Assembly: GCA_963827235.1 (NCBI GenBank)
Contig: CAWHAE010000009.1
Coordinates: forward strand, 1,232,239 to 1,296,238
Reading direction: 5' to 3'
DNA length: 64,000 nt
From: an uncultured bacterium
Lineage (GTDB): Bacteria > Chloroflexota > UBA5177 > JANWHV01
In this document: piece after piece, positions 1 through 64,000 of the stretch
How positions within the stretch are numbered: the first letter of the stretch is position 1
Layout of the letters: the number at the start of each line of letters is the position of its first letter
Program-made: the position numbers and the translations under genes
Notes under the pieces: generated by a model
What the model saw: the letters and a program-made list of their open reading frames with translations, nothing else
Told to the model about the DNA's origin: nothing
The model's database searches: none

Positions 1-545
1 CCATCCAGTCACTGGTGCAAGGCGAGCTTGCCCAGATGAGCGCCGCCTACCGCATTGAAGCCAGCGCGGAGAACTACGAATCGCGCATCGCCGCCAAGTC
101 CGCGAGCCTGTTCGTTTTGGCCGCCGAGGGCGGCGCGGAGTGCGGTGGGGCGACCGGCAGCCAGGCCCTGGCCATGCGCGACTACGCGCACAATCTGGGC
201 CTGGCGTTTCAGATTGCCGACGACGTACTGGACTACACGGCCACCACGGAAGAGCTGGGCAAGCCGGCAGGCAGCGACCTGAAGAACGGCGTGGTGACGC
301 TGCCGGCCCTCTACTACCTGGAGCCGCTGCCGCCCGAAGCGTGGGAGCGACGCCTCGTAGAAGAGGGCGGCGACGTGTCGCCCGTCGTCGCCGCCATCCA
401 GGCGTCGACGGCGCCTGCGCGCGCGCTGTCTCACGCTCACCGGCTCGCGGAGCGGGCAGCCGCCGCGCTCGACGTCTTTCCGCCCTCCGCCGAGCGGTCG
501 GGTCTGCTCAACCTGGCTGCCGCCGCCGTGAGCCGGCGAGCATAG
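1..545 (+). CDS. Polyprenyl (trans-isoprenyl) diphosphate synthase, 5'-truncated by window edge
   Basis: Frame is open from the window start; GLAFQIADDVLDY (second Asp-rich motif) and LGKPAGSDLKNGVVTLP are typical of HepT/IspB enzymes. Confidence 0.92.
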   Translation, partial: IQSLVQGELAQMSAAYRIEASAENYESRIAAKSASLFVLAAEGGAECGGATGSQALAMRDYAHNLGLAFQIADDVLDYTATTEELGKPAGSDLKNGVVTLPALYYLEPLPPEAWERRLVEEGGDVSPVVAAIQASTAPARALSHAHRLAERAAAALDVFPPSAERSGLLNLAAAAVSRRA

Positions 546-794
546 CTCGAGACGAGCCGCCGGACCGGGGTGCGGCCGCGCCACTTGGCCCAGGCCCGCG
601 AGCAAGAGTCAGGCACTACCTCAGCACGCACTCTATGCCCTTCGGACAAAGTGATGGCGCGCCCGGAAGCCGGCCCTTAGTCAGGCCAAGGTGGAGCCCG
701 CAGGGGCGGAGTGAGCTCCGCGCTTGGCGGGCCCTGAGGCTCCCCAGGATGGATCGTGGGTCATCCTATGGGGGGTTCCCAGCGTGGCTTGCCT

Positions 795-1403
795 TTAGAA
801 CGGCATGCCGGCTTCGACAAAGGCGAGATTGGCGTCGAACTGCTCCCACACGTCGACGGTTGCGTCTTCGATCGCGGAGGTGAACGTGGCAAGAGATACG
901 CCCATCAGCACCCCGGCAAACGTGCGCACCCGGTAATCGTCCGGAGCGCAGTCAACGCGCTCCGCCAGGGCCTCCGCCACGAGCTGCATGCTGCGGACGA
1001 GCTCGTCGAGCATGGCCGCTCGCAGCTCGGGCACCGCGCGAGCCAGCGCCTGGCGCTCCCAGAGCTCTGCCATGTCCGCAGCGGAAAGCTGCTTGAACAC
1101 CGCCTGGAAGGCCCGCCTGACGACCTGAAGCGGGGTAAGCTCGGCAGGCTGCTGCCGGACGACCTCTTCGATCATGGCGTCGTAGAGATCCCGTACTACC
1201 ACGTCCTCTTTGGTGGGGAAGTAGCGGAAGAACGTGCTGGGCGAAACCTCGGCGGCCTCGGCGATCTGCTCTACCGTGGTCTCGTTGTACCCCTGCTCGC
1301 GGAAGAGGCGCAGGGCCTGCTGCTGGATGGTGGTGAAGGTCCTGGCCCTCTTCCGCTCGCGCAGGCTGCGCGCCGGTTTGTCCGCCTTAGGCAACGATTT
1401 CAT
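795..1403 (-). CDS. TetR/AcrR family transcriptional regulator
   Basis: SLRERKRART...LFREQGYNETTVEQIAEAAEVSPSTFFRYFPTKEDV HTH; overlaps the end of the MFS gene. Confidence 0.95.
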   Translation of the reverse strand: MKSLPKADKPARSLRERKRARTFTTIQQQALRLFREQGYNETTVEQIAEAAEVSPSTFFRYFPTKEDVVVRDLYDAMIEEVVRQQPAELTPLQVVRRAFQAVFKQLSAADMAELWERQALARAVPELRAAMLDELVRSMQLVAEALAERVDCAPDDYRVRTFAGVLMGVSLATFTSAIEDATVDVWEQFDANLAFVEAGMPF

Positions 1404-2937
1404 GTTCCAATTCTACCTGCTTGGCGCGATCGCCCGAGGGTGCCACGCCGCGGCGCGGCAGGAAGGCGAGCGCCAGCACCACGCCGACTACGCCGACCCC
1501 GGCGCAGACCACGAGCAGCTCATCCATGCCGTGCACGTAGGCGGATTGCACCGAGCGCAGCAGATCGCCCGATCCGAGCCGGCGCGCCACGGCAACCCCG
1601 GCCGATACGCTGTCGCGAGCGGTGCTCGCCAGTCCGGCCGGCAGCCTGGAGACGTCGAGCTTCGCGCGATAGGTGGTGTTGAGAATGGTGCCGAGTATGG
1701 CCACGCCGATCGTGGCGCCCACCTGGCGCATGGCCATGATCAGGGCGGAGCCGGCGCCACTGCGCTCCGCGGAGAGCACGCTCATCGCCGCATCCATGGT
1801 AGCCGGCAGTGCGAAGCCCATCCCCATGCCGACGACGAAGATCCACACCACGACGAAGCCATAGCCGGACTCCACGGTGGTGGCGGCACCCAGCCCCAGG
1901 CCAAGGGCGAGAAGCGAGAAGCCTGCCGCGGCGGTGAGCTTGGCACCGAGGCGCGGAGCCAGCCTGTCGGCCGACTGAGAGCCGACGAGCAGTCCCGCGA
2001 TAATCGGAATGAGCCGTATGCCGGTGCCTAGGGCATCGGAGCCGGTCACCGCCTGGAAGAACTGCGGCCCGGCAAAGAGCACGCCGAACATGGCAAACGA
2101 CACCGCCGTGGCCAGCAGCGTGCCCCAGGTGAAGTTTGCCGAGCGAAAGAGGGTAAGGTCGACCAGCGGCCGGCCGGCCCTGACCGCTGAGACGTGCCGC
2201 TCCCAGAGCACGAACGCGGCAAGCACGCAGGCCCCACCGGCCAGAGCCGCCACGGTCCCGGGATCGCCCCAGCCCTTTTCGCCGGCCTCGATGCAGCCAT
2301 AAGTCACGGCCGCCAGTCCCACGCAGGAAGCGAGCATGCCTCCGACGTCGAGATGGGGCCGCTCGGCGCTGCGCGATTCCGGCAGGAGCACAAGCACTGC
2401 GGCGAAGCCCAGCAGGGTGATGGGGACGTTGATCAAGAAGACCGAGCCCCACCAATAGTTGCTGAGCAACCAGCCGCCGAGAATCGGACCAATGGGAAAG
2501 CTGAGCGCGTTGGCCGTTATCCAGATGGCAAGGGCCCTGGGCCGCTCCTCCTCCGTGAAGATCACCGGCAGGACGGCAAGCGAGAGGGGCATCATGAAGG
2601 CCCCGCTGAGTCCGAGCATCGTACGCGCGACGATGAGCGCTCCGGCGGTGGGTGCATACGCGCAGGCAGCGGAGGATGCGCCGAACGTGAGAAGCGCGGC
2701 AAGCAAGAGCCTCTTGCGGCCGAACCGGTCGCCGAGCAGCCCGGCGGGCAGCAGTAGCGCGGCGAGCGCCAGGCTATAGGCATCGACGAACCACTGTAGT
2801 TGCGAGGTGGTGGCGTGGAGCGCCGTCGACAGGGTGGGCAGGGCGATGTTGATGATAGTGGCGTCAAGTCCGACGGCCAGCATGCTGAGGGCGAGGGCGG
2901 CCAGTGCCCACCACTTGCGAGTTCCCAGATCGTTCAT
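1387..2937 (-). CDS. DHA2 (EmrB/QacA) family MFS efflux transporter
   Basis: About 14 hydrophobic segments; LDATIINIALP, GLLGDRFGRKR (motif A), GPILGG, WWGSVFLINVPI. Confidence 0.95.
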   Translation of the reverse strand: MNDLGTRKWWALAALALSMLAVGLDATIINIALPTLSTALHATTSQLQWFVDAYSLALAALLLPAGLLGDRFGRKRLLLAALLTFGASSAACAYAPTAGALIVARTMLGLSGAFMMPLSLAVLPVIFTEEERPRALAIWITANALSFPIGPILGGWLLSNYWWGSVFLINVPITLLGFAAVLVLLPESRSAERPHLDVGGMLASCVGLAAVTYGCIEAGEKGWGDPGTVAALAGGACVLAAFVLWERHVSAVRAGRPLVDLTLFRSANFTWGTLLATAVSFAMFGVLFAGPQFFQAVTGSDALGTGIRLIPIIAGLLVGSQSADRLAPRLGAKLTAAAGFSLLALGLGLGAATTVESGYGFVVVWIFVVGMGMGFALPATMDAAMSVLSAERSGAGSALIMAMRQVGATIGVAILGTILNTTYRAKLDVSRLPAGLASTARDSVSAGVAVARRLGSGDLLRSVQSAYVHGMDELLVVCAGVGVVGVVLALAFLPRRGVAPSGDRAKQVELEHEIVA

Positions 2938-2950
2938 GGCAGCTCGTTCC

Positions 2951-3017
2951 TTTCGGTAGTAACCATCTAATAGTAGTTACTACTGAAAGCCTATTGATGT
3001 CAATAGGATGTCAATAG
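2951..3017 (-). promoter_or_regulatory. Putative promoter and TetR operator region of the MFS-tetR operon
   Basis: Imperfect inverted repeat TTTCGGTAGTAAC..GTTACTACTGAAA (2951-2988); palindrome CCTATTGA-TG-TCAATAGG (2990-3007); tandem GATGTCAATAG x2 giving two TTGACA hexamers on the minus strand. Confidence 0.6.
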
Positions 3018-3159
3018 TACCAAGTCGGTGCGCGCACATGCGATCGCCGGTTGGACGTAGGTCCGGCCTGGGCGGCGCACCAGCGCTGCACGTGAACGGC
3101 AGGGCATCACATGCCGCACGAGCTTGCCGGATGGTCGACGCAGCAAGCGCAGTGTGCGG

Positions 3160-6100
3160 CTACCGCTCCACGTGACCGCGGCCCTGCTCGGTGAGCACGA
3201 CGCAGGGCCTCTGATCCCTGTAGCTGGCGGCAAGCAGGCCTTCCCGGAGCAGGGCGTCGATCTCCCGCGTGATCGACGCCTGGGTTTGCCCGGTCAGGGC
3301 ACCGAAGAGCCTGCAACGCTCCGGCTCTATGGGGCTGCTGCCTGCACCGGCAAGGATTCTGCTGAGACCGGTTCTGCCGGCGGCAAAGGGCAACTCGTCG
3401 ACGAGATGCAGGATCGCGTCGCGCGGACTCAGACCCGTCACGCGCGGTGCCGCCGGCTGCGCCGGCACGCGCCGTTCGGCCCGGCGTCCCTTGGGCTCGC
3501 AGACATCGCACCGGCCACACGCCGCGGGGGCGGGCACGCCGAAGTGCCGCGCGATGACCCTGTTCCGGCACCCGGCAGTATCGATATAGCGAGCGAGCGC
3601 CCGGGCGCGGGCATCGGCAGCGCGGTCCATGGTCGCCAGAATCTCGTCCAGTCGCCCAGCAGCATCTGCCGGCACGGGGTCTGTCAGCACGATCTGCATT
3701 GAGGAGCGGGAGGTGGTGTAGCGGAGCACTCCCTGGTCCTGACACTGCAGCAGCAACTGTTCCACCAGGTCCGCCGAAGTACCCAGGTCTCGTGCCGCCT
3801 CGTCCACGCGCAGGCTGCGCTGGCGTCCCACCTGAAGGTGCAACGCCGCGGCTAGATCGTTGGCCTGCCGGTCCCGCGGATCACGCGACAGCATGATCGT
3901 CACCTCGCGTGGAACGTCGAGGCCGCGCGTCACGAACCCCGCTCGCTCCAGCACGCTGAGACCGACCCGCGTCGTCGTCTCCGTCCGATCGCTTTCTTCG
4001 CCGGCGTACAGCAGCGACCTGCCTTCGACAGGTCCGCCGGCGCTCTCGGTGACCGCGCGCCGCACTCGCCTGTACAGCTCGCGCAAGCCGTCGATCTGCA
4101 CGTGATCCTCGCGAGCCCGGCGAGTGAGCGTGCCCTTGTCCGACGGCGTGGCGAAGAGCACGCAGTGTGCAGGCCGGCCGTCTCGGCCGGCGCGGCCCGC
4201 CTCCTGGGTGTACGCTTCCAGCGAGTCCGAAGGCTGGTAGTGGACGATGAACCGGATGTCACGCTTGTTGACGCCCAGGCCGAACGCGATCGTGGCTACC
4301 AGGACACGCACCTGCCCTGCCATGAACGCATGCTGCGCGGACTCGCGCTCGGCGGCCGTCATGCCGGCGTGGTAATGGATCGCGCTTTCGCCCAGCCGGC
4401 GCAAGGTAGCTGCCAGGTGCTCGCAGCGATCGCGGCTGCCGGCATAGATGATTCCGGGGCCCGGAGCGCGACGCACGAACTCCAGGACACGCGAGCGCTT
4501 CTCCCGATCGTTTGCGACCTTGCACACCTCGAGGAAGAGGTTGTCGCGCAAGACACCGGTGTTTACCACGGCCAACGGACGGCCGAGCGTGTGGGCGATT
4601 TCCGCCTGCATATCGGCGGTGGCAGTGGCGGTGACGGCAAGGATCCTTGGCTTCCCGAGCAACTCCGCTACCTGGCCGATGGCAAGGTAGTCGGGTCGAA
4701 AGGCATGCCCCCACAGGCTGAGGCAGTGGGCTTCGTCGATGACCAGCAGGGAGATGCCGGCACGTTTCAGTGCATGGACCAGCCGGGCCTGTCGCAGCCG
4801 CTCTGGAGCGACGTAGACCAGGCTATAGTCGCCTGCTGCCAACCGCCGGTATCGGGTTTCCAGCTCGGCGGCCGGCAGTGTGCTGTTGATCACGCAGGCG
4901 CGCTCGGCCAGAGCCGGAATGTCGGCCAGACCGGCAACCTGGTCGGCCATCAGCGCGACGATCGGCGAGACGACGAGCACGACACCGGGCAATACCAGCG
5001 CCGGCAGCTGGAAGCAGAGGGATTTTCCGGCGCCGGTCGGCATGATGGCCAGCGTATCTTTGCCGTCACTCAGCACCGAGCGCAGTACTGCCGCCTGGCC
5101 GGTCCGGAAGGAGCCATGCCCAAAATGCTCGTAGAGAACGCCGGTCAGGTACTCGGGAGGGATCTCGTTCGCGTCGACCGCGAGCCGGGCAAGCATGTCT
5201 GCTCCCGGAACGGCGGCGACACGGACTGCATCGGCCCGCGACTTATCGGCCTCGGCGCGGCCGGACACGGTGCGCCGAGCAGATCGTGCCTCGGCCAACT
5301 GTGCTCGCACCCGTTCGGCCAGCTTGCCGATGGCGGCGTGGATCGCGGACTCCGCCCATTCGCGCTCCTCGGGACAGAGATCTGCCAGCCCGCGGAGCAG
5401 TGCAGGCCTGGCCTCCGCACCGCCGATCTCGACGGCATCGCGCAGCAGGGCAGCCGCGCCGGCCGCGTCTCCCGTCCGAGCAAGGGCGCCGGCAAGGCCG
5501 GAGAGGGCTTCGGGATGGTCCGGGCGTTGAGCCAGCGCCTCGCGGAACGCATGCTCGGCCTCGGTCGGGCTTCCGCGAGCAATGGCGAGGTGGCCGCGGG
5601 CCAGTGCCGGTGCTACGGACTGCTGCTCGGTAATAGACTCGATACCATGGGCATCCTCGGCGGCCGCCTCGATATCGCCGGCTGCGACATGTGCCTGCAG
5701 CATGATCATGCGCGGCAGGTAGCTGTCGCGCGTCTGCCGGCGCAGCTCGGCGCAGGCCAGCGCCTCGGGGATCCGACCGGCGCGCACGAGCAGTCGCGCC
5801 CATAGGTCGCGCTCGGTGAGCCCGGCCGTGCCCTGGCCGTCCGGGAAGAGCTGCTCGAGCACGGCCAAGCCGGCGTCCGGCCCGCCGTATTCGGCTGCCA
5901 GCAAGACCAGTCCGGTTCGCAACCGGCTGTTCCAGGTCGCCGGATCGTCGTCCGGCAGCAGGGCGAGACCGAAGAGCGCCAGCGGGCTCGACGAGGCGCT
6001 GCTGCCATCCACTCTCGGTGCGAAGTCGGCGAACGTTCGTCCTTTCAGGTAATCGGGAAAGGTGTGGACGCCGGTGATCTGCACGGAGCAGAGCCCCGGA

Positions 6101-6747
6101 TGTTTCTCCCAGCCGCGAGCCAGGCCGAGGCGGAGGAAGACGTCCCGCTCTTGCAGTATCCCGAGCAGATCGCGCGCGATCTGCTCGGGAGCGCGTCCGC
6201 ACTCGCCCTGGCGGTCGATATAGTAGCGCCAGGCCAGGTCGGTGACGGCCAGCCAGTAGACGGTGCCGCTGCCGTCCACGAACCCGAGCCGGTATCGTGC
6301 CGTGCCGTCCTTGCTCTCGTAGGTGCCGCCCAGCACATCGCGTGGTCGAAGCGTGCCGAGCGATCGGGGCCCGCTGCCGTCCATCACGTAGTGTCCCGGT
6401 TCCCGATGAATCGGCTGGCCGAAGACTGCCTCAACCGATTCGCGTGTGGTGGCTTGGAGCAGGTCGCGCCAGGCGGAATCCGGCAGCCGCCGGACGAAGG
6501 TCACGGAGTGCGGCGCGAACGGCACGTCTTCGGTGTGCGGTGGACTTGGAGTCGGCTCGCCGAGGTCGAGCTCGACTTCGGCCCCCGGGAAGACGATCGG
6601 TTTGCCGGGCAGGCCCAGCATGTACTCGAGAATACCGGGCGGCGGAAGGACCGGTCGAACGCACTGCACGCCGGGATCATAGCCCGCCACGCACACGCGT
6701 CCCTCCTGCATGCGCGTCAGGTCCGTGATCACGAGGCGCTTCTTCAC
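3160..6747 (-). CDS. recQ: Fusion protein: N-terminal dual-OB-type domain + TPR region + RecQ-family ATP-dependent DNA helicase
   Basis: Likely GTG start at 6747 overlapping the upstream TGA (GTGA). N-terminus LVITDLTRMQEGRVCVAG..CVRP; TPR-like helices; MPTGAGKS, DEAH, SLWGHAFRPDY, YTQEAGRAGRDG; Zn motif CR..CGRCDVC; C-terminal RQC-like winged helix. Confidence 0.85.
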   Translation of the reverse strand: MKKRLVITDLTRMQEGRVCVAGYDPGVQCVRPVLPPPGILEYMLGLPGKPIVFPGAEVELDLGEPTPSPPHTEDVPFAPHSVTFVRRLPDSAWRDLLQATTRESVEAVFGQPIHREPGHYVMDGSGPRSLGTLRPRDVLGGTYESKDGTARYRLGFVDGSGTVYWLAVTDLAWRYYIDRQGECGRAPEQIARDLLGILQERDVFLRLGLARGWEKHPGLCSVQITGVHTFPDYLKGRTFADFAPRVDGSSASSSPLALFGLALLPDDDPATWNSRLRTGLVLLAAEYGGPDAGLAVLEQLFPDGQGTAGLTERDLWARLLVRAGRIPEALACAELRRQTRDSYLPRMIMLQAHVAAGDIEAAAEDAHGIESITEQQSVAPALARGHLAIARGSPTEAEHAFREALAQRPDHPEALSGLAGALARTGDAAGAAALLRDAVEIGGAEARPALLRGLADLCPEEREWAESAIHAAIGKLAERVRAQLAEARSARRTVSGRAEADKSRADAVRVAAVPGADMLARLAVDANEIPPEYLTGVLYEHFGHGSFRTGQAAVLRSVLSDGKDTLAIMPTGAGKSLCFQLPALVLPGVVLVVSPIVALMADQVAGLADIPALAERACVINSTLPAAELETRYRRLAAGDYSLVYVAPERLRQARLVHALKRAGISLLVIDEAHCLSLWGHAFRPDYLAIGQVAELLGKPRILAVTATATADMQAEIAHTLGRPLAVVNTGVLRDNLFLEVCKVANDREKRSRVLEFVRRAPGPGIIYAGSRDRCEHLAATLRRLGESAIHYHAGMTAAERESAQHAFMAGQVRVLVATIAFGLGVNKRDIRFIVHYQPSDSLEAYTQEAGRAGRDGRPAHCVLFATPSDKGTLTRRAREDHVQIDGLRELYRRVRRAVTESAGGPVEGRSLLYAGEESDRTETTTRVGLSVLERAGFVTRGLDVPREVTIMLSRDPRDRQANDLAAALHLQVGRQRSLRVDEAARDLGTSADLVEQLLLQCQDQGVLRYTTSRSSMQIVLTDPVPADAAGRLDEILATMDRAADARARALARYIDTAGCRNRVIARHFGVPAPAACGRCDVCEPKGRRAERRVPAQPAAPRVTGLSPRDAILHLVDELPFAAGRTGLSRILAGAGSSPIEPERCRLFGALTGQTQASITREIDALLREGLLAASYRDQRPCVVLTEQGRGHVER

Positions 6748-7184
6748 AAGTGGACGATCTCCACGCCGGGCCAGTGTGCTGCCAAGCGCTCGGCCACGAG
6801 GCGCCGGTGACAGTGTTGCGCCGTGGACTCGCTGCACAGCAGGCACGAGGTCAGCGTCTCGAACTCCGACCGATCCAGCACGCCGGGCACGCCCCGCTCC
6901 ACCATCAAGGCATCGAACCGTCCCACGTAGGTAGCCCAGTCGGTGCCGGCACGATAGTCCTGAAGCAGCTCCTTGGTCGGAGCGAGCACCGGCATGTGGA
7001 CGTACCCGCAGCCGTTCGCCAGTCTGGAGAGGAAATAGGGCAGATCATCTCTGCGGGCGAAGCCGGAAAGCTGCCCGTCCGGGCTGAGCCGGATATCGAC
7101 CACACGCTGGATCGCATGCCGGCACAGCAAGCCGAAGAACGCTTCCGCTCGTTTCTGAGTGAAGCCGATCGTGTAGAGTTTCAT
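6744..7184 (-). CDS. DUF488 family protein
   Basis: LYTIGFTQK, VDIRL..QLSGFA, LAPTKELL, LLCSE..AQHCHRRLVAE. Confidence 0.9.
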   Translation of the reverse strand: MKLYTIGFTQKRAEAFFGLLCRHAIQRVVDIRLSPDGQLSGFARRDDLPYFLSRLANGCGYVHMPVLAPTKELLQDYRAGTDWATYVGRFDALMVERGVPGVLDRSEFETLTSCLLCSESTAQHCHRRLVAERLAAHWPGVEIVHL

Positions 7185-7192
7185 GGCTCTCC

Positions 7193-7738
7193 CTAGAATA
7201 GAGACTGCTGTATGACGGCAGGCGCGTCGACCGATTTCAAGATCGTGCGCGCCGCGAACACCGTGCCGTCACCGCGGACGTGCCGCACCTCCACCTCGGG
7301 ATAGTTGGCGAGGAGATAGCGGGCGATCAGGTGATGCCGGTGGCATTGCGCGGGATCCTCCTCGCTACACAGGACCGCAACGGACTCCGACGCGGCGATC
7401 TCCAGCAAGCGCGCGATCCCCTTGAGGAACCATTCTCGCTGCATGACTGCCGGATAGTCGACCTCATGCAGGAAGTCCGCGTCGTCGCCGGGAAGCTCGC
7501 CGCTCTTGTAGCAGGTGGGATCGGCGGGCCGCCCTCCCAGATGTTTGCCGCCATACGCATACCCGACGTGATGCTGGGCAAGGAGCGTTTCCAGGCTGCC
7601 TTTATTGAACTGTGGGTTGTAGCGGCTATACGGCGCCGACCGCACGTCCACCACGCTGGTCACGCCGGTCGTCCGCAGCAGCTCGATGAGCCTCTCCGCG
7701 CTGTGATTGCTATGGCCTATCGTGAAGATCGTCGTCAT
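7193..7738 (-). CDS. DUF488 family protein (second paralog)
   Basis: Likely ATG 7738 (MTTIFTIGHSNH); VDVRSAPYSRYNPQFN, LGGRP, LCSEEDPAQCHR; TG-n-TAACAT extended -10 at about 7779-7787. Confidence 0.9.
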   Translation of the reverse strand: MTTIFTIGHSNHSAERLIELLRTTGVTSVVDVRSAPYSRYNPQFNKGSLETLLAQHHVGYAYGGKHLGGRPADPTCYKSGELPGDDADFLHEVDYPAVMQREWFLKGIARLLEIAASESVAVLCSEEDPAQCHRHHLIARYLLANYPEVEVRHVRGDGTVFAARTILKSVDAPAVIQQSLF

Positions 7739-7917
7739 CGGGCGTTCCCGTTCGGAGTAGACGTGCAGCGTCGCCCGAAATGTTACCACGGTCCATGCAG
7801 TTACCGGCCGGACCCAGGCGTGTTGAGCGTGAAAGACGTGCGCGCCTGTTGACCGGCGGGCTCCCCGGCACTAGACTGGCGCTGTGGCAGGTGTCGTTGA
7901 GCGAGGGAGGACTGGGC

Positions 7918-9084
7918 ATGCATGGTATGTCTCGCTATGCCGCGGTAGCCGCGATTATCGTCCCCCTTCTTCTGGCGTTCGTTCCAGCACACCGGGCGGC
8001 TCAAGCGGGCTGCACGGGATTCCCCAACATCGGCGTGCTCGCCCTGGGGCCCAACGGCACACTCCTCGCGGGCACGCGAGACGGGCACGTCTACCGGAGC
8101 GTGATCGGCCAGCTCTGCTGGGTGGAGCTGTCCAGCTACCCGCGCGGCGTGGAGATCGGCACGGTGGTGGTGCCGCCCGGTAGACCGCACACGATTCTGG
8201 CTGGCGGTAGCTGGGTGGCCAGCAACACTCCCGAGAGCCAAGTACTCTATCGCAGCGAGGACGATGGGGCGACGTGGACCGCCGCGACGGCCGGACTGCC
8301 GCACACGCCGATCCTGCCGGTGAGCATCGCCGTCTCGGCGGGCAGCACGCTGGTGCTCTCGTACGTCTGCCAGAAGGATCATCTGGCTACGCAGAAGAAT
8401 CGACTCTGCCCGCAAGGACTGGCTCGCAGTGTCGACGGCGGCCGTCTGTGGCATCCGGTCGGTCCACCGGCTGTAGACGCTCGCAATGTCGTTGCCCTGC
8501 CCGACGACACGTTCCTGGCTCTTCTGGCACTGAAAGAGAGCAGCGCCGGATCCGTCTACCATCATCCGGCGGCGCTCTTCCGCTCGGCAGACGACGGCCT
8601 GACCTGGAAGCCGGTGACGACACTCTCCGGCACTGAAGATCGAAATGCGCTGTCACACCTGGAAGGGATCTCCTCCTTTTTCGCCGTACCCTGGAACCCG
8701 GCGGATCTCTTGATCGGCACCGACTTCATCTATTTCACTGCCATTGCCTTCCGATCGCACGATGGCGGAGCGCACTGGTCTCTTGTGTGGGCTGCCGTGA
8801 AGGCAAAGGTGCATAACGCGCTGGCCGAGCCGGCGGTCGTCGCGTTCGCCGCGTTGCCCAAGACGCACACCCTGCTGTTCACCGACTGGGGCGCGATTTA
8901 CCGCTCCGTCGACGGTGGCACGACCTGGGATTGCACCACTATTACACCGGCTGCGGACGCCACGCACCCCTTCCGCTTCTGGAGTCTGCTGGTCGCTTCA
9001 GACGGCTCCACGGCCTACGCCGGAGGGGTCGCGGGCCTCTACCGCAGCGCCGACGATGGGCTGTCGTGGAGTAAGCTCCCGTAG
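7918..9084 (+). CDS. Secreted BNR/Asp-box repeat beta-propeller protein
   Basis: GGAGG RBS before ATG 7918; signal peptide (AHRAAQA); repeated SxDxGxTW Asp-boxes (RSEDDGATW, RSADDGLTW, RSHDGGAHW, RSVDGGTTW). Confidence 0.85.
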   Translation: MHGMSRYAAVAAIIVPLLLAFVPAHRAAQAGCTGFPNIGVLALGPNGTLLAGTRDGHVYRSVIGQLCWVELSSYPRGVEIGTVVVPPGRPHTILAGGSWVASNTPESQVLYRSEDDGATWTAATAGLPHTPILPVSIAVSAGSTLVLSYVCQKDHLATQKNRLCPQGLARSVDGGRLWHPVGPPAVDARNVVALPDDTFLALLALKESSAGSVYHHPAALFRSADDGLTWKPVTTLSGTEDRNALSHLEGISSFFAVPWNPADLLIGTDFIYFTAIAFRSHDGGAHWSLVWAAVKAKVHNALAEPAVVAFAALPKTHTLLFTDWGAIYRSVDGGTTWDCTTITPAADATHPFRFWSLLVASDGSTAYAGGVAGLYRSADDGLSWSKLP

Positions 9085-9146
9085 TCGAGGCAGTCCTCTG
9101 CGCGGTGAGCTCCGGGTAGAGGCTAGATGGGCAAGAGGAGGAGCTT

Positions 9147-10103
9147 ATGGCCAATCGACCGGACCTGGTTATCCGCTCGCTGCACGAGGATGAGCTTGCC
9201 GTCGCCGACAGTATCTACCGGCGGTCTTTCGGCACCTTCGTGGGCCTGCCCGACGCGGAGTCGTTCGGGGCCGACTCCGACTTGATCGGCAGCCGGTGGC
9301 GGGCCGATCCGGCGCGGGTGCTCGCCGCCGTGGACCACGGCAGCCTGGTCGGCACGTGCATCGCGACCAATTGGGGGAGCTTCGGCTTCTTCGGCCCGCT
9401 CACGGTGAGTCCGGAGCGATGGGATCAGGGGATAGGCAAGGCTCTGATGGGTGCCGTGATGCAGCACTTTGCCGCCTGGCATATCGGCCACCTGGGCCTT
9501 TTCACCTTCCCACACAGCACCAAGCACCTGCATCTCTACGAGCGATTCGGCTTTCACGCCCGCTTTCTCACTTCGATGATGTCGAAGACTCCCGAGCCCC
9601 GGGCCAACACAGACGCGCGGTGGTCCGACTTTGCCGCGCTGACGGCGGACGAGCGCGGAACGGCGCTGCAGGACTGCCGAGCGGTGGCCGATGCCGTGTT
9701 CGAAGGCCTCGACCTGACGGGGGAGATCGAGGCGGTGCACGCGCAACGGGCCGGCGACACGGTCCTGCTGCTCGATGGCGACCGGACGAGCGGATTTGCC
9801 GTCTGTCACTGTGGAGCCGGCACCGAGGCGACCGGAGGCGAGTGCTACGTCAAGTTTGGCGCGGTGCGTCCGGGCTCAGGGGCCGGATCGCGGTTCGCGC
9901 ACCTGCTGGACGCATGCGAGGCGTTCGCCGCCGCGCGCGGCCTGGGACGGGTGAGTGCCGGGGTCAACCTCGGCTGCGATGCGGCGTACGATGAGATGCG
10001 CCGACGGGGCTTTCGCATGGATTACACCGGAGTCGCCATGCAGCAGCCCAACGGGCCGGGCTACAACCGGAGCGATCGCCACGTGATCTCGGACTGGCGC
10101 TGA
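9147..10103 (+). CDS. GNAT family N-acetyltransferase (tandem GNAT-like domains)
   Basis: GAGGAG RBS; LTVSPERWDQGIGKALM acetyl-CoA motif, LYERFGF; second domain ends YDEMRRRGF. Confidence 0.88.
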   Translation: MANRPDLVIRSLHEDELAVADSIYRRSFGTFVGLPDAESFGADSDLIGSRWRADPARVLAAVDHGSLVGTCIATNWGSFGFFGPLTVSPERWDQGIGKALMGAVMQHFAAWHIGHLGLFTFPHSTKHLHLYERFGFHARFLTSMMSKTPEPRANTDARWSDFAALTADERGTALQDCRAVADAVFEGLDLTGEIEAVHAQRAGDTVLLLDGDRTSGFAVCHCGAGTEATGGECYVKFGAVRPGSGAGSRFAHLLDACEAFAAARGLGRVSAGVNLGCDAAYDEMRRRGFRMDYTGVAMQQPNGPGYNRSDRHVISDWR

Positions 10104-10355
10104 AGACTTCCCCGCACGCCGGCGCCGCAGGCAGACACCCAGCCGGCCACGCCTGCCGGAGCGTGGTCAGCGCCGCTCTCGCGCATTCGAATCTGCCGGT
10201 GGACACCTGCCGACGCCGGTGAGTCGTCCACGCGAGGTTGCCGGCCCGGCAGAGCCTTCCTGTACCATCAACGGTGTGGCGCGTGTCTCTCCGGTGCAGT
10301 AAGCTCTCGGCATCGGGGTGACGTTGCCGGAGTTGATGTCGTAAGGCATGCGTGG

Positions 10356-11669
10356 ATGGTCCGGGAAAGAGGGCGCGGCACGGTTATCGGGCGGCTGCCG
10401 AGCCTGCGCCGTGTTCTGGCTCAACGAGGTCGCCCGAGGGGACACCCCGTGGCGGTCCTTGCGCTTGCCGTGGGTGTGTTGGCGCTCCTGGTGTCGCTGC
10501 TGCTTGGCACCGGCCGGCAGCCCGGTCGAGCGGCATTCAGCACTGCCGGCTGCGTCTGGGGCGACCCGGCGCTGCAAGCCGAGGAGCAGCGTGCCGTGGC
10601 CGCCGTGTGGGCGGACAATCTCTCGCGGCGCTACGCCATCGTGCACCCTAGCCGAGCCTACGCCGGCGTGTGGCTGCGCGACTCGTTCTGGACTTTTCTC
10701 GCCGCCGGCGACGTGCATCTGGCCGGTCGCGCCCTGCGGCATTTTGCCATGCGCCAACAAGCAAATGGTCAGGTTCCGACCCAGTTCGTCGACTTCCTGC
10801 GGCAACCGCTCTATCGCGCCGACGAGTCGACGCTCCTTTACCTCATCTGGGCGGAGTGGCAGGCGCGCCACGACGGCTGGCTGCCGGCTCGCCCTTCCCT
10901 GGCGCGAGCGCTGGCCTACGTGCGGCAGCAGAGCCGCAGCGGCTGGTACGTGAGTCGAGCAGGCAGTTATGCCGACTGGTTCGACGGCTACCGGCTGCCG
11001 CAAGCCGATACGCTGAGCTATACTCAGGGGCTCTATGTCGATGCTCTGCTGGCCGCTCGGGCGGAGGGCCAGGACGTTCGCCCGGCCGAGATCGGGGCGG
11101 CCATCGCGGCCTACCGCGCCCTTGCCGATCCCCACGACGGCTACCTTCGCTTCAGCCGCTTGCACGCCTATCACGACGTCAGCGGGCTCACCGGGGAGTT
11201 CCTGGCCGAGTGGCTGTTTGGGCGAGATCTGCTACCGGATGCCACGGTCTCGGCTACTCTACGCACCCAGCCCCGCTATGGCAACGGCTTTCGCGTCGTG
11301 ACGAACGCCGATGGCACATACCTGAGTCCGCACCTGTTCGTGACCCATGAGTTCCCGGGTGACTATCAGAACGGCGGCTCATGGCTGCTCTACGACTACC
11401 TGGCCTTGGCGACCGGCTGCGCGCACCACGTCGGCGGAACGGGCGCCGCTTTAGCCGCGCGTCTGCGCCTGGAGTTTCGCCGTGGTGCCGTCCTGCACGA
11501 GTATCTGAACACCGATCCCACGTCTGCGTTGGCGGGCGGTGAGCCCTCGGTTCGCGACAACTTCTCCTGGGATACGTTCATCCTGCAGGTGGATCGGTTT
11601 CTGCACGCACAGGCCGCGCCGGTCGCGCGGTCCACGCCGGGCGGCGCCAGGGTGCGCCCCGCTCAGTGA
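10356..11669 (+). CDS. Putative membrane-anchored or secreted six-hairpin glycoside hydrolase (GDE/GH100-like)
   Basis: N-terminal hydrophobic helix; YAGVWLRDSFW, DESTLLY, ADWFD, GDYQNGGSW motifs typical of (alpha/alpha)6 glycosidases; exact start uncertain. Confidence 0.65.
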   Translation: MVRERGRGTVIGRLPSLRRVLAQRGRPRGHPVAVLALAVGVLALLVSLLLGTGRQPGRAAFSTAGCVWGDPALQAEEQRAVAAVWADNLSRRYAIVHPSRAYAGVWLRDSFWTFLAAGDVHLAGRALRHFAMRQQANGQVPTQFVDFLRQPLYRADESTLLYLIWAEWQARHDGWLPARPSLARALAYVRQQSRSGWYVSRAGSYADWFDGYRLPQADTLSYTQGLYVDALLAARAEGQDVRPAEIGAAIAAYRALADPHDGYLRFSRLHAYHDVSGLTGEFLAEWLFGRDLLPDATVSATLRTQPRYGNGFRVVTNADGTYLSPHLFVTHEFPGDYQNGGSWLLYDYLALATGCAHHVGGTGAALAARLRLEFRRGAVLHEYLNTDPTSALAGGEPSVRDNFSWDTFILQVDRFLHAQAAPVARSTPGGARVRPAQ

Positions 11670-12939
11670 CGGGGATACAGGAGCGTAACGTCACCAGCAC
11701 CAGGAGCGCATTGCGCAGCAGGATACTTGCCATGAACAGCGGGTGGCGCGGTAGCCGGACGAGGCTGTGATCGAGGGTATAGGCATAGGGGTAGATCACG
11801 AGCGTCAGAGCGGCGAGCAGCAGCCAGCGAAGGCGCAGTCCGTCCACGTAGGCTGCCAGCGGGAAGAGCCACAGGAAGTACTGTGGGCTGAGCAGCTTGC
11901 TCGTGCACAGAACGGTGAGCAGCAGCTGGATAGCGAGCTGCTGCGCCGTTTCCTTGCCCCGTGCCGCCCGCCAGCAGACGAAGAGCGTTCCGGCGAGGAG
12001 CAGCAGCGTCGAGACGCCGGCGGCGAAGCTCGACCATGGCCCTTCGACGTTGACCGAGTGATAGGTGAGCCGGACGCTGGCGTGTCCGCTCGCGTTGCCG
12101 GCGAGCCAGAGCAGCGATCCGGCAACGGACTCGATCTGGGGCGGGCGCGCGGCGTTGTAGTGCAGTGGAGCCAGAAACCCACCGGGATTGAGCGCCAGAA
12201 ACGGCAGCGCGCCTGCCAACACGACCAGCACGAACAGCAGCAATTCGCGTAGCGGCACTCGACCGCTCGAGCGCCACTGGAAGATGGCCAGCACAGGCAC
12301 GAGCAGACCTGGGTAGAGCTTGAGCAACGTCGCCGCGCCCAGCAGCACGTAGGCAGCGCCGTACCGCGATCGCTCGACCAGCACCAGAGCGCCGAGCACC
12401 AGCACACCCGGTATGAGGTCATAGCGTTCCAGGGTAGTGCCCCAGCCGCCGATCAGCACGTACGCGCCGCAGGCCACTGCACAGAGGAACAAGCGCCGGC
12501 GGACAAGGAAGCCGACCGCGCCGGCCAGGACCAGGGCAACGAGCACCATGTACGCCACGGGGTACGAGGCGCCGGGCCACAGCAGCGGCAACGAGAACCA
12601 CAGCAGAGCCGGAGCCGGGTATTCGCGCGGCATGGTGTGGAAGGAGTTCGGGATAGATGTCCAGAACAGCCAGCGATGGTCGGCACAGTAGCGCATGAGC
12701 GGAGCGTCGTGGAGCGCCGCCGTTCCGCGCCAGAAGCCGCGGGCGTAGCACTCGTAGGCGAATACGTCGTCATTGGGAATCATGCCGCCGCGCGTATGCA
12801 GGTAGGTGAAGTCGGCGCCGAGGGCGATGGCAAGCAGGACAAGCACCACGGCGCCGGCGGCAAAGCGCGGCACCGGCAATCGGACCCCAGCGAGCCCGCG
12901 GCGATCCACGTTACGCCAGCGCCGGAGCGCCGGCTTCAC
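11578..12939 (-). CDS. GT87-like (GT-C) polyprenyl-phosphate-sugar dependent glycosyltransferase
   Basis: Polytopic membrane protein; likely GTG 12939 overlapping the upstream TGA; DVFAY, PREYP, RYDLIP, LKLYP, RPPQIES, SKLLSPQYFLW. Confidence 0.8.
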   Translation of the reverse strand: MKPALRRWRNVDRRGLAGVRLPVPRFAAGAVVLVLLAIALGADFTYLHTRGGMIPNDDVFAYECYARGFWRGTAALHDAPLMRYCADHRWLFWTSIPNSFHTMPREYPAPALLWFSLPLLWPGASYPVAYMVLVALVLAGAVGFLVRRRLFLCAVACGAYVLIGGWGTTLERYDLIPGVLVLGALVLVERSRYGAAYVLLGAATLLKLYPGLLVPVLAIFQWRSSGRVPLRELLLFVLVVLAGALPFLALNPGGFLAPLHYNAARPPQIESVAGSLLWLAGNASGHASVRLTYHSVNVEGPWSSFAAGVSTLLLLAGTLFVCWRAARGKETAQQLAIQLLLTVLCTSKLLSPQYFLWLFPLAAYVDGLRLRWLLLAALTLVIYPYAYTLDHSLVRLPRHPLFMASILLRNALLVLVTLRSCIPVTERGAPWRRPAWTARPARPVRAETDPPAG

Positions 12940-14168
12940 GCGATCCACCGGCCTCGCACGAAGACGATGGTGAAGAGCGCCAGCAGACCGACAGAACAGA
13001 CGGTGATCAGCCTGTCGCTCGCTCGTGGACGCCCGAGCAGGGCGAGTGCTATGAACGGTGGGAACACGGTCAGATCGAATCGCGCGATGGACAACAGGGC
13101 GAGCGGCTGGCCCGGCATTGCCGTGGGAGACATGAGCACGACCAGCATCACGGCGCTGGCGTATGCCGTGTACGAGCGGCGCAGCCTGGTGCTGCCCCAT
13201 GCGATCAGACCCAGGAAGAGCAGGGCAAAGGCAACGTCCACGAGCGACTGCGCCGCCAGCGAGTTTCTGGTGTGCGGCGAATACTGGGCGAGCGGATGCA
13301 TGATCCGGCCGGCGTCCTCCAGCAAGCCCTGCCACGGCAGGGCGAATACGCGGTGCCACGCCTCCTGTGCACGTAGAAAGAGCAGGGCGTCTCCAAAGCG
13401 CGCCTGCAGATAGACCATGTAGGTGAGGAGGCCCGTTGGCACGAGCAGGAGGGCCGGCGCAACCTTCAGCCAGCCGTCCGGCTTGCTCTCGTCGCGCAGC
13501 GCATCATAGAGCTCGAGTGCAAAAGGAATAACCAGTGCGACACCGAGCTGCCGCGTGAGACACGCCGCCATGCCGCAGAACCCGGCAAGCCACCACCGGC
13601 GCAAGCGCAGCGCGCAGAGGCAGCCCACGCAGCAGAGCAGATACAAGGACTCGGAATAGGCGGCAAAGAAGAACAGCGCGGTAGGAAAGACGGCCAGGTA
13701 GAACACCGCGCGGTCGGCCGTGTCGACATCGAAGTCGATCAGCACCAGGCGATGAAACACGTACAGGCAGGCAAGGAAACTGATGTTGGTCACCAGCAGC
13801 CCGGATTCGTACGCGGGAATGGCCGTCACCAGGCTCGTGACGTGCGTGAGCAAGGGGAAGAGCGGGAAGAAAGCCACGTCCGATTGGACGGGCGGCGCCT
13901 GCCAGGAGTAGCCGTGATTGGCGACCCGCACGTACCATAGCACGTCCCATCGCTCCCAGAGGGCAGCGAGGCCCACGGCGTGGCCGGCCACGTCGTAGAA
14001 CAGCCTGCCGGTAAGCAGGCTGATCATGGTCAACACGACGTGGTTGACCAGAAACGCGGAGCCGGCGACCCAAGCACTGGACCGCCGACTCGAAACCCGT
14101 TCCGACGTCGAGTGTTGAGCCCAACCCACGACCATATGTTCCGACATGAGTGCTTCAATGAGGCTCAA
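12936..14168 (-). CDS. PIG-V-like mannosyltransferase (GT-C)
   Basis: WERWDVLWY..A..GY, AFFPLFPLL, FPTALFFFAAYSESLYL, AQEAW signatures; start may be the downstream ATG. Confidence 0.88.
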   Translation of the reverse strand: MSLIEALMSEHMVVGWAQHSTSERVSSRRSSAWVAGSAFLVNHVVLTMISLLTGRLFYDVAGHAVGLAALWERWDVLWYVRVANHGYSWQAPPVQSDVAFFPLFPLLTHVTSLVTAIPAYESGLLVTNISFLACLYVFHRLVLIDFDVDTADRAVFYLAVFPTALFFFAAYSESLYLLCCVGCLCALRLRRWWLAGFCGMAACLTRQLGVALVIPFALELYDALRDESKPDGWLKVAPALLLVPTGLLTYMVYLQARFGDALLFLRAQEAWHRVFALPWQGLLEDAGRIMHPLAQYSPHTRNSLAAQSLVDVAFALLFLGLIAWGSTRLRRSYTAYASAVMLVVLMSPTAMPGQPLALLSIARFDLTVFPPFIALALLGRPRASDRLITVCSVGLLALFTIVFVRGRWIA

Positions 14169-14234
14169 TAGACGCCCCGGCGCTCGAATGAGGCCGCTTC
14201 GGTCTCATAATACACCGGTAGCGTCTGATACACT

Positions 14235-16145
14235 ATGCTCCTGTCCGTGAGTGTCCTTCACCGAGTTCATCTCGCGCTAAGGCGCGCTCTGCTATGGTAC
14301 GACGAGATGTCCATAGCTCAGGCCGCATGGCGGCATACACTATCGAACATGGCACGGTTGGCTCACCGGTCTCACGTGTGCTGCGCGCTCGCGGTCCGAG
14401 CACTGGCGGTCCTGGCACTCTGCGTGGCCCTCGGGTGCTTCGGCTCGCTGTACCCCCAGGTGTCGCGCGCGGACTCGATCGCGCGAACGAAGCAGCAGCT
14501 TCTCACGGAAGCCGAGCGCGCGGCTGCCGCGATGCCGCACCGGCGTGCCGGCTACCCGCTGCTGGCCAGCTACAACGGCTTCGCGCTGGCCACGGACGTG
14601 CCCGCCTACGCCTACTACAATCTCGTCATTGCCTCGCAGGACGCCAACGTAGGAGCGCCCAGCCCTCTGGCGCTGTTGCGTTTGGCCAATCCCAAGGTGA
14701 TTGCGCTCCTCTACCAGCGCACGCTGCAGGTCGACTACCCGCTGATACACCAGTACTACGGCACGAACGCGCTGTATCCGGGATGGTGGCTGCTGCGGGC
14801 GGGATCCGTCCTGAAGACCAATATCAACGCCACGCAGCGCTGGATTCCGGTGCAGGACCCCTCGCGCTTTCAGATCTACGACGACGTACTCGTGGATGGC
14901 GAGACCATGCACGTGGTGGGCAAGTACGGCGTCGCCCTGATCGTGCAACGCGGCTTCTACAGCCGGGCGGTGCCCCACAAGCTGGGCGCGCGCATCGCGG
15001 CCCACTACAGCTACCGCGTGGATCTGCAGAACAGCGTGATCACGGGACCGAGCGAGAATCGCCGCCCGTGGTCGCTCAACCTGTCCGCCACGTGCCCGCG
15101 CGACAGGCAGGGGCGGACCTGGGACGATTTCCTGACCGGCTTCCTGCGCAATCGGCTGCGGGCGGGCAGCTGGAACGGCATATTCCTGGACAACACCGAC
15201 CAGACTCCGCGTGACCCGACGGTCGACGTCAACAACGACAACCAGCCCGACGGCGGCATAGTGGGCGGGGTGAACGTCTGGCGCCAGGGTGAACTGGGGC
15301 TCATGGCCGGCTTGCGCCGGCTGGTGCCCGGCGTGCTGATCCTGGACAACGGCACTCTGGTAAGCGGTGGAGTAGCCAACGGCCGTGAGTTCGAGAACTT
15401 CGCCCTCTCCGGCTCAGCCTATGCGGCGGGCATGCGCGACTACACGTTGTGGCCGCAGCTCGTGGCAGCTCCGCGCTTGCTGGTGGTCAACCCGGACACG
15501 CAGGAGCATCCGCACTACGATCTGCGCGCCATGCGGTTTGGACTGGCGTCGGCCCTGCTGGGCGACGGTCTGTACGCCTACGACGAGGGATGGCACCACC
15601 ATGGTGCCGCCTGGATGTTCGACGAATACGACGACGGCGCCGGCACGGCGCTGCTCAATGATACGCCGGTCACCGCGACATACCTGGACGTGAGGAGCCC
15701 GGCGCAGTTCCGAGTCGGCGACATGCTCATCGTGGGGCGCGAGCAGATGCGGGTTACCGGCGTGGGCGCTCAGCGCCTGAGCGTCGAGCGCGGCATCGGC
15801 GGCACGGAGGTAGTCAGCCACCCGGCACACACGGTCGTGGCCACCGCGGCGCAGATCGCCGCCGGCTCGGGCTATCTGGGGCAGCCTGCCGGTGGCGCCC
15901 AGGTGCTGGCGAGCTCGGAGAATGCCGGCACCGGCGGTGCCGTGCTGGCGAGAGCGTTTCAGCACGGCCTGGTGCTGGTCAACCCGACGGCGCACAGCCT
16001 GGTCGCCCGGCTGCCGCGCCTGTATTGGCATCTCGAAGGCGATCAGGATCCGGCCGTCAACGACGGCAAACCGGTGCAATCGGTGCTCCTGCAGCCGTAT
16101 ACGGGCCTCGTTCTCCTGAACTCCCCACCGGGACGGCGCGCGTAG
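14235..16145 (+). CDS. Putative secreted TIM-barrel glycoside hydrolase (GHL15-like) with two inserted beta domains
   Basis: Signal/TM segment; LRLANPKVIALLY, WNGIFLDN, NGREFE, MRFGLASALLGDG, WMFDEYD, LGQPAG, RAFQHGLVLVNPT; true start probably downstream (e.g. 14307 or 14349). Confidence 0.7.
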   Translation: MLLSVSVLHRVHLALRRALLWYDEMSIAQAAWRHTLSNMARLAHRSHVCCALAVRALAVLALCVALGCFGSLYPQVSRADSIARTKQQLLTEAERAAAAMPHRRAGYPLLASYNGFALATDVPAYAYYNLVIASQDANVGAPSPLALLRLANPKVIALLYQRTLQVDYPLIHQYYGTNALYPGWWLLRAGSVLKTNINATQRWIPVQDPSRFQIYDDVLVDGETMHVVGKYGVALIVQRGFYSRAVPHKLGARIAAHYSYRVDLQNSVITGPSENRRPWSLNLSATCPRDRQGRTWDDFLTGFLRNRLRAGSWNGIFLDNTDQTPRDPTVDVNNDNQPDGGIVGGVNVWRQGELGLMAGLRRLVPGVLILDNGTLVSGGVANGREFENFALSGSAYAAGMRDYTLWPQLVAAPRLLVVNPDTQEHPHYDLRAMRFGLASALLGDGLYAYDEGWHHHGAAWMFDEYDDGAGTALLNDTPVTATYLDVRSPAQFRVGDMLIVGREQMRVTGVGAQRLSVERGIGGTEVVSHPAHTVVATAAQIAAGSGYLGQPAGGAQVLASSENAGTGGAVLARAFQHGLVLVNPTAHSLVARLPRLYWHLEGDQDPAVNDGKPVQSVLLQPYTGLVLLNSPPGRRA

Positions 16146-16182
16146 AGCATGCGCGGGTGCCCTGCGGCGATCGCCCGGACGC

Positions 16183-17823
16183 TCACTGCCCTCGCTGCAC
16201 GTCGGCGCGCGTGAATCCGAGTACGCCCATGGCCAGCACGAGGACGGCCAGCGCGGTCATGGCCAGTGAAGCGCCCCAGCGAGGCCCATCCGTGATCGGG
16301 CTGCCGTACTGGTGGAACATTGAGAGATCGGCGAGCCACGCCGGCAGATTGAGCGCGGTGTAGAGCAGCGAGGCCAGGAAGGAGAGGGCAACCAGCGATC
16401 CCACCACGCCCGTGCCGATAGCCGCCGCGGCCCGCCCGGCCAATAGAAACACCACGCTAGCAGTGATCAGCTCCAGTGGGAAGATGCCCAGCATGGCCGC
16501 CGTCACATACCCTGCATCCAGATTCAGGCCGGCGAGACGACCGCTCACCAATACGATCAACTCGACGACCAGCGGCGCACAGACGAGCAGAAGCGCGAGT
16601 GAGGCGAAACGCTCCAGGATCACTCGCCAGCGAGGATTTGGCGTCGCCAGCACCAGCTCGATCGTGCCCGTGTCCAGATCGCGCGACCACGCCCCGGCTT
16701 CCACCATGGCGTAGATCACCAGCAGGAGTGGGAGATAGAGAAACAGGATAGCGGCCAGGAAACCCGCATCGGTCATCACGTTGTGGCTGCCCAACACCTG
16801 GCTCAGCTGGCGTGGCGTATCGGCCAGCACCTTGCGCAGGGTATCCTCGGTGCTGCGCGCCACGCCCGTGGTCCAGGCCGCGTAGACGCCGAGCCCGGCG
16901 ATCCACCAGAGCGCAGTAGGAAGCTGCGCGGCAAGCCCGCGTATCCACACGGCGCGCAGGGTACGATCCGCGAAGGGCCGCTCGAGCGTCTGGACAGGTG
17001 TGACCGCCCGTTGTACGGCACGATGCCTCCAGGCCACGCCACCCACGTCTCGCCACAGCAACAGGGGCACACTGGCGCCGCCCAGCACGAGCGCGAGCAG
17101 GGCCTGCACGAGCAGGCCGCTGCTATTCGTGCCGTAGGAGGAAATCAACGGCTTGCTCAGGTCGTAGTAGTAGAGGGGGGATAGGTGCTGCAGCCACCCC
17201 GCCTTGGCCACCCGGCCCGTGCCTTCTACTAGGTAGGCAAGGACCATGATGGCGCCGGCCAGCCCCGCCGCGGCGCCCGCCGACCGTACAACCTGGGCGA
17301 TCAAGAGAGCCAGCATGGCAAACACCAACGCCGCCAGGCTGGCGTTGAGACCGGCCATCAGCGCGCCGCCCGCATCGACGTGCAGGTGCGCTTTGGACTC
17401 TCCGCCCATGGCGCCTACGGCGATCAGGATCCCGATTGCAGCCAAGGCGATCAGCAGCGCGACCGCCTTCTCGGTCAGCACGCGCCCGCGCGAGCGAGGC
17501 ACGGAGAGCAATACGTCGAGGGAGCGGCGGTCTTCCTCGCGCCGGAGGAGACGTGCGCCGGCCATTACCGACCAGATGCCGAGCAGGACAGGCAATGCGC
17601 CCATGCTCTTCCACGTGGCATAGCCGGTCGGCGTGGTGAGTGCCACGGGATCGCCGAAGAAGCGCATGCTCTCGGCCAGCGATGCCGCGTCCTGCCGCGC
17701 TTTCAGGCTCAGCAGGCCGACCGCGTAGATTTGCGAATAGATCAGCACGGCCAGCCCAAGACCCCAGCCCAATATCGCCACGCGGTACTCGCGCAGAGTC
17801 TTGGTCCAGATCGATCGCAGCAC
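16183..17823 (-). CDS. ABC-2 type exporter permease (duplicated membrane domain)
   Basis: Likely GTG 17823 (VLRSIWTKTLREYR); two repeats of (E/D)xx..(L/I)(D/E)x(L/V)L..PxxRxRV..E(K/R); many TM segments. Confidence 0.88.
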   Translation of the reverse strand: MLRSIWTKTLREYRVAILGWGLGLAVLIYSQIYAVGLLSLKARQDAASLAESMRFFGDPVALTTPTGYATWKSMGALPVLLGIWSVMAGARLLRREEDRRSLDVLLSVPRSRGRVLTEKAVALLIALAAIGILIAVGAMGGESKAHLHVDAGGALMAGLNASLAALVFAMLALLIAQVVRSAGAAAGLAGAIMVLAYLVEGTGRVAKAGWLQHLSPLYYYDLSKPLISSYGTNSSGLLVQALLALVLGGASVPLLLWRDVGGVAWRHRAVQRAVTPVQTLERPFADRTLRAVWIRGLAAQLPTALWWIAGLGVYAAWTTGVARSTEDTLRKVLADTPRQLSQVLGSHNVMTDAGFLAAILFLYLPLLLVIYAMVEAGAWSRDLDTGTIELVLATPNPRWRVILERFASLALLLVCAPLVVELIVLVSGRLAGLNLDAGYVTAAMLGIFPLELITASVVFLLAGRAAAAIGTGVVGSLVALSFLASLLYTALNLPAWLADLSMFHQYGSPITDGPRWGASLAMTALAVLVLAMGVLGFTRADVQRGQ

Positions 17824-17831
17824 GACGATAC

Positions 17832-18760
<929 letters not shown>

Positions 18761-18764
<4 letters not shown>

Positions 18765-19282
18765 GGCCGTTGTCCGTATCTATCCAGAAGAGGCAGAGAC
18801 GACTGATGGGCATTGGTATACCGCTCGCGCCAGCGCGCGAGTGTGGCCTCGAACTCGGCGGTTGTGAAATCGCAGTAGTCGAGCAGCTCCCCGAGGCGGG
18901 CGCGAGCCGGCTCGTCGTCCGGTGCCAGTGCGGCCAGCCCGCGCTCGGCTACGCGACGCATGACCACGGTGGCCTCGAGACTGGCTCTGATGCCGCGACC
19001 CCATGTGTCCGCGGTGACCCGATAGTAATCGCGCCGGTCGCCGGGAAAGCTCACGCGCTCGACCAGGGCGCTGCTCACGCTGACCCGTACGTTGGTCGAA
19101 ATCGACGATCGCGCGACGCCCAGAGTATTGGCCATCTCATCCAGGGTGAGCGGCCGGTCGGCCAATATCAGCAGACCGAGCACGCGGCCGCCGATGCGCG
19201 CGAGGCCGTACTGTCCAAAGAACAGCCCCATGTCCTCGATGAACTGTAGTTTTCCGGGCGAGAGCTGAATGACGCTGTCCAT
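18761..19282 (-). CDS. GbsR/MarR family transcriptional regulator
   Basis: FIEDMG..GLARIGGRVLGLL..LTLDEMANTLGVARSSISTNVR..PGDRRDYY. Confidence 0.9.
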
Positions 19283-19330
19283 ACGGCACTTTCTCCGTCG
19301 CTTCGACGCCGCACATCGGGTCCGACAGTC

Positions 19331-19365
19331 ATGCTACTCTCGACGGTTCCGTCAGTCAAGACTGA
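19331..19365 (-). promoter_or_regulatory. Sigma70-type promoter with overlapping palindromic operator
   Basis: Minus strand TTGACT (19359-19354)-N17-TAGCAT (19336-19331); palindrome TCAGTC-AA-GACTGA (19352-19365) covers the -35. Confidence 0.7.
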
Positions 19366-19433
19366 AATATCAGACGACAGCCGCGGCGACTTGCTTCTCT
19401 CGAATGCGGCAGGCGGAGCCGTACGGCGAGCTT

Positions 19434-19991
19434 CTAGCGCTTCTGGCCGGTCGCCGGGCTGGTCAGCGCGTTGTGTGCCCGGTTGAGGCGGGCCATCATC
19501 ATCTCGGCCTCGGCGCGCAGCTCGGGAGGCCCGTCCATGAAGCGGTCTGGATGCCAGACGCGCGAAAGAAGCCGGTAGCGACGCCGGATGTCGTCGCTGC
19601 TGGCTCCCGGGCGGAGGCCGAGGATCACCCACGGGCTATCCACGGCGGGCGCGGCGGTCTGCCCACGTTGGCGCGGAGCTCCCTGGAAGCCCGGCGGCGG
19701 TATCTGCTGGCGCGGGTCGGGGCGGTATCTTGGCGGCACGCTCTGCTGGTACGCGGGTGCCGCCGGCTGCCGCTTGCGCTGCTCACCAGCCACGGCCTGC
19801 GCCTCCCGTTTGAGGCGATCGAGTCGTGTCCGCTCCTTCACCACCTGATCGCGAAGCCAGAGCAGCTCGGAGCGCGCATCCTCGATCGACCGGTTGACCG
19901 CGTCGAGGTCGTCTTGTTGCTCCGGCGTGATATGAGGTGCGGCTGCGGAGCGCAGGGATTCTTGAGCGGCACGCCTGTTGCGACCAAACAC
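19434..19991 (-). CDS. J-domain protein (coiled coil + Pro/Gln linker + C-terminal J domain)
   Basis: PWVILGL..GASSDDIRRRYRLLSRVWHPDRF..MARLNRAH with intact HPD. Confidence 0.88.
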   Translation of the reverse strand: MFGRNRRAAQESLRSAAAPHITPEQQDDLDAVNRSIEDARSELLWLRDQVVKERTRLDRLKREAQAVAGEQRKRQPAAPAYQQSVPPRYRPDPRQQIPPPGFQGAPRQRGQTAAPAVDSPWVILGLRPGASSDDIRRRYRLLSRVWHPDRFMDGPPELRAEAEMMMARLNRAHNALTSPATGQKR

Positions 19992-20238
19992 GTTCGAAGC
20001 AATTCCTCGAATCGGTAATCATCAAGGAGCCATGGTCAGTGACACGGGCCTCCCGCACGTCTGCCGCCACCCATGGCCCGGATCACAGGCGTATCCCGCT
20101 GCTAACAGTATCGCACAGCTTACGTCTTCCCGGAGCCGGTCGCTTGCTTTCGGGTACCCTGGAGTCGCACGACCTTTGAGTCCATGCAGCCGTCCGAGCC
20201 AGGACGCGCACCGCTGCGACCCTGTGAAGGAGTAAACG

Positions 20239-20847
20239 TTGGGCTCGCTTGAGTGGATGGATGCCAAGCAGGACAAGCCGGAGGGTGCGCGCTTGGGCTG
20301 GACGGTGCTCGAGACCCGCTATCCGCTTCGCTCCCCGTGGCTTACCCTGCGCGAGGATCGCGTGCGGATCGCCGGCCACGGCGAGATCGTCTTCACCTAC
20401 AGCGAGGCGACGCCCGCCGTCTACGTGGTGCCGATCACCAGGGCAGGCGACATGCTCTTGATCCGGCAGTACCGCTATCCCGTGGATCGCTGGTCGCTCG
20501 AAGTGCCGGCCGGCGGCACGCACGACTTTCCGGGCGTGCCGCTGGACCAGGTGGCGCGAGCAGAGCTTGAGGAGGAGGTAGGAGCCGTGTGCGACGAGCT
20601 CGTGCCGGTAGCAGCGTTCCCTCTGCACGCCGCCAAGAGCGCGCAGCTTGGCCAGACGTTTCTCGCCACGGGCGTGGAGCTGAGCGCGACGCCCCGGCCG
20701 GCGGAAACAGAGTTGATCACGCTGCATGCGACTCCGGTCGCCGACGCCTATCACATGCTGCACGCCGGCGAGATCTTCGATTGCCAGAGCGCCATGGCAT
20801 TGCTGGTATGTGAGCCCCTTTTGCGGCAGCGCGGTCTGCTCGGCTAA
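20239..20847 (+). CDS. NUDIX hydrolase (ADP-ribose pyrophosphatase-like)
   Basis: AAGGAG RBS before TTG; LIRQYRYPV..SLEVPAGG..ARAELEEEVG. Confidence 0.9.
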   Translation: MGSLEWMDAKQDKPEGARLGWTVLETRYPLRSPWLTLREDRVRIAGHGEIVFTYSEATPAVYVVPITRAGDMLLIRQYRYPVDRWSLEVPAGGTHDFPGVPLDQVARAELEEEVGAVCDELVPVAAFPLHAAKSAQLGQTFLATGVELSATPRPAETELITLHATPVADAYHMLHAGEIFDCQSAMALLVCEPLLRQRGLLG

Positions 20848-21747
20848 ATGGAGATTGCTGTTACCGGCGCACGCGGGTACATCGGCAGGCATCTCGTGGC
20901 CCGGCTGGTGGCCGGGGGCGCGAGGCCCAGGTGCCTCGTGCGGCCGGGCGCTGACCTGGCGGTGCTTCCGACCGCGCAGATCGAGGTGGTGCGAGGAGAC
21001 GTAACCGACGCGCGGTCGCTACCGGCGCTGGTAGAAGGCGTGGACTACGTGATCCACTGCGCGTCGATCGTGGCGAACGTCAAGCAGACCCGGCGCGACG
21101 CGTATCGATTGACGAATGTGGAAGGTACCGCCAGCCTCGTGGCGGCTGCCCAGGTGGCGGGCGTGCGCCGCTTCATCCACCTGGGAGGCATGAACACGGT
21201 ACCCGGCGCGCCCGGTTCGTATATGCGCACGCGGTACGAGGCCGAGCAGCGGGTCGAGAGCGGCGGCGTGCCGTACGCTATCCTGCAACCGTCCATCCTG
21301 TTCGGCGACGGATCGCCGTTTTTCAGCGCTCTGGCCGGCCTGGTGCGGATAGCGCCGATCGTTCCCGTGCCGGGCAACGGCAGGATGCGCTTGCAGCCGA
21401 TCTGGGTCGGAGATGTGGTCACGTGCCTGGAAGGACTGCTGGTCGACGACCACGCCGACGAGACAGTGCCGGTGGGCGGCCCTGCCGCCTACTCCTACGA
21501 TCGGCTCCTCGACACGATCATCACAGCAGCGGGGAAACGGCGCCTGAAGATGCACACGCCGCTACCGCTCATGCGTGCCGGCGCGCTGGTCATGCAGACC
21601 GTTCTGCCCAGGCCTCCAGTGACCACGGCGACGCTCGAGCTGTTCGCCGGGGGTGCCGACAACGTGACGCGGCTCGACGCCGTGGTCGATCGCTTTGGCT
21701 TCGAGCCCCGGTCGCTCGAGGAGCACGCGCGGGTGAACGACCTCTGA
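20848..21747 (+). CDS. Atypical SDR / NDUFA9-like NAD(P)-binding protein
   Basis: VTGARGYIG, NVEGT, AGVRRFIH, PSILFG, LQPIWVGDV. Confidence 0.88.
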   Translation: MEIAVTGARGYIGRHLVARLVAGGARPRCLVRPGADLAVLPTAQIEVVRGDVTDARSLPALVEGVDYVIHCASIVANVKQTRRDAYRLTNVEGTASLVAAAQVAGVRRFIHLGGMNTVPGAPGSYMRTRYEAEQRVESGGVPYAILQPSILFGDGSPFFSALAGLVRIAPIVPVPGNGRMRLQPIWVGDVVTCLEGLLVDDHADETVPVGGPAAYSYDRLLDTIITAAGKRRLKMHTPLPLMRAGALVMQTVLPRPPVTTATLELFAGGADNVTRLDAVVDRFGFEPRSLEEHARVNDL

Positions 21748-21964
21748 GGGCTCCTGTAGTAGCACCTACCGCGCCGCCCGATGGAGCAGGTGCTCGGCAC
21801 TGTCGAGCAGTAGGTGCAGCGGCTGCACTGCGCGACCGTGCGAAGGGCATGCACCCAAGTCGAAGGCGCGTGAGGCGGGTCCTGGCAGGCGGGTACAAGA
21901 TCTGTGCGGGAGCCGGCAGCGGCTATATTGACAGAATGGACTATGTCCCTCGCCCAGACGCGCC

Positions 21965-21994
21965 CGCATTCGCAGCACCAGGGTTGCGAATGCG
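21965..21994. promoter_or_regulatory. Inverted repeat upstream of the glycyl-radical operon
   Basis: CGCATTCGCA-N10-TGCGAATGCG perfect 10-bp arms; TTGACA at 21928-21933. Confidence 0.4.
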
Positions 21995-22031
21995 TGAGAG
22001 CCGAGGCAGTGGGCGAAGCGAGTGAGGTAGA

Positions 22032-23060
22032 GTGTTGCTGATGCCGCTACGAATCGGAGTAATCGGGACAGGGCTGGCGTTTCGAGAGCTCCACCTTCCC
22101 TGCGTGGCGGAGCTCAGGGAAAAGCTGCGTATCGCGGCAGTGGCGAATAGCACGCCTGCTTCGGCAGCGGCAGGGGCAGGGGCCGTCGCGGAGGCCACCG
22201 GCGTGCTTCCCGACGCGTGCGAGAGCGTCGAGCAGCTTCTGGACCGGCCCGACATCGGCGTTGTCCTGATAGCGGTGCCGATTCACCTCACTGCTGGCTA
22301 CGTGCGGCAGGCATTGCTGCATGGAAAGGCGGTCTTTACCGAGAAACCGCTCGCGGATGACCTGGCCGACGCACACAGCCTGATTGAGCTGGCGCGGCGG
22401 ATGGGCCTGCTGCTCTTCGTGGCGGAGAACTTCCGCTACCAGCGCCAATATCGACAGCTTGGCGTGCTGGCGCGCTCGGGCCTGATCGGGCAACCAGTCC
22501 TGTTTCGCTTGAACGACCTGCACTTCACCTCGCCGCAATCGAAGTACGCCGGCACTGCGTGGCGGCAGCAAGGCGCACACGCGGGCGGTTATCTGCTCGA
22601 CGGCGGACCCCACACCATGGCCGGTGTGCGCTCGGTGGTGACCAGCCGGGTCACCGCGGTACACGGGATGACGGCGTCGTTCCACCCGGAGTTTCTGGCT
22701 CAGCAGCACGACACGCTGCTGTTGCACCTGACCTTCGAAGACGGCATGATCGGCGACGTGGGCTTGGGCTACGGCGCCGCGGATCCTGAAGGGCGCCGGC
22801 CGAAGATCTACGGACCCCAGGGCACGCTGATGATGTTGCGAGATCGCATCGAGCTCTGGACGCCTGGCTCGGCGGAGCCGGCGCAGCAATTCCCGCTGGA
22901 CCTCAACGGCCCCGGCTTCAGAGAGGAGTGGCTTGATTTCTGCGGCGCGGCCGTCGAGCACAAACCCCTGGCCGGCACGCCGGAGGACGCCGTTGCGGAT
23001 CTGGAGATCATACTGGCCGGCATAGAATCGGCCCGCACGGGTGAGGTGGTGCATCTCTAG
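22032..23060 (+). CDS. Gfo/Idh/MocA family sugar oxidoreductase
   Basis: RIGVIGTG, AVPIHL, VFTEKPLA, VAENFRY, WR..GGYLLDGGPH. Confidence 0.93.
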   Translation: MLLMPLRIGVIGTGLAFRELHLPCVAELREKLRIAAVANSTPASAAAGAGAVAEATGVLPDACESVEQLLDRPDIGVVLIAVPIHLTAGYVRQALLHGKAVFTEKPLADDLADAHSLIELARRMGLLLFVAENFRYQRQYRQLGVLARSGLIGQPVLFRLNDLHFTSPQSKYAGTAWRQQGAHAGGYLLDGGPHTMAGVRSVVTSRVTAVHGMTASFHPEFLAQQHDTLLLHLTFEDGMIGDVGLGYGAADPEGRRPKIYGPQGTLMMLRDRIELWTPGSAEPAQQFPLDLNGPGFREEWLDFCGAAVEHKPLAGTPEDAVADLEIILAGIESARTGEVVHL

Positions 23061-23072
23061 GAGGGCAGGAGG

Positions 23073-24968
23073 CTGGATACCTGGGTCATAGGGGTCGATC
23101 TCGGCGGCACGAAGACTGAAGTCGCGCTCGTGGATCCACGGAACAGGATCGCGGGCCGCCTGCGCATGGCCACGAACCCTTCGGAGGGTGCCCACAGCAT
23201 CGTCGAGCGGATTGCCCGGTGCGTCGAGGGCCTGACCGGCCTCTTGCCCATGGACGAGCATATCGCCGCGCTCGGCATCTGCTGTCCCGGTCCCGTGGAT
23301 CAGGAGAGCGGCAACCTGTGTGATCCGCCCAACCTGGCCGGCCTGCACTATGCGCCGCTCCGTCAGCTGCTCGCGACACGCCTGCAGCTGCCCGTTAGCC
23401 TCGAGCACGACGCGAGAGCGGCAGCGCTGGGCGAATTCTACTACGGTTCCGGACGCGGCGAGCTGAGCATGGTCTATGTCGTGGTCGGTACCGGCGTGGG
23501 CGCGGCAATCATCGTCGACGGCAAGCTGTTCCGCGGGCCTTACAACTCCGCTGGTGAGATCGGCCACGTGGCGCTGGATCGGGACGGCGACATCTGCTCA
23601 TGCGGCAACCGGGGCTGCGTGGAGACGTTTCTCAGCGGCCCCTGGCTGGCTCGCCGATTCGCGCGCGCGGCGAACGGCCACGTCACCGATCCCGGCGCGG
23701 CGGCGATCACCGGCGAGGCCGTGGTGGAGCTCGCCGGACGGGGAGACGCCTTGGCACGGCGCGTCATGGACGAGGCCGGCGCGGCACTGGGCACCGCCGT
23801 GGCAACCATGTCGATGGTGCTCAGCGTCGATCTCTATGTGATTGGCGGCAGCGTGGCGAAGGCGGGCGATCTGCTTCTCGAGCCGGCGCGGCGCGAAGTC
23901 TCCCGGCACTGCTTCCGATCCGTAAGCTGCGAGATTGGCATCGTGCCGGCTGAGCTCGGCGACGACGGCCCCATTCTTGGCTGCGCGTGGCTGGCGCGTC
24001 AGCTACGGCATGGGCACGGCGCTCACGGCGGCGGTAGCATGCCGAGACGGCTGACGCACTCCGAACAGACCCGGCTCGAACAGGTTGAAGGGATGGTATT
24101 CGACATCCAGCGTTTCTCGCTGCACGACGGTGCGGGACTGCGCACCAACGTGTTCTTCAAAGGCTGCGCGATGCGCTGTCCGTGGTGCGCCAACCCCGAA
24201 TCGCAGCATCGCGAGCCGGAGCTGTGGTATTCGGCGCAGCGGTGTATCGACTGCGGCCAATTCTCGCCTGCCTGCCGAGACTGCAAAGGACGGAACGGAG
24301 CAGCGGTGGGGCTCACCGGAATGCCTGACCGGGTGGCGAGGTGCCCGACCGGCGCGCTCCGGGTGGTCGGGGAGCGCCGGACCGCGGCGGATATCCTGGC
24401 CGAGGTGCTGCGCGACGTGCCTTTCTACGAAGGCGGTGGCGGCATGACGTTGACCGGAGGCGAGCCGGCATTCCAGCCGCGGCTGGCAGAGGCGCTGCTC
24501 CGCCTTGCCAGGCATCATCAGATCGCGACGGCGGTCGAGACGAGCGGGCACACGCGCTGGCGCGTGGTGGAGCGCCTGCTGCCGTACGTGGACGAAGTAC
24601 TGTTCGACCTGAAGCACGTGGATGGCGCGATACATCGGGCAGCCACCGGTGTCGATACCGAGCTGATACTTGCCAATCTGCACCGGTTGGCGACTCTGCA
24701 CGCGCCACTGACCGTGCGAGTGCCGCTGATTCCCGGCTTCAACACCGACGAAACGAGCCTGAGCGCAATCGCGGACTGCGTGCGAGCCCTGGATGGACCG
24801 CCGAGACCCGTGCACCTGCTACCCTACCACACGCTGGGTCGGGCGAAATACGGTGCCCTCAATCGGCAGTATCCATGGGAAGGGCACGATCGCCTGACGG
24901 ATACGCAAATCGCCGCATGCCGGGCGGTATTCGACTCGTGCGGCCTCTCCGTGAGCGTCGGCGGCTGA
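23073..24968 (+). CDS. Fusion: ROK-family sugar kinase + glycyl-radical enzyme activating protein (radical SAM)
   Basis: Conserved WVIGVDLGGTK lies upstream of the ORF-track start, implying a CTG start at 23073 (AGGAGG 8 nt upstream). ROK motifs HDARAAALGE, GTGVG, GEIGH, CSCGNRGCVE; then without a stop FDIQRFSLHDGAGLRT..KGCAMRCPWCANPES (CxxxCxxC), TLTGGEP, FDLKH, RVPLIPG, LLPYH. Confidence 0.9.
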   Translation: MDTWVIGVDLGGTKTEVALVDPRNRIAGRLRMATNPSEGAHSIVERIARCVEGLTGLLPMDEHIAALGICCPGPVDQESGNLCDPPNLAGLHYAPLRQLLATRLQLPVSLEHDARAAALGEFYYGSGRGELSMVYVVVGTGVGAAIIVDGKLFRGPYNSAGEIGHVALDRDGDICSCGNRGCVETFLSGPWLARRFARAANGHVTDPGAAAITGEAVVELAGRGDALARRVMDEAGAALGTAVATMSMVLSVDLYVIGGSVAKAGDLLLEPARREVSRHCFRSVSCEIGIVPAELGDDGPILGCAWLARQLRHGHGAHGGGSMPRRLTHSEQTRLEQVEGMVFDIQRFSLHDGAGLRTNVFFKGCAMRCPWCANPESQHREPELWYSAQRCIDCGQFSPACRDCKGRNGAAVGLTGMPDRVARCPTGALRVVGERRTAADILAEVLRDVPFYEGGGGMTLTGGEPAFQPRLAEALLRLARHHQIATAVETSGHTRWRVVERLLPYVDEVLFDLKHVDGAIHRAATGVDTELILANLHRLATLHAPLTVRVPLIPGFNTDETSLSAIADCVRALDGPPRPVHLLPYHTLGRAKYGALNRQYPWEGHDRLTDTQIAACRAVFDSCGLSVSVGG

Positions 24969-24983
24969 GATGGGAGGTGCAGT

Positions 24984-27431
24984 GTGTCCGTGCTTGTAGG
25001 CGAGCTGGGCATTCCGTATTTGCGCCAACACCCGGAGGCCGCCTTTCCCGACGATTCGCAGCTGGCCGGCGTGGCGTCCGAGCGCTGCGCCCGCCTGAAG
25101 ACGCGGCTCTTCGCGGGCGAGCGCGAGATCGACTGTGAGCGCGCGCGCCACACCACCGAAGCCTACCGTGCCACCGAAGGTGAAGCCATGCCCATCCGCC
25201 GCGCCAAGATGCTGCTGCATCTCGTCCAGCGGTTGAGCATCGCCATACATCCCGACGAGCTGATCGTGGGCAATCGTTCGCTCAAGCCGCGCATGGGCGT
25301 GATCGCGCCGGAGGGCGCGGTCGACTGGGTCGACCGGGAGCTCGACATCCTGCCGGCGCGACCCCAAGATCGCTTTGCCGTTCGGCCCGAGCAGGTGCGC
25401 GAGCTGCGCGAGCAGATCTTCCCGTATTGGCGCGGCCGGACGCTGGAAGACATGGTGGCTGGGCGTGTGCCGGATGACGTCCGGGCGGCGGTAGAGGCCA
25501 AGGCCTTCAGTCTGAACCAGACGGACCACGCGCAGGGGCATATCCTGCCCGACGTTGCCGGCTGGCTGCGTCTCGGCGTGGGTGGCCTGCGCGCGCGGGT
25601 ACAGGCGTGCCGGCAGCAACAGGGGGCGCGGCCGGCGGAGCAACAGACCTTCTACGAGGCCGCGGACATCGCCCTGGACGCGGCTGCCGTGTTGATGCGG
25701 CGCTACGGGGAGCTTGCCCGGCAGGAAGCACGGTCGAGCACCTCACCGGCCCGCGAGCAGGAGTTGTCGCGGATCGCCGAGCACTGCGAGCGGCTCAGCG
25801 AGCACCCGGCGCGGAGCTTCCGGGAGGCGCTGCAGGCCGTCTGGTTCCTCTTCGTGCTGCTGCAGATCGAGTCCAACGCCAGCAGCTTCTCACCAGGCCG
25901 CTTCGATCAGTACATGCTGCCGTACCTGGAGGCAGACCTGCAGGCAGGCACGCTGTCGCTGGCCGAGGCGCAGGAGCTGCTGGAGTGCCTCTGGCTCAAG
26001 TTCAACGAAATCGTCTTGCTCCGCAGCAGCGCCAGCGCCCGGTACTTCGCCGGCTTCCCGATCGGGTTCAACGTTATCCTGGGCGGCCAGCTGCCCGGAG
26101 GGGTCGACGCCACGAACTTTCTCAGCTACATGTGCCTGCGGGCGCAGTCCGACCTCGGTTTAACCCAGCCCAACCTATCCGTTCGTGTGTACGATAAGAG
26201 CCCACAGGCGTTCCTGCTCGCGGCGGCCCGCGTGATCGGCAAGGGGAGCGGCATGCCGCAGGTCTTCAACGACGACGTGATCGTTCCCGGGCAGATCAAT
26301 CGCGGCATCGCACCCGACGATGCCGTGAACTACGCGGTCGTGGGCTGCGTGGAGCTCTCGACACCCGGCAAGGCGCTCGGCTGGAGCGATGCCTCCATGT
26401 TCAATCTGACCCGCGTGCTGGAACTGACGCTGTTCGGCGGCAAGGATCCGCGGAGCGGGATCCAGGCCGGCCTGCCCACGCCGCCCCTCGACGAAATGGG
26501 CTCGATGGACGACGTGGAGGAGGCATACGACCGCCAGCTCGTCCGCTTCGTGGACCTGATGGTAGAGGGCTGCAACGTCGTGGACCGGCTGCACGCGGAG
26601 ATACTACCGTCGCCGTTCCTGTCCCTGCTGATCGAGGACTGCATCGGGCGTGGCCTGGACGTGACGGCCGGCGGGGCTACCTACAACTTCAGCGGGGTGC
26701 AGGGAGTGCAGATTGCCAATGTGGCCGACAGTCTCGCCGCCGTTCGAGCAGCGGTGTTCGAGCAGAAGTGGCTGACGGGCTCCGAGCTGCTCACCACGCT
26801 GCGGCGCAACTTCCAGGATGACGAGGTGCTGCGCCAGCGCCTGATCAACCGCGTGCCGAAGTACGGGAACGACGACGATCGAGTGGACCGGTTGGCGCGG
26901 AAGTGGGCGCGGCGCTACTGTGGCCTGGTCGAGCAGCACCCGAACGTGCGCGGGGGCATGTATCAGCCGGGCTTCTACACCGTCTCCGCGCACGTGCCCA
27001 TGGGCGCCAACGTGGGCGCAATGCCGGACGGCCGCCGGTCCGGCGAGCCGCTGGCCGACGGCGGCATCTCGCCCATGACCGGCCGCGATGAGAAGGGGCC
27101 TACGGCCGTGCTGCGGTCGGTCGGCAGCATGGACCTGGCGCTGGCCTCCAACGGCACGCTGCTGAACATGAAGTTCTCGCCGCAGTTCTTCGATGGAGAG
27201 CACGCCACGGCGCAATTCGCGGCGCTGCTGCGTGGCTTCTGCCGCCTGCGCATTCCGCACGTGCAATTCAACGTCGTCTCGGCCACCACACTGCGTGCAG
27301 CCCAGGCGAGCCCTGCCGAGTATCGATCGCTGGTCGTGCGGGTGGCCGGGTACAGCGCGTACTTCACCGAGCTGGACAGGGACCTGCAAGACGAGATCAT
27401 CCGCCGGACCGAATTCGGCCGGCAGATGTGA
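24984..27431 (+). CDS. pflD: Glycyl radical enzyme, PflD-like (not pyruvate formate-lyase)
   Basis: GGAGG RBS; single-Cys loop VVGCVEL (about 26343-26354); Gly loop VVRVAGYSAYF (about 27339-27356); blocks RPQDRF, NQTD.AQGH, ESNASS, RS..SARYFAGFP, YNFSGVQG, YTVSAHVP match E. coli PflD as I recall it. Confidence 0.9.
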   Translation: MSVLVGELGIPYLRQHPEAAFPDDSQLAGVASERCARLKTRLFAGEREIDCERARHTTEAYRATEGEAMPIRRAKMLLHLVQRLSIAIHPDELIVGNRSLKPRMGVIAPEGAVDWVDRELDILPARPQDRFAVRPEQVRELREQIFPYWRGRTLEDMVAGRVPDDVRAAVEAKAFSLNQTDHAQGHILPDVAGWLRLGVGGLRARVQACRQQQGARPAEQQTFYEAADIALDAAAVLMRRYGELARQEARSSTSPAREQELSRIAEHCERLSEHPARSFREALQAVWFLFVLLQIESNASSFSPGRFDQYMLPYLEADLQAGTLSLAEAQELLECLWLKFNEIVLLRSSASARYFAGFPIGFNVILGGQLPGGVDATNFLSYMCLRAQSDLGLTQPNLSVRVYDKSPQAFLLAAARVIGKGSGMPQVFNDDVIVPGQINRGIAPDDAVNYAVVGCVELSTPGKALGWSDASMFNLTRVLELTLFGGKDPRSGIQAGLPTPPLDEMGSMDDVEEAYDRQLVRFVDLMVEGCNVVDRLHAEILPSPFLSLLIEDCIGRGLDVTAGGATYNFSGVQGVQIANVADSLAAVRAAVFEQKWLTGSELLTTLRRNFQDDEVLRQRLINRVPKYGNDDDRVDRLARKWARRYCGLVEQHPNVRGGMYQPGFYTVSAHVPMGANVGAMPDGRRSGEPLADGGISPMTGRDEKGPTAVLRSVGSMDLALASNGTLLNMKFSPQFFDGEHATAQFAALLRGFCRLRIPHVQFNVVSATTLRAAQASPAEYRSLVVRVAGYSAYFTELDRDLQDEIIRRTEFGRQM

Positions 27432-27464
27432 GCATATCTACCTGACGGCGGCCGCCGGATGCAG

Positions 27465-28136
27465 TCACCCGCCCTGGTGCGCGAGATTTGCCACCGCCGA
27501 GTTGAACTCGCTCACGCTGCTCGGATGCAGCGTCTGGGAGAACGTGCCGCCGAGAAAGCCGGTGAAGATCGACCATGGGAGGCCGCTCACGGTGAGCGTG
27601 CCATTGTCGTTGCGAATGCCGGTGAACGACATCGAGCTCGAGCTGCCGGTCCCCGTGAAACCGTAGCTACCGCTGTTGTCGAGGCCGCTGAACTGGAACG
27701 ACTTCGCGCTGTGGGCTTGGTAGTTATCGGCGGTGAGGATACGCCCTTGCTTGATGAAGCCGTTCGTCTCCGTCCAGTCCATGTACAGCACGTAGCTGTA
27801 CTTGTCGATCAGGAATGAGGCGAGGTAGCTGCGGGCGCCGTTGTCGGAAGACGACGGCGTAGGCTGCGCGGTGGCCGCCCTCTGTAGCTGCTCGATGATC
27901 TGCTGTTGCCGAGCCTCCACGGTCTGGGCCGCCACGACGAGCTGCCCCTCGCGCGCCACCTGGGTGGTCAAGGCGGCAACGCTGCCATCCGTCGCGTTTG
28001 CCTGGTGACCGCCGTTCGATCGCATCGACTGCACGAGCGCGAAAGCAAGTCCGATGGTCACGACGGTAAGCACGATGCAGAGTGTTCCCAGCGAAAATGC
28101 CGGGCTTCGTCGCTTGGATGTATTGACTCTTGACAT
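27465..28136 (-). CDS. Hypothetical single-TM membrane-anchored protein (coiled coil + beta-rich C-terminal domain)
   Basis: Likely ATG 28136; TM helix LCIVLTVVTIGLAFALV; Gln-rich helix; Ser/Gly/Thr-rich C-terminal domain. Confidence 0.65.
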   Translation of the reverse strand: MSRVNTSKRRSPAFSLGTLCIVLTVVTIGLAFALVQSMRSNGGHQANATDGSVAALTTQVAREGQLVVAAQTVEARQQQIIEQLQRAATAQPTPSSSDNGARSYLASFLIDKYSYVLYMDWTETNGFIKQGRILTADNYQAHSAKSFQFSGLDNSGSYGFTGTGSSSSMSFTGIRNDNGTLTVSGLPWSIFTGFLGGTFSQTLHPSSVSEFNSAVANLAHQGG

Positions 28137-28155
28137 GGGCACTCCCTGGCCGGGC

Positions 28156-29697
28156 TTACGGCCCCGGACGCGACCCGCGGGGTTCCGCATCGTGACCGGC
28201 GCGCGTGGCCGGTCCAGGGTTCACGGCCGCTGCGGTCGCAGCATCGTCGGGCGCGGATCGCTGCGCGTTGACGAACTCTTGAATCACGACGTGGCAGAGA
28301 GCCACGATCGGCACGGCGAAGAAGGCACCGGGCAGGCCGGCCAGCGGCAGTCCGACCAGCGCCGCTGCCATCGCCTCCAGTGGATGAATGCGAAGATGGT
28401 GCGCTTGCAGCCGGGGTCCCACCACGTTGGTGATGATCTGCTCCCCGATCAGCAGCCATGCCAGGTAGACAATCGGTTTCGGCAAGGGCGTGAAGATGAG
28501 GGCGACGGCGAGCGGCGGGATCGGCAGCACTACCGGGCCCAGTACGGGCACCAGCGAGAGCAGGAAGCTGCTGAAGAAGATCACGATGGCATAGGGAATA
28601 CCCAGTATGACGGCGCCGGTCGCATCGGCCAGACCGGCAAGCAAGCCGAGCAGGATCTGCGTGCGCACGTAGCGCCCGAGGATCTCATCCAGGCTGGCCA
28701 TCGCGCGCACGGCCTGTGGCCGGGACTTGCGTGGTGCGAGGTAGGTGATCCAGCGCGCGAATCGAGCACCGTCCTTCAAGAAATAGATGGAGATGATGAA
28801 GATCAACACGACGTCGAGCAGCAGGTTTCCTGCCTGCAGGCCGATGTTGACCGCGTTGTTGAGCAGGGACGATATCTGATCGTTGATCGACTTCAACACC
28901 TGGCTGAACTTGTCGTGAAGATCCGCCGAGACGCCGCGCTGGTCGAGGTCGGCCTGGAGATTGAGCAGGAGCAGCGGTGTGGATGCCGCCTTCTGGTAGG
29001 TAGTATTGGCCTGGTTGAGCGCCTGGTCTGCCTGCAGGCGAAAGTGCGCGAGCCAGGCCGAGCTGAGCGCGGATTGAGCCGATCCGTAGGCGGCTTGCAC
29101 CTGGCGAGCACTTGCCAGGATGGGATTGGCATAGCTGGGGGGGATGGCCACCACGCCGTCCGGAGTCTGGTCCACCGTGAGTACCGATGCGTCGTGCACG
29201 AGCGTCGCCAGCGCCGACTCTGTGCTCCGGATTTGGTCGATGGAGACCGGGTGGCTGACGGCAATGGCGCTCTGCTGGGCGCTGACGTTCGTGAGCACCG
29301 CCGCATAGTCGTTCTTTACCGCGACGAGACGCACGAGGCTGCTCTTTGCAGGGTTTTCCAGATTCTTGATCAGATCCTTGGCTTCGGACACGAACGGGGT
29401 CAGGAGCAGAAAGCCGAAGCCCAGGGCGCAGGCAAACAGCAGGATGTAGGCACCGATCACGGCCGCCCAGTGCTTGCGCACCACGTGCTGGAGCAGGCGC
29501 ACGGCGGGCGCCATAAGGTAGGCCAGCAGCGCCCCGATCAGGAACATGTAGAGCACCGCTCGGAAGCGATCGAACAAGCCGAGCACGTCGCTCAGCAGCC
29601 CAAGCAGGGTCTGGGCGATCAGCAACACGGCCAGGACGATCAGTACGCGAATGAGGAGGCCGAGATTCTGCGGTTGATCCGGTTCCAACAGGTGCAA
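28156..29697 (-). CDS. AI-2E (PerM/TqsA) family transporter with a large soluble insertion
   Basis: AGGAGG RBS + TTG; [53 protein letters not shown]. Confidence 0.88.
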
Positions 29698-29915
29698 CTA
29701 ACAGTCCTCCTGTAGCCGGTTCCGGCTCATGGCATGCGATCTGCTGCGGCTCCGACCTTCATGATATAACGGGAGGGACATTCCGCTCACTGGAGGGATG
29801 CGTCCGGGTTTCCCATACACCTGGCTGTGGCCGGGTGGGCGAGACGAGAACGGGTGCCCGGCCGGAAACGCATGGAGGCGCGCGCTGCAGGCGCAGCGAC
29901 GGCGAGGAGGCAAGA

Positions 29916-30422
29916 ATGGCGGCTCCAGAGGCCGGCGAGCCCGGGCACGCGCTGGTTGGCGTGATCATGGGCAGCAAATCGGACTGGGAGACGATGGTGC
30001 ATGTAACCACGACGCTGTCCGAACTGGGCGTGCCGTACGAGGCACGCGTGGTGAGCGCCCACCGGACGCCCGATCTCCTCTTCGCCTATGCGGAAGGGGC
30101 CGAAGCCAGGGGCATTGAGGTGATCGTGGCCGGGGCCGGCGGAGCGGCGCATCTGCCGGGCATGGCGGCCTCCAAGACTGTCCTGCCGGTGCTTGGAGTG
30201 CCAGTGCAGAGCAAGGCCCTCAACGGACTCGATTCGCTGCTCTCCATCGTGCAGATGCCGGCCGGCATCCCGGTAGGCACGCTGGCAATCGGCCGTTCCG
30301 GCGCCGTGAACGCGGCACTGCTGGCAGCGGCCATGCTGGGCGGCCGCTACCCCGCCATCCGCGAGTCGGTGCGGCGCTACAGGCAGGCTCAGACCGAGCG
30401 CGTGCTGCAGGAGGTGCTGTAG
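29916..30422 (+). CDS. purE: N5-carboxyaminoimidazole ribonucleotide mutase
   Basis: GAGGAGG RBS; [41 protein letters not shown]. Confidence 0.98.
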
Positions 30423-30424
30423 AC

Positions 30425-31561
30425 GTGCTCACGCCGGGCAGTACTCTGGGCATTCTGGGCGGCGGCCAGCTCGCCCGCATGACGGCCCTTGCCGCGCGGC
30501 CCATGGGCTACAGGGTGGTGGTGCTCGATCCCACGCCCGATTGCCCCGCCGCGCAGGTTGCGGACGGGCAGATCGTCGGCCGGTTCGACGACCTCGATGC
30601 GGCGGCGAAGCTGGCGGAGGCTGCCGACGTGGTGACGCTGGAGTTCGAGAACGTCTCCGCCGTCACGGTCGGCTACCTCGAGACGCGGCTTCCCGTCCGT
30701 CCGCGCGCCATGGTCCTGCACGTGGCCCAGAACCGCCTGCTTGAGAAGCGGTTCCTTCAGGAGGCCGGCGTTCCCGTCACGCCGTTTGCCGCGGTCCACG
30801 ACCGCCACACGCTGGCCGCCGCCGTGCTCCAGGTCGGTCTGCCGGCGGTGCTGAAGACGGCCACCATGGGGTACGACGGCAAAGGACAGGCCGTGGTTCG
30901 CACGGCCGAGGAGGCCGCTGCCGCCTACGAGGCTCTGGCCGGGACCTGCATCCTGGAGCGGCTCGTGCAGTTCGAGTGCGAGATCAGCGTCGTGGTGGCG
31001 CGCGGTGTGGATGGGCAGGTCGTCGCGTACGAGCCCGCGGAGAACGTGCACGTCGACGGCATTCTCGATACGTCGATGGTGCCTGCACACGTGCACCCGG
31101 ACGTCGCGCGCTCGGCGCGCGCGCTCGGTACGCAGGTGGCCGAGGCGCTCGAGCTCACCGGCGTACTGGCAGTGGAGCTCTTCGTGCGTGCGGACGGCAC
31201 CCTCCTGGCGAACGAGATCGCTCCTCGCCCGCACAACTCGGCGCACTGGTCGATCGAGGCCTGTACGGCCAGCCAGTTCGAGCAGCAGACGCGCGTGAGC
31301 GCCGGCGCGCCGCCCGCGCCTGCCGATCTCCTGCGGCCCGCCGCGATCGCCAATCTGATGGGCGATCTCTGGTCCGAAGGCGAGCCGATGTGGGAGCGCT
31401 TGCTCGCCCTTCCCGACGTCAAGCTCCATCTCTACGGCAAGCGCGAGGCGAGAGCCGGCCGCAAGATGGGCCATCTGACGGCGCTGGCAAACAGCCCTCA
31501 CGCCGCCCGGGAGCGCGTGCTCACCGCCCGCGCGGCCCTGCTTGGCAGGGAGCGGATCTAG
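30425..31561 (+). CDS. purK: N5-carboxyaminoimidazole ribonucleotide synthase
   Basis: GILGGGQLARM, TLEFENV, GYDGKGQ, NEIAPRPHNS, HLYGKREARAGRKMGH. Confidence 0.98.
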   Translation: MLTPGSTLGILGGGQLARMTALAARPMGYRVVVLDPTPDCPAAQVADGQIVGRFDDLDAAAKLAEAADVVTLEFENVSAVTVGYLETRLPVRPRAMVLHVAQNRLLEKRFLQEAGVPVTPFAAVHDRHTLAAAVLQVGLPAVLKTATMGYDGKGQAVVRTAEEAAAAYEALAGTCILERLVQFECEISVVVARGVDGQVVAYEPAENVHVDGILDTSMVPAHVHPDVARSARALGTQVAEALELTGVLAVELFVRADGTLLANEIAPRPHNSAHWSIEACTASQFEQQTRVSAGAPPAPADLLRPAAIANLMGDLWSEGEPMWERLLALPDVKLHLYGKREARAGRKMGHLTALANSPHAARERVLTARAALLGRERI

Positions 31562-31651
31562 CAGGTTGCCCAATGCCTCCTGCGACGCCGGGCCCCGCCA
31601 ACCGGGACATGCAGCACGGTGGCCGGGTCCGCGCCTCGAAGAGGTAGCGCG

Positions 31652-32854
31652 CTACAGCTCGAACGCCTTGTTGGCGGCGCCCACGATGGCGCCGGCAATG
31701 GCCAGCGACGAGGTAGCCGCGGGCGACGGCGCATTGCGCACGTGGATGATGTTCTTCGAGTTGAGGATCGAGAAGTCGTCCAGCAGCGTGCCGTCAGCGG
31801 TGATCGCTTGCGCGCGCACACCCGACGGGCCGAACACGACGTCGTCGCCCGACACTTCGGGAACATACGCCTGCATGGCCGCCACGAAGGCGCGCTTGCT
31901 GTAATCGCGATACATCTCCGCCAATCCCATGCGCCAGTACTTCTGCGCCATGGCCCGGAATCCGCTGTAGCTGAGTGACTCGAAGAGGTCGCGCGGATTG
32001 GCTTCGTAGCGGCTGTAGCCCTCGCGCTTGAAGGCGAGAACCGCGTTTGGGCCGGCCCACACCTGGCCGTCCATGCGAATCGTGAAGTGAACGCCGAGGA
32101 AGGGGAAGGCCGGATCCGGCACGGGGTAGATCAGAGAGTTGCAGAGATAGGCCTTTTCGGGCTTCAGGGTATAGTAGTCGCCGCGGAAGGGCACTATGCG
32201 AAGATTATCCGGCGCGCCGGTCTTCCGGGCGATGCGATCGGATTGCAGGCCCGCGCAGGTGATCAGGTACTTTGCCCCCACCTCGCCGACCGGCGTCTCC
32301 AGCACGAGCGGGCTGCCCTTGATGATGTTGGTCACCTCGTGGCTGGTGCGGATCTCGCCGCCCGCCTCTTCGACCTTCTTCGCGTAGACCTTCGCCACCT
32401 CGACGTAATCGACAATACCGGTCGTGGGCGAGTAGATTGCCTTGATCCCGGTGGCGTGCGGCTCCAGCTCCTTGATGCGCTCGGGACCGACTATCTCGAT
32501 ACGCGGCACGCCGTTTTTCTGACCTCGCTCGTACAGATCGTTGAGGCGCGGCAGCTCGTTCTCGTCGAGTGCCACGATGACCTTGCCGCAGAGCTTGTAT
32601 GGGATGCCGTTCTCGTCGCAGAAGCTGAGCAGCTCGGCCTTGCCTGCCACGCACATACGCGCCTTGAGGGAGCCGGGCTTGTAGTAGATGCCGGAGTGGA
32701 GGACGCCGCTGTTGTGCCCGGACTGGTGCGTGGCGATGCCGTCCTCCTTCTCGAGTATCGCCAGCTTCAGGTGCGGATGCGCGGCAAGCAGTTTCATTGC
32801 CGTCGCGAGGCCCACGATTCCGCCACCCACTATGGCTACGTCATATTGCTGCAT
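31652..32854 (-). CDS. lhgO: L-2-hydroxyglutarate oxidase-like FAD dehydrogenase
   Basis: GGGIVGLATA, HQSGHNSGVLHSGIYYKPGSLKA, FRGDYY, IYPVPDPAFPFLGVHFT, NAPSPAATSSLAI. Confidence 0.93.
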   Translation of the reverse strand: MQQYDVAIVGGGIVGLATAMKLLAAHPHLKLAILEKEDGIATHQSGHNSGVLHSGIYYKPGSLKARMCVAGKAELLSFCDENGIPYKLCGKVIVALDENELPRLNDLYERGQKNGVPRIEIVGPERIKELEPHATGIKAIYSPTTGIVDYVEVAKVYAKKVEEAGGEIRTSHEVTNIIKGSPLVLETPVGEVGAKYLITCAGLQSDRIARKTGAPDNLRIVPFRGDYYTLKPEKAYLCNSLIYPVPDPAFPFLGVHFTIRMDGQVWAGPNAVLAFKREGYSRYEANPRDLFESLSYSGFRAMAQKYWRMGLAEMYRDYSKRAFVAAMQAYVPEVSGDDVVFGPSGVRAQAITADGTLLDDFSILNSKNIIHVRNAPSPAATSSLAIAGAIVGAANKAFEL

Positions 32855-33101
32855 CGCTCACTCCCTCACACGCGCACGGCCGGATGCGACCCGGGTCGCC
32901 AGTCGCAATGAGCCCAGCCTCCCGGAACACGCGCCCCGCATATGTATGTAGGATACCGTACGGCGGAATTCGGGCCATTTAGCGCGAGATACGCCTGGTA
33001 ACCGGCCGGCGGCTTGGCAGACTGGCGGCTGGCCCGTTCGGTCCGGGTTAGCTGCCGCCGGTCTTGGCCGTGGACGGAAGCGTCGAGGGTCCTCGCGACG
33101 A

Positions 33102-33446
33102 TCAGCCGGCGCTACCCGGGTCCGGCGGCGCCCCGGTACATGTGCCGCACGGGCAAAGCGATCGGAGCAGCGAGAACGTATAGAAGCCGCTGTCGTGCCC
33201 GTCGCCCCAGACGGGCTGCAACGCATAGCGGCCGACCTCGTGAATGTCGACGAGCGTGCACTGGTCGCTGGTGAACGACGTGTACTCGTCGACGAGGCCG
33301 GGCCTGCCCATCTCGCCGCTGCAGACGGCGCACGGGCAATGCGGCCGCAGATCGGCCAGCTCATAGATACTCTCGTGCCCGTCCTGCCACGCGATGCGCA
33401 ACAGTCCCTGCTCGGGATCGCAGACGATCTCGGCCGGGCGGATCAT
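33102..33446 (-). CDS. DUF971 / GBBH-like N-terminal domain protein
   Basis: LRIAWQDGHES.Y..LRPHCPCAVC..VGRYALQPVWGDGHDSGFYTF; start uncertain (33446-33500). Confidence 0.88.
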   Translation of the reverse strand: MIRPAEIVCDPEQGLLRIAWQDGHESIYELADLRPHCPCAVCSGEMGRPGLVDEYTSFTSDQCTLVDIHEVGRYALQPVWGDGHDSGFYTFSLLRSLCPCGTCTGAPPDPGSAG

Positions 33447-33483
33447 TCCAGCAGCACTTTCGACCACGGCACGGTCTCCTCGG

Positions 33484-34431
33484 CTACACGGTGAGCTCAT
33501 CCGTCGGACGCTTGCGCGCCGGCCAGCGATCTCGCAGCGGCAGGGCGCCGGCCAGCGGCGCGAATCCCTCGCCGAGCACGGTGGACGCCACGGACACGAC
33601 GAGAAAGGCCTTCGGGTCTATGGCCTGGACGAGAGAGCGTAGCATGGGCTCCTCGGCCCGGTCAAGCACGCACAGCAGCACGGGACGGTCCTCGCCCGTG
33701 TAGCCGCCGGTTGCCTGCAGCACGGTGACGCCGCGCTCCATGTCGAGCATGATACGCGTGCAGATCTCCTCCGCGTCGTTGGACACCACCAGGGCCAGGC
33801 GCTCGCCCGACGTGCCCTCGAGGGTCCAGTCGATGGCCTTGCCGCTCACGTACAGGCCGACCAGGCTGTAGAGCGCCAGCTCGGGCCCGAAGGCCAGCCC
33901 GGTCAGGGCGATGATAACGCCGTCCACGATCACCTGCAGTATGCCGACGCTCTCGCGCGTGATATCCTGCAGCAACCTGGCGATGATCGTCGTACCGCCG
34001 GTGGAGGCGCCGGTGCCGAAGATCAGCCCGATGCCGATCCCGATGATCACGCCGCCGTACAGGGAGGCCAGGAAGGCGTCGCGCGTGAGAGGAAGCTTCA
34101 CCAGGTGGGCCATGGGATCGACGGTGGCCGAGAAGATGGCCACCGACACGAGGGTGCGAATGGTGAAACGCAGGCCGCCGAGGAAGACGAAACCGGCCAG
34201 CAGCAGCGGCACGTTCAGGGCAAAGACGATGGGGCCGGTCGGCACGCCCCATTTGTAGTGCGCGATGATGGCGAGCCCGCTCACACCTCCCGAAGAGAGC
34301 TTGGCGGGGATCAGGAACAGAGCGAAGCCGGCAGTGAATAGCAGCGTCGCGGCGACCAGAATGGTGTAGTCACGGATGAGTGCGCGCACGGTCAATAAGA
34401 TAGCACTTGCGGCAACTGCCCTTACTTTCAT
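33484..34431 (-). CDS. YitT family membrane protein
   Basis: GGVSGLA, NVPLL, GASTGGT, RGVT..GGYTG, IDPKAF..VLGEGF. Confidence 0.93.
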   Translation of the reverse strand: MKVRAVAASAILLTVRALIRDYTILVAATLLFTAGFALFLIPAKLSSGGVSGLAIIAHYKWGVPTGPIVFALNVPLLLAGFVFLGGLRFTIRTLVSVAIFSATVDPMAHLVKLPLTRDAFLASLYGGVIIGIGIGLIFGTGASTGGTTIIARLLQDITRESVGILQVIVDGVIIALTGLAFGPELALYSLVGLYVSGKAIDWTLEGTSGERLALVVSNDAEEICTRIMLDMERGVTVLQATGGYTGEDRPVLLCVLDRAEEPMLRSLVQAIDPKAFLVVSVASTVLGEGFAPLAGALPLRDRWPARKRPTDELTV

Positions 34432-34536
34432 AGACTACGGTGTGGATTCCATTGGCAGCCCGCGCCGCGATTGGCGAAACGGCCGAGAGTTCGTACGGCG
34501 CGCGGTGCGAGTCGCGGTGGCCGCTGGGGGGCGGTA

Positions 34537-35559
34537 ATGCTAGAGACACAAACGAAGCAACCCGGTTCAGATGCCCCGTCCGGCTGGGATGGCCGCGACC
34601 TGCTCGAGGTACGGAATCTCACGGTCGACTTCTACACCCCGCGCGGAGCAGCCCGCGCCGTGGACAACGTCTCGTTCAGCATCGCTCCGGGCGAGGTCTT
34701 TGGGCTGGCAGGCGAGTCCGGCTGCGGCAAGAGCACGGCCGCGCACGCGATCATGCGGTTGATCAAGAGCCCGGGCAAGATCACCGGCGGCGAGGTCCTG
34801 TTCAAGGGCCGGAGTGTCATGGGGCTGAACGCCGAGGAGTTGCGGCGCTTCCGCTGGAGCGAGGTCTCCATCGTCTTCCAGAGTGCCATGAACGCCCTCA
34901 ACCCGGTGATGTCGCTGGGCGACCAGCTGGAGGACGCCATTCGGGCGCACGAGACGGTGAGCAAGAAGGAGGCCATGGAGCGGGCGGCCGAGCTGTTTGA
35001 CCTGGTGGGCATTGCCAACACGCGCTTGAAGAGCTATCCGCACGAGCTGTCCGGCGGCATGCGCCAGCGATCCGTGATTGCCATGGCCCTGGCACTCCGT
35101 CCGGCGCTGGTGATCATGGACGAGCCCACGACCGCGCTCGACGTGGTGGTGCAGCGCGACATCTTGCAGCAGATCGAAGATCTTCAGGTCAAGCTTGGCT
35201 TTTCCATCCTGTTCATCACGCACGATCTCTCGCTGCTGGTCGAGTTTTCCACGCGCCTGGCGATCATGTACGCCGGGCGCATCGTGGAGTTCGCGCCCGC
35301 CGCGGAGCTCTTCTCGAATCCGCTGCATCCGTACACGCTCGGACTGATGAACTCGTTCCCGTCGATCCGGGGGGAGAAGAAGCAGCTGCAGGGCATTCCC
35401 GGTACCTTGCCCGACCTAGTGAACACTCCGCCGGGCTGCCGCTTCGCGCCGCGCTGCCCTCGTGTGATGGGCCGCTGCACGGCGCTCGACCCTGTGCTGC
35501 GCGAGGTGACACCGGGACACTGGGCGGCCTGTTACCTGTATGACGAAACGAGGGGCTGA
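34537..35559 (+). CDS. oppD: Oligopeptide/dipeptide ABC transporter ATP-binding protein (OppD/DppD)
   Basis: [31 protein letters not shown]-terminal [10 protein letters not shown]. Confidence 0.93.
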
Positions 35560-36586
35560 GATGATCCAGGGGCAGTCTAGCGACGTCGTGATGGATGTCC
35601 GCAAGCTGTGCAAGTGGTTCCCGATCGGCGCCAACCTTCCGTTTGGCATTGGCGGCGGGCAGAAGCAGATCCACGCGGTAGACGACGTGAGCTTCACGCT
35701 CCGTCGCGGCCAGATCATTGCCCTCGTGGGTGAGAGCGGCAGCGGCAAGAGCACCATCGCCCGCGTGCTCGTGGGCCTCTATCCCGCGACGTCAGGCGAG
35801 GTGTTGTTTCACGGCCAGAACATCACCAAGCTGCATGGCCGGCGTGCCCTGCTGAACTATCGCGGCCGCGTGCAGATGGTCTTCCAGGACCCCTTCGGAT
35901 CCCTGAATCCGGTGAAGACGATCGCGCACCACATCCAGCGACCGCTCAGCATTCACAAGCGGCAGAGCGGGCGGAACCGCACCGGGAGCACGGTGGTGGA
36001 GCTGCTGCGAGCGGTCGGCCTGACGCCGCCGGAGGAAGTGGCCAAGAAATACCCGCACCAGCTCTCGGGCGGCCAGCGGCAGCGTGTCTCGTTCGCGCGT
36101 GCCCTTGCCGTGAATCCGGAAGTGATCCTGGCCGACGAGCCGATCAGCATGCTCGACGTGTCCATACGCATGGGCATTCTGAACCTGATGGCGGGACTGC
36201 GCACGGAGCGCGGGCTCTCGTACCTCTACATCACGCACGACATTGCCAGCGCGAGGTACATCGCGGACGATACGATCGTGCTCTACGCCGGCCAGGCGGT
36301 GGAGCAGTCGGCGAGTGAAGAGCTGATGATGGAGCCGCTGCATCCGTATACGCAGCTGCTGTTGAGCGCCGTGCCCGATCCCAGCATGGGACTGAGCAAG
36401 AAGCGCATCGAGGCGCGGGGCGCCATCCCGACGGTGATCGACCCCAAGCCGGGCTGCCGCTTTGCCAATCGCTGCCCGCACGTGATGCCCGTGTGCCGGT
36501 CGACTACGCCGCAATTCGTCGAGGTCAAGCCCGCCCACCAGGTTCGCTGTCACCTTTACGGCACGACGAGCATGGTCGGATCGTAG
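35540..36586 (+). CDS. oppF: Oligopeptide/dipeptide ABC transporter ATP-binding protein (OppF/DppF)
   Basis: [52 protein letters not shown]. Confidence 0.93.
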
Positions 36587-36815
36587 GAGCAAGCGACAAG
36601 AGGTCACAGATACTGGTCCGTGACCTCAACGTCCCACGGGCTCTGAGTATCCACGTGCGACCTCGTGCTTCAGCCGCATGGGCCTGTCAAGCGCCAACGA
36701 TGCTATTGCCAACCTTTGTGGCACTGGTGTATGAAACTGGTGTGTTTCTCCGTATGAAGGCCGCGCCGATGCAGACGCATGGCTCCTCGCTCTTGCCCGG
36801 ACTGCATGCAATCGG

Positions 36816-37802
36816 ATGGCCGGACCACACGTAGCAAGGCCGGTGATGGCAGCACCTCTAGTGGCCAGCGTGATTATCCCGGTCAGGAACGGGGGGCTGA
36901 CGTGCGAGCGCACGCTGCGCGCCGTGCTGGCACAGCATCTGGACAGCGCCTTCGAGGTCGTGCTCGTCGACTCGGAGTCCACCGACCAGACAGTGGAGAC
37001 CGCCAAGCGTCTGTTCTCGAGCAGCGAGACCAATCCCGCGGGCGTTGAGCTCCAGCTGATCCAGATCCCGGTGCGCGAGTTCGGCCACGGGCGGACGCGG
37101 AACCTGGGTGCTCGCCGCGCGCGAGGCACGTACCTGGTGTACCTGAGCCACGACGCAACCCCAGTGGGCGAGAGCTGGCTGGAGCGTTTCTTGCGGCCAT
37201 TCGAAGACGAGCAGGTGGCCGGTGCGTTCTGCAGGCAGGTCGCGACGCGCGAGGCTCGCCTGTCGGAGCGATTCATGCTCCGGTCGACGTATCCACCTGA
37301 GTCCTCTATTCGCACTCGGAACTCCCTCCAGTCTTTCGGCGCCACGCACATCCAGTTCTCGAACGCGGCAAGCACCGTGCGGCGCGACGTCTGGCAGCTC
37401 TTCCCTTTCGACGAGGACTTGATGGTTTGCGAGGATCAGGACTGGGGGACTCGCGTGCTCCAGGCCGGATATCTGATCCATTACCTGGCGGACGTATGCG
37501 TCAGTCACACGCACAGGGACTCCTTGCTGCGCATGCTGTCACGCAATTTCGACTATGCGATCTCGAATCGACGTTCGGCATACACGAAGGTGTCTGCGAC
37601 AAGCTATGCCCGGTATCTGCGCAGTGAGGCGGGCTACATACGCAGACATGGCGGTGTAGGCGCCCTGCCGGAGATGTTCGCCGTTGAGATGGCGCGCAGC
37701 ACCGGATACTTCCTTGGCACACATGGTGGGAGACTGCCGAAGAAGCTCTGCATGCGCTTGACCAGCTATCCGCTCTGGTTCGATTCTGCCAGGGGCAAGT
37801 AG
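36816..37802 (+). CDS. GT2 glycosyltransferase (rhamnosyltransferase-like)
   Basis: SVIIPVRNG, VDSESTD, FGHGRTRN, YLSHDATP, FSNAAS, CEDQDW. Confidence 0.9.
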   Translation: MAGPHVARPVMAAPLVASVIIPVRNGGLTCERTLRAVLAQHLDSAFEVVLVDSESTDQTVETAKRLFSSSETNPAGVELQLIQIPVREFGHGRTRNLGARRARGTYLVYLSHDATPVGESWLERFLRPFEDEQVAGAFCRQVATREARLSERFMLRSTYPPESSIRTRNSLQSFGATHIQFSNAASTVRRDVWQLFPFDEDLMVCEDQDWGTRVLQAGYLIHYLADVCVSHTHRDSLLRMLSRNFDYAISNRRSAYTKVSATSYARYLRSEAGYIRRHGGVGALPEMFAVEMARSTGYFLGTHGGRLPKKLCMRLTSYPLWFDSARGK

Positions 37803-37809
37803 CACAAGA

Positions 37810-38286
37810 ATGGAGCAGGGGATGATCGACGGTGTCAAGCTCATCGATCTCACGACCAACGAGGACGACCGGGGATACCTGATCGAGATCGCGCGGCACA
37901 GCAACGATCCGGCGGCGCACGGCGTCGTGCATCAGTTTGGCCAGGTCTACCTGGTGGGCGATCAGGTGCGAGGCAGCATACGCGCCTTCCACAAACACGC
38001 GGAATTGTGGGACTGGTTTTGCATCACACATGGGAGCGCGAAGTTCGTGCTCAAAGACGACAGGCAATCGTCCCCAACCTTCGGCGAGCTCGTGAGCGTG
38101 ATCGGGAGTGCGCGAAGGCCGCGCCTCATCGTGGTGCCGCCCGGCGTCTATCATGGCTGGATGTCGCTGGAAGACGACACGCAGATGATCAGCATTGCCA
38201 GCCACACCTACAACCAGGCGCAACCGGACGAGGTGCGCATTCCACCGGATGCCTTCGGCGACGTCTGGACCGTGAAGGGCAGGTAG
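37810..38286 (+). CDS. RmlC-like cupin, NDP-sugar 3,5-epimerase family
   Basis: EDDRGYLIE, FGQVY, IRAFHKH, DDRQSSPTFG, VPPGVYHG. Confidence 0.88.
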   Translation: MEQGMIDGVKLIDLTTNEDDRGYLIEIARHSNDPAAHGVVHQFGQVYLVGDQVRGSIRAFHKHAELWDWFCITHGSAKFVLKDDRQSSPTFGELVSVIGSARRPRLIVVPPGVYHGWMSLEDDTQMISIASHTYNQAQPDEVRIPPDAFGDVWTVKGR

Positions 38287-38288
38287 GC

Positions 38289-39401
38289 ATGAGCACGATA
38301 CTGGTGGTCGGCGGCGCCGGATATGTAGGGTCGGTGCTTTCCGCCGAGCTGCTCGAGCGCGGCTACGCGGTGCGGGTATTCGACCGGATGTTCTTCGGCT
38401 ACAACGGCCTCAAGGAGATTCGCGATCGTGTCGAAGTCGTGGTCGGCGACATGCGCGAGATCGATCCCACTGTGCTGGACGGCGTGTCGGCGGTCGTCAA
38501 CGTAGCCGGACTTTCAAACGACCCCACCGCCGAGTACAACCCGCAGGCGAACGTGGAAATGAACACGATCGCTACGCGCGCGCTCGCGGAGATGTGCAAG
38601 CAGCACGGCGTGAACCGCTATGTGTTCGCCTCATCGTGCTCGATATACGATCGGGGCGTCGGACGCGATCAGCAGGACATCCTGCAGGATGAGACGTCGG
38701 ACGTCAACCCCCGCGCCGCCTATTCCAGCTCCAAGTTCGCCGCGGAGCGTGCGCTGATCGAGCTGGCAGACGAGCGATTCTGCCCGGTCATTCTGCGCAA
38801 AGGGACGGTTTACGGCTTCTCTCACCGGATGCGTTATGACCTCGTGGTAAACACGTTTCTCAAGGATGCCCTGTCGAAGGGCGTGATGACGTTGTACTAC
38901 GGCGGTGAGATGTGGCGGCCGCTCGTAGACGTGCGCGATGCGGCCAGGGCATATGTGACGTGCATCGAGGCCGACGCGTCCGTCGTGCGCGGCGAGATCT
39001 TCAACGTGTCGTTTCAGAATGTGCGCATCTCGGAGCTGGCCCTGCGCATGAGAGAGACGCTGTCAAGTCTCGGCATTCAGGTTGAGATTCGCCCGGAGTA
39101 TGCCTATAAGACCGTGCGAAGCTACCGCGTGTCCGCGCAGAAGATCGAGCGTGTGCTGGGCTTTCGCCCGTCTGTAACGATCGAGGAATCGGTCGCCGCC
39201 ATGGTGGAGAAGATTCGCAAGTACGGGCTGACCGACTACGACAGTCCACGCTACTACAACATCCAGTGGATGCGGCTGCTGGAGGACGCGCAACGCATCA
39301 TCAATGTCACGGGATCGGTATTCGGACTTCGCGACGCGGAGTCCGCCGCGGACGGTTTTCAGACGTTCAAGCCGAGGTCGGTGTCGGGGGTTGGCGTGTA
39401 G
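38289..39401 (+). CDS. NAD-dependent NDP-sugar epimerase/dehydratase (extended SDR)
   Basis: ATG 38289; VVGGAGYVG, AGLSNDP, ASSCSIY, YSSSK, RMRYDLVVN, WRPLVDVRD. Confidence 0.92.
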   Translation: MSTILVVGGAGYVGSVLSAELLERGYAVRVFDRMFFGYNGLKEIRDRVEVVVGDMREIDPTVLDGVSAVVNVAGLSNDPTAEYNPQANVEMNTIATRALAEMCKQHGVNRYVFASSCSIYDRGVGRDQQDILQDETSDVNPRAAYSSSKFAAERALIELADERFCPVILRKGTVYGFSHRMRYDLVVNTFLKDALSKGVMTLYYGGEMWRPLVDVRDAARAYVTCIEADASVVRGEIFNVSFQNVRISELALRMRETLSSLGIQVEIRPEYAYKTVRSYRVSAQKIERVLGFRPSVTIEESVAAMVEKIRKYGLTDYDSPRYYNIQWMRLLEDAQRIINVTGSVFGLRDAESAADGFQTFKPRSVSGVGV

Positions 39402-39729
39402 CGAGGTCCGGCCGGCGTGACAGCCATCGTGCGTGGATATGATGCAGGTGGGTCTCTGGTTCTCCTGGCGACCATCTGAAGAAACGAGCGAGCAGGGCTA
39501 CGGAGTGGTCGCCCATGGACCCCTGCAGGTGCGGCATAGCGGTGGCGACAGCCATCGGCTGGGCGCGGCCATCCTTGCGCCAAGCGGGGGATTCATCCAC
39601 ACACCGCACCCGTGGTCTACTAGTGCTGGGTGCCTCGAATGGGGAGCCGGAGGACGGGCCGGCATTCGACTCGACCCTTACTCGGGCTCTGGCAAGATGC
39701 CGCTGGGCGTCACACTGAGGAGCATCGGA

Positions 39730-41955
39730 ATGCATGGATCTGGCCAACTGACGGCGAGCATTATCGTGCCAACCCGCAACGGTGGGAGCGTGTGGCGCGA
39801 GACGCTTCGCGCTATCTTGAGCCAGGAGGATACCGCGATCGTCGAGCTCATCGTCGTGGACTCAGACTCGTCGGATGGAACGTTTGAGGCCACGGAACAG
39901 ATCTGCGCCGATCCTGCCTGCAACCCGAGTGCCGTCCCGCTCCGCCTTACGCGCATTCCCGTGCACGCGTTCGGCCACGGTCACACGCGCAACAGAGCGG
40001 CGGCAACGGCGTCCGGCGACGTGCTTGTCTTCCTGAGCCAGGACGCGACGCCCGCGAACAGCTCCTGGCTAGCAGAACTCTTGCGTTCGTTCGAAGACCC
40101 ACGGGCCGCCGGTGCGTTTTGCAGGCAGATAGCGCGCGGCGCAGCCTCCGTACCGGAGCGATTCAACATCGAGATGGGCTTTCCGGAGGAGAGCAGAACT
40201 ATCTCACGCGAGGCGATCGGCAAGACCAGCGTGCTGTTCTCGAATGCCGCCAGTGCCATCCGCCGAGGCGTGTGGCAGGCGATCCCCTTTGACGAGGATC
40301 TGCTGATGTGCGAGGACCAGCACTGGGCCCTGGAGGCGCTGCGCGCGGGGCATACGATCGTGTACAACGCGAGCGCAGCCGTCCTGCATTCCCACCAGTA
40401 CTCGTGGCGCACCCTCGTATCGAGGTATTTCGACTCCATCGCCTTCCTGCCCGACGAGATGCAGCGCGCCGGTGCGCAAGGTTACCGTGCCTACTTGCGC
40501 CGGGAGATTGCCTATGTCGCGGCACGCGGGGGATTGCGCGGTCTGCCCGGGCTTGCCGGTTACGAGACCGGCCGCATGATCGGATATGGCCTGGCTGTGA
40601 ACAGGCGGCGGCTGCCACGCTGGGTATCTGAGCGTGTATCGAGCTACCCACGCTGGTTTGGCGGGCGAACAGCCCAGCGGGACGCAAATGTGACGGAGCG
40701 TCCTGTGCGGGCGTGCTTCCTGGTGTGCAACACGTCGATGGCCGCCGCCCGCGTGCGGCGCGAGGCGCAGGTCGTTGCCGGCCAGATGCCGACGACCGTG
40801 CTGGCTGTACCCGGGCCGATGTCGATCCTTACCAAAGGATTGAAGGGCGCTCAGCTGTTGCTTGGCATGGCGGTGGGAGAGCTCGACAGAATAACCTATC
40901 GAGACCAGGATGGCTACCGGGCGATACTCGTGCCGTGGCCCGGCAAGGTTGCTGAGTCCCGAGCGGCACCAGGCAGCACCTCGGGAGAGCAGAGGTCCAG
41001 GCTCCCGGCCGGGAGTGCAGTTTCAAGCTTGATCAAGATTAACCTGCGGCTGGCCGTGCTCGCGTCATACCAGCGTGCGGCAATCTACCATGCACACGAC
41101 CTCGACACTCTGCCGGCGGCCGCTGCGGCGGCGTTCGTCAACAGGGCGAAGCTCATCTACGATGCCCACGAGCTCTGGCCGGAGATGAGTCCGAATCGAT
41201 CGCGTCGCCTGATGTGGACTGTCCTGGAGAAGTACCTGATCAGGCGCGCCGACTCGGTAGTGACCATCAACCGCAGCATAGCGACGGAGCTGACACGCCG
41301 GTATGGCGTGCCCTGCAGCGTCCTGTACAACTACCCGACGTTTCATCCCGTGCTGGAGTCCGACCCTGCCAGGGCATGGCGTCAGGAGCTAGGCCTTCCG
41401 GGGGACGCAGTCGTCGTCCGCTATCACGGGCTGTACCTCCCCGAACGGGGCCTCGAAGAGTTAGTGAGGGCCGTTCCACTTCTCGACGAGAGGGTGGTCG
41501 TCACGTTTCAGGGCTACGGGCCGATCGGCGCCGACCTCAAGAGGTTGGCACAGCAGCTTCACGTCGAGAGTCGTGTGTTCTTTCTTGATCCACTCCCCAG
41601 CACCGCGCTGGTCGCGGCGGCCTCGGCAGCCGACATCGGCATAGCGCCGTTGCAGAACGCGAACGGGAATCTGCGCCTCTGCAGTCCCAACAAGGTCTAT
41701 GAGTATCTGCATGCGGGCCTTGCCCTTGTGGTGAGCGACTTGCCCGAGCTGCGCGCGATTGTCGACGATACGGGCGCAGGCACTGTCTGTGATCCCCGCG
41801 ATCTCGCCTCCGTGGCCGACGCGTTGAATCGGTTGGTGTCGTGCCCGGCAGAGCTGGCGCGCGCGAGGGAAGCGGCTCGCCGGGCAGCGCCGAGATACAG
41901 CTGGGAGCACGTAGGAGAGAGTCTGACGCGGCTCTATGCCGGTCTGACTGGGTAA
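39730..41955 (+). CDS. Fused GT2 + GT4 glycosyltransferase
   Basis: N-terminal ASIIVPTRNG..FGHGHTRN..FLSQDATP; C-terminal YHAHDLDTL, YDAHEL, PNKVYEYLHAGL..SDLPE; start uncertain. Confidence 0.88.
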   Translation: MHGSGQLTASIIVPTRNGGSVWRETLRAILSQEDTAIVELIVVDSDSSDGTFEATEQICADPACNPSAVPLRLTRIPVHAFGHGHTRNRAAATASGDVLVFLSQDATPANSSWLAELLRSFEDPRAAGAFCRQIARGAASVPERFNIEMGFPEESRTISREAIGKTSVLFSNAASAIRRGVWQAIPFDEDLLMCEDQHWALEALRAGHTIVYNASAAVLHSHQYSWRTLVSRYFDSIAFLPDEMQRAGAQGYRAYLRREIAYVAARGGLRGLPGLAGYETGRMIGYGLAVNRRRLPRWVSERVSSYPRWFGGRTAQRDANVTERPVRACFLVCNTSMAAARVRREAQVVAGQMPTTVLAVPGPMSILTKGLKGAQLLLGMAVGELDRITYRDQDGYRAILVPWPGKVAESRAAPGSTSGEQRSRLPAGSAVSSLIKINLRLAVLASYQRAAIYHAHDLDTLPAAAAAAFVNRAKLIYDAHELWPEMSPNRSRRLMWTVLEKYLIRRADSVVTINRSIATELTRRYGVPCSVLYNYPTFHPVLESDPARAWRQELGLPGDAVVVRYHGLYLPERGLEELVRAVPLLDERVVVTFQGYGPIGADLKRLAQQLHVESRVFFLDPLPSTALVAAASAADIGIAPLQNANGNLRLCSPNKVYEYLHAGLALVVSDLPELRAIVDDTGAGTVCDPRDLASVADALNRLVSCPAELARAREAARRAAPRYSWEHVGESLTRLYAGLTG

Positions 41956-42028
41956 CAGCGCATTCCTGGCCGGAACACTCCCCTTTGCCGCGCTGCAGCC
42001 TGATAGAGCTTGGTCCTGTCAGTTCGCC

Positions 42029-43165
42029 TCACGCTCGTTCAAGGTCCGCAAGCAGGGCAGTCGCCACTCGGTCCGCATCGTGATAACGCTCCACGAACGC
42101 TCGGGCTCTTACGGCGAGGGCAGTCCTCAGCTCAGGCTCCAGGATGGCACGTCGCAGGACATCGTAGATCGTGGTTGGATCTGCATTCAACAAGGGTAGG
42201 TCGTCGTAGGGCTCGTGGGTCCGCCGGCATTCCTCACTGACATACGTGACGACACACTTCTCTAGAGCCATAGCCTCGATGGCCAGCAGACCATACCAGC
42301 CGTAGAGCAACTGATCGACGACGATGTCCGCCCTCTCCATCGCTCGGCGGACCTCGGCATGCGGCTTGCGCTGGAGGCAGACGTAGTCAAACTCATAGCC
42401 TTCATCACGCAGTCTCTGCACAGCCGCTTCAACATGCACCGTGCCCTTCAGCGCAGAATTACTGGGCGCGTGTACCACGACAGGGAGCGGGTTGGCGCAG
42501 CGCCTTGGCGGCCATTTGGCCAGGTCAATCGGCAGCCACAGAAAGCGATACCTGCGAAGGTACTGCGCGTACTCGGGCATGGCATAGACGACATTGGCGA
42601 ATTGGGCTGCCCTTCGCGCGCGTCGCTCCTTGTCGCGCGCAACGCAAGGTAGCGAGCACGCTGAGCAGTAGGTGAACGGTCGATGCAATGGCAGAACGGC
42701 TGCCCGAGCGCGGATGTCGCAGCCGTTGAAAATCACCGCGACGCGTTTGTTGAGCATGCGGAGCAGCGGGAGATCGAGGTTTAGGGGCAGGAGCGTCTCT
42801 CCATGGACGAATACAAAAGTATCGTAGACAATTAGCGCGCGAAGAGCGCTGAGAAGCCGCACAGGCGCGTGCTCGAACCTCCAGAGGCCCTGTAGACCGG
42901 TGCTGTCCACCTGGCGGGGAAAAAGGGCGGCACGAACTGCGTTGGCCCGCTTAAGCACTTGGCCTAGCATACCCGGGTGTACACATCTAGCTGCTGCGGC
43001 GCTGCTCGAGATCTCGAACGCATGCTCTACCCAAGTCAAGGAGTCGACGCGAACCCCAAGGCGCCGGAGCGAGCGAAAGAGCGCAATATTGATAGTGCCG
43101 ATCTCGCACATGCCGATAAGGACGCGGCGACACGGGTGCTCTCGTCTCCGAAACATCTGCCACAT
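42029..43165 (-). CDS. GT-B (GT4-like) glycosyltransferase
   Basis: FNGCDIR, VVHAPSNSALKGT, ADIVVDQLLYGWYGLLAIEAMAL. Confidence 0.85.
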   Translation of the reverse strand: MWQMFRRREHPCRRVLIGMCEIGTINIALFRSLRRLGVRVDSLTWVEHAFEISSSAAAARCVHPGMLGQVLKRANAVRAALFPRQVDSTGLQGLWRFEHAPVRLLSALRALIVYDTFVFVHGETLLPLNLDLPLLRMLNKRVAVIFNGCDIRARAAVLPLHRPFTYCSACSLPCVARDKERRARRAAQFANVVYAMPEYAQYLRRYRFLWLPIDLAKWPPRRCANPLPVVVHAPSNSALKGTVHVEAAVQRLRDEGYEFDYVCLQRKPHAEVRRAMERADIVVDQLLYGWYGLLAIEAMALEKCVVTYVSEECRRTHEPYDDLPLLNADPTTIYDVLRRAILEPELRTALAVRARAFVERYHDADRVATALLADLERA

Positions 43166-43185
43166 GGGTGCTTCCCCGAGCCGGC

Positions 43186-44706
43186 TTAACGGCGCACTAG
43201 CGAAGTTTGCGACGCGCTATGCATATGCGGACTATTGCGGCATCCGACCCTCGACACCGCACGACGAAGAAGCGAAAGACCGGTCAATATGACGTGTGCC
43301 CCTTCTGGTACCAGTGCTGTTTGCCGCGCAACGTACTTCCACCAGACTGGCGATGAGGCAAGCGGTCGGCACCGCAGTGCCGCGAAGACCGCTGAGAACG
43401 GAAGCCACCTTCTTCTTGCCTTGAGCGAGCAAAGCCATGAGGCGAGCCGGGCACTGCGCGACGATTCTGGCCTCGCGACGCACGTTGGTGTTTCCACAGT
43501 GGCTTCCACCTCAGTCGTCCTGTGGGACAACAGGTCGCTGCCGGATTCGGTCGCTTGCGCCACTCGGCAACGCGGGTCCAACTGGCGATAGTATTCCTCG
43601 TAGCGGCGTATCATTCGAACGCCAGCGCCAGTAAGCGCAGCGGTCGCCTGAACAGCAACATCTGCGACTGATACGGCCCTATAGGCAGGCGAGCCACTGC
43701 ACCCCGTGAATTCCGATATCGCTTCCTGCCACATCGTGCTAAACGCTGAATCTGGATATGTGCCTGCTACCTCCCTCGCCCAGAGTCTGAGCATACGGCT
43801 GAGATCTCGGGATAGGGTTGCATCAGGCACACTCAAGATCCACTCGACGACACGTCGTAGGAGGGCAGGGTGCGGCCCAAGGCCATAAACCGCGGAAGCC
43901 GGATCAGCGGCGACTGAAAGAGCCTTGCACAGCGCCTGGTGAGCCAACGCTGGCTCTCTCAGGTTGACGCTAGGAAGGAGGTCCTCCAGACGATACGAAT
44001 TGAGAAGTGCAATCGACGCTCTTCCGCTGTCGAATTGGCCCAGGGACGGGAAGGTGGCGGATCCTTGCGCCGCGTGAAGACGAGTGATACAGGTGGAGTC
44101 TGGAATGGCCGCCGGCATCGTGACAGCCATCAACCGCAACCACATGTCATAGTCTTGGGCGTGGGGCAGGGACGAGTCAAAAACGCCGACCTTCCTGAAC
44201 AACTGCCTATCGACGCACACAGAGTTCCCAGCAATGACGTTGCGGTGCAGCATGTCCAGAACCAGCCAACGCGTGTCGTTGAGGCGCAGTCCGGGCACCA
44301 AAGTCGACCGACCGCTCGCGTATAGTAGGTCAAAACCGGTGACGAAGAACCCCTTCTCGGGATGAGCATGTATGGCGTTTCGGTGTACCGACAGTTTCTG
44401 GCGATGGAACAGGTCGTCTGAGCTGAGCCAACATATCCACTGGCCCGTCGCGTGAGCGAGCGCATTGTTAAGGGCGGTGGCGACACCACCGTTCGGTTGG
44501 TGCAAGACCTTGAACCGCTTGTCGCGCCTGCTGTACGAGTCGAGGATGTCGGCAGTGCCGTCTGAAGACCCATCGTCGACTACCACCGCCTCCCAATCGG
44601 CGTCCGTCTGCGCGACAAGCGAGTCCAGCGCTTGGCCCAGGTACTGAGCCTGATTATAGGTGGGAACGAGCACGCTGAACATGGGAACCTTCGGCATAGC
44701 AGTCAC
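43186..44706 (-). CDS. GT2 glycosyltransferase with C-terminal extension
   Basis: FSVLVPTYN, VVDDGSSD, NGGVATALN, WLSSDD, AQDYDMWLR. Confidence 0.9.
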   Translation of the reverse strand: MTAMPKVPMFSVLVPTYNQAQYLGQALDSLVAQTDADWEAVVVDDGSSDGTADILDSYSRRDKRFKVLHQPNGGVATALNNALAHATGQWICWLSSDDLFHRQKLSVHRNAIHAHPEKGFFVTGFDLLYASGRSTLVPGLRLNDTRWLVLDMLHRNVIAGNSVCVDRQLFRKVGVFDSSLPHAQDYDMWLRLMAVTMPAAIPDSTCITRLHAAQGSATFPSLGQFDSGRASIALLNSYRLEDLLPSVNLREPALAHQALCKALSVAADPASAVYGLGPHPALLRRVVEWILSVPDATLSRDLSRMLRLWAREVAGTYPDSAFSTMWQEAISEFTGCSGSPAYRAVSVADVAVQATAALTGAGVRMIRRYEEYYRQLDPRCRVAQATESGSDLLSHRTTEVEATVETPTCVARPESSRSARLASWLCSLKARRRWLPFSAVFAALRCRPLASSPVWWKYVARQTALVPEGAHVILTGLSLLRRAVSRVGCRNSPHMHSASQTSLVRR

Positions 44707-44736
44707 CGACCAAGGCTTAGCGGTAGAGTCGTTGGG

Positions 44737-45822
44737 TTAGAAGGCATGGTGGTATCCGAGCACGATCCGTGCCACTGTCTGGGAGACGTTGCTTGCGAGG
44801 TACTCCGAAGGCGGCGTCCAATTCGGAGGGCGCGCCAGCACCGTCCGCACGCATCGTAGAATCGATTCGAGCTCGACGCCGCTGAGCACGTTGCTGCCCG
44901 CGTCCATGGTCTCCGGTCGTTCCGTCGTATCACGAATGGTAACGTTCGGGACCCTGAGGATGCAGCATTCTTCCTGGACTGTGCCGCTGTCGCTCACCAC
45001 GCACAGGGCGTTCTCTTCCAGTTTCACGAAATCGACGAAGCCGAGCGGCTCGACAAATCTGATGTCTTCCTGCGGAACGGCGAGGCCAAACTGGTCCATC
45101 CGCTTTCGTGTCCTAGGGTGCAGGCTGCAAAGCACCGGAGCGCCATGCTCGCGACAGAGACCGGCAAGAGCGCTGAGCAACGACGACAGTCTGCCCCGAT
45201 CGTCGACGTTTTCGGCACGGTGCATGGTCACGAGGAAGTAGGACCCGCTCGAGACAGCATACGTCCTCAGAGCCCTCGAGCCGTCTATCTCAGTGCGATT
45301 GGCCTGCATGACCTCGTAGATCGGATTTCCGGTCACATGGATGCGCTGCTCCTCGATGCCCTCGCGCACGAGGTTCTCCTTGCTACGCTGGGTATACGGC
45401 ATGAGTATGTCGCTGCAGTGATCGATGACGCGTCGATTCACTTCTTCCGGCACGCGATCGTCATGGCAGCGGTTACCCGCTTCCATGTGGTAGACCGGGA
45501 TGCCCATGCGCTTCGCCATAAGCGCGGCAAGGCTGCTGTTCGTGTCACCGAGCACGAGGAACCTGTCCGGCCGCTCGAGAGCCAGTATTCTCTCGGACTC
45601 GCGCATAATGGTGGCGACCTGTTCACCAAAGGTACCGACTGCGCCCATCCGGTAGTCCGGTTCCCTGACGCGCAGCTCGCGAAAGAATATGTCGCTCAGG
45701 TTCGGATCGTGGTTCTGGCCCGTATGTATCAGCCGCTGGTCACAGAGGCCGTCGAGGAACTCAATGACGCGGCTCAGCCTGATGATCTCCGGGCGCGTGC
45801 CAAGAATCGTGACCACTTTCAT
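44737..45822 (-). CDS. wecB: UDP-N-acetylhexosamine 2-epimerase (WecB/FnlC-like)
   Basis: ATG 45822 in ATGA overlap; GTRPEIIRLS, HTGQN, LGDTNS, HMEAGNRC..VPEEVNR, SDSGTVQEE, TERPE. Confidence 0.93.
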   Translation of the reverse strand: MKVVTILGTRPEIIRLSRVIEFLDGLCDQRLIHTGQNHDPNLSDIFFRELRVREPDYRMGAVGTFGEQVATIMRESERILALERPDRFLVLGDTNSSLAALMAKRMGIPVYHMEAGNRCHDDRVPEEVNRRVIDHCSDILMPYTQRSKENLVREGIEEQRIHVTGNPIYEVMQANRTEIDGSRALRTYAVSSGSYFLVTMHRAENVDDRGRLSSLLSALAGLCREHGAPVLCSLHPRTRKRMDQFGLAVPQEDIRFVEPLGFVDFVKLEENALCVVSDSGTVQEECCILRVPNVTIRDTTERPETMDAGSNVLSGVELESILRCVRTVLARPPNWTPPSEYLASNVSQTVARIVLGYHHAF

Positions 45823-46763
45823 GAGGTGGACCTCTTGCTGCAGCCGGCGGCAGGTTGCGGATACAGCGCAAGCTCGGCAACCATTTCGGCCACGCTCGGC
45901 GTGGCACGATAGCCAGCCGCGTGCCACAACGAGTCGTTGAGCTCGTGGTTGCAGGTCGCCAGCGTTCGATTCACAGCTTTGTCGGCCTCAACCACTTCGA
46001 CGGTGACATCTCGGCGCTCAAACGCGCCAGCGAACGCTTGCAGCAGCTCTGCCTTGGACACCACACCGCCTGGAATCACATGTTGGAGGTGCGGCAGCGC
46101 GATATCTTGGGAGATAATTGCCCCGCAAAGCTTCGCGAAGTGCAGTGTCGTCAGCCCATTCCAGAGGTGATTCGCAAATCCACGAACCTGCGACCCGACG
46201 GGCTGGCTGAGAAACCACGCGAGAAGGGAGCGCCCGGGGTAGCGCTCTGGCCCCACTATCGAGCAACGGAGATGGTGCACATTGGACATCCTGGCCTCGC
46301 CCAAGCTCTTCGTCTTGCCGTAGACGTCAAGCGCGTCGTGCACGTCGAGCTCCGAGTATAGGCCCTTGCTGCCGGAGTAAACGCAGTCCGTTGCGATCTG
46401 AAGCACGCGGGCTCCCGCCGCCGCGGCTCTCATTCCCAGCTGGAACGGGAACTGCGAGTTGACGGCTATCGCACTGGCCACTTCTGCGGCGTCCTCATCG
46501 TGAATGAGCGGCTTGATCACCCCGATGGCATTCACGATCCAGTCCGCATCGTCAATTGGGTCCCACGTTCCCTCGTCGCGCGCGTCAAGCAAACTCCACT
46601 CGGCGCGTCGAATCCGCTGCCGGCAGTCTTCGAGGATCGATGGGTTTCGAACCGTGCCGCGTACGGATACGGTCTCCTGTTCCGCAAGATAGGCGGCGAC
46701 CATTGAGCCGAGCATACCCGACGCACCTAGCACGAGAACACGTTTCAGTGCCACCTGCTTCAC
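45819..46763 (-). CDS. RmlD-like NDP-4-keto-6-deoxysugar reductase
   Basis: LGASGMLG, VNAIGVIK, IATDCVYSG, YGKTKSLGE, WNGLTT. Confidence 0.9.
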   Translation of the reverse strand: MKQVALKRVLVLGASGMLGSMVAAYLAEQETVSVRGTVRNPSILEDCRQRIRRAEWSLLDARDEGTWDPIDDADWIVNAIGVIKPLIHDEDAAEVASAIAVNSQFPFQLGMRAAAAGARVLQIATDCVYSGSKGLYSELDVHDALDVYGKTKSLGEARMSNVHHLRCSIVGPERYPGRSLLAWFLSQPVGSQVRGFANHLWNGLTTLHFAKLCGAIISQDIALPHLQHVIPGGVVSKAELLQAFAGAFERRDVTVEVVEADKAVNRTLATCNHELNDSLWHAAGYRATPSVAEMVAELALYPQPAAGCSKRSTS

Positions 46764-47209
46764 CGTTCCTCGACTGTCCAGATGTCCCAGTACCGGGCAG
46801 GAAACCTGATGTCGTCGCCTCGAGACTGATCAAGAGTACTTGTGGAGAAGAAGAGCACTTGTGTCGCGCTGGTCAGCGACATGAAGCCGTTGGCGTACCC
46901 GGGCGGGACATAGAGCACGGCCGGCTTGCCTGCGGCGAGCACGAAGCGCTGGACCTCCAGGCTCGGTGACGGCTCCGACCAGTCGTCGAGCTGGACAGCG
47001 CCGACGAGCGCTGCGCCTGACGCCACGAACACGTACTTAGCTTCGTGTCGATGGCCGTGCCAGGCCCGCACGAGCCCGGCGACATGGTTCTCTACGCAGT
47101 AGAAGCGCTTCACGCCGGCAAAATCGAAGTCGTTGACGAAGCGAAGTGTGCCCCGGTCGTCGACGGCAAGGCCACCCGCGATGAGGGTAGGCACCTGGGG
47201 AGCGCTCAT
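46760..47209 (-). CDS. Cupin NDP-sugar epimerase/isomerase
   Basis: VDDRG..F, VKRFY, RAWHGHRHEAK, YVPPGYANGF. Confidence 0.88.
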   Translation of the reverse strand: MSAPQVPTLIAGGLAVDDRGTLRFVNDFDFAGVKRFYCVENHVAGLVRAWHGHRHEAKYVFVASGAALVGAVQLDDWSEPSPSLEVQRFVLAAGKPAVLYVPPGYANGFMSLTSATQVLFFSTSTLDQSRGDDIRFPARYWDIWTVEER

Positions 47210-48168
47210 TGCTCGTCCCGCCGTCGCCAGTGAAGCTGATTGCCGGGAACTGCGAGAAAGGAAGCATTCGCGTAGCGGGGGTTGTCCACATCCTTGAGCC
47301 TGTGCGAGACAAGCAAATCTTTGATCTCCTCGATACCGGAGTCGATAGAGTACATGGGCTTGAATCCCAGCACGCTCTCGGCCTTTTCGCCGGTGACGCG
47401 GTAATTCCGCGAGTCCTGGAACGTCATGGGTGAAATCTCGATCTCGGTGTCTGGGAAGTGGTTGCGTATCTGGTACGCAAGGTCGACTATGCGAACGTTC
47501 TGCTTCTGAAGGTTGAAGATCCCGGTGTGAGCCGTGTCCACATTGCCCACTACAGCGCGTGCTGCATCCCGCACATGCAAGAGCGGGCGGAACTGATCGC
47601 CGCCGAACACGCTGAGCTTGCCCTGGCGATAGGCCCTAACGGTGAGGATGTTGACAACGAGGTCGAGCCGAATGCGCGAGAACAGATCGCCGACACCAAA
47701 GATCGTGCCAAGTCGAAAGACGATCGCGTTCTTGCCGGTAAGATGCTTCTCGGCGGCAAGCTTCGTTGCCGCGTAAACGGAGAGAGGGTTCGCCGGCGAC
47801 TCCTCGTCGAGCACGGCGTCCTGGGCCCCATAGACAGAACACGTGGACATGAACACGATCCGGCCGTCAAAGTGCTCTGCCAGCCATCTGAGGGGCTCCT
47901 GGTTTACTTCGACGGAGAGCTCAGGGTTGAGCGCGCACGCGCCGTCGCCGACCAACGCTGCCAACCAGACTACAGCGTCTGCCCAGGATAGGTGCTTCGC
48001 CAACCGCTGCTGATCACGGATGTCCCCGTAGGCAAAGTCCACGGGCTTTCGATACGACTCCTCATAGAGCAAGCAGTCGTATACCCGCACTGTGTGGCTG
48101 GCCTGCATGAGCAAGTCAACCGTAACGCCACCGATGTAGCCGGCGCCGCCGACAACGAGCACGTTCAT
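47206..48168 (-). CDS. NAD-dependent NDP-sugar epimerase/dehydratase (extended SDR)
   Basis: VVGGAGYIG, LAALVGDGAC, STCSVYG, YAATK, RIRLDLVVN, RPLLHVRD. Confidence 0.92.
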   Translation of the reverse strand: MNVLVVGGAGYIGGVTVDLLMQASHTVRVYDCLLYEESYRKPVDFAYGDIRDQQRLAKHLSWADAVVWLAALVGDGACALNPELSVEVNQEPLRWLAEHFDGRIVFMSTCSVYGAQDAVLDEESPANPLSVYAATKLAAEKHLTGKNAIVFRLGTIFGVGDLFSRIRLDLVVNILTVRAYRQGKLSVFGGDQFRPLLHVRDAARAVVGNVDTAHTGIFNLQKQNVRIVDLAYQIRNHFPDTEIEISPMTFQDSRNYRVTGEKAESVLGFKPMYSIDSGIEEIKDLLVSHRLKDVDNPRYANASFLAVPGNQLHWRRRDEQ

Positions 48169-48415
48169 GGTCTCCTACTTCCACCATGTGATACACACGC
48201 TGTCTGACCAACTGGGGCCACGGATGTTGGCTCCGCCATCGAACGGCCCAGTAGCAATGGCTGTAGGACACGCAGCACGTGTTCGCCACAAATAGCCAGT
48301 GTGGAACGGTCGTAGGAATTGTCCGCGTCAGGAACCTGACCAACAAGCCGTAAGCATCGACCGCCTATAGCGCGTCGCCAGCGACTGCGAGAGAAGTATC
48401 CCATGAAACCGCCCC

Positions 48416-49468
48416 CTAGACCCTGCGGTTGTGGATGTGACATAAGCCGAGAAACCGCCGGAGCGCACTCCGCGGAGCTCCAAGCACCTGGACGCAGATC
48501 GCCGTCCAGAATCGTTTATGGCGCCAAAAGCGGGCGACATAGTGTCGCAACGACCAGTATTCGCGGCCGGCAATATTGGGCGACCTTAGTACCTTGATTG
48601 CTGTGGGTACGCCGATCGCGAGCAAGTAGTCCTGGCACTCCCTCACTATGGGACGCTCCACTCCCATCTCAGCATATAGATCCAGCGCTTCCTGAAGTCT
48701 GACCAGCACAATCATGGGCTGGTAATCCCACCATTCCCTTGCACCATCCACAATCGTGATTACCGGTGTCCCAATATGATAGGCCTTTCGCCCAACGAAC
48801 CCCCTTGCGAACACAACTATGTGGGGATAGGTCAGCTCGAGTGAAGAAAAGGCGCTGCCACTCGACACGTCAATGCCGTGGGCCGACTTGCACCATATGG
48901 TTCGACGGAACACCGCGCGCTGCATACCCATGAAAAGGTTCCCACGACCAGGTGTTATCAGATGCTCCCACCGATCAACTGCGTAAGATCGAGTGTCCTG
49001 CGATTCCAAGGCGAGATCTGCCGGCAATCGTGACGCAACGACCGGACCTTGATACCTATCGAGCGTCCCTATCGGGACATGCATCCCGTTTACGCAGACA
49101 AAGTCGATGTCCGTGGAGTTCGCCAGCACGTTGAGCACACGTTCTAGTCCATCATCGCGGACAAAGTCGTCATCACCAATCAGCCAGCAGTACTCGCCGA
49201 TCGCATATTCGCCTACGAGCTTCAGCATATTTCGAACGGCACCGATATTCTCGGTATTCCGATAGGATCGAATTGGGCACTGGGCCTGAGCCCGCTTGAT
49301 GATGTCGGGGGTGCGGTCGGGTGAATGGTTGTCCGACACGATAAGCTCCACCGTGTCCGAGAACCTCGAGATCTGGGGTGCGAGCGACAGCAATGCCGAT
49401 TCAAGCAGCCTGGAGCGGTTGTAGGTTGGAATACATATCGATAACAGAGGCACAGCGGCAGATTCCAT
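48416..49468 (-). CDS. GT2 glycosyltransferase (dideoxyhexosyltransferase/RfbV-like)
   Basis: ATG 49468; LLSICIPTYNR, VSDNHSPD, NIGAVRN, GEYCWLIGDDD. Confidence 0.88.
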   Translation of the reverse strand: MESAAVPLLSICIPTYNRSRLLESALLSLAPQISRFSDTVELIVSDNHSPDRTPDIIKRAQAQCPIRSYRNTENIGAVRNMLKLVGEYAIGEYCWLIGDDDFVRDDGLERVLNVLANSTDIDFVCVNGMHVPIGTLDRYQGPVVASRLPADLALESQDTRSYAVDRWEHLITPGRGNLFMGMQRAVFRRTIWCKSAHGIDVSSGSAFSSLELTYPHIVVFARGFVGRKAYHIGTPVITIVDGAREWWDYQPMIVLVRLQEALDLYAEMGVERPIVRECQDYLLAIGVPTAIKVLRSPNIAGREYWSLRHYVARFWRHKRFWTAICVQVLGAPRSALRRFLGLCHIHNRRV

Positions 49469-49488
49469 CGAAGCCCTTTCGTTGTCTG

Positions 49489-50460
49489 CTAACCGCCATG
49501 CCGAACAGAGCTGGTGCACGCGTCGGCACGACTCGACGAGGCGAGAGCGCGCTCTAGAGTCCAGGCGATGCGCTGGGCTGTGAGGGCATGCTTTGCGAGC
49601 AGCTGCCCCTGACTGCCCGCCGCTGCCTCCTGGACAAGCCTGTCGGTGTCCAGCGTGAGATAGCGCACGCTGGCCGACGACACCCCGGCCAAACATCGGG
49701 CCACGGCATCGGCAAGCCCGCCTACGAGGCCGTGCTCTTCTACGACGCAGACGAGGCCGCAGTCACTCGCAGCCGACATTATGGCAGCAGTATCAATAGG
49801 CTTCACCGTTGGCAGGCTAAGGACGCGCGTCGTGACTCCATGCTGCTTGAGCATGTCCGCAGCTTGTACAACAGTGGATAGCATGCCGCCAGTACTCAAC
49901 AACGCTGCATCATTACCATGGCGCACGAGTATCGCCTTCCCTAGCTGAAACCGTGGTTCAGCGGTGTAAACAGGCGAAGCCCCAGCATTACCCAGCCTCA
50001 GATAACACGGTCCGACATGCCCAGCGATCTCTCTGGTTGCCAATCGCGTCTCGACACGATCACCGGGAGCAACTACAACCATATTTGGCATCGCGCGCAT
50101 GACGGCCAAATCCTCAACCGCGTGGTGGCTGTAACCTGCGGAGCCATACGAAAGACCCCCACCCACTGCCACGATTTTCACGTTCGCGCTGTGGTAGCAG
50201 ATATCGTCGCGGATTTGCTCAAGGCATCGCATAACTGGAAAATTGGCGATTGAGTAGATGAAGACGACGTTGCCGGACAGCGCCAGTCCTGCTGCGACCC
50301 CGACCATGTTCTGTTCGGCGACTCCCGCGTTCACGAATCTTGCCGGGAATCTGGCGGCGAATACTTCCAGGACTGAGTATCCGAGGTCGCCGCAAAGCAG
50401 CCAGATGCGTTCGTCCTCCTCGGCCAACTCGCAGAGCGTCTCTATGAAGGCTGTTCTCAC
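49489..50460 (-). CDS. Transketolase-like protein, C-terminal (pyrimidine-binding) subunit
   Basis: MRTAF, GDLGYSV, NAGVAEQNMVGVAAGLA, RCLEQIR, SHHAVED, YLRLG, VEEH. Confidence 0.93.
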   Translation of the reverse strand: MRTAFIETLCELAEEDERIWLLCGDLGYSVLEVFAARFPARFVNAGVAEQNMVGVAAGLALSGNVVFIYSIANFPVMRCLEQIRDDICYHSANVKIVAVGGGLSYGSAGYSHHAVEDLAVMRAMPNMVVVAPGDRVETRLATREIAGHVGPCYLRLGNAGASPVYTAEPRFQLGKAILVRHGNDAALLSTGGMLSTVVQAADMLKQHGVTTRVLSLPTVKPIDTAAIMSAASDCGLVCVVEEHGLVGGLADAVARCLAGVSSASVRYLTLDTDRLVQEAAAGSQGQLLAKHALTAQRIAWTLERALASSSRADACTSSVRHGG

Positions 50461-51314
50461 AGACAGATCTCCAGCTCCTCGAGAGCCAGCCTGAACTGCT
50501 CGTCGTTCGGTGATGAATAGTGCCAGGACAGCTGGTCTTCCATGAAGCTGACGCCCTTCCCTTTGGTGGTGTGGGCGATCATAACGCTGGGGCGACCCTT
50601 CTCCAATGGTAGACCAGTAAGCGCTGATTCAATTTGCTCAAGATTATGCCCATCAATCTCGCGTACAGCCCAGCCGAACGCCCGCCACTTCTCAGGTAAT
50701 GGCGCTAGCGAGAGTACTTCGTCCACGCTGCCGAAGCCCTGAATCTTGTTGTAGTCGACGATCGCTGTGAGGTTGTCCAACCCATGATGGGGCGCAAACA
50801 GTATGGCTTCCCAGTTGGAACCTTCGTCAAGCTCGCCATCGCTGAGCATCACGAAAACTCGATACTGCTCCCGCCTGCGCTTGGCTGCGAGGGCCATGCC
50901 ACAGCCGATCGGCAACCCGTGCCCGAGCGAGCCGGTTGATACCTCAACGCCGGGCACGTGATGGCTCGCGTGTCCAATCAGGGGCGAGCCATCCTGACAG
51001 TAGTGATCGAGCCATTGTGTTGGGAAGAACCCAGTCTCAGCCAATACGGCATACAGGATGGCTGCGGCGTGGCCTTTGCTAAGTATGAAGCGGTCGCGCC
51101 CTGCCCAAGTTGGCTCAGCGGGATCGATTCGCAAGATCGCGCCATACAGTACTGCCATCAGGTCGGCGGCGGACAAGCAGCTAGCAATATGTGATGCTCG
51201 CGCCGCGTGTACCATGCGCAGCGCTTCAAGGCGAATCCTGAGAGCAAGCTCGGCACAGCTCAGTCGCCCCGCTGTTACCTGCCGATATTCTGAGGCGCTC
51301 ATGAGCGTCACCAC
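50457..51314 (-). CDS. Transketolase-like protein, N-terminal (TPP-binding) subunit
   Basis: DRFILSKGHA, STGSLGHGL, SDGELDEGSNWEA, DYNKIQ, KGKGVSFME..WHY. Confidence 0.93.
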   Translation of the reverse strand: MVTLMSASEYRQVTAGRLSCAELALRIRLEALRMVHAARASHIASCLSAADLMAVLYGAILRIDPAEPTWAGRDRFILSKGHAAAILYAVLAETGFFPTQWLDHYCQDGSPLIGHASHHVPGVEVSTGSLGHGLPIGCGMALAAKRRREQYRVFVMLSDGELDEGSNWEAILFAPHHGLDNLTAIVDYNKIQGFGSVDEVLSLAPLPEKWRAFGWAVREIDGHNLEQIESALTGLPLEKGRPSVMIAHTTKGKGVSFMEDQLSWHYSSPNDEQFRLALEELEICL

Positions 51315-51342
51315 ATCTCCGAGTGCATGAGCCGATGTCCGT

Positions 51343-53196
51343 TCAACCTAGTATGCTGGTGATGCTGTTGCACACATGGTTCACCTGTGCTCGCGTCAGG
51401 CATACGCCGCTCGGAAGGTTGATGGCTCGGTCGCCGATCCACTTCGCCCGCGGCTGGGTAGACTGGATGCGTTGCCAGATTGGGTACTGGCTGATCGCGG
51501 GAAACACCGGACGAGTATCAACATTCATAGCGCGCAACTGTGCGCGCAGGTCTTCTCGACTCATGAGGACTTGCTCGCCTAGGAGAATGCTCGTCATCCA
51601 GTAGATGCTTCGGGCCCACGGCATCTCGTGGTTGAGCGCCACTCCCGGAATGTCGTGCAGACCTTCCGCATACCAGGAGAAGATGCGCCGCTTAGCCTCG
51701 ACAAGTTGATCCACGCGCTCAAGCTGGCCCAGCCCAACGGCTGCCTGGAGATTGGACATCTTGTACTTCCAGCCCTTCTGGTTGATCCAGAAGGTCCGGT
51801 TGGGGTCACGGCCCTGGTCCCAAAGTAGGAGCAGCTGCTCGTAGAGCGAATCGTCGTTGGTGACAAGCATGCCGCCTTCACCTGTTACTAGCAGTTTGGC
51901 GCCTTGGAAGCTGAACGCGGCAAAGCTGCCAAAGGTCCCAACCTTCTGGCCTCTGAATTCTGCACCAATTGCGGGCGCGGCATCCTCAACAACTCGGAGA
52001 TCGTGTCGTGTCGCGAACTCCACTATCTTGTCCATCTCCGCCGGATGGCCATACAGGTGAACTGGGATGATCGCTTTAGTCCGCGGTGTCACCGCCGATT
52101 CCAGTTGCTTTGGATCGAGACACCAGCTCTGCGGCTGTACATCGACAAATACTGGCGTCGCACCAACGTAGGAGACTGCATTTGCCGTAGCGACCCAAGT
52201 TATGTCCGGCACAAGGACTTCATCACCGGGACCGATGCCAAGTGTGAGCAGGGCCAAGTGCAACGCTCCTGTGCAACTCGATGTGCTGAGTGCGTGCCTC
52301 ACACCCAGATAGTCGGCAAAAGTCTGCTCAAAGCGCTTGATATACCCGCTCCACTGGCGATTCCAGCCATAGCGTGCTGCGTCCGTGGCGTAGCTCATCT
52401 CGCGCGCGGAAATCGAGGGGCCCGCAGTAAGAATGACACTGCCGTCATAAGCTGATGGGCCCGCATAATCCATCACGACGAAGACAGCATCGGGAACCTC
52501 TCTGTCGTCCGGCTCGAGCGGCTGATAGAGGACCGTCGCGTCGTGTATATGCTTCCGCAGCGGAATCCGGTTCGTTTCAAGGAATCCCAAGGCAAGGTAG
52601 AAGTCAATGGCCCGCTTGTTGTCGCTGAACACGCGCAGGTAAACGCGGCGCGGGCCTATGACCTCAGACGCCCATTGTAAGAGGGCGCGCATCGCCTGGG
52701 CCATGATGCCTGGGTGGACATGGTGGATACCGCGCACCACGTTGTCAATCTCCATAGCCATATCGTCGTTGAGGGCGTTGGCGAACCCAAGGTGACCAAT
52801 TGCGCGGCCATGTTTGTCGGAGACTAGGAACAGCAGGCGATCATCCACGCCAAGCACCCGAGAGCGGACCCACTCCTTGGTGCCCTCGACAGTGACAGGA
52901 AATCGGCTGGGGTAGGCGAAAGCGTTTTGCTCGCGCCACAAGGCGAGCTGTTGAATCAGTTGCTCATCATCTACGTGCAGGTTACAAAGCGGCAAAAGGT
53001 AACCGTCATAGCCTGAGAGATCAATGCGCCGGGCAAGCAAATCATCGAGCGTTTCTGCCGCTTTGAGAAATGCGAACTCCGCTCGAACAGTCTTGCTGAA
53101 GACTTGAGCACTTCTCGTCTTGTCGCTATCGGTCGGGTATCCGACGTGGACTGCCTCCTTTAGTCCAGAGCCCAAGCCTTGGTCTGGCATTGTCAT
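51343..53196 (-). CDS. Fusion: GNAT N-acyltransferase + DegT/DnrJ (perosamine synthase-like) aminotransferase
   Basis: N-terminal IGHLG..MEIDNVVRG..YLRVFSDNKRAIDFYLALGF; C-terminal SSCTGALHL, VHLYGHP, EDAAP, FSFQGAK..GEGG, YKMSNLQAA, NLPSG. Confidence 0.9.
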   Translation of the reverse strand: MTMPDQGLGSGLKEAVHVGYPTDSDKTRSAQVFSKTVRAEFAFLKAAETLDDLLARRIDLSGYDGYLLPLCNLHVDDEQLIQQLALWREQNAFAYPSRFPVTVEGTKEWVRSRVLGVDDRLLFLVSDKHGRAIGHLGFANALNDDMAMEIDNVVRGIHHVHPGIMAQAMRALLQWASEVIGPRRVYLRVFSDNKRAIDFYLALGFLETNRIPLRKHIHDATVLYQPLEPDDREVPDAVFVVMDYAGPSAYDGSVILTAGPSISAREMSYATDAARYGWNRQWSGYIKRFEQTFADYLGVRHALSTSSCTGALHLALLTLGIGPGDEVLVPDITWVATANAVSYVGATPVFVDVQPQSWCLDPKQLESAVTPRTKAIIPVHLYGHPAEMDKIVEFATRHDLRVVEDAAPAIGAEFRGQKVGTFGSFAAFSFQGAKLLVTGEGGMLVTNDDSLYEQLLLLWDQGRDPNRTFWINQKGWKYKMSNLQAAVGLGQLERVDQLVEAKRRIFSWYAEGLHDIPGVALNHEMPWARSIYWMTSILLGEQVLMSREDLRAQLRAMNVDTRPVFPAISQYPIWQRIQSTQPRAKWIGDRAINLPSGVCLTRAQVNHVCNSITSILG

Positions 53197-53199
53197 GGC

Positions 53200-54516
53200 C
53201 TATTTCCCCAGTTCGTGAAGTACATCCAGGACATAGGCAATCATCTGCCCTGACAAACCTGGATAGACGCCGATCCAGAACACGTGACGCATCACGAAAT
53301 CTGAATTCTTAAGGTTACCGACGACGCGGTATGGTTGGTCCTTGAACGCAGGCTGACGCACGAGATTGCCGCCGAATAGCAGGCGGGTGCCAATCCTGCA
53401 TCTATCAAGGTGCCGCACAACCGAGTCTCGACTGAATGGTGCGCTTGGTCGCACTGCAATGGGGAAGCCAAACGGGCTCGCCTCGGATCCCGGAGAGGTT
53501 TGGGGCAGGATGAAGTAGTCCTGCAAGTCACTCAGTCCTTCATAAAGCACTTGGTAGTTACGACGACGCGCCTCGATAAAGGCAGGAAGTTTCTCTAGCT
53601 GTGCAACACCAACGGCGGCCTGCATATCTGTCAGTTTGAGGTTGTATCCGACGTGCGAGTAGGTATACTTGTGGTCATAGCTAGCTGGCAGATCGCCTAA
53701 CTGCCACTCGAAGCGCTTTCCGCAGGTGCCATCCTTTCCCGGATCACACCAGCAGTCTCGTCCCCAGTCTCTGTAGGACTCTACAAGCCTCTTGAGCTGA
53801 GGCGAGTCGGTCAGCACACAGCCCCCTTCACCCATCGTAATGTGGTGCGCAGGATAGAAGCTCGTCGTGGCGAGGTCCCCGAACGTGCCGACGTGCCTGC
53901 CTTCGTACCGTGCGCCCAAGGCGTCACAGCAGTCCTCAACGAGCCAAAGGTGGTGTTTCCGGGCGAAGGCACTCACTGCACCAAGGTCGAACGGATTGCC
54001 GAGTGTGTGGGCAAGGACGATCGCCCTTGTGCGCGGACTAAGCGCAGGCTCGAGCTGCTCAACGGCCACGTTGTAGGTCGGGATATCCACGTCAATGAAA
54101 ACCGGTACTAGATTGTTCTGCAGGATGGGGTTCACGGTGGTCGGGAAGCCAGCAGCAACAGTTATCACCTCGTCGCCAGGCATCAGACGCCTGTCACTAA
54201 GGGCGGGGGACGTGAGGCAACTGAGCGCCAGAAGATTCGCGGAGGATCCTGAGTTCACCAGCATGGAATGGCGCAGACCAAACAGTCGTGCGAACCGCCG
54301 CTCGAACTCGGCCGCGAACCGGCCCGTGGTCAGCCAGAAGTCAAGCGAAGCATCCACGAGACGTTGCAGTTCCTGCGCATCGAACACCTTGCCTGACACT
54401 GGGACCGGAGTTTCTCCGGGGACGAAGTCCACGCCCGCGAACGCTGCATCGTGGTAATCAGCGACAAGCGATAGGATTTGCTTTCGGATCATTTCAGCTC
54501 TGGTTGCAGACACCAT
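53200..54516 (-). CDS. rfbH: CDP-4-keto-6-deoxy-D-glucose 3-dehydrase (E1, RfbH/DdhC)
   Basis: GGAGG RBS + ATG 54516; [47 protein letters not shown] (His in place of the PLP Lys), [15 protein letters not shown]. Confidence 0.95.
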
Positions 54517-55516
54517 CGCCTCCAAGGAACTTACGGTACCAGGCAATAGTCCTGTCCAGTCCAACTTCGAGGTCGTATAACGGACTCCAGCCCAACGTGG
54601 CTTTGGCCTTGGCCGCGCTGAGGTACTGGACGCGTATCTCATTGCTCGCTTCATCCCGCACATCCGGCTCAAGTGCGGATCCCATTCGCGACAAGATACG
54701 CTGCGCGAGCTCGAGCACAGTCACCTGAAGCTCATTCGAGAAATTGAACGCCTGTCCGCGCAACTCGGGGCGTTGGTCAAGCTGTTCCGCCAGGAGCATG
54801 TAGGCTGCCGCGCCATCCTCGACATAGAAGTAGTCGCGAACGAACTTTCCGTCCGAACGAATTACAGGCCGATCGCCGCGCAGAACCGATCGGATCGTGC
54901 CCGGTACAATACGGTTCCAATTCAAATCGCCTCCGCCGTAGAAGTTGCCACATCGCGTAACCGAAACGGGCAGGTCAAACGTGACGGCGTACGAATGCGC
55001 GATCAGATCGGCACAAGACTTGCTTACGTCGTAGGGATGCTGTCCGCGTAGGGGTGCCTCCTCGTCGTAGGGCAAGCGAACCTGGTCGCCGTACGCCTTG
55101 TCTGACGACGCCACGACAACGCTGGTCACGGTTGGACTGCGCCGACACGCCTCGAGCAGTGTCCAGGTACCGCGGATGTTGGTCTCGAATGTGGAGGTTG
55201 GATTTCGGTTCGAGATACCCACGATGGCCTGAGCAGCCAGATGCAGCACTGTGCGCACCTCATACTCGCCTATGATGCGTTCAAGACACGCCTGGTCGCA
55301 TATGTCACCACGAACAACTCGTACACGCTCTAGCAGGCCGGTGCGCACCGCCTCTGACTGTGGTACCCAATCACGGACGAGACATACGACATTGGCGCCC
55401 GCTTCAACGAGCCGGCGCAGCAACCAGCCGCCTACAAGCCCGGTCCCACCCGTCAAGAAGACAGGCCTGTCATGCCAGAATTCGAACCGCCGAGGACTCC
55501 CAATCTGAGTGCTCAC
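54494..55516 (-). CDS. rfbG: CDP-glucose 4,6-dehydratase-like
   Basis: [51 protein letters not shown]; lies between rfbF and rfbH. Confidence 0.85.
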
Positions 55517-56306
55517 GTCCGTTTGACTCCTTCCACGTCACCCACGGCGCCTCGCCTCGATCCCATAGACTGTTGAGATAGAGGTACTCGCGATACGTAT
55601 CCATCGCGAAGAAGAAGCCCTCGTGACGGTACGCCGCTAGCTCACCATCTCGGGCAAGCTGCTCCAGTGGCGCGCGCTCGAACACGCAGTCAGGCGCGAC
55701 ACTCAGGTAGTCGAACACCTTGCGATGCAGCACGAGGAATCCGGCATTGGCCCAGCCGTCCGCCTGGGGTTTCTCAGAGAAGGCCTGAACGAAACTGGAA
55801 CCGTCAAGCTGCAGCATGCCGAAGCGCGACGTTGGGTGAACGGTCGTCAACGTAGCGAGTCGGCCGTGCTCACGATGGAAGGCTAGCAGTCGTTTGATAT
55901 TCACATCGCTGAGCCCGTCGCCGTAGGTCAGCATGAAGGTGTCGTCGTCTACATAGTGCTGCACGCGCTTGATTCGGGCGCCCGTCATCGTCTCGAGCCC
56001 GGTTTCCGCCAGCGTCACCTTGAAGTTCTGCTCCTGGTGCGCTCCGTGGTATGTGACATGGTTCTGGCAGCCGAGGCAAATGGTGATGTCGTTGTTCATC
56101 GCCTCGTAGTCCAGGAAGTACTGTTTGATCATGTGCCCTCGATAGCCAAGGCAGAGAACGAAATCCGAGAAACCGTAATGCGCATAGTGTTTCATGATGT
56201 GCCAGAGGATCGGCCGTCCACCAATCTCGACCAGCGGCTTTGGACGGTATTCGGTCTCCTCGCGCAGCCTTGTGCCCTGTCCGCCGCAGAGAATGACTAC
56301 CTTCAT
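55470..56306 (-). CDS. rfbF: Glucose-1-phosphate cytidylyltransferase
   Basis: [54 protein letters not shown]. Confidence 0.96.
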
Positions 56307-57634
56307 GCCGGTACCGCCTTTGCCTCAGCCTCAACAGTAGTCCCCATGGCCTCAGTGCTCCACGCGAGCCGCGGGCGCACCACGCCGAGCCAGCTTCCTT
56401 GAAACTCCTTGCGCATCCCACCAGTCTCGTGCACAGTGAATGAAACCACGGAGTCAGCCTGTGCCTGGACGTTCGCTACGTCCGTGAGTACGAATGCGCT
56501 AATGGCGTACGGTCCCTCGTTGAGGAAGTTTCCCGGCAGCACGCAAGAACTGCGAAAGAGCCCCATCGGGTGAGGCTGGCCTGCCCACGCGTCGCTCCCA
56601 AGCATCGCTGACTTGAGGTTGGCCGACGCGAGCACGCCGCCACCCAGGCTGTCGAGCAGATGAATGCTGCAGGTAATTCGAGCATCCGGCCTAAGGTTCC
56701 AGTACTCTATTTGGATCTCAACCGCATCCTCAATATCCACGTCGGCAGTGCAAATCCCACCAGAAATTACACGAACTGCATGCAGACGAGCTGCGTCGGT
56801 GCCGGGCGCCAAACTTAGGTCAGGCCACACGGTCTCGCCAGTCCCCATGGCGCCGCTGGACACGTACGTAGCGACGACCTCCTCCGTTGGCCCCTCAGCG
56901 GCGTTTCTGCCGGTGCAGAGGAGAACGGCTCGCGTGCATAAGGCTCTGATTGCGCCCATGTTGTGACTGACAAACAGGACTGTGCGGCCGTGACGACTCA
57001 CGTCGCCCATCTTGCCCAGGCACTTCTTCTGAAACTCCGAATCACCGACTGCTAACACCTCATCGACGACAAGGATTTCAGGCTCTAGATGAGCGGCAAC
57101 TGCAAAGGCAAGCCGGAGATACATGCCGCTGGAGTAGCGCTTCACCTGTGTGTCGATGAACTTCTCGACCTCGGCGAAGGCCACTATCTCGTCGAACTTC
57201 GCGGCGATCTCGCGCCTGGTCATGCCGAGGATGGCACCATTCAGGTAAATATTCTCGCGGCCGGTCAGCTCGGGATGAAACCCAGTGCCCACTTCCAGCA
57301 GTGATGCAACTCGCCCGCTGATCGCGATGCGTCCTTCGGTTGGCTCCGTGATCTCGCTCAGCAGCTTCAGCAAAGTGCTCTTGCCGGCACCGTTCCTGCC
57401 GATGATCCCCAGCGATTCGCCGTGCTTGACCTCAAAGCTCACGTCCTTCAGGGCCCAGAACTCGGGACGCCGCGAGCCCTTACCTGCATCGCGCTGGATG
57501 ATGCGTTGCGCGGCACGGATCGGGGCACGCGCCAGCCCGGACAGCGATTCGCGCAGTGAGCCATACTGCTGCTGGTTGGCTCCCAGTCGGTACCTCTTGC
57601 CAAGACCCTCAACGCGAATTGCGATGTCACTCAT
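56303..57634 (-). CDS. wzt: Polysaccharide ABC exporter ATP-binding protein with C-terminal carbohydrate-binding domain
   Basis: FWALKDVSF, GRNGAGKST, GFHPELTGRENI, YSSGMYLRLAF, DEVLAVGD; C-terminal Wzt-C extension. Confidence 0.95.
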   Translation of the reverse strand: MSDIAIRVEGLGKRYRLGANQQQYGSLRESLSGLARAPIRAAQRIIQRDAGKGSRRPEFWALKDVSFEVKHGESLGIIGRNGAGKSTLLKLLSEITEPTEGRIAISGRVASLLEVGTGFHPELTGRENIYLNGAILGMTRREIAAKFDEIVAFAEVEKFIDTQVKRYSSGMYLRLAFAVAAHLEPEILVVDEVLAVGDSEFQKKCLGKMGDVSRHGRTVLFVSHNMGAIRALCTRAVLLCTGRNAAEGPTEEVVATYVSSGAMGTGETVWPDLSLAPGTDAARLHAVRVISGGICTADVDIEDAVEIQIEYWNLRPDARITCSIHLLDSLGGGVLASANLKSAMLGSDAWAGQPHPMGLFRSSCVLPGNFLNEGPYAISAFVLTDVANVQAQADSVVSFTVHETGGMRKEFQGSWLGVVRPRLAWSTEAMGTTVEAEAKAVPA

Positions 57635-57637
57635 TGG

Positions 57638-58519
57638 TCACACCACGTCCGCGAAGGTCTGTTCCATGCGCCGGAAGTAGAACAGTCCACTCACGAGGCC
57701 GGCGAGCGTGACAACTACCGATACGGTCAGAGGCAGCATGTCCACGCTGCCCGTGTGCAGGAGGGCCGATCGAAATCCTTCCACCACACCGGTCATGGGA
57801 TTGAGCGAGAGCAGGATTCTCAATTTGCCATGCACAAGCGACATGGGATAGGCAATCGGCGTGGCGTAGAGCCACATCTGGGCCAGAAACGGTATCGTGT
57901 AGCGCACGTCGCGATACTGCACGTTGAGCGCCGACAGCCAGATTCCCACGGCCAGCGCGGACGCGAGTGCCAGCAGCACGAGAAGCGGCAGCAGCACAAT
58001 GGTGCCATCAGGCACTCGATGGTAGCCGAGGAGCAACAGCACGAGCACCGCGAAGCTGATCGCGAAGTCGACCAATCCGGCCAGAGAGGCGGCAATGGGA
58101 ATTACCAGCCGTGGGAACGCCACTTTCCGGATCAGGTTGGCGCTATCCACCAGACTGTTGCTAGACTGCGTGAGCGCGTAGGAAAACAGCGTCCAGGGGA
58201 TGAGGGCGCAGAAGCAGAAGAGCGGATACGGCACGTCGCCGGTCTTGACTCCCACGACGTGCCCGAAGATCGCCGCGAATATGGCCATGGTCAACACTGG
58301 CTGCAAGACGGCCCAGGCGACGCCGAGGGCGGTCTGCTTGTAGCGCACTTTGATGTCACGCCAGGCCAGGAAGTACAGCAGTTCCCTGTAGGGCCAGATG
58401 CGATTCAGCCGCAGTGGCGCCCATCCCTTCGTCGGCTCGATGATGCGAGGATGGCCGGCCGCCACGCGGCCACCCGCATTCGAGGTCCCGGAAACCACGT
58501 CGATTGACTCCAGGGTCAT
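57638..58519 (-). CDS. wzm: Polysaccharide ABC exporter permease
   Basis: YRELLYFLAWRDIKVRYKQTALG, FPRLVIP, YRDVRY, LNPMTGVVEGFR, FADVV. Confidence 0.95.
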   Translation of the reverse strand: MTLESIDVVSGTSNAGGRVAAGHPRIIEPTKGWAPLRLNRIWPYRELLYFLAWRDIKVRYKQTALGVAWAVLQPVLTMAIFAAIFGHVVGVKTGDVPYPLFCFCALIPWTLFSYALTQSSNSLVDSANLIRKVAFPRLVIPIAASLAGLVDFAISFAVLVLLLLGYHRVPDGTIVLLPLLVLLALASALAVGIWLSALNVQYRDVRYTIPFLAQMWLYATPIAYPMSLVHGKLRILLSLNPMTGVVEGFRSALLHTGSVDMLPLTVSVVVTLAGLVSGLFYFRRMEQTFADVV

Positions 58520-59369
58520 CAGGCGTATCCTTGCTGAGTGGCTTCTTTAGAGTATTACCGGCACGGATCGTCCGCGGCACACACGTCCGATACATCCAAA
58601 CACGCGCAGGATGCCGGTCCCGATACTCAGTGGTGACTTGCTAGCTATTCGAATCATAGGCCCAGCCTCGCGACGAGCACGCGGACGGCCTCGATGCCGT
58701 AACCCGCAGAAGCAGTCCGTTGTCTCGAATGCCGCCGGCTGCCGGTAGCATAGGCTCGGACGAGCGCGCCACAACCTGCAGGCCATAGTGCCCTTCCGCC
58801 ACATGATATTCGCCGGTGCATGCACAACGCTATGGCATGATATGGCCATCGACTGCAGGTGTACGCGCGACATCCCAGTGTGGCGAGCCCCGGACGCCCA
58901 ACGTGTTTGGCCTATGTGCGCCGGACTGTTTCACGGTGCCACGGCAGAACACGCAGCGCAGTGCATGAGACTGCGCAACGGTCGATGATCGTGCCGCGGT
59001 CACCGCTCTGGGCTGCTCAGTTCTTCACCTGACACCGGCCGTGTTCCGGCGGTAGCTGGCACGGTATCGGCCAACAGTCCGTGTTGGAGGCACCATACCC
59101 GTGGCTGCAGCCGCGTTATCACACTGTCACGTGCCCCGCCGCTACCGCGGTCACCGGTTCACTGCCGTCCTCGCGCAGGTGCAGTCCAGCTTGCGCGTGC
59201 CGCCTCAGGGGCGCACCCCCTGAGCTACGCGCGGTGCGGGCTCTGCCTAATCTGTCTATAGATACGTGGCAAGGCACGTGCTAGGATACGGCCCGGTAGT
59301 TGCTGGGAGCGGCAAGCACCGTTGCTTGCGCCTGATCGGCGTGGGCGCGGATCTCGGGTGAGGTGAACG

Positions 59370-61343
59370 ATGTGTGGCATTGCGGGCCGGGTGACGGCCC
59401 GACAAGTACGCTCAGACGTCGAGCGAATGCTGGCGGTATTGGAGCACCGCGGACCCGATGACCGCGGCATACATGTTGAGGGCGCCATCCAGCTCGGCTT
59501 CTGTCGTCTTGCCATCGTCGACCTCTCCCCAGCCGGGCACCAGCCCATGTCAAACGAGGACGGCACGATCTGGCTGGTGTTCAACGGCGAGATCTACAAC
59601 TATCAGCCGCTCGTGTCGGAGCTGAAGGCGCGCGGCCACGCCTTTCGGTCGCGTACCGATACGGAGACCATCATTCACGCCTATGAGGAGTGGGGAGTGG
59701 AGTGCGTCCATCGCTTCAACGGCATGTTCGCGTTTGCCCTCTGGGACGGCAGGCGCGAGAGGCTGTTCTGCGCGCGCGACCGCTTCGGCGTCAAGCCGCT
59801 CTACTATGTGCATGGTGAACACACCGGTGACTTCGTCTTTGCCTCGGAGATCAAGGCTCTGCTCCAGGATCCGGCGGTGCCGCGGCGTGCCAACCGGCAG
59901 ATGATCCTGGACTTCTTGTCCATCGGTCTCCTTGACCACACGGATCAGACGTGCTTCGAAGGCGTCATGCAACTGCCCGCCGCGCACTACCTGGTGCTTG
60001 AGCGAGGCAAGACGACCCTGCATCGCTACTGGGACGTACTACCAACTACGTGCGAGACCAGGGCGCAGCCGTGTGCGAGCGAACGCAGGCGTTGGGCCGC
60101 CGATCTCCGCGATCTGCTGGAGGACTCGGTGCGGCTGCGACTGCAGGCCGACGTGCCGGTCGGCACGTGTCTCAGCGGTGGCCTCGACTCATCGACCATC
60201 GTCTGCCTGGCAAACCGGTTGCTCTTCAACGAAGATGCCGGCCTCCAGTGGCACGAACGCGGCCAGCGGCAGAAGACGTTCTCGGCCTGTTACGACGACG
60301 AACGTCACGACGAGCGGACGTTCATACAGGCCGTCCTTGACGCCACCGGGGCCGAGGCCAACTTCACGTTCCCGGGCAAGCACGCCTCACTCGAGGAGCT
60401 CATTCCGCGTGTGATCTGGCACCAGGATGAGCCTTTCGGCTCGACCAGCATCCTGGCGCAGTGGCACGTCATGGAGGCGGCACACCGCCGGGGCGTCACC
60501 GTGCTGCTCGACGGCCAGGGGGCAGATGAATTGCTGGCCGGGTACCATTACTACTTCGGCGCTGCACTTGCAGACGATGTGCTATCGCTCCGCCCAGGCC
60601 AGCTCGCGCGCGACCTCCAGTTCTACCGGCGATATCACGCGCCTAGCTGGACAAGTACCGGTGCGCTCCTGGTCGACGCGCTGTTGCCGCCCTCCTCCGC
60701 TGTTCTGCGGGCTGTGCGCAACCTCTACCGATCTCGACGGCTCGGCGCTCGTGTGCTCAATCGCGAGACCGCTGCCGGCTACCGGCCGAGCGATAGTTGG
60801 ATCGACAACGGTGCCGGCAGGCTGAAGACGCTCCTGTACAACCAGATCGTTTCGTCCAACCTGCCGCAGCTCCTGCACTACGAGGATCGCAACTCCATGG
60901 CCTTCTCGATCGAGGCGCGCACGCCGTTCCTCGACTATCGCATCGCAGAGTTCATGGCGCCGCTTCCCAACAACGCATTCATCGAGCACGGCCTGACGAA
61001 AGTCCTCTTGCGGGACGCCATGCGCGGTGTGTTGCCGGAGAAGGTGCGCAGCCGGCTCGACAAGAAGGGGTTCAGCACGCCCGAGGATACGTGGTTCAGA
61101 ACATCACTTCGCCATTGGGTCAAGGATATTCTTGAGTCGCCAAGCCTTGCATGCCGCGGATTCGTCGACGCTGCGCGGGTACTGGACGTGTTCAACCGCC
61201 ATCTGGCGGGCGAGATCAGCGCCAGTACGCTGATCTGGCGCGTGGTGAACGCAGAGCTCTGGGCGCGCATGTTTCTCGACCCGGCAACCCCGCCGCATGG
61301 CCCGCGCACACTGAGCGCGGGTGTCGATTGCAGAGGGGTGTAG
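59370..61343 (+). CDS. asnB: Asparagine synthase-like glutamine amidotransferase (polysaccharide-associated)
   Basis: MCGIAG, HRGPDD, FNGEIYN, RDRFGVKPLYY, SGGLDSS, DGQGADE, EDRNSMAFSIEARTPFLD; TG-n-TAGGAT at 59279-59287 upstream. Confidence 0.95.
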   Translation: MCGIAGRVTARQVRSDVERMLAVLEHRGPDDRGIHVEGAIQLGFCRLAIVDLSPAGHQPMSNEDGTIWLVFNGEIYNYQPLVSELKARGHAFRSRTDTETIIHAYEEWGVECVHRFNGMFAFALWDGRRERLFCARDRFGVKPLYYVHGEHTGDFVFASEIKALLQDPAVPRRANRQMILDFLSIGLLDHTDQTCFEGVMQLPAAHYLVLERGKTTLHRYWDVLPTTCETRAQPCASERRRWAADLRDLLEDSVRLRLQADVPVGTCLSGGLDSSTIVCLANRLLFNEDAGLQWHERGQRQKTFSACYDDERHDERTFIQAVLDATGAEANFTFPGKHASLEELIPRVIWHQDEPFGSTSILAQWHVMEAAHRRGVTVLLDGQGADELLAGYHYYFGAALADDVLSLRPGQLARDLQFYRRYHAPSWTSTGALLVDALLPPSSAVLRAVRNLYRSRRLGARVLNRETAAGYRPSDSWIDNGAGRLKTLLYNQIVSSNLPQLLHYEDRNSMAFSIEARTPFLDYRIAEFMAPLPNNAFIEHGLTKVLLRDAMRGVLPEKVRSRLDKKGFSTPEDTWFRTSLRHWVKDILESPSLACRGFVDAARVLDVFNRHLAGEISASTLIWRVVNAELWARMFLDPATPPHGPRTLSAGVDCRGV

Positions 61344-61518
61344 CACGGCAGACCGGACCGCTGTCGGTCACGCGTGCCGCGCGGGCTGTACCTGAACGGG
61401 CGCGCGTCGTTCGGTTCCGTCGCACGCGCCCGCTCTGGTGTCATCGGGACACAGGCATCGGCGCGATACTACTGGTGCTACGCCCGCCCATTTGGTTCAT
61501 TGCCACGCGATGTGGCGA

Positions 61519-61527
61519 TGCTATAGT
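61519..61527 (+). promoter_or_regulatory. Extended -10 promoter element, probably giving a leaderless mRNA
   Basis: TG-C-TATAGT, then 6 nt, then ATG 61534; no SD sequence. Confidence 0.55.
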
Positions 61528-61533
61528 TGTGGC

Positions 61534-62196
61534 ATGTTAGGACCAGCAAGAATTCACCCTTCGGCGGAAATCGCATCTTCGGCGTCCATCGGCCCCGGAT
61601 CCCGCATTTGGCATGGCGTGCAGATCCGTGAGGATGTGGTTATCGGCTGCCAGTGCATCGTCGGCAAGAACGTCTACGTCGACTTCGGCGTCCATATCGG
61701 CGACCGCTGCAAGATCCAGAACAACGTCAGCGTATTCCACGGCGCCACGCTCGAGGACGGCGTATTCATCGGGCCGCACGTGTGCTTCACCAATGATCGT
61801 ATCCCGAGGGCGATCTCGCCGAACGGAGAGCTCAAGGGGAACGACGATTGGGAGGTCGGTCCGATCACCTTGAGATACGGCTCCTCGATTGGCGCAGCCT
61901 CAGTCATCCTTCCGGGCGTGACCGTCGGTCGTTTCGCGATGGTTGGCTCGGGCGCGGTCGTCACGCGCGACGTGCCGGACCATGGCCTGGTCGTGGGGAA
62001 CCCGGCGCGACTCGTGGGCTATGTTTGCGCATGCGGTGGTCGACTGGCTTTCGTCGTCGACCCCACAGAGAAGCAAGTTGCCGGAAACGCAGTGCAGTCG
62101 GGCGAAGTCGACGTTCAGCCAACCGCGCGCATGACCTGCGTGCGCTGCGGCGATCTCACTGTCGTGCCTCAAGTGATGAATCCGCGAGGCCGCTAG
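61534..62196 (+). CDS. Hexapeptide-repeat N-acetyltransferase (WbpD/WlbB-like)
   Basis: [43 protein letters not shown] and a C-terminal CxxC. Confidence 0.9.
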
Positions 62197-62264
62197 GCGA
62201 CAACCGTGAGCTCCCGGCTCCGTCACCAGATGTCGTGTTTTGTAGCCTCGGAGGAGGTGACTCT

Positions 62265-63333
62265 GTGATTCCGGTAGCAAGGCCGATCATCGGCAAAGAG
62301 GAAGAGGACGCAGTGCTCGCGGCACTGAGATCCGGCCAGATCGCGCAAGGAGCGCGAGTGGAAGAGTTCGAGCGGCGTTTTGCAGCACTGATCGGCTCGC
62401 CGTTTGCCGTCGCATCTTCGTCAGGGACGGCCTCGCTGCACCTGAGCCTGCTTGCGCTCGGTATCGGCAAGGACGACGAAGTGATCACGTCGCCGTTCAC
62501 GTTCATCGCTTCGGCCAACGTGATGCTGTACGTCGGCGCGCGGCCCGTCTTTGCGGACATCGATCCCATCACCTTCAACATCGATCCGGCTGCTATCGAA
62601 GCGAAGATCACACCAAGAACGAAGGCGATTTTGCCGGTACACCTCTACGGGTGTCCCGCGAACATGACGCGCATTTGCGAGATCGCGCAGAGGCATGGAC
62701 TGGCTGTCATCGAAGACGCAGCCCAAGCCCACGGTGCTTCTATCGGGGCCAAGGCAGTCGGTACTTTCGGCGTCGGCAATTTCTCTCTTTACCCCACGAA
62801 GAACATCACCTCGGTCGAGGGCGGTATGCTGACGACGTCCGATGAACGGCTGGCCGGCAGAGTGAGGCCAATGCGCAACCACGGCCAGACGGAGCGATAC
62901 CGCCACGAAATACTGGGATTCAACCTTCGGATGACGGACATTCACGCCGCGGTCGGACTGGCGCAGCTCGGCCGGCTGGCCGAGAGGTGAAGCGTCAGTT
63001 CAACGCGCAGTTTCTCACCAAAGGCCTCCGCGACGTGGTGACGACGCCGGCGGTACCGGAAGGTTACAGCCACGTCTTCCACCAATACACGGTTCGGATA
63101 CCGGGCGGCCGGCGAGATGCGGTCGCGGCCGGTCTTCGTGAGCGTGGTGTCGGCTCAGCAGTGCACTACCCGATTCCTGTACATCAGCAGCCCTTGTACC
63201 AGAGTCTTGGCTACGCCGATTCGTTTCGCATGCCGAACAGGCAGCTCGCGAAGCCTTGTGCCTTCCGGTGCATCCAAGCTTGACCACGGAGGACCTGGAC
63301 AAGATCGTGCAGGAGGTGCGCGCGCTATGCTGA
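62265..63333 (+). CDS. DegT/DnrJ aminotransferase (WbpE-like), two apparent frameshifts
   Basis: GGAGG RBS + GTG 62265; [36 protein letters not shown]; continues in other frames (HVFHQYT, HYPIP, LPVHPSL..EDL); may be a sequencing artefact or a pseudogene. Confidence 0.8.
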
Positions 63334-64000
63334 GAGCAGCGGTCGTCGGGTGCGGCACGATGGGCCGTCACTTGCGCGTACTGTCCGACCTTCCTGATGT
63401 GGATCTCGTGGCGGTCGCAGATGAAGATCCGCGCGAATCACGGACCTGCCGAAGAAATACGGCGTGCGCGCCTTCAGCTCGCACGTGGAAATGCTGGAGG
63501 AGGCGTGCCCGGACTGCGTGGTCGTGGCGGTGCCCACGCTCGCGCATTTCACCGTCGCCATGGACGCCCTCTTGCGTGGCGTCGACACTCTGTGGAGAAG
63601 CCCATCACGTCTACTATCGACGAGGGCGAAGTACTGTCGCGGCGAGCGCAGGAGACCGGGGTGGTGCTGGCCGTCGGGCATGTGGAGCACTTCAATCCTG
63701 CCATATCTGAAGTGAAGCGCAGACTGGACGCGGGCGAGCTGGGCAGGGTCTTTCAAGCAAGCGTACGGCGGCTGGGACCGTTTCCAGAGAGAGTGCGAGA
63801 TGTGGGCGTAGTTCTGGACCTTGCACCCCATGGCATCGATGTGCTCCGCTATCTGCTCGATACCCGGTCGAGCGCGTTTTCATGGAGACCGAGCGGAAGA
63901 TCAATACCGAGCACGAGGACATGGTCAGCGGTACGCTGAGATTCCGCAACGGAGTTCTGGCTTCTCTCGACATCAACTGGCTGACCCCGACGAAGGTCCG
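63327..64000 (+). CDS. Gfo/Idh/MocA NDP-sugar dehydrogenase (WbpB-like), frameshifted and 3'-truncated by window edge
   Basis: Pieces across frames: AAVVGCGTMG, VAVPTLAH, VEKPI, VGHVEHFNPA, DVGVVLDLAPHGID, NWLTPTKVR. Confidence 0.78.

Follow-up and report, generated by a model that had tools for sequence, protein, structure and literature searches.

Anhydroglycolysis, reported in 2024, was presented as a gut pathway fed by the phosphotransferase system (PTS), according to PMC12441222 and PMC13450708. PflD of E. coli and of Streptococcus (PDB 8YJO, 8ID0) is a glycyl radical enzyme (GRE) which Ma et al. (JACS 2024, as cited in the same two articles) identified as 1,5-anhydromannitol-6-phosphate C-O lyase. 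In E. coli, PflD/PflC is located with FrwCB/PtsA, FsaB and GldA, whereas YbiW/YbiY (1,5-anhydroglucitol-6-phosphate C-O lyase, PDB 8ID7) is found with FsaA, its chemistry and product being the same as those proposed for the GRE described here. The product of the 1,5-anhydrofructose reductase from rhizobia enters an aerobic route (PMC12441222).

The window, i.e. the whole stretch of 64,000 nucleotides analysed here, contains a cassette of three genes encoding a Gfo/Idh/MocA oxidoreductase (Gfo), a ROK sugar kinase joined in one polypeptide with a GRE activase, and a GRE (Table 1). We regard it as rather probable that this cassette carries out a PTS-independent anhydroglycolysis, in which a kinase feeds the ring-opening of a 1,5-anhydrohexitol-6-phosphate, likely the mannitol isomer.

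Layout of the cassette

Table 1. Features of the cassette, with positions in the window
Feature	Positions	Strand	Basis
Gfo/Idh/MocA oxidoreductase	22032..23060	+	Pfam PF01408/PF22725/PF02894, alignment
ROK kinase-activase, single ORF	23073..24968	+	ROK + Radical_SAM + Fer4_12 (Pfam)
ROK sugar-kinase domain of the fusion ORF	23073..24002	+	predicted CTG start
GRE activase (radical SAM) domain, same polypeptide as ROK	24039..24968	+	TIGR02494
Glycyl radical enzyme (GRE), 815 aa	24984..27431	+	PflD sister clade, motifs

The gene identities proposed in the first-pass annotation agree with the Pfam domains, which for the GRE are PFL-like and Gly_radical. The three genes are co-oriented and tightly packed as it had described, with gaps of 12 nt and 15 nt (the latter at 24969-24983), but the 12-nt gap holds only if the kinase starts at CTG 23073. 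Counted from a GTG, the Gfo frame comprises 342 aa, against 339 aa for the database call; its stop ends at 23060 and the following kinase frame is open from 23061. CTG 23073 is placed 7 nt behind a GGAGG, and the ATP motif of the kinase (GVDLGGTK) is included only if translation begins there; the database call of the fusion (P0122, 600 aa) has a later start. Positions 22999-23165 are covered by one short-read contig with 0 differences, which may share the sample origin. Upstream of the cassette there are an NAD-binding gene of the SDR type and one of the NUDIX family, and downstream the genes are on the opposite strand; it is correct, as previously noted, that neither a transporter nor an aldolase adjoins the cassette. 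A promoter and terminator scan stayed at chance level.

The glycyl radical enzyme, a sister of PflD

The GRE displays the features of the eliminase/isomerase type: a Gly loop RVAGY (G789), the Cys loop C455-V-E457 and a PFL-like barrel. The CXE loop is given as characteristic of this type in PMC13450708. All the motifs quoted in the first-pass annotation are present, the single Cys of GCVE being C455. The score against TIGR01774 is 867 (cutoff 678). Among solved relatives the best match is PflD (776 bits), followed by glycerol dehydratase (647) and YbiW (499). The GRE is 48% identical to E. coli PflD and 40% to YbiW, whose core segments SGDAH, ESNGHS and YRCTG differ from those of the window GRE. 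The predicted structure (pLDDT 88.5) also places PflD as the top match by fold, with TM 0.90 to 8YJO. The CXE loop, ESNASS, R347, H186, D469, Y665/V667, RVAGYSA and a ferredoxin-type activase are shared with E. coli PflD/PflC, and most of the presumed substrate-pocket segments are identical in sequence, apart from the five substitutions given below. ESNASS and F-P-x-G of PflD are common to the whole GRE clade, whereas glycerol dehydratase has ESNGHS and Y339. The identities of glycerol/propanediol dehydratase, HypD, CutC, sulfonate lyase and PFL were discarded, all their scores being far below each cutoff.

The PflD-like character proposed earlier holds in so far as no other relative of known structure comes as near as PflD in sequence, fold and trees, but the enzyme falls in a sister clade and its score against PRK09983, the PflD family equivalog, is 862, below the cutoff of 1109 (E. 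coli PflD, 1725). In an IQ-TREE analysis of 28 hand-chosen rows, with Streptococcus PflD (8ID0) left out, a clade of 13 rows including the window GRE (100/99) is sister to 5 PflD rows, with 100/100 for the joint branch. The same placement was obtained by FastTree with 73 rows, and the GRE clade lies outside the PflD clade with 100% bootstrap on both sides. Five core positions, possible contacts of the substrate, carry the same residue in 119-120 of the 120 homologues compared: H182 (K in PflD), I360 (T), F362 (Y), W467 (L) and S468 (H). Judged by sequence, the GRE is a member of a well-supported sister clade of PflD and is not PflD itself; this position, together with the fixed core differences, means that the substrate of PflD cannot simply be transferred to it.

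It is quite unlikely that the GRE catalyses elimination or isomerisation of a different kind of compound (an open-chain polyol phosphate, an aldose phosphate, or an anhydro-sugar that carries no phosphate, such as levoglucosan), the kinase then working on a sugar whose 1-OH is free, or downstream of the radical step. In favour of this, glycerol and propanediol dehydratases score nearly as well as PflD in the fold comparison, and the Lys-to-His change affects a position which we take, from the unaligned spacing of Arg189/Gln193 in IslA, to be the one lining the anion site of C-S lyases. However, sequence and trees group the enzyme with PflD and not with the dehydratases, H281 and Y339 of the dehydratases have given way to other residues here, as they have in PflD, and the Fsa and YbiW-type neighbours described below suit anhydroglycolysis.

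The ROK kinase and its fusion to the activase

The kinase domain contains DxGGT, the catalytic Asp, ExGH and the CxCGxxGCxE Zn motif, and it has no N-terminal HTH. Residues D8, T12, D112, T139, E161, H164 and C174/C176/C181 (P0121 numbering) are invariant in 41 fusions. The metal Asp, catalytic Asp, Thr, ExGH and Zn motif are shared with GlkA from S. griseus (3VGK), PsNagK (7P7I) and AlsK. Unlike these kinases, the protein has a radical SAM activase fused at its C-terminus and a His (His111) preceding the catalytic Asp, where an Asn binds the sugar 3-OH in gluco/manno kinases. This HD-type motif is found in 105 of 122 ROK motif matches (duplicates included). Both the contact of this Asn with the 3-OH in gluco/manno ROK kinases and the role of the acid that binds the 1-OH are treated in the sections available of PMC10031466; the available text of PMC10519446 contains nothing on the Asn position.

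The 1-OH-binding Glu is kept in 104/105 HD-type motifs, the window ROK included, whereas Met takes this position in the kinases that accompany YbiW-side GREs (15/15 ND-type motifs), which is what sugars lacking an anomeric hydroxyl would lead one to expect. This retention favours the other substrate classes just mentioned. The His, in turn, favours a C3-altered (altro/allo) anhydro-alditol phosphate as substrate of the same radical chemistry, which would give 1-deoxy-psicose 6-phosphate, to be converted into the fructose form by an RPE-like 3-epimerase: the E. coli allose kinase AlsK, the one comparator, has Arg at the 3-OH Asn position. The fixed core substitutions of the GRE point in the same direction. 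Nevertheless, we know of no natural source of C3-altered anhydro-sugars, and this alternative, although the main rival of the mannitol isomer, is considered unlikely.

The activase domain reaches 293.8 bits against TIGR02494 (cutoff 174.35), and it contains the radical SAM motif CX3CX2C (CAMRCPWC) and a Cys-rich ferredoxin-like insert. There is no stop between both domains. The fusion occurs in 72 of 103 non-self matches, with 60 further clusters and 9 from a second, separate fusion; among five loci with ROK followed by activase, three are fused and two separate. A sequencing error as its origin is ruled out by the 72 other fusion clusters and the fused loci (3/5). Minimal cassettes of fusion plus GRE are present in Acidobacteria too. 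A metagenome scan with the fusion alignment caught generic activase patterns, and 9/80 loci were examined. The fusion is therefore real and recurrent, having arisen at least twice; it had been treated as incidental, and it turns out to be the most distinctive feature of the cassette. Its simplest role would be to couple the level of the kinase to that of the activase. In the available activase section of a 2026 review on GREs only the SAM domain and the ferredoxin-like domain are described, and a full-text literature search found no paper on a kinase-activase fusion, although JGI automatic names already list both domains.

Neighbourhoods and proposed pathway

A ROK orthologue accompanies the GRE in 31 of the 49 clade loci (22/31 among loci of at least 15 kb) and ABC components are found in 12-15, whereas queries with FrwC, FrwB and PtsA gave no PTS gene in any of the 49; PF02378 was detected in only 10 of the 49 corresponding genomes. 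PTS IIC domains (PF02378, PF03609) are also absent from the search of the window's genome, which is 95.9% complete. These results sustain the idea that a kinase replaces the PTS, the ROK and ABC genes occupying the place that the PTS has in E. coli.

Contrary to the PflD system, Fsa is rare and GldA was found neither in the 49 loci nor in the window's genome. Canonical Fsa (Q59/K85/Y131/R134) was found in only 2/49 clade genomes (any Fsa match, 12/49), and in both fusion loci concerned (L007 and L065) it directly adjoins the cassette, which points to a product of fructose configuration. Fsa requires this configuration, and these two loci, with the same GRE and ROK signatures and no RPE-like gene, argue against the C3-altered substrate. 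The latter is favoured by RPE-like genes (16/49 loci), a different, levoglucosan-dehydrogenase-like Gfo (18/49; 284 bits, cutoff 650), GMC oxidoreductases (19/49) and RpiB in one metagenome locus (L102). Against it, two metal-ligand positions of the RPE-like protein, canonically His/Asp, are occupied by Gln and Glu.

Members of the clade of the window GRE are found together with YbiW-side GREs in one locus or one genome: the latter occur in 7/49 clade genomes, and in the Bacillota members L069 and L076 the adjoining GRE is 52-53% identical to YbiW, like the E. coli pair. Replacement of this second GRE by the Zn-ADH/RPE/Gfo/GMC module was rejected, given that the genomes of L018 and L026 have both. 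The long clusters of relatives follow the gene order of E. coli ycjQRS, which encodes a Zn-dehydrogenase, a keto-sugar epimerase and a Gfo dehydrogenase (Zn-ADH, TIM-barrel epimerase-like and Gfo in the clusters), but the genes are no orthologues (28% and 34%, each along part of the length, and no match for YcjR), and such a module is absent from the window's genome.

The Gfo protein has the motifs EKP and GGxxxDxxxH. The end of its strand 2 (ANST/NRT) carries no acidic residue, an absence that usually hints at NADP(H) use; the sequence thus hints at NADP(H) as cofactor. Its top PDB match is 1ZH8 (125 bits). Although 1,5-anhydro-D-fructose reductases belong to the same superfamily, 2GLX reaches 55 bits (rank 8) and 4KOA 41 bits (rank 19), and orthology with them was discarded. 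The role of maker of the anhydro-alditol, assigned earlier by comparison with the rhizobial enzyme, has consequently become doubtful. Conservation of the reductase beside the GRE, set earlier as a test that could refute the reading, failed: none of the 49 loci has this arrangement, shared only by a copy in the same genus (G001). Two matches, both from this genus, were obtained in 401 genomes of the phylum, and in 401 genomes of another class there were two with 34% relatives, in housekeeping surroundings and with no GRE. Relatives with 74-75% identity are P0228 and P0229. The gene may be an accessory of the cassette, perhaps a keto-sugar reductase using NAD(P)H that was recruited locally.

In G001 the Gfo is a 77% orthologue within the same cassette, and the DNA aligns with the window from Gfo start to GRE end, with different flanks; Gfo moved with the cassette block. 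Around 250 kinase residues are deleted in this copy and the frames are broken. The cassette may therefore be in decay, or not needed, in this genus, where the GRE is found in 2/5 genomes. These losses would fit a remnant left over from a larger operon and functional only in part, whose uptake, redox and cleavage genes have gone, with Gfo as an unrelated hitch-hiker. The non-standard CTG start fits as well, as does the rest of the genome: SorC, Zn-ADH, RPE-like, Gfo, ABC, GMC and HbpS of the long clusters have no orthologue there (best 36% or no match), and the search for an Fsa/transaldolase-like aldolase found no canonical Fsa among four TAL_FSA genes (two aligned and non-canonical, two long and transaldolase-type). 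However, the three full-length frames with intact catalytic motifs, the joint movement of Gfo with the block and the minimal cassettes of Acidobacteria speak against such a remnant, which is quite unlikely.

Returning to PTS-independent anhydroglycolysis, the ring-opening of some anhydro-alditol phosphate is likely, whereas for 1,5-anhydromannitol-6-phosphate as the specific substrate the case is evenly balanced. Gfo might reduce a keto-sugar such as 1,5-anhydrofructose to an anhydro-alditol with NAD(P)H; the genome has 13 GH31 matches, at family level, as candidate alpha-glucan lyase sources of the sugar. The ROK domain would transfer phosphate to C6 of a 1,5-anhydrohexitol, the likeliest one being 1,5-anhydromannitol. 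By analogy to PflD/YbiW, the activase domain would put the radical on Gly789, the Cys455 thiyl would take H from C2, Glu457 would deprotonate the C2-OH, the C1-O ring bond would break and Cys would give H back. The product would be a 1-deoxy-ketose 6-phosphate, presumably 1-deoxyfructose 6-phosphate. A bolder and unlikely reading is a third radical sugar isomerase specificity in a widespread Chloroflexota/Acidobacteriota/KSB3 clade, for an anhydro-sugar phosphate that is C3-epimeric or new in some other way; the twice-evolved fusion would then gate the oxygen-sensitive radical on sugar binding or pass the phosphorylated sugar directly to the GRE.

Kinase-linked PflD-like clusters and ligand contacts may already be included in Ma et al. 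JACS 2024 or its supplement. Activation is a bottleneck of the GRE field, the radical loading of YbiW and PflD being only 0.02-0.06 per monomer. The natural kinase-activase fusion offers a ready system to ask if activation is coupled to substrate supply, and the candidate substrates of the cassette form a short, testable list. The clade would extend anhydroglycolysis, or a stereochemical variant of it, to PTS-less bacteria from soil, sediment and sludge.

Cassette and glycyl radical enzyme

The cassette of the window is real and intact: its three reading frames are unbroken and co-oriented, with intergenic gaps of 12 and 15 nt, as the first-pass annotation had described. The first gap holds only with a CTG start at 23073, without which the DLGGT motif of the kinase would be excluded, and which agrees with the starts of relatives; 22999-23165 is matched exactly by one short-read contig, possibly of the same sample. 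The genome containing the window, G000, has 7.98 Mb, 95.9% completeness and 9% contamination.

Coordinates of the cassette genes and of related or neighbouring features
Feature	Location	Orientation	Basis
Gfo/Idh/MocA oxidoreductase (Gfo)	22032-23060	co-oriented with next two genes	domain annotation
ROK and radical SAM domains, single ORF	23073-24968	co-oriented	domain annotation
Glycyl radical enzyme (GRE)	24984-27431	co-oriented	domain annotation
Lower-GC block (57-61%)	window 42000-58500	minus strand	ORF starts only
Cassette copy, same-genus genome G001	L090:12073-16821 (G001:C8)
GRE subclade loci	L102:404-8337; L100:470-4846
Divergent GRE and activase pairs, G000 C9 and C12	L201:1275-4268; L202:1108-4178
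DhaK/DhaL/PTS enzyme I	L200:978-5365 (G000:C10)
Fsa-like protein	L180 (G000:C10:431880-432548)
SorC-type cluster	L030:963-15296
YbiW-side GRE locus	L009:3608-8613

The closest solved relatives of the window GRE by bit score are E. coli PflD (8YJO, 776) and Streptococcus PflD (8ID0, 674), followed by glycerol dehydratase (647) and YbiW (499), and 8YJO is the top fold match of the predicted structure (pLDDT 88.5), with dehydratases closely behind. The PflD-like description is right in this sense of proximity, but the enzyme (48% identical to E. coli PflD, 40% to YbiW) is not classified as PflD: it scores 862 against a family cutoff of 1109 and belongs to a sister clade. The best 119 other matches are all 70-75% identical, those named being Chloroflexota and KSB3, and genome loci add Acidobacteriota. 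The clade is sister to PflD with full support, apart from YbiW and dehydratase-like rows, in FastTree (73 rows) and IQ-TREE (28 selected rows) trees that leave out HypD, CutC and other characterised GREs. The gene is patchy, being found in 3 of 401 phylum genomes (two candidates scored per genome).

The clade shares ESNASS and Gly361 with PflD, in place of the His281 and Tyr339 of glycerol dehydratase. It departs from PflD at five residues, each constant in 119-120 of 120 homologues: H182 (K in PflD), I360 (T), F362 (Y), W467 (L) and S468 (H). From their position beside known pocket residues, these five may touch the substrate. By analogy with the PflD mechanism, as outlined in PMC13450708, the window GRE most plausibly works like PflD.

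L102 and L100 carry a GRE subclade at 59-60%, and L102 also holds a DeoC-type aldolase, RpiB, Zn-ADH, ROK, activase and a second GRE. The GREs of the two further G000 pairs are 26-31% identical to the window GRE and under every family cutoff. To judge by its ORF starts, the lower-GC block contains sugar-nucleotide, glycosyltransferase and ABC export-type genes.

Neighbourhoods and the proposed phosphorylation step

Neighbourhoods were compared in the 49 loci with a clade GRE (L001-L044, L050, L060-L062, L065), the other 31 of the collection, with PflD or more distant GREs, being set aside; orthologues were called at ≥45% identity over ≥40% of the query. In these counts, where many contigs are short and related genomes are not independent, a ROK orthologue occurs in 31 loci, activase in 32, GMC oxidoreductase in 19, a levoglucosan-dehydrogenase-like Gfo in 18, Zn-ADH in 17, an RPE-like protein in 16, ABC parts in 12-15, a SorC/DeoR regulator in 13, an HbpS-like protein in 12, a second ROK in 8, transaldolase in 3 and Fsa in 2; PTS genes and GldA are each found in none of the 49.

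Known anhydroglycolysis begins with PTS phosphorylation, according to PMC12441222, whereas the cassette is probably kinase-fed. Since the ROK linkage to the GRE is kept despite shuffled gene order, PTS genes are missing from all clade loci and neither PTS IIC family was found in G000, the earlier proposal that the kinase substitutes for the PTS is well supported. PF02378 (PTS IIC) is present in 10 of the 49 clade genomes. The sole PTS enzyme I of G000 adjoins DhaK/DhaL, a putative set that could in principle take hydroxyacetone.

L030 and 15 similar loci are arranged as SorC - Zn-ADH - RPE-like - Gfo - ABC - GRE - GMC - activase, their Zn-ADH/epimerase/Gfo order resembling E. coli ycjQRS; their RPE-like proteins form a family of 79% conservation, whose metal-ligand motifs read HIEV and EAQLQM.

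Kinase pocket and kinase-activase fusion

The roles assigned in PsNagK (PMC10031466) are metal (D6), base (D105), 3-OH (N104 and E154) and 1-OH (D187). Mapped by motif and by GlkA alignment, the window ROK keeps every one of these except N104, which is His (Arg in E. coli allose kinase), and its family keeps the 1-OH Glu in 104 of 105 motifs. A second ROK family keeps the Asn, but all 15 of its motifs carry Met at the position of the 1-OH acid (duplicates counted in both families), which would be fitting for an anhydro-sugar substrate. The substrate of the window cassette may differ from that of PflD, the kinase pocket being the main hint.

Both ROK and activase domains are present in 72 of 103 non-self matches. 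Of these, 60 are full-length fusions of the window type and 3 are partial, and in the remaining 9 the ROK belongs to another family. Since this other family is the one found beside YbiW-side GREs, the fusion appears to have arisen at least twice, judging by motif classes and 40-45% identity rather than by a tree. Linkers span 26-215 residues (median 42), kinase and activase are separate genes in most clade members, and in G001 most of the kinase is gone through an in-frame loss of about 250 residues at its N-terminus; this favours independent domains that benefit from co-expression, gating or channelling being possible. The G001 activase and GRE have one frame break each (decay or long-read error). 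In mammalian cells 1,5-anhydroglucitol-6-phosphate is described as toxic and as a hexokinase inhibitor (PMC12441222), and such toxicity is a conceivable reason for tying the kinase to disposal.

An uncharacterised YbiW-side GRE, 47% identical to YbiW and with the motif RPWDHTRFGIGYP, occurs in L009, L011, L060, L044, L102 and L146; its paired ROK is without the 1-OH acid and is activase-fused in 9 database clusters. In two single records, P0223 and P0225, ROK is joined to a partial GMC C-domain or a partial PFL-like domain, maybe by assembly error.

Reductase, product cleavage and overall reading

The window Gfo has intact motifs and few relatives (53 matches, three at 74-77%); its best PDB match is 1ZH8, not anhydrofructose reductase, and it is found in none of the 49 clade loci. 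In G001 it lies in the same block, with homology running from the Gfo start to the GRE end between different flanks, so its membership of the cassette is confined to this genus. The other Gfo (18/49) shows that a redox step often goes along with the pathway. The reductase logic of the first-pass annotation survives as analogy, not orthology, and a reductase step in the pathway is weakly indicated. 1,5-Anhydrofructose arises as a by-product of GH31 hydrolase activity (PMC12441222), and G000 has 13 GH31 matches. Speculatively, an internal source of anhydrofructose could account for the absence of a transporter.

In L007 and L065 a canonical Fsa, with the signature Q59, K85, Y131 and R134, lies next to the cassette, which speaks for a product of fructose configuration; these are the only 2 of the 49 clade genomes in which a canonical Fsa was found. 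Of the four TAL_FSA genes of G000, two code for long transaldolases and two for non-canonical proteins, with no canonical Fsa found. The product might be cleaved by transaldolase; for relatives, the Zn-ADH and RPE-like proteins together are a further candidate. The Fsa-like L180 keeps Q59, with F131, P134 and an FNGP motif, and its type makes up 6 of 13 matches from clade genomes.

In the model that we consider likely, the kinase would phosphorylate an anhydrohexitol, whose phosphate the GRE would open at the ring by radical chemistry. The literature search, whose coverage excluded the pathway's original JACS paper and supplement, returned no paper on the GRE clade or the fusion. Worth testing are the altered pockets and the kinase-activase fusion, given its recurrence.

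What the first reader, a model, noticed from the sequence alone, without database searches (positions are those of the whole stretch)
23073..24968. ROK sugar kinase fused to a glycyl-radical activating enzyme
Seen: one open frame joins a complete ROK domain (GVDLGGT, HDA..ALGE, GEIGH, CxCGxxGCxE) through the linker RHGHGAHGGGSMPRR to a full radical-SAM GRE activase. The ROK domain has no N-terminal HTH, so it looks like a kinase rather than a repressor. Activases are normally stand-alone, and I do not know a characterised kinase-activase fusion. Inference: it could tie glycyl radical installation to substrate availability, or channel the phosphorylated sugar to the GRE.
Basis: partly seen in the sequence, partly recalled or inferred. 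Interest (0 to 1): 0.82.

Follow-up and report, generated by a model that had tools for sequence, protein, structure and literature searches.

The report
Sugar kinase fused to radical-enzyme activase
One gene really does join a sugar kinase to the enzyme that switches on a neighbouring glycyl radical enzyme, and the fusion is conserved in many uncultured bacteria, most likely because both halves serve the same anaerobic sugar-breakdown enzyme next door.

Summary
Window 23073-24968 (+) is one open frame with a complete ROK kinase domain (Pfam 4e-64), a variable, low-confidence linker, and a complete glycyl-radical-enzyme (GRE) activase (TIGR02494, 294 bits against a cut-off of 174).

- **Start codon:** it is a CTG at 23073. 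The public gene call starts 31 codons later and loses the DxGGT loop.
- **Not an artefact:** 76 other protein clusters carry both domains, 68 of them full length. On a ROK-domain tree the fused forms make one clade of 65 rows plus at least one independent origin.
- **The neighbouring GRE** (24984-27431) is closest to E. coli PflD, the 1,5-anhydromannitol-6-phosphate ring-opening lyase. It is 49% identical, and PflD is the best solved-structure match.
- **Linkage:** ROK genes of this subfamily lie beside such GREs in 33 of 40 informative metagenome loci, fused or not.

My reading is that the kinase makes the phosphorylated substrate, the activase arms the GRE, and the fusion mainly secures co-production. 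Gating of activation by sugar is not shown. Docking support is weak (0.60 against controls of 0.00), and the AlphaFold2 pTM is 0.55. I found no paper on this architecture. It is a new variant of known kinds, of moderate interest.

The parts
22032..23060 (+). GFO/IDH/MocA NAD(P) oxidoreductase gene directly upstream. It ends 12 nt before the fusion gene and is a probable operon member.
   Evidence: Pfam GFO_IDH_MocA plus its C-terminal domains. The best solved relative is 1zh8 at 125 bits; 1,5-anhydrofructose reductase 2glx scores only 55 bits. The orthologue (77% identity) holds the same position in same-genus genome G001. GFO-family genes recur in 14 related loci.
23060..23072 (+). Purine-rich ribosome-binding region (GGAGGGCAGGAGG) before the CTG start.
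   Evidence: Read from the sequence. GGAGG at 23060-23064 lies 8 nt before CTG 23073. Its function is inferred.
23073..24968 (+). Fusion gene: ROK sugar kinase, linker, GRE activase. It has a CTG start and encodes 631 residues.
   Evidence: The CTG aligns with Met1 of the homologues. The public gene call begins at 23166.
23073..24011 (+). ROK kinase domain. DxGGT lies at 23097-23111, the catalytic Asp (EHD) at 23409-23411, ExGH at 23556-23567, and the zinc motif CxCGxxGC at 23595-23618.
   Evidence: Pfam ROK E 4.2e-64. TIGR00744 gives 192.8 bits, below its cut-off of 260. The best PDB matches are glucokinases. The motif residues are invariant in alignment A1.
24012..24071 (+). Linker (RHGHGAHGGGSMPRRLTHSE), Gly/His-rich.
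   Evidence: Length and sequence vary among the 27 fused homologues, and the second fused clade has about 20 extra residues. pLDDT is below 50 at residues 318-327. The Met at 24039 is not conserved.
24072..24965 (+). GRE activase domain (radical SAM). CX3CX2C lies at 24165-24188. The auxiliary insert has 5 Cys, 4 of them invariant. The GGGGMTLTGGEP motif is present.
   Evidence: TIGR02494 gives 293.7 bits against a cut-off of 174.35. C369, C373 and C376, and C395, C398, C405 and C428, are invariant. The domain is 41% identical to E. coli YbiY and 33% to PflC by tblastn. PflC likewise has a 4-Cys insert.
24984..27431 (+). PflD-like glycyl radical enzyme of 815 aa, starting 15 nt after the fusion gene. 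Cys loop GCVE at C455/E457 (nt 26346-26354); glycyl motif RVAGYS with G789 (nt 27348-27350).
   Evidence: Pfam PFL-like plus Gly_radical. TIGR01774 gives 867 bits against a cut-off of 678. The PflD model PRK09983 gives 862 bits, below its cut-off of 1109. The best PDB match is PflD 8yjo at 776 bits. Global identity is 49.4% to E. coli PflD and 39.3% to YbiW.
20239..21747 (+). NUDIX hydrolase (20239-20847) and NAD-dependent epimerase/SDR (20848-21747) upstream on the same strand. Operon membership is uncertain because a 285-nt gap precedes the GFO gene.
   Evidence: Pfam. Neither was found beside the fusion in other loci at E <= 1e-10.

Best explanation
The gene encodes a bifunctional protein. 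Its two halves are two different helpers of the glycyl radical enzyme (GRE) encoded 15 nt downstream.

- **N-terminal half:** an ATP-dependent ROK sugar kinase. I infer that it phosphorylates the imported sugar, most likely a 1,5-anhydrohexitol such as 1,5-anhydromannitol, to the 6-phosphate.
- **C-terminal half:** a radical-SAM activase. I infer that it installs the glycyl radical at G789 of the GRE.
- **The GRE:** a PflD-type enzyme. I infer that it opens the ring of the sugar phosphate to a 1-deoxy-ketose phosphate that feeds central metabolism.

In E. coli the PflD substrate arrives already phosphorylated through the Frw PTS. Here a kinase takes that role. The fusion arose from neighbouring operon genes. 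Its main effect is probably co-production and co-localisation of the kinase and the activase, not an obligatory allosteric link.

Shown here: the domain architecture, motif integrity, conservation of the fusion, and the ROK-GRE gene linkage. Inferred: the substrate identity, kinase activity, and why the fusion is kept.
For: **Architecture and intact motifs**. The window's protein departs from clade consensus at only 11 of 243 highly conserved columns. That lies within the 0-31 range of the 21 clade members, and most changes are conservative.

**The fusion is conserved.**
- 76 other clusters carry both domains, 68 of them at 91% or more of query coverage and 40-65% identity.
- The ROK-domain tree has 151 rows. 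The fused forms make one clade of 65 rows that includes the window (SH-aLRT 97), nested among unfused ROKs.
- A separate fused clade has 9 rows.
- The tree needs 3 changes of state, and well-supported branches force at least 2.

**The GRE is PflD-like.**
- The best PDB hit is PflD 8yjo (776 bits), ahead of glycerol dehydratase (647 bits).
- It is 49.4% identical to E. coli PflD and 39.3% to YbiW.
- It shares PflD's versions of the segments VVGCVELS, ESNASSxSxGRFDQYM, SARYFAGFP and YNFSGVQG, where YbiW differs.
- The function of PflD and YbiW is taken from review PMC13450708, passages read.

**Kinase-GRE linkage is independent of the fusion.**
- The ROK-only alignment returned 80 metagenome loci. 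Of these, 5 are fused with the GRE following, 25 have the GRE within 300 nt, and 3 have it within 10 kb.
- 7 loci have 3 kb or more on both flanks and no GRE. The other 40 have flanks too short to judge.
- L108 also pairs a YbiW-like GRE (62% identical to E. coli YbiW) with another ROK.

**Supporting context.**
- No fructose-type EIIC (PF02378) was found in the own genome, which is 95.9% complete. One HPr is present.
- Neighbours in related loci are sugar genes: sugar ABC and GlcU transporters; SorC, DeoR and LacI regulators; GFO (the best model for the recurring type is levoglucosan dehydrogenase, 273 bits, below its cut-off); GMC oxidoreductase; PfkB; SIS; HAD.
Against: - No substrate was tested. 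The GRE scores below NCBI's PflD equivalog cut-off (862 bits against 1109).
- I could not read the primary paper, so the substrate-binding residues were not checked.
- There is no FSA-type aldolase in the window. The only FSA-like hit in the genome is 29% identical and lies on contig C10.
- The ROK domain scores below the glucokinase subfamily cut-off (192.8 bits against 260). It has His where canonical ROK kinases have Asn before the catalytic Asp (EHD rather than END; the canonical form is seen in the second fused clade). Its sugar is therefore unknown.
- The start is a rare CTG. If translation began at GTG 23130 or ATG 23166, the kinase would lack its phosphate loop.
- In same-genus genome G001 the first 250 or so ROK residues are deleted, and the activase and GRE each carry a frameshift. 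The locus can decay, and it was not found in the other three same-genus genomes.
- ESMFold2 gave weak support for a ROK-activase interface. That would fit a tighter functional coupling than I assume.
Confidence: 0.6

Rival explanations
1. Gated activation. The ROK half docks on the activase half, and sugar or ATP occupancy controls radical installation. The GRE is then armed only when substrate is available. In a variant, ROK dimerisation presents two activase domains to the dimeric GRE.
For: - complex prediction for the ROK half against the activase half gave 'weak support': score 0.60, best of 3 controls 0.00.
- The tool's calibration: 58 of 80 solved complexes and 2 of 110 mismatched pairs reached the mark. 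At 0.60 or under, only 7 of those 80 solved complexes passed, and so did both mismatches that passed.
- The runs agree in at least 73% of contacts, and the partner's pLDDT is at least 86. My own alignment was used, so these counts hold only roughly.
- The fusion has been kept through divergence down to about 52% identity in one clade, and it arose at least twice.
[quoted passage not shown] That leaves room for a missing factor.
Against: - AlphaFold2 on the full length gives confident domains (mean pLDDT 83.7) but a pTM of 0.55 and a disordered linker.
- The linker is not conserved.
- Close relatives run the same gene set unfused, often with the activase gene not even nearby (12 of 13 loci).
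- No allosteric precedent for GRE activases appeared in the review's passages I searched.
Confidence: 0.17
2. The ROK half is no longer a working kinase in this genome. It would be a relic, or a solubility or dimerisation tag, because the start codon has changed to CTG and the locus is decaying in this genus.
For: - The start is a CTG and not an ATG.
- The public gene call omits the DxGGT loop.
- Same-genus genome G001 has lost ROK residues 1 to about 250 and carries frameshifts in the activase and the GRE.
- The locus was not found in 3 other same-genus genomes.
Against: - All catalytic and zinc-binding residues are intact.
- Only 5 of the window's 11 departures from the 243 conserved columns fall in the ROK half, and all 5 are conservative (R/K, F/Y, S/A, F/Y, S/G).
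- The 19 codons between the CTG and GTG 23130 encode the conserved WVIGVDLGGTK strand, and a GGAGG lies 8 nt upstream.
- CTG is an accepted, if rare, bacterial start codon (general knowledge).
Confidence: 0.1
3. The fusion is correct, but the pathway is not anhydrohexitol breakdown. The kinase and GRE would act on another sugar or polyol phosphate.
For: - The GRE is only 49% identical to PflD and scores below the equivalog cut-off.
- Glycerol and propanediol dehydratases score 642-647 bits, not far below PflD.
- The ROK sugar pocket differs from canonical kinases (EHD).
- Neighbours vary between loci.
Against: - PflD is clearly the best match in both libraries. In NCBIfam it scores 862 bits against 585 for the next equivalog.
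- PflD-specific segments around the Cys loop are shared.
- A kinase partner makes sense only for a phosphorylated substrate, as for PflD and YbiW.
Confidence: 0.13

Closest known systems
E. coli PflD-PflC with the Frw PTS ('anhydroglycolysis'; review PMC13450708, passages read)
   Same: - The GRE is 49% identical to PflD and has the same CxE Cys loop and glycyl motif.
- The activase is of the PflC/YbiY type with a short Cys insert.
- The substrate is expected to be a sugar 6-phosphate.
   Different: - No PTS genes lie nearby.
- A ROK kinase is present and is fused to the activase.
- There is no adjacent FSA aldolase or GldA.
- The gene order is activase before GRE.
ROK glucokinases (PDB 2qm1, 3vgk) and N-acetylmannosamine kinases
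   Same: - Full ROK fold and no HTH.
- DxGGT, the catalytic Asp, ExGH and the zinc CxCGxxGCxE motif are all present.
   Different: - It scores below the glucokinase subfamily cut-off.
- It has EHD in place of END.
- It carries a C-terminal radical-SAM domain.
- The subfamily is genomically tied to a GRE.
Unfused ROK / PflD-like GRE / activase loci in Chloroflexota and metagenomes (L003, L005, L107 and others)
   Same: The ROK subfamily is the same (45-63% identity), and so is the GRE subfamily (55-75%).
   Different: - The genes are separate.
- In 12 of 13 such loci no activase gene is nearby.
Earlier scan note e1-4053887: a YbiW-like GRE + activase + ROK kinase operon in a Bacteroidales genome
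   Same: A kinase-fed version of the anhydro-sugar GRE pathway. I saw a similar YbiW-like GRE + ROK pair in L108.
   Different: There the kinase is a separate gene and the GRE is of the YbiW type. Here it is of the PflD type and fused.

Membership tests
ROK family sugar kinase | ROK domain profile match | tested here: met
   PF00480 E 4.2e-64, 217 bits against a cut-off of 22.9, residues 9-314.
ROK family sugar kinase | Phosphate-1 loop DxGGT at the N-terminus | tested here: met
   D13, G15, T17 and K18 are invariant in 27 sequences. The loop is present only if translation starts at CTG 23073.
ROK family sugar kinase | Catalytic Asp, ExGH sugar motif, and zinc motif CxCGxxGCxE (motif definitions recalled) | tested here: met
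   D117, E166/G168/H169 and C179/C181/C186 are invariant. The residue before the Asp is His, not the canonical Asn.
ROK family sugar kinase | No N-terminal winged-helix DNA-binding domain (distinguishes kinase from repressor) | tested here: met
   An in-frame stop lies 4 codons before the start. Pfam shows no HTH.
ROK glucokinase subfamily (TIGR00744) | Score above the curated cut-off | tested here: not met
   192.8 bits against a cut-off of 260.35. I do not file it as a glucokinase.
ROK family sugar kinase | ATP-dependent sugar phosphorylation | not testable with these tools
   Needs an enzyme assay.
Glycyl-radical enzyme activating protein (TIGR02494) | Score above the curated cut-off, plus the CX3CX2C radical-SAM cluster motif | tested here: met
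   293.7 bits against a cut-off of 174.35. C369, C373 and C376 are invariant.
Glycyl-radical enzyme activating protein (TIGR02494) | Ferredoxin-like insert with eight Cys for two auxiliary clusters (as the review describes for most activases) | tested here: not met
   The insert has 5 Cys, of which 4 are invariant (C395, C398, C405, C428). That is enough for one cluster. E. coli PflC also has 4. The feature definition comes from PMC13450708, passage read.
Glycyl-radical enzyme activating protein (TIGR02494) | Encoded beside its GRE | tested here: met
   The GRE gene starts 15 nt downstream.
PflD (1,5-anhydromannitol-6-phosphate C-O lyase), for the neighbouring GRE | NCBIfam equivalog PRK09983 above its cut-off | tested here: not met
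   862.4 bits against a cut-off of 1109. It is still the best equivalog; the next is HypD at 585 bits. I call the GRE PflD-like and do not file it as PflD.
PflD (1,5-anhydromannitol-6-phosphate C-O lyase), for the neighbouring GRE | CxE Cys loop and C-terminal glycyl radical motif | tested here: met
   GCVE (C455/E457) and RVAGYS (G789) align with those of PflD.
PflD (1,5-anhydromannitol-6-phosphate C-O lyase), for the neighbouring GRE | Substrate- and phosphate-binding residues of the solved complex (8ID0) | not tested
   The primary paper is not held, and no coordinates were available. Only shared PflD-type segments were seen.
E. coli-type anhydroglycolysis operon | PTS uptake and phosphorylation, an FSA aldolase, and GldA beside the GRE | tested here: not met
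   None of these is in the window. No PF02378 EIIC was found in the genome. The only FSA-like hit is 29% identical and lies on another contig.

The most novel reading that the evidence does not exclude
The kinase half physically docks on the activase half and makes glycyl-radical installation depend on sugar or ATP occupancy, or presents two activases to the GRE dimer through ROK dimerisation. This would be the first substrate-sensing GRE activase. It would also hint at why PflD- and YbiW-type enzymes activate so poorly in vitro without such a partner.
Probability: 0.15. Interest if true: 0.8.

Novelty: new variant of a known kind. Interest (0 to 1): 0.52.

Why it matters
GRE activases are described as stand-alone radical-SAM proteins, with or without a ferredoxin-like insert. 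A review of mid-2026 contains neither 'fused' nor 'additional domain' in its text. A conserved kinase-activase fusion matters in three ways.

1. **It points to the substrate.** It acts as a 'Rosetta stone' indicating that this uncharacterised PflD-like GRE clade in Chloroflexota, Acidobacteriota and related metagenome bacteria uses a phosphorylated sugar.
2. **It extends the pathway.** It shows a kinase-fed, PTS-free version of the recently described anhydro-sugar radical pathway in environmental anaerobes.
3. **It gives a natural test construct.** It allows a test of whether substrate supply and radical installation are coupled, and it may ease expression of an activase class that performs poorly in vitro.

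If the fusion only secures co-expression, it is a useful annotation and pathway clue, not a new mechanism.

Tried and rejected
- **Assembly or read-through artefact:** rejected, because the fusion is conserved.
- **TAG read-through from the GFO gene:** that gene ends in the same frame 12 nt upstream. I rejected this because the two genes are in different frames in G001 and homologues start with Met at the CTG column.
- **Upstream GFO gene as a 1,5-anhydrofructose reductase orthologue:** not supported. 2glx scores only 55 bits against 125 for 1zh8.
- **Read check of the linker:** The look-up of sequencing runs listed 4 DNA runs, all with word shares of 0.09 or less, and no RNA holder. Laid contigs cover the start region and 23826-24029, but none spans 24029-24072.
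- **Promoter and terminator scan of 19000-28500:** counts are close to the shuffled expectation (2 against 0.9, and 4 against 3.4) and uninformative.
- **Rfam on the whole window:** 0 matches.
- **Primary paper on YbiW/PflD** (doi 10.1021/jacs.4c07718): not held. Residue-level substrate comparison was not done. Paper supplements are closed and may hold gene-neighbourhood tables that bear on the novelty claim.
- **Literature searches for the fusion** returned nothing relevant in their listings:
  - 'glycyl radical' + 'ROK family'
  - 'glycyl radical' + 'ROK' as whole words
  - 'anhydroglycolysis'
  - 'anhydromannitol' + 'kinase'
  - 'YbiW' + 'PflD' + 'kinase'
- **Earlier notes of this scan near this place:** none.
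Full report
**1. What is there**

- **The open frame.** The + strand frame that opens after the TAG at 23058-23060 runs without a stop to 24968.
- **Domains.** Pfam places a full ROK domain at residues 9-314 (E 4.2e-64) and a radical-SAM domain at 364-564. NCBIfam's GRE-activase model TIGR02494 covers residues 346-626 with 293.7 bits against a cut-off of 174.35. Residue numbers count from nt 23061.
- **Start codon.** The first canonical start codon in the frame (GTG 23130) lies downstream of the DLGGT phosphate loop. In an alignment of 27 fused homologues, every homologue starts M-x-x-W-V-I-G-V-D-L-G-G-T, and the Met column falls on the CTG at 23073. A GGAGG lies 8 nt upstream. The gene therefore most likely starts at CTG 23073.
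- **Public gene call.** It starts at ATG 23166 and loses the loop (P0002, 600 aa).
- **Reads.** Contigs from two other public runs carry the same start region (X1 with 0 differences, X4 with 1 difference at 23057). One contig reaches 24029 without gaps, but none spans the whole linker, and these runs may not be independent of the assembly.

**2. The fusion is real and old**

- **Database count.** Of the 120 best database clusters listed for the protein, 77 carry both Pfam domains. One of them is the window's own protein. 68 cover 91% or more of the query at 40-65% identity, and one source names them 'glycyl-radical enzyme activating protein/glucokinase-like ROK family protein'.
- **Invariant residues across the 27 aligned sequences**:
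  - D13, G15, T17, K18 (DxGGT)
  - D117 (catalytic Asp)
  - E166, G168, H169 (ExGH)
  - C179, C181, C186 (zinc site)
  - C369, C373, C376 (CX3CX2C) in the activase half
  - four Cys of the auxiliary insert
- **No sign of decay.** The window's copy departs from the clade consensus at 11 of 243 highly conserved columns, within the clade's range of 0-31.
- **Linker.** It varies in length and sequence.
- **Tree.** I built a tree of ROK domains with 151 rows: 75 fused, 57 unfused and 19 undecided.
  - Left out: L004 and L005 (distant ROKs), loci with fewer than 250 matched residues, and database proteins without long matches to both halves.
  - All but ten fused rows fall in one clade of 65 (SH-aLRT 97) that holds the window and is nested among unfused ROKs.
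  - A second fused clade of 9 rows lies outside that subfamily, and one long-branched fused row (P0061) stands alone.
  - The tree needs 3 changes, of which starred branches force at least 2.
- **Hosts.** Named hosts of fused genes are MAGs of Chloroflexota and Acidobacteriota (L001, L002).
- **In the window's own genus the locus is patchy.**
  - G001 keeps GFO (77%), activase (76%) and GRE (78%). It has lost ROK residues 1 to about 250 and carries one frameshift in each of the activase and the GRE.
  - The other three same-genus genomes gave no close match. That search included the unpublished genome G018, and no claim here rests on it.

**3. The neighbour and the pathway**

- **The GRE.** An 815-residue GRE starts 15 nt downstream.
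  - Its best solved relative is E. coli PflD (8yjo, 776 bits), ahead of 8id0 (674 bits) and glycerol dehydratase (647 bits).
  - Global identity is 49.4% to E. coli PflD and 39.3% to YbiW.
  - NCBIfam's PflD model is the best equivalog, at 862 bits, but stays below its cut-off of 1109.
  - The Cys loop (VVGCVELS) and the segments ESNASSxSxGRFDQYM, SARYFAGFP and YNFSGVQG follow PflD where YbiW differs.
- **What PflD and YbiW do.** A 2026 review (PMC13450708, passages read) states that they open the rings of 1,5-anhydromannitol-6-phosphate and 1,5-anhydroglucitol-6-phosphate to give 1-deoxy-fructose-6-phosphate. Aldolases then cleave that product.
- **E. coli context.** pflD-pflC lie among Frw PTS genes beside fsaB and gldA.
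- **Here.** There is no PTS gene or aldolase nearby. No PF02378-type EIIC was found in the 95.9%-complete genome, and a kinase sits in the operon instead.

**4. The kinase-GRE link does not depend on the fusion**

A scan of metagenome contigs with an alignment of stand-alone ROKs of this subfamily returned 80 loci:

| Arrangement | Loci |
|---|---|
| Fused ROK::activase followed by the GRE | 5 |
| PflD-like GRE (50% or more identical to the window's) within 300 nt of the ROK gene | 25 |
| GRE within 10 kb | 3 |
| 3 kb or more on both flanks and no GRE | 7 |
| Flanks too short to judge | 40 |

- Of 26 ROK-then-GRE loci (the 25 above plus L003), 13 have a complete GRE and at least 1.5 kb beyond it. 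Only one of these (L003: ROK, GRE, activase) holds an activase gene anywhere in the locus.
- Other arrangements also occur: ROK, activase, GRE as separate frames in L005, and ROK, GRE, ROK, activase in L004.
- L108 holds both a YbiW-like GRE with its own ROK and a PflD-like GRE with this ROK.
- Neighbouring families in these loci are sugar-related.

Together this makes the kinase the most faithful partner of this GRE clade. It supports the view that the kinase supplies the phosphorylated substrate.

**5. How the fusion works**

- **Most economical reading.** Two adjacent operon genes, both needed for GRE function, fused. The product is a kinase and an activase joined by a flexible tether.
- **AlphaFold2.** It folds both halves confidently (mean pLDDT 83.7) but gives a pTM of 0.55 and pLDDT below 50 for residues 318-327.
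- **Docking test.** ESMFold2 on the two halves gave 'weak support': 0.60 against 0.00 for the best of three controls.
  - The mark was reached by 58 of 80 solved complexes and 2 of 110 mismatches in the tool's calibration.
  - At 0.60 or under it was reached by only 7 of those 80 solved complexes, and by both mismatches that passed.
  - The runs share at least 73% of contacts, and the partner's pLDDT is at least 86. My own alignment was used.
- **Verdict on gating.** Channelling of product to the GRE is not what a kinase-activase fusion would achieve by itself.

**6. Comparison and novelty**

- The halves belong to known families: ROK kinases and PflC/YbiY-type GRE activases. The short 4-5 Cys insert is shared with E. 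coli PflC. The neighbour is PflD-like.
- What is new is the architecture and its setting, a kinase-fed, PTS-free version of the pathway.
- Five full-text searches and word searches within the 2026 GRE review found no description of a kinase-activase fusion. The primary YbiW/PflD paper and all supplements could not be read.
- I rate it a new variant of a known kind, of moderate interest.

Noticed in passing
L107, L108, L112, L120, L123, L124, L127, L128, L131, L142, L145, L151 (metagenome loci): In 12 of 13 unfused ROK-then-PflD-like-GRE loci with a complete GRE and at least 1.5 kb beyond it, no activase gene appears anywhere in the locus. This is unusual for GREs, whose activase is normally adjacent. 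The ROK gene sits where an activase would be expected.
   Followed up: partly
L094, L095, L097, L098, L001, L172, L173; own genome G000:C14:252640-257806: An E2-E3-E1 (alpha-beta fused) 2-oxoacid/acetoin-type dehydrogenase operon lies beside the ROK::activase-GRE genes, or beside activase-GRE, in seven related loci. The window's genome has a close orthologue (E1 76-77% identical) on another contig. My idea, untested: it cleaves 1-deoxy-fructose-6-phosphate, a methyl ketol, to acetyl-CoA and erythrose-4-phosphate in place of an FSA aldolase.
   Followed up: partly
window 24243-24347 (activase insert, residues 395-428): The ferredoxin-like insert of the activase keeps only four invariant Cys (CxxC-x6-C ... 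CP). That is enough for one auxiliary cluster, not the two described for most GRE activases. E. coli PflC shows the same reduction.
   Followed up: partly
L093 (G001:C8) 9101-12827: In the same-genus genome the ROK half is reduced to its last 66 or so residues. The activase and the GRE each carry one frameshift. This is either a decaying locus or MAG errors.
   Followed up: partly
G000:C9:169314-171923 and G000:C12:1078123-1081208: The genome holds two further GRE/activase pairs, only 26-31% identical to the window's GRE. It also holds about 14 further ROK-like matches.
   Followed up: no
L107, L124, L127, L128, L131 downstream of the GRE: A recurring gene set follows the unfused ROK-GRE pair: a GSU2086-family/SIS fusion, MtaA/URO-D-like proteins, a PfkB kinase and a HAD phosphatase. 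Its function is unknown.
   Followed up: no
protein P0102: One database protein of 477 aa carries ROK plus PFL-like Pfam domains. It is either a ROK-GRE read-through or a gene-call merge. I did not examine it.
   Followed up: no
window 21748-22031: A 285-nt gap lies between the SDR gene and the GFO gene. It holds no Rfam match and no convincing promoter or terminator.
   Followed up: partly
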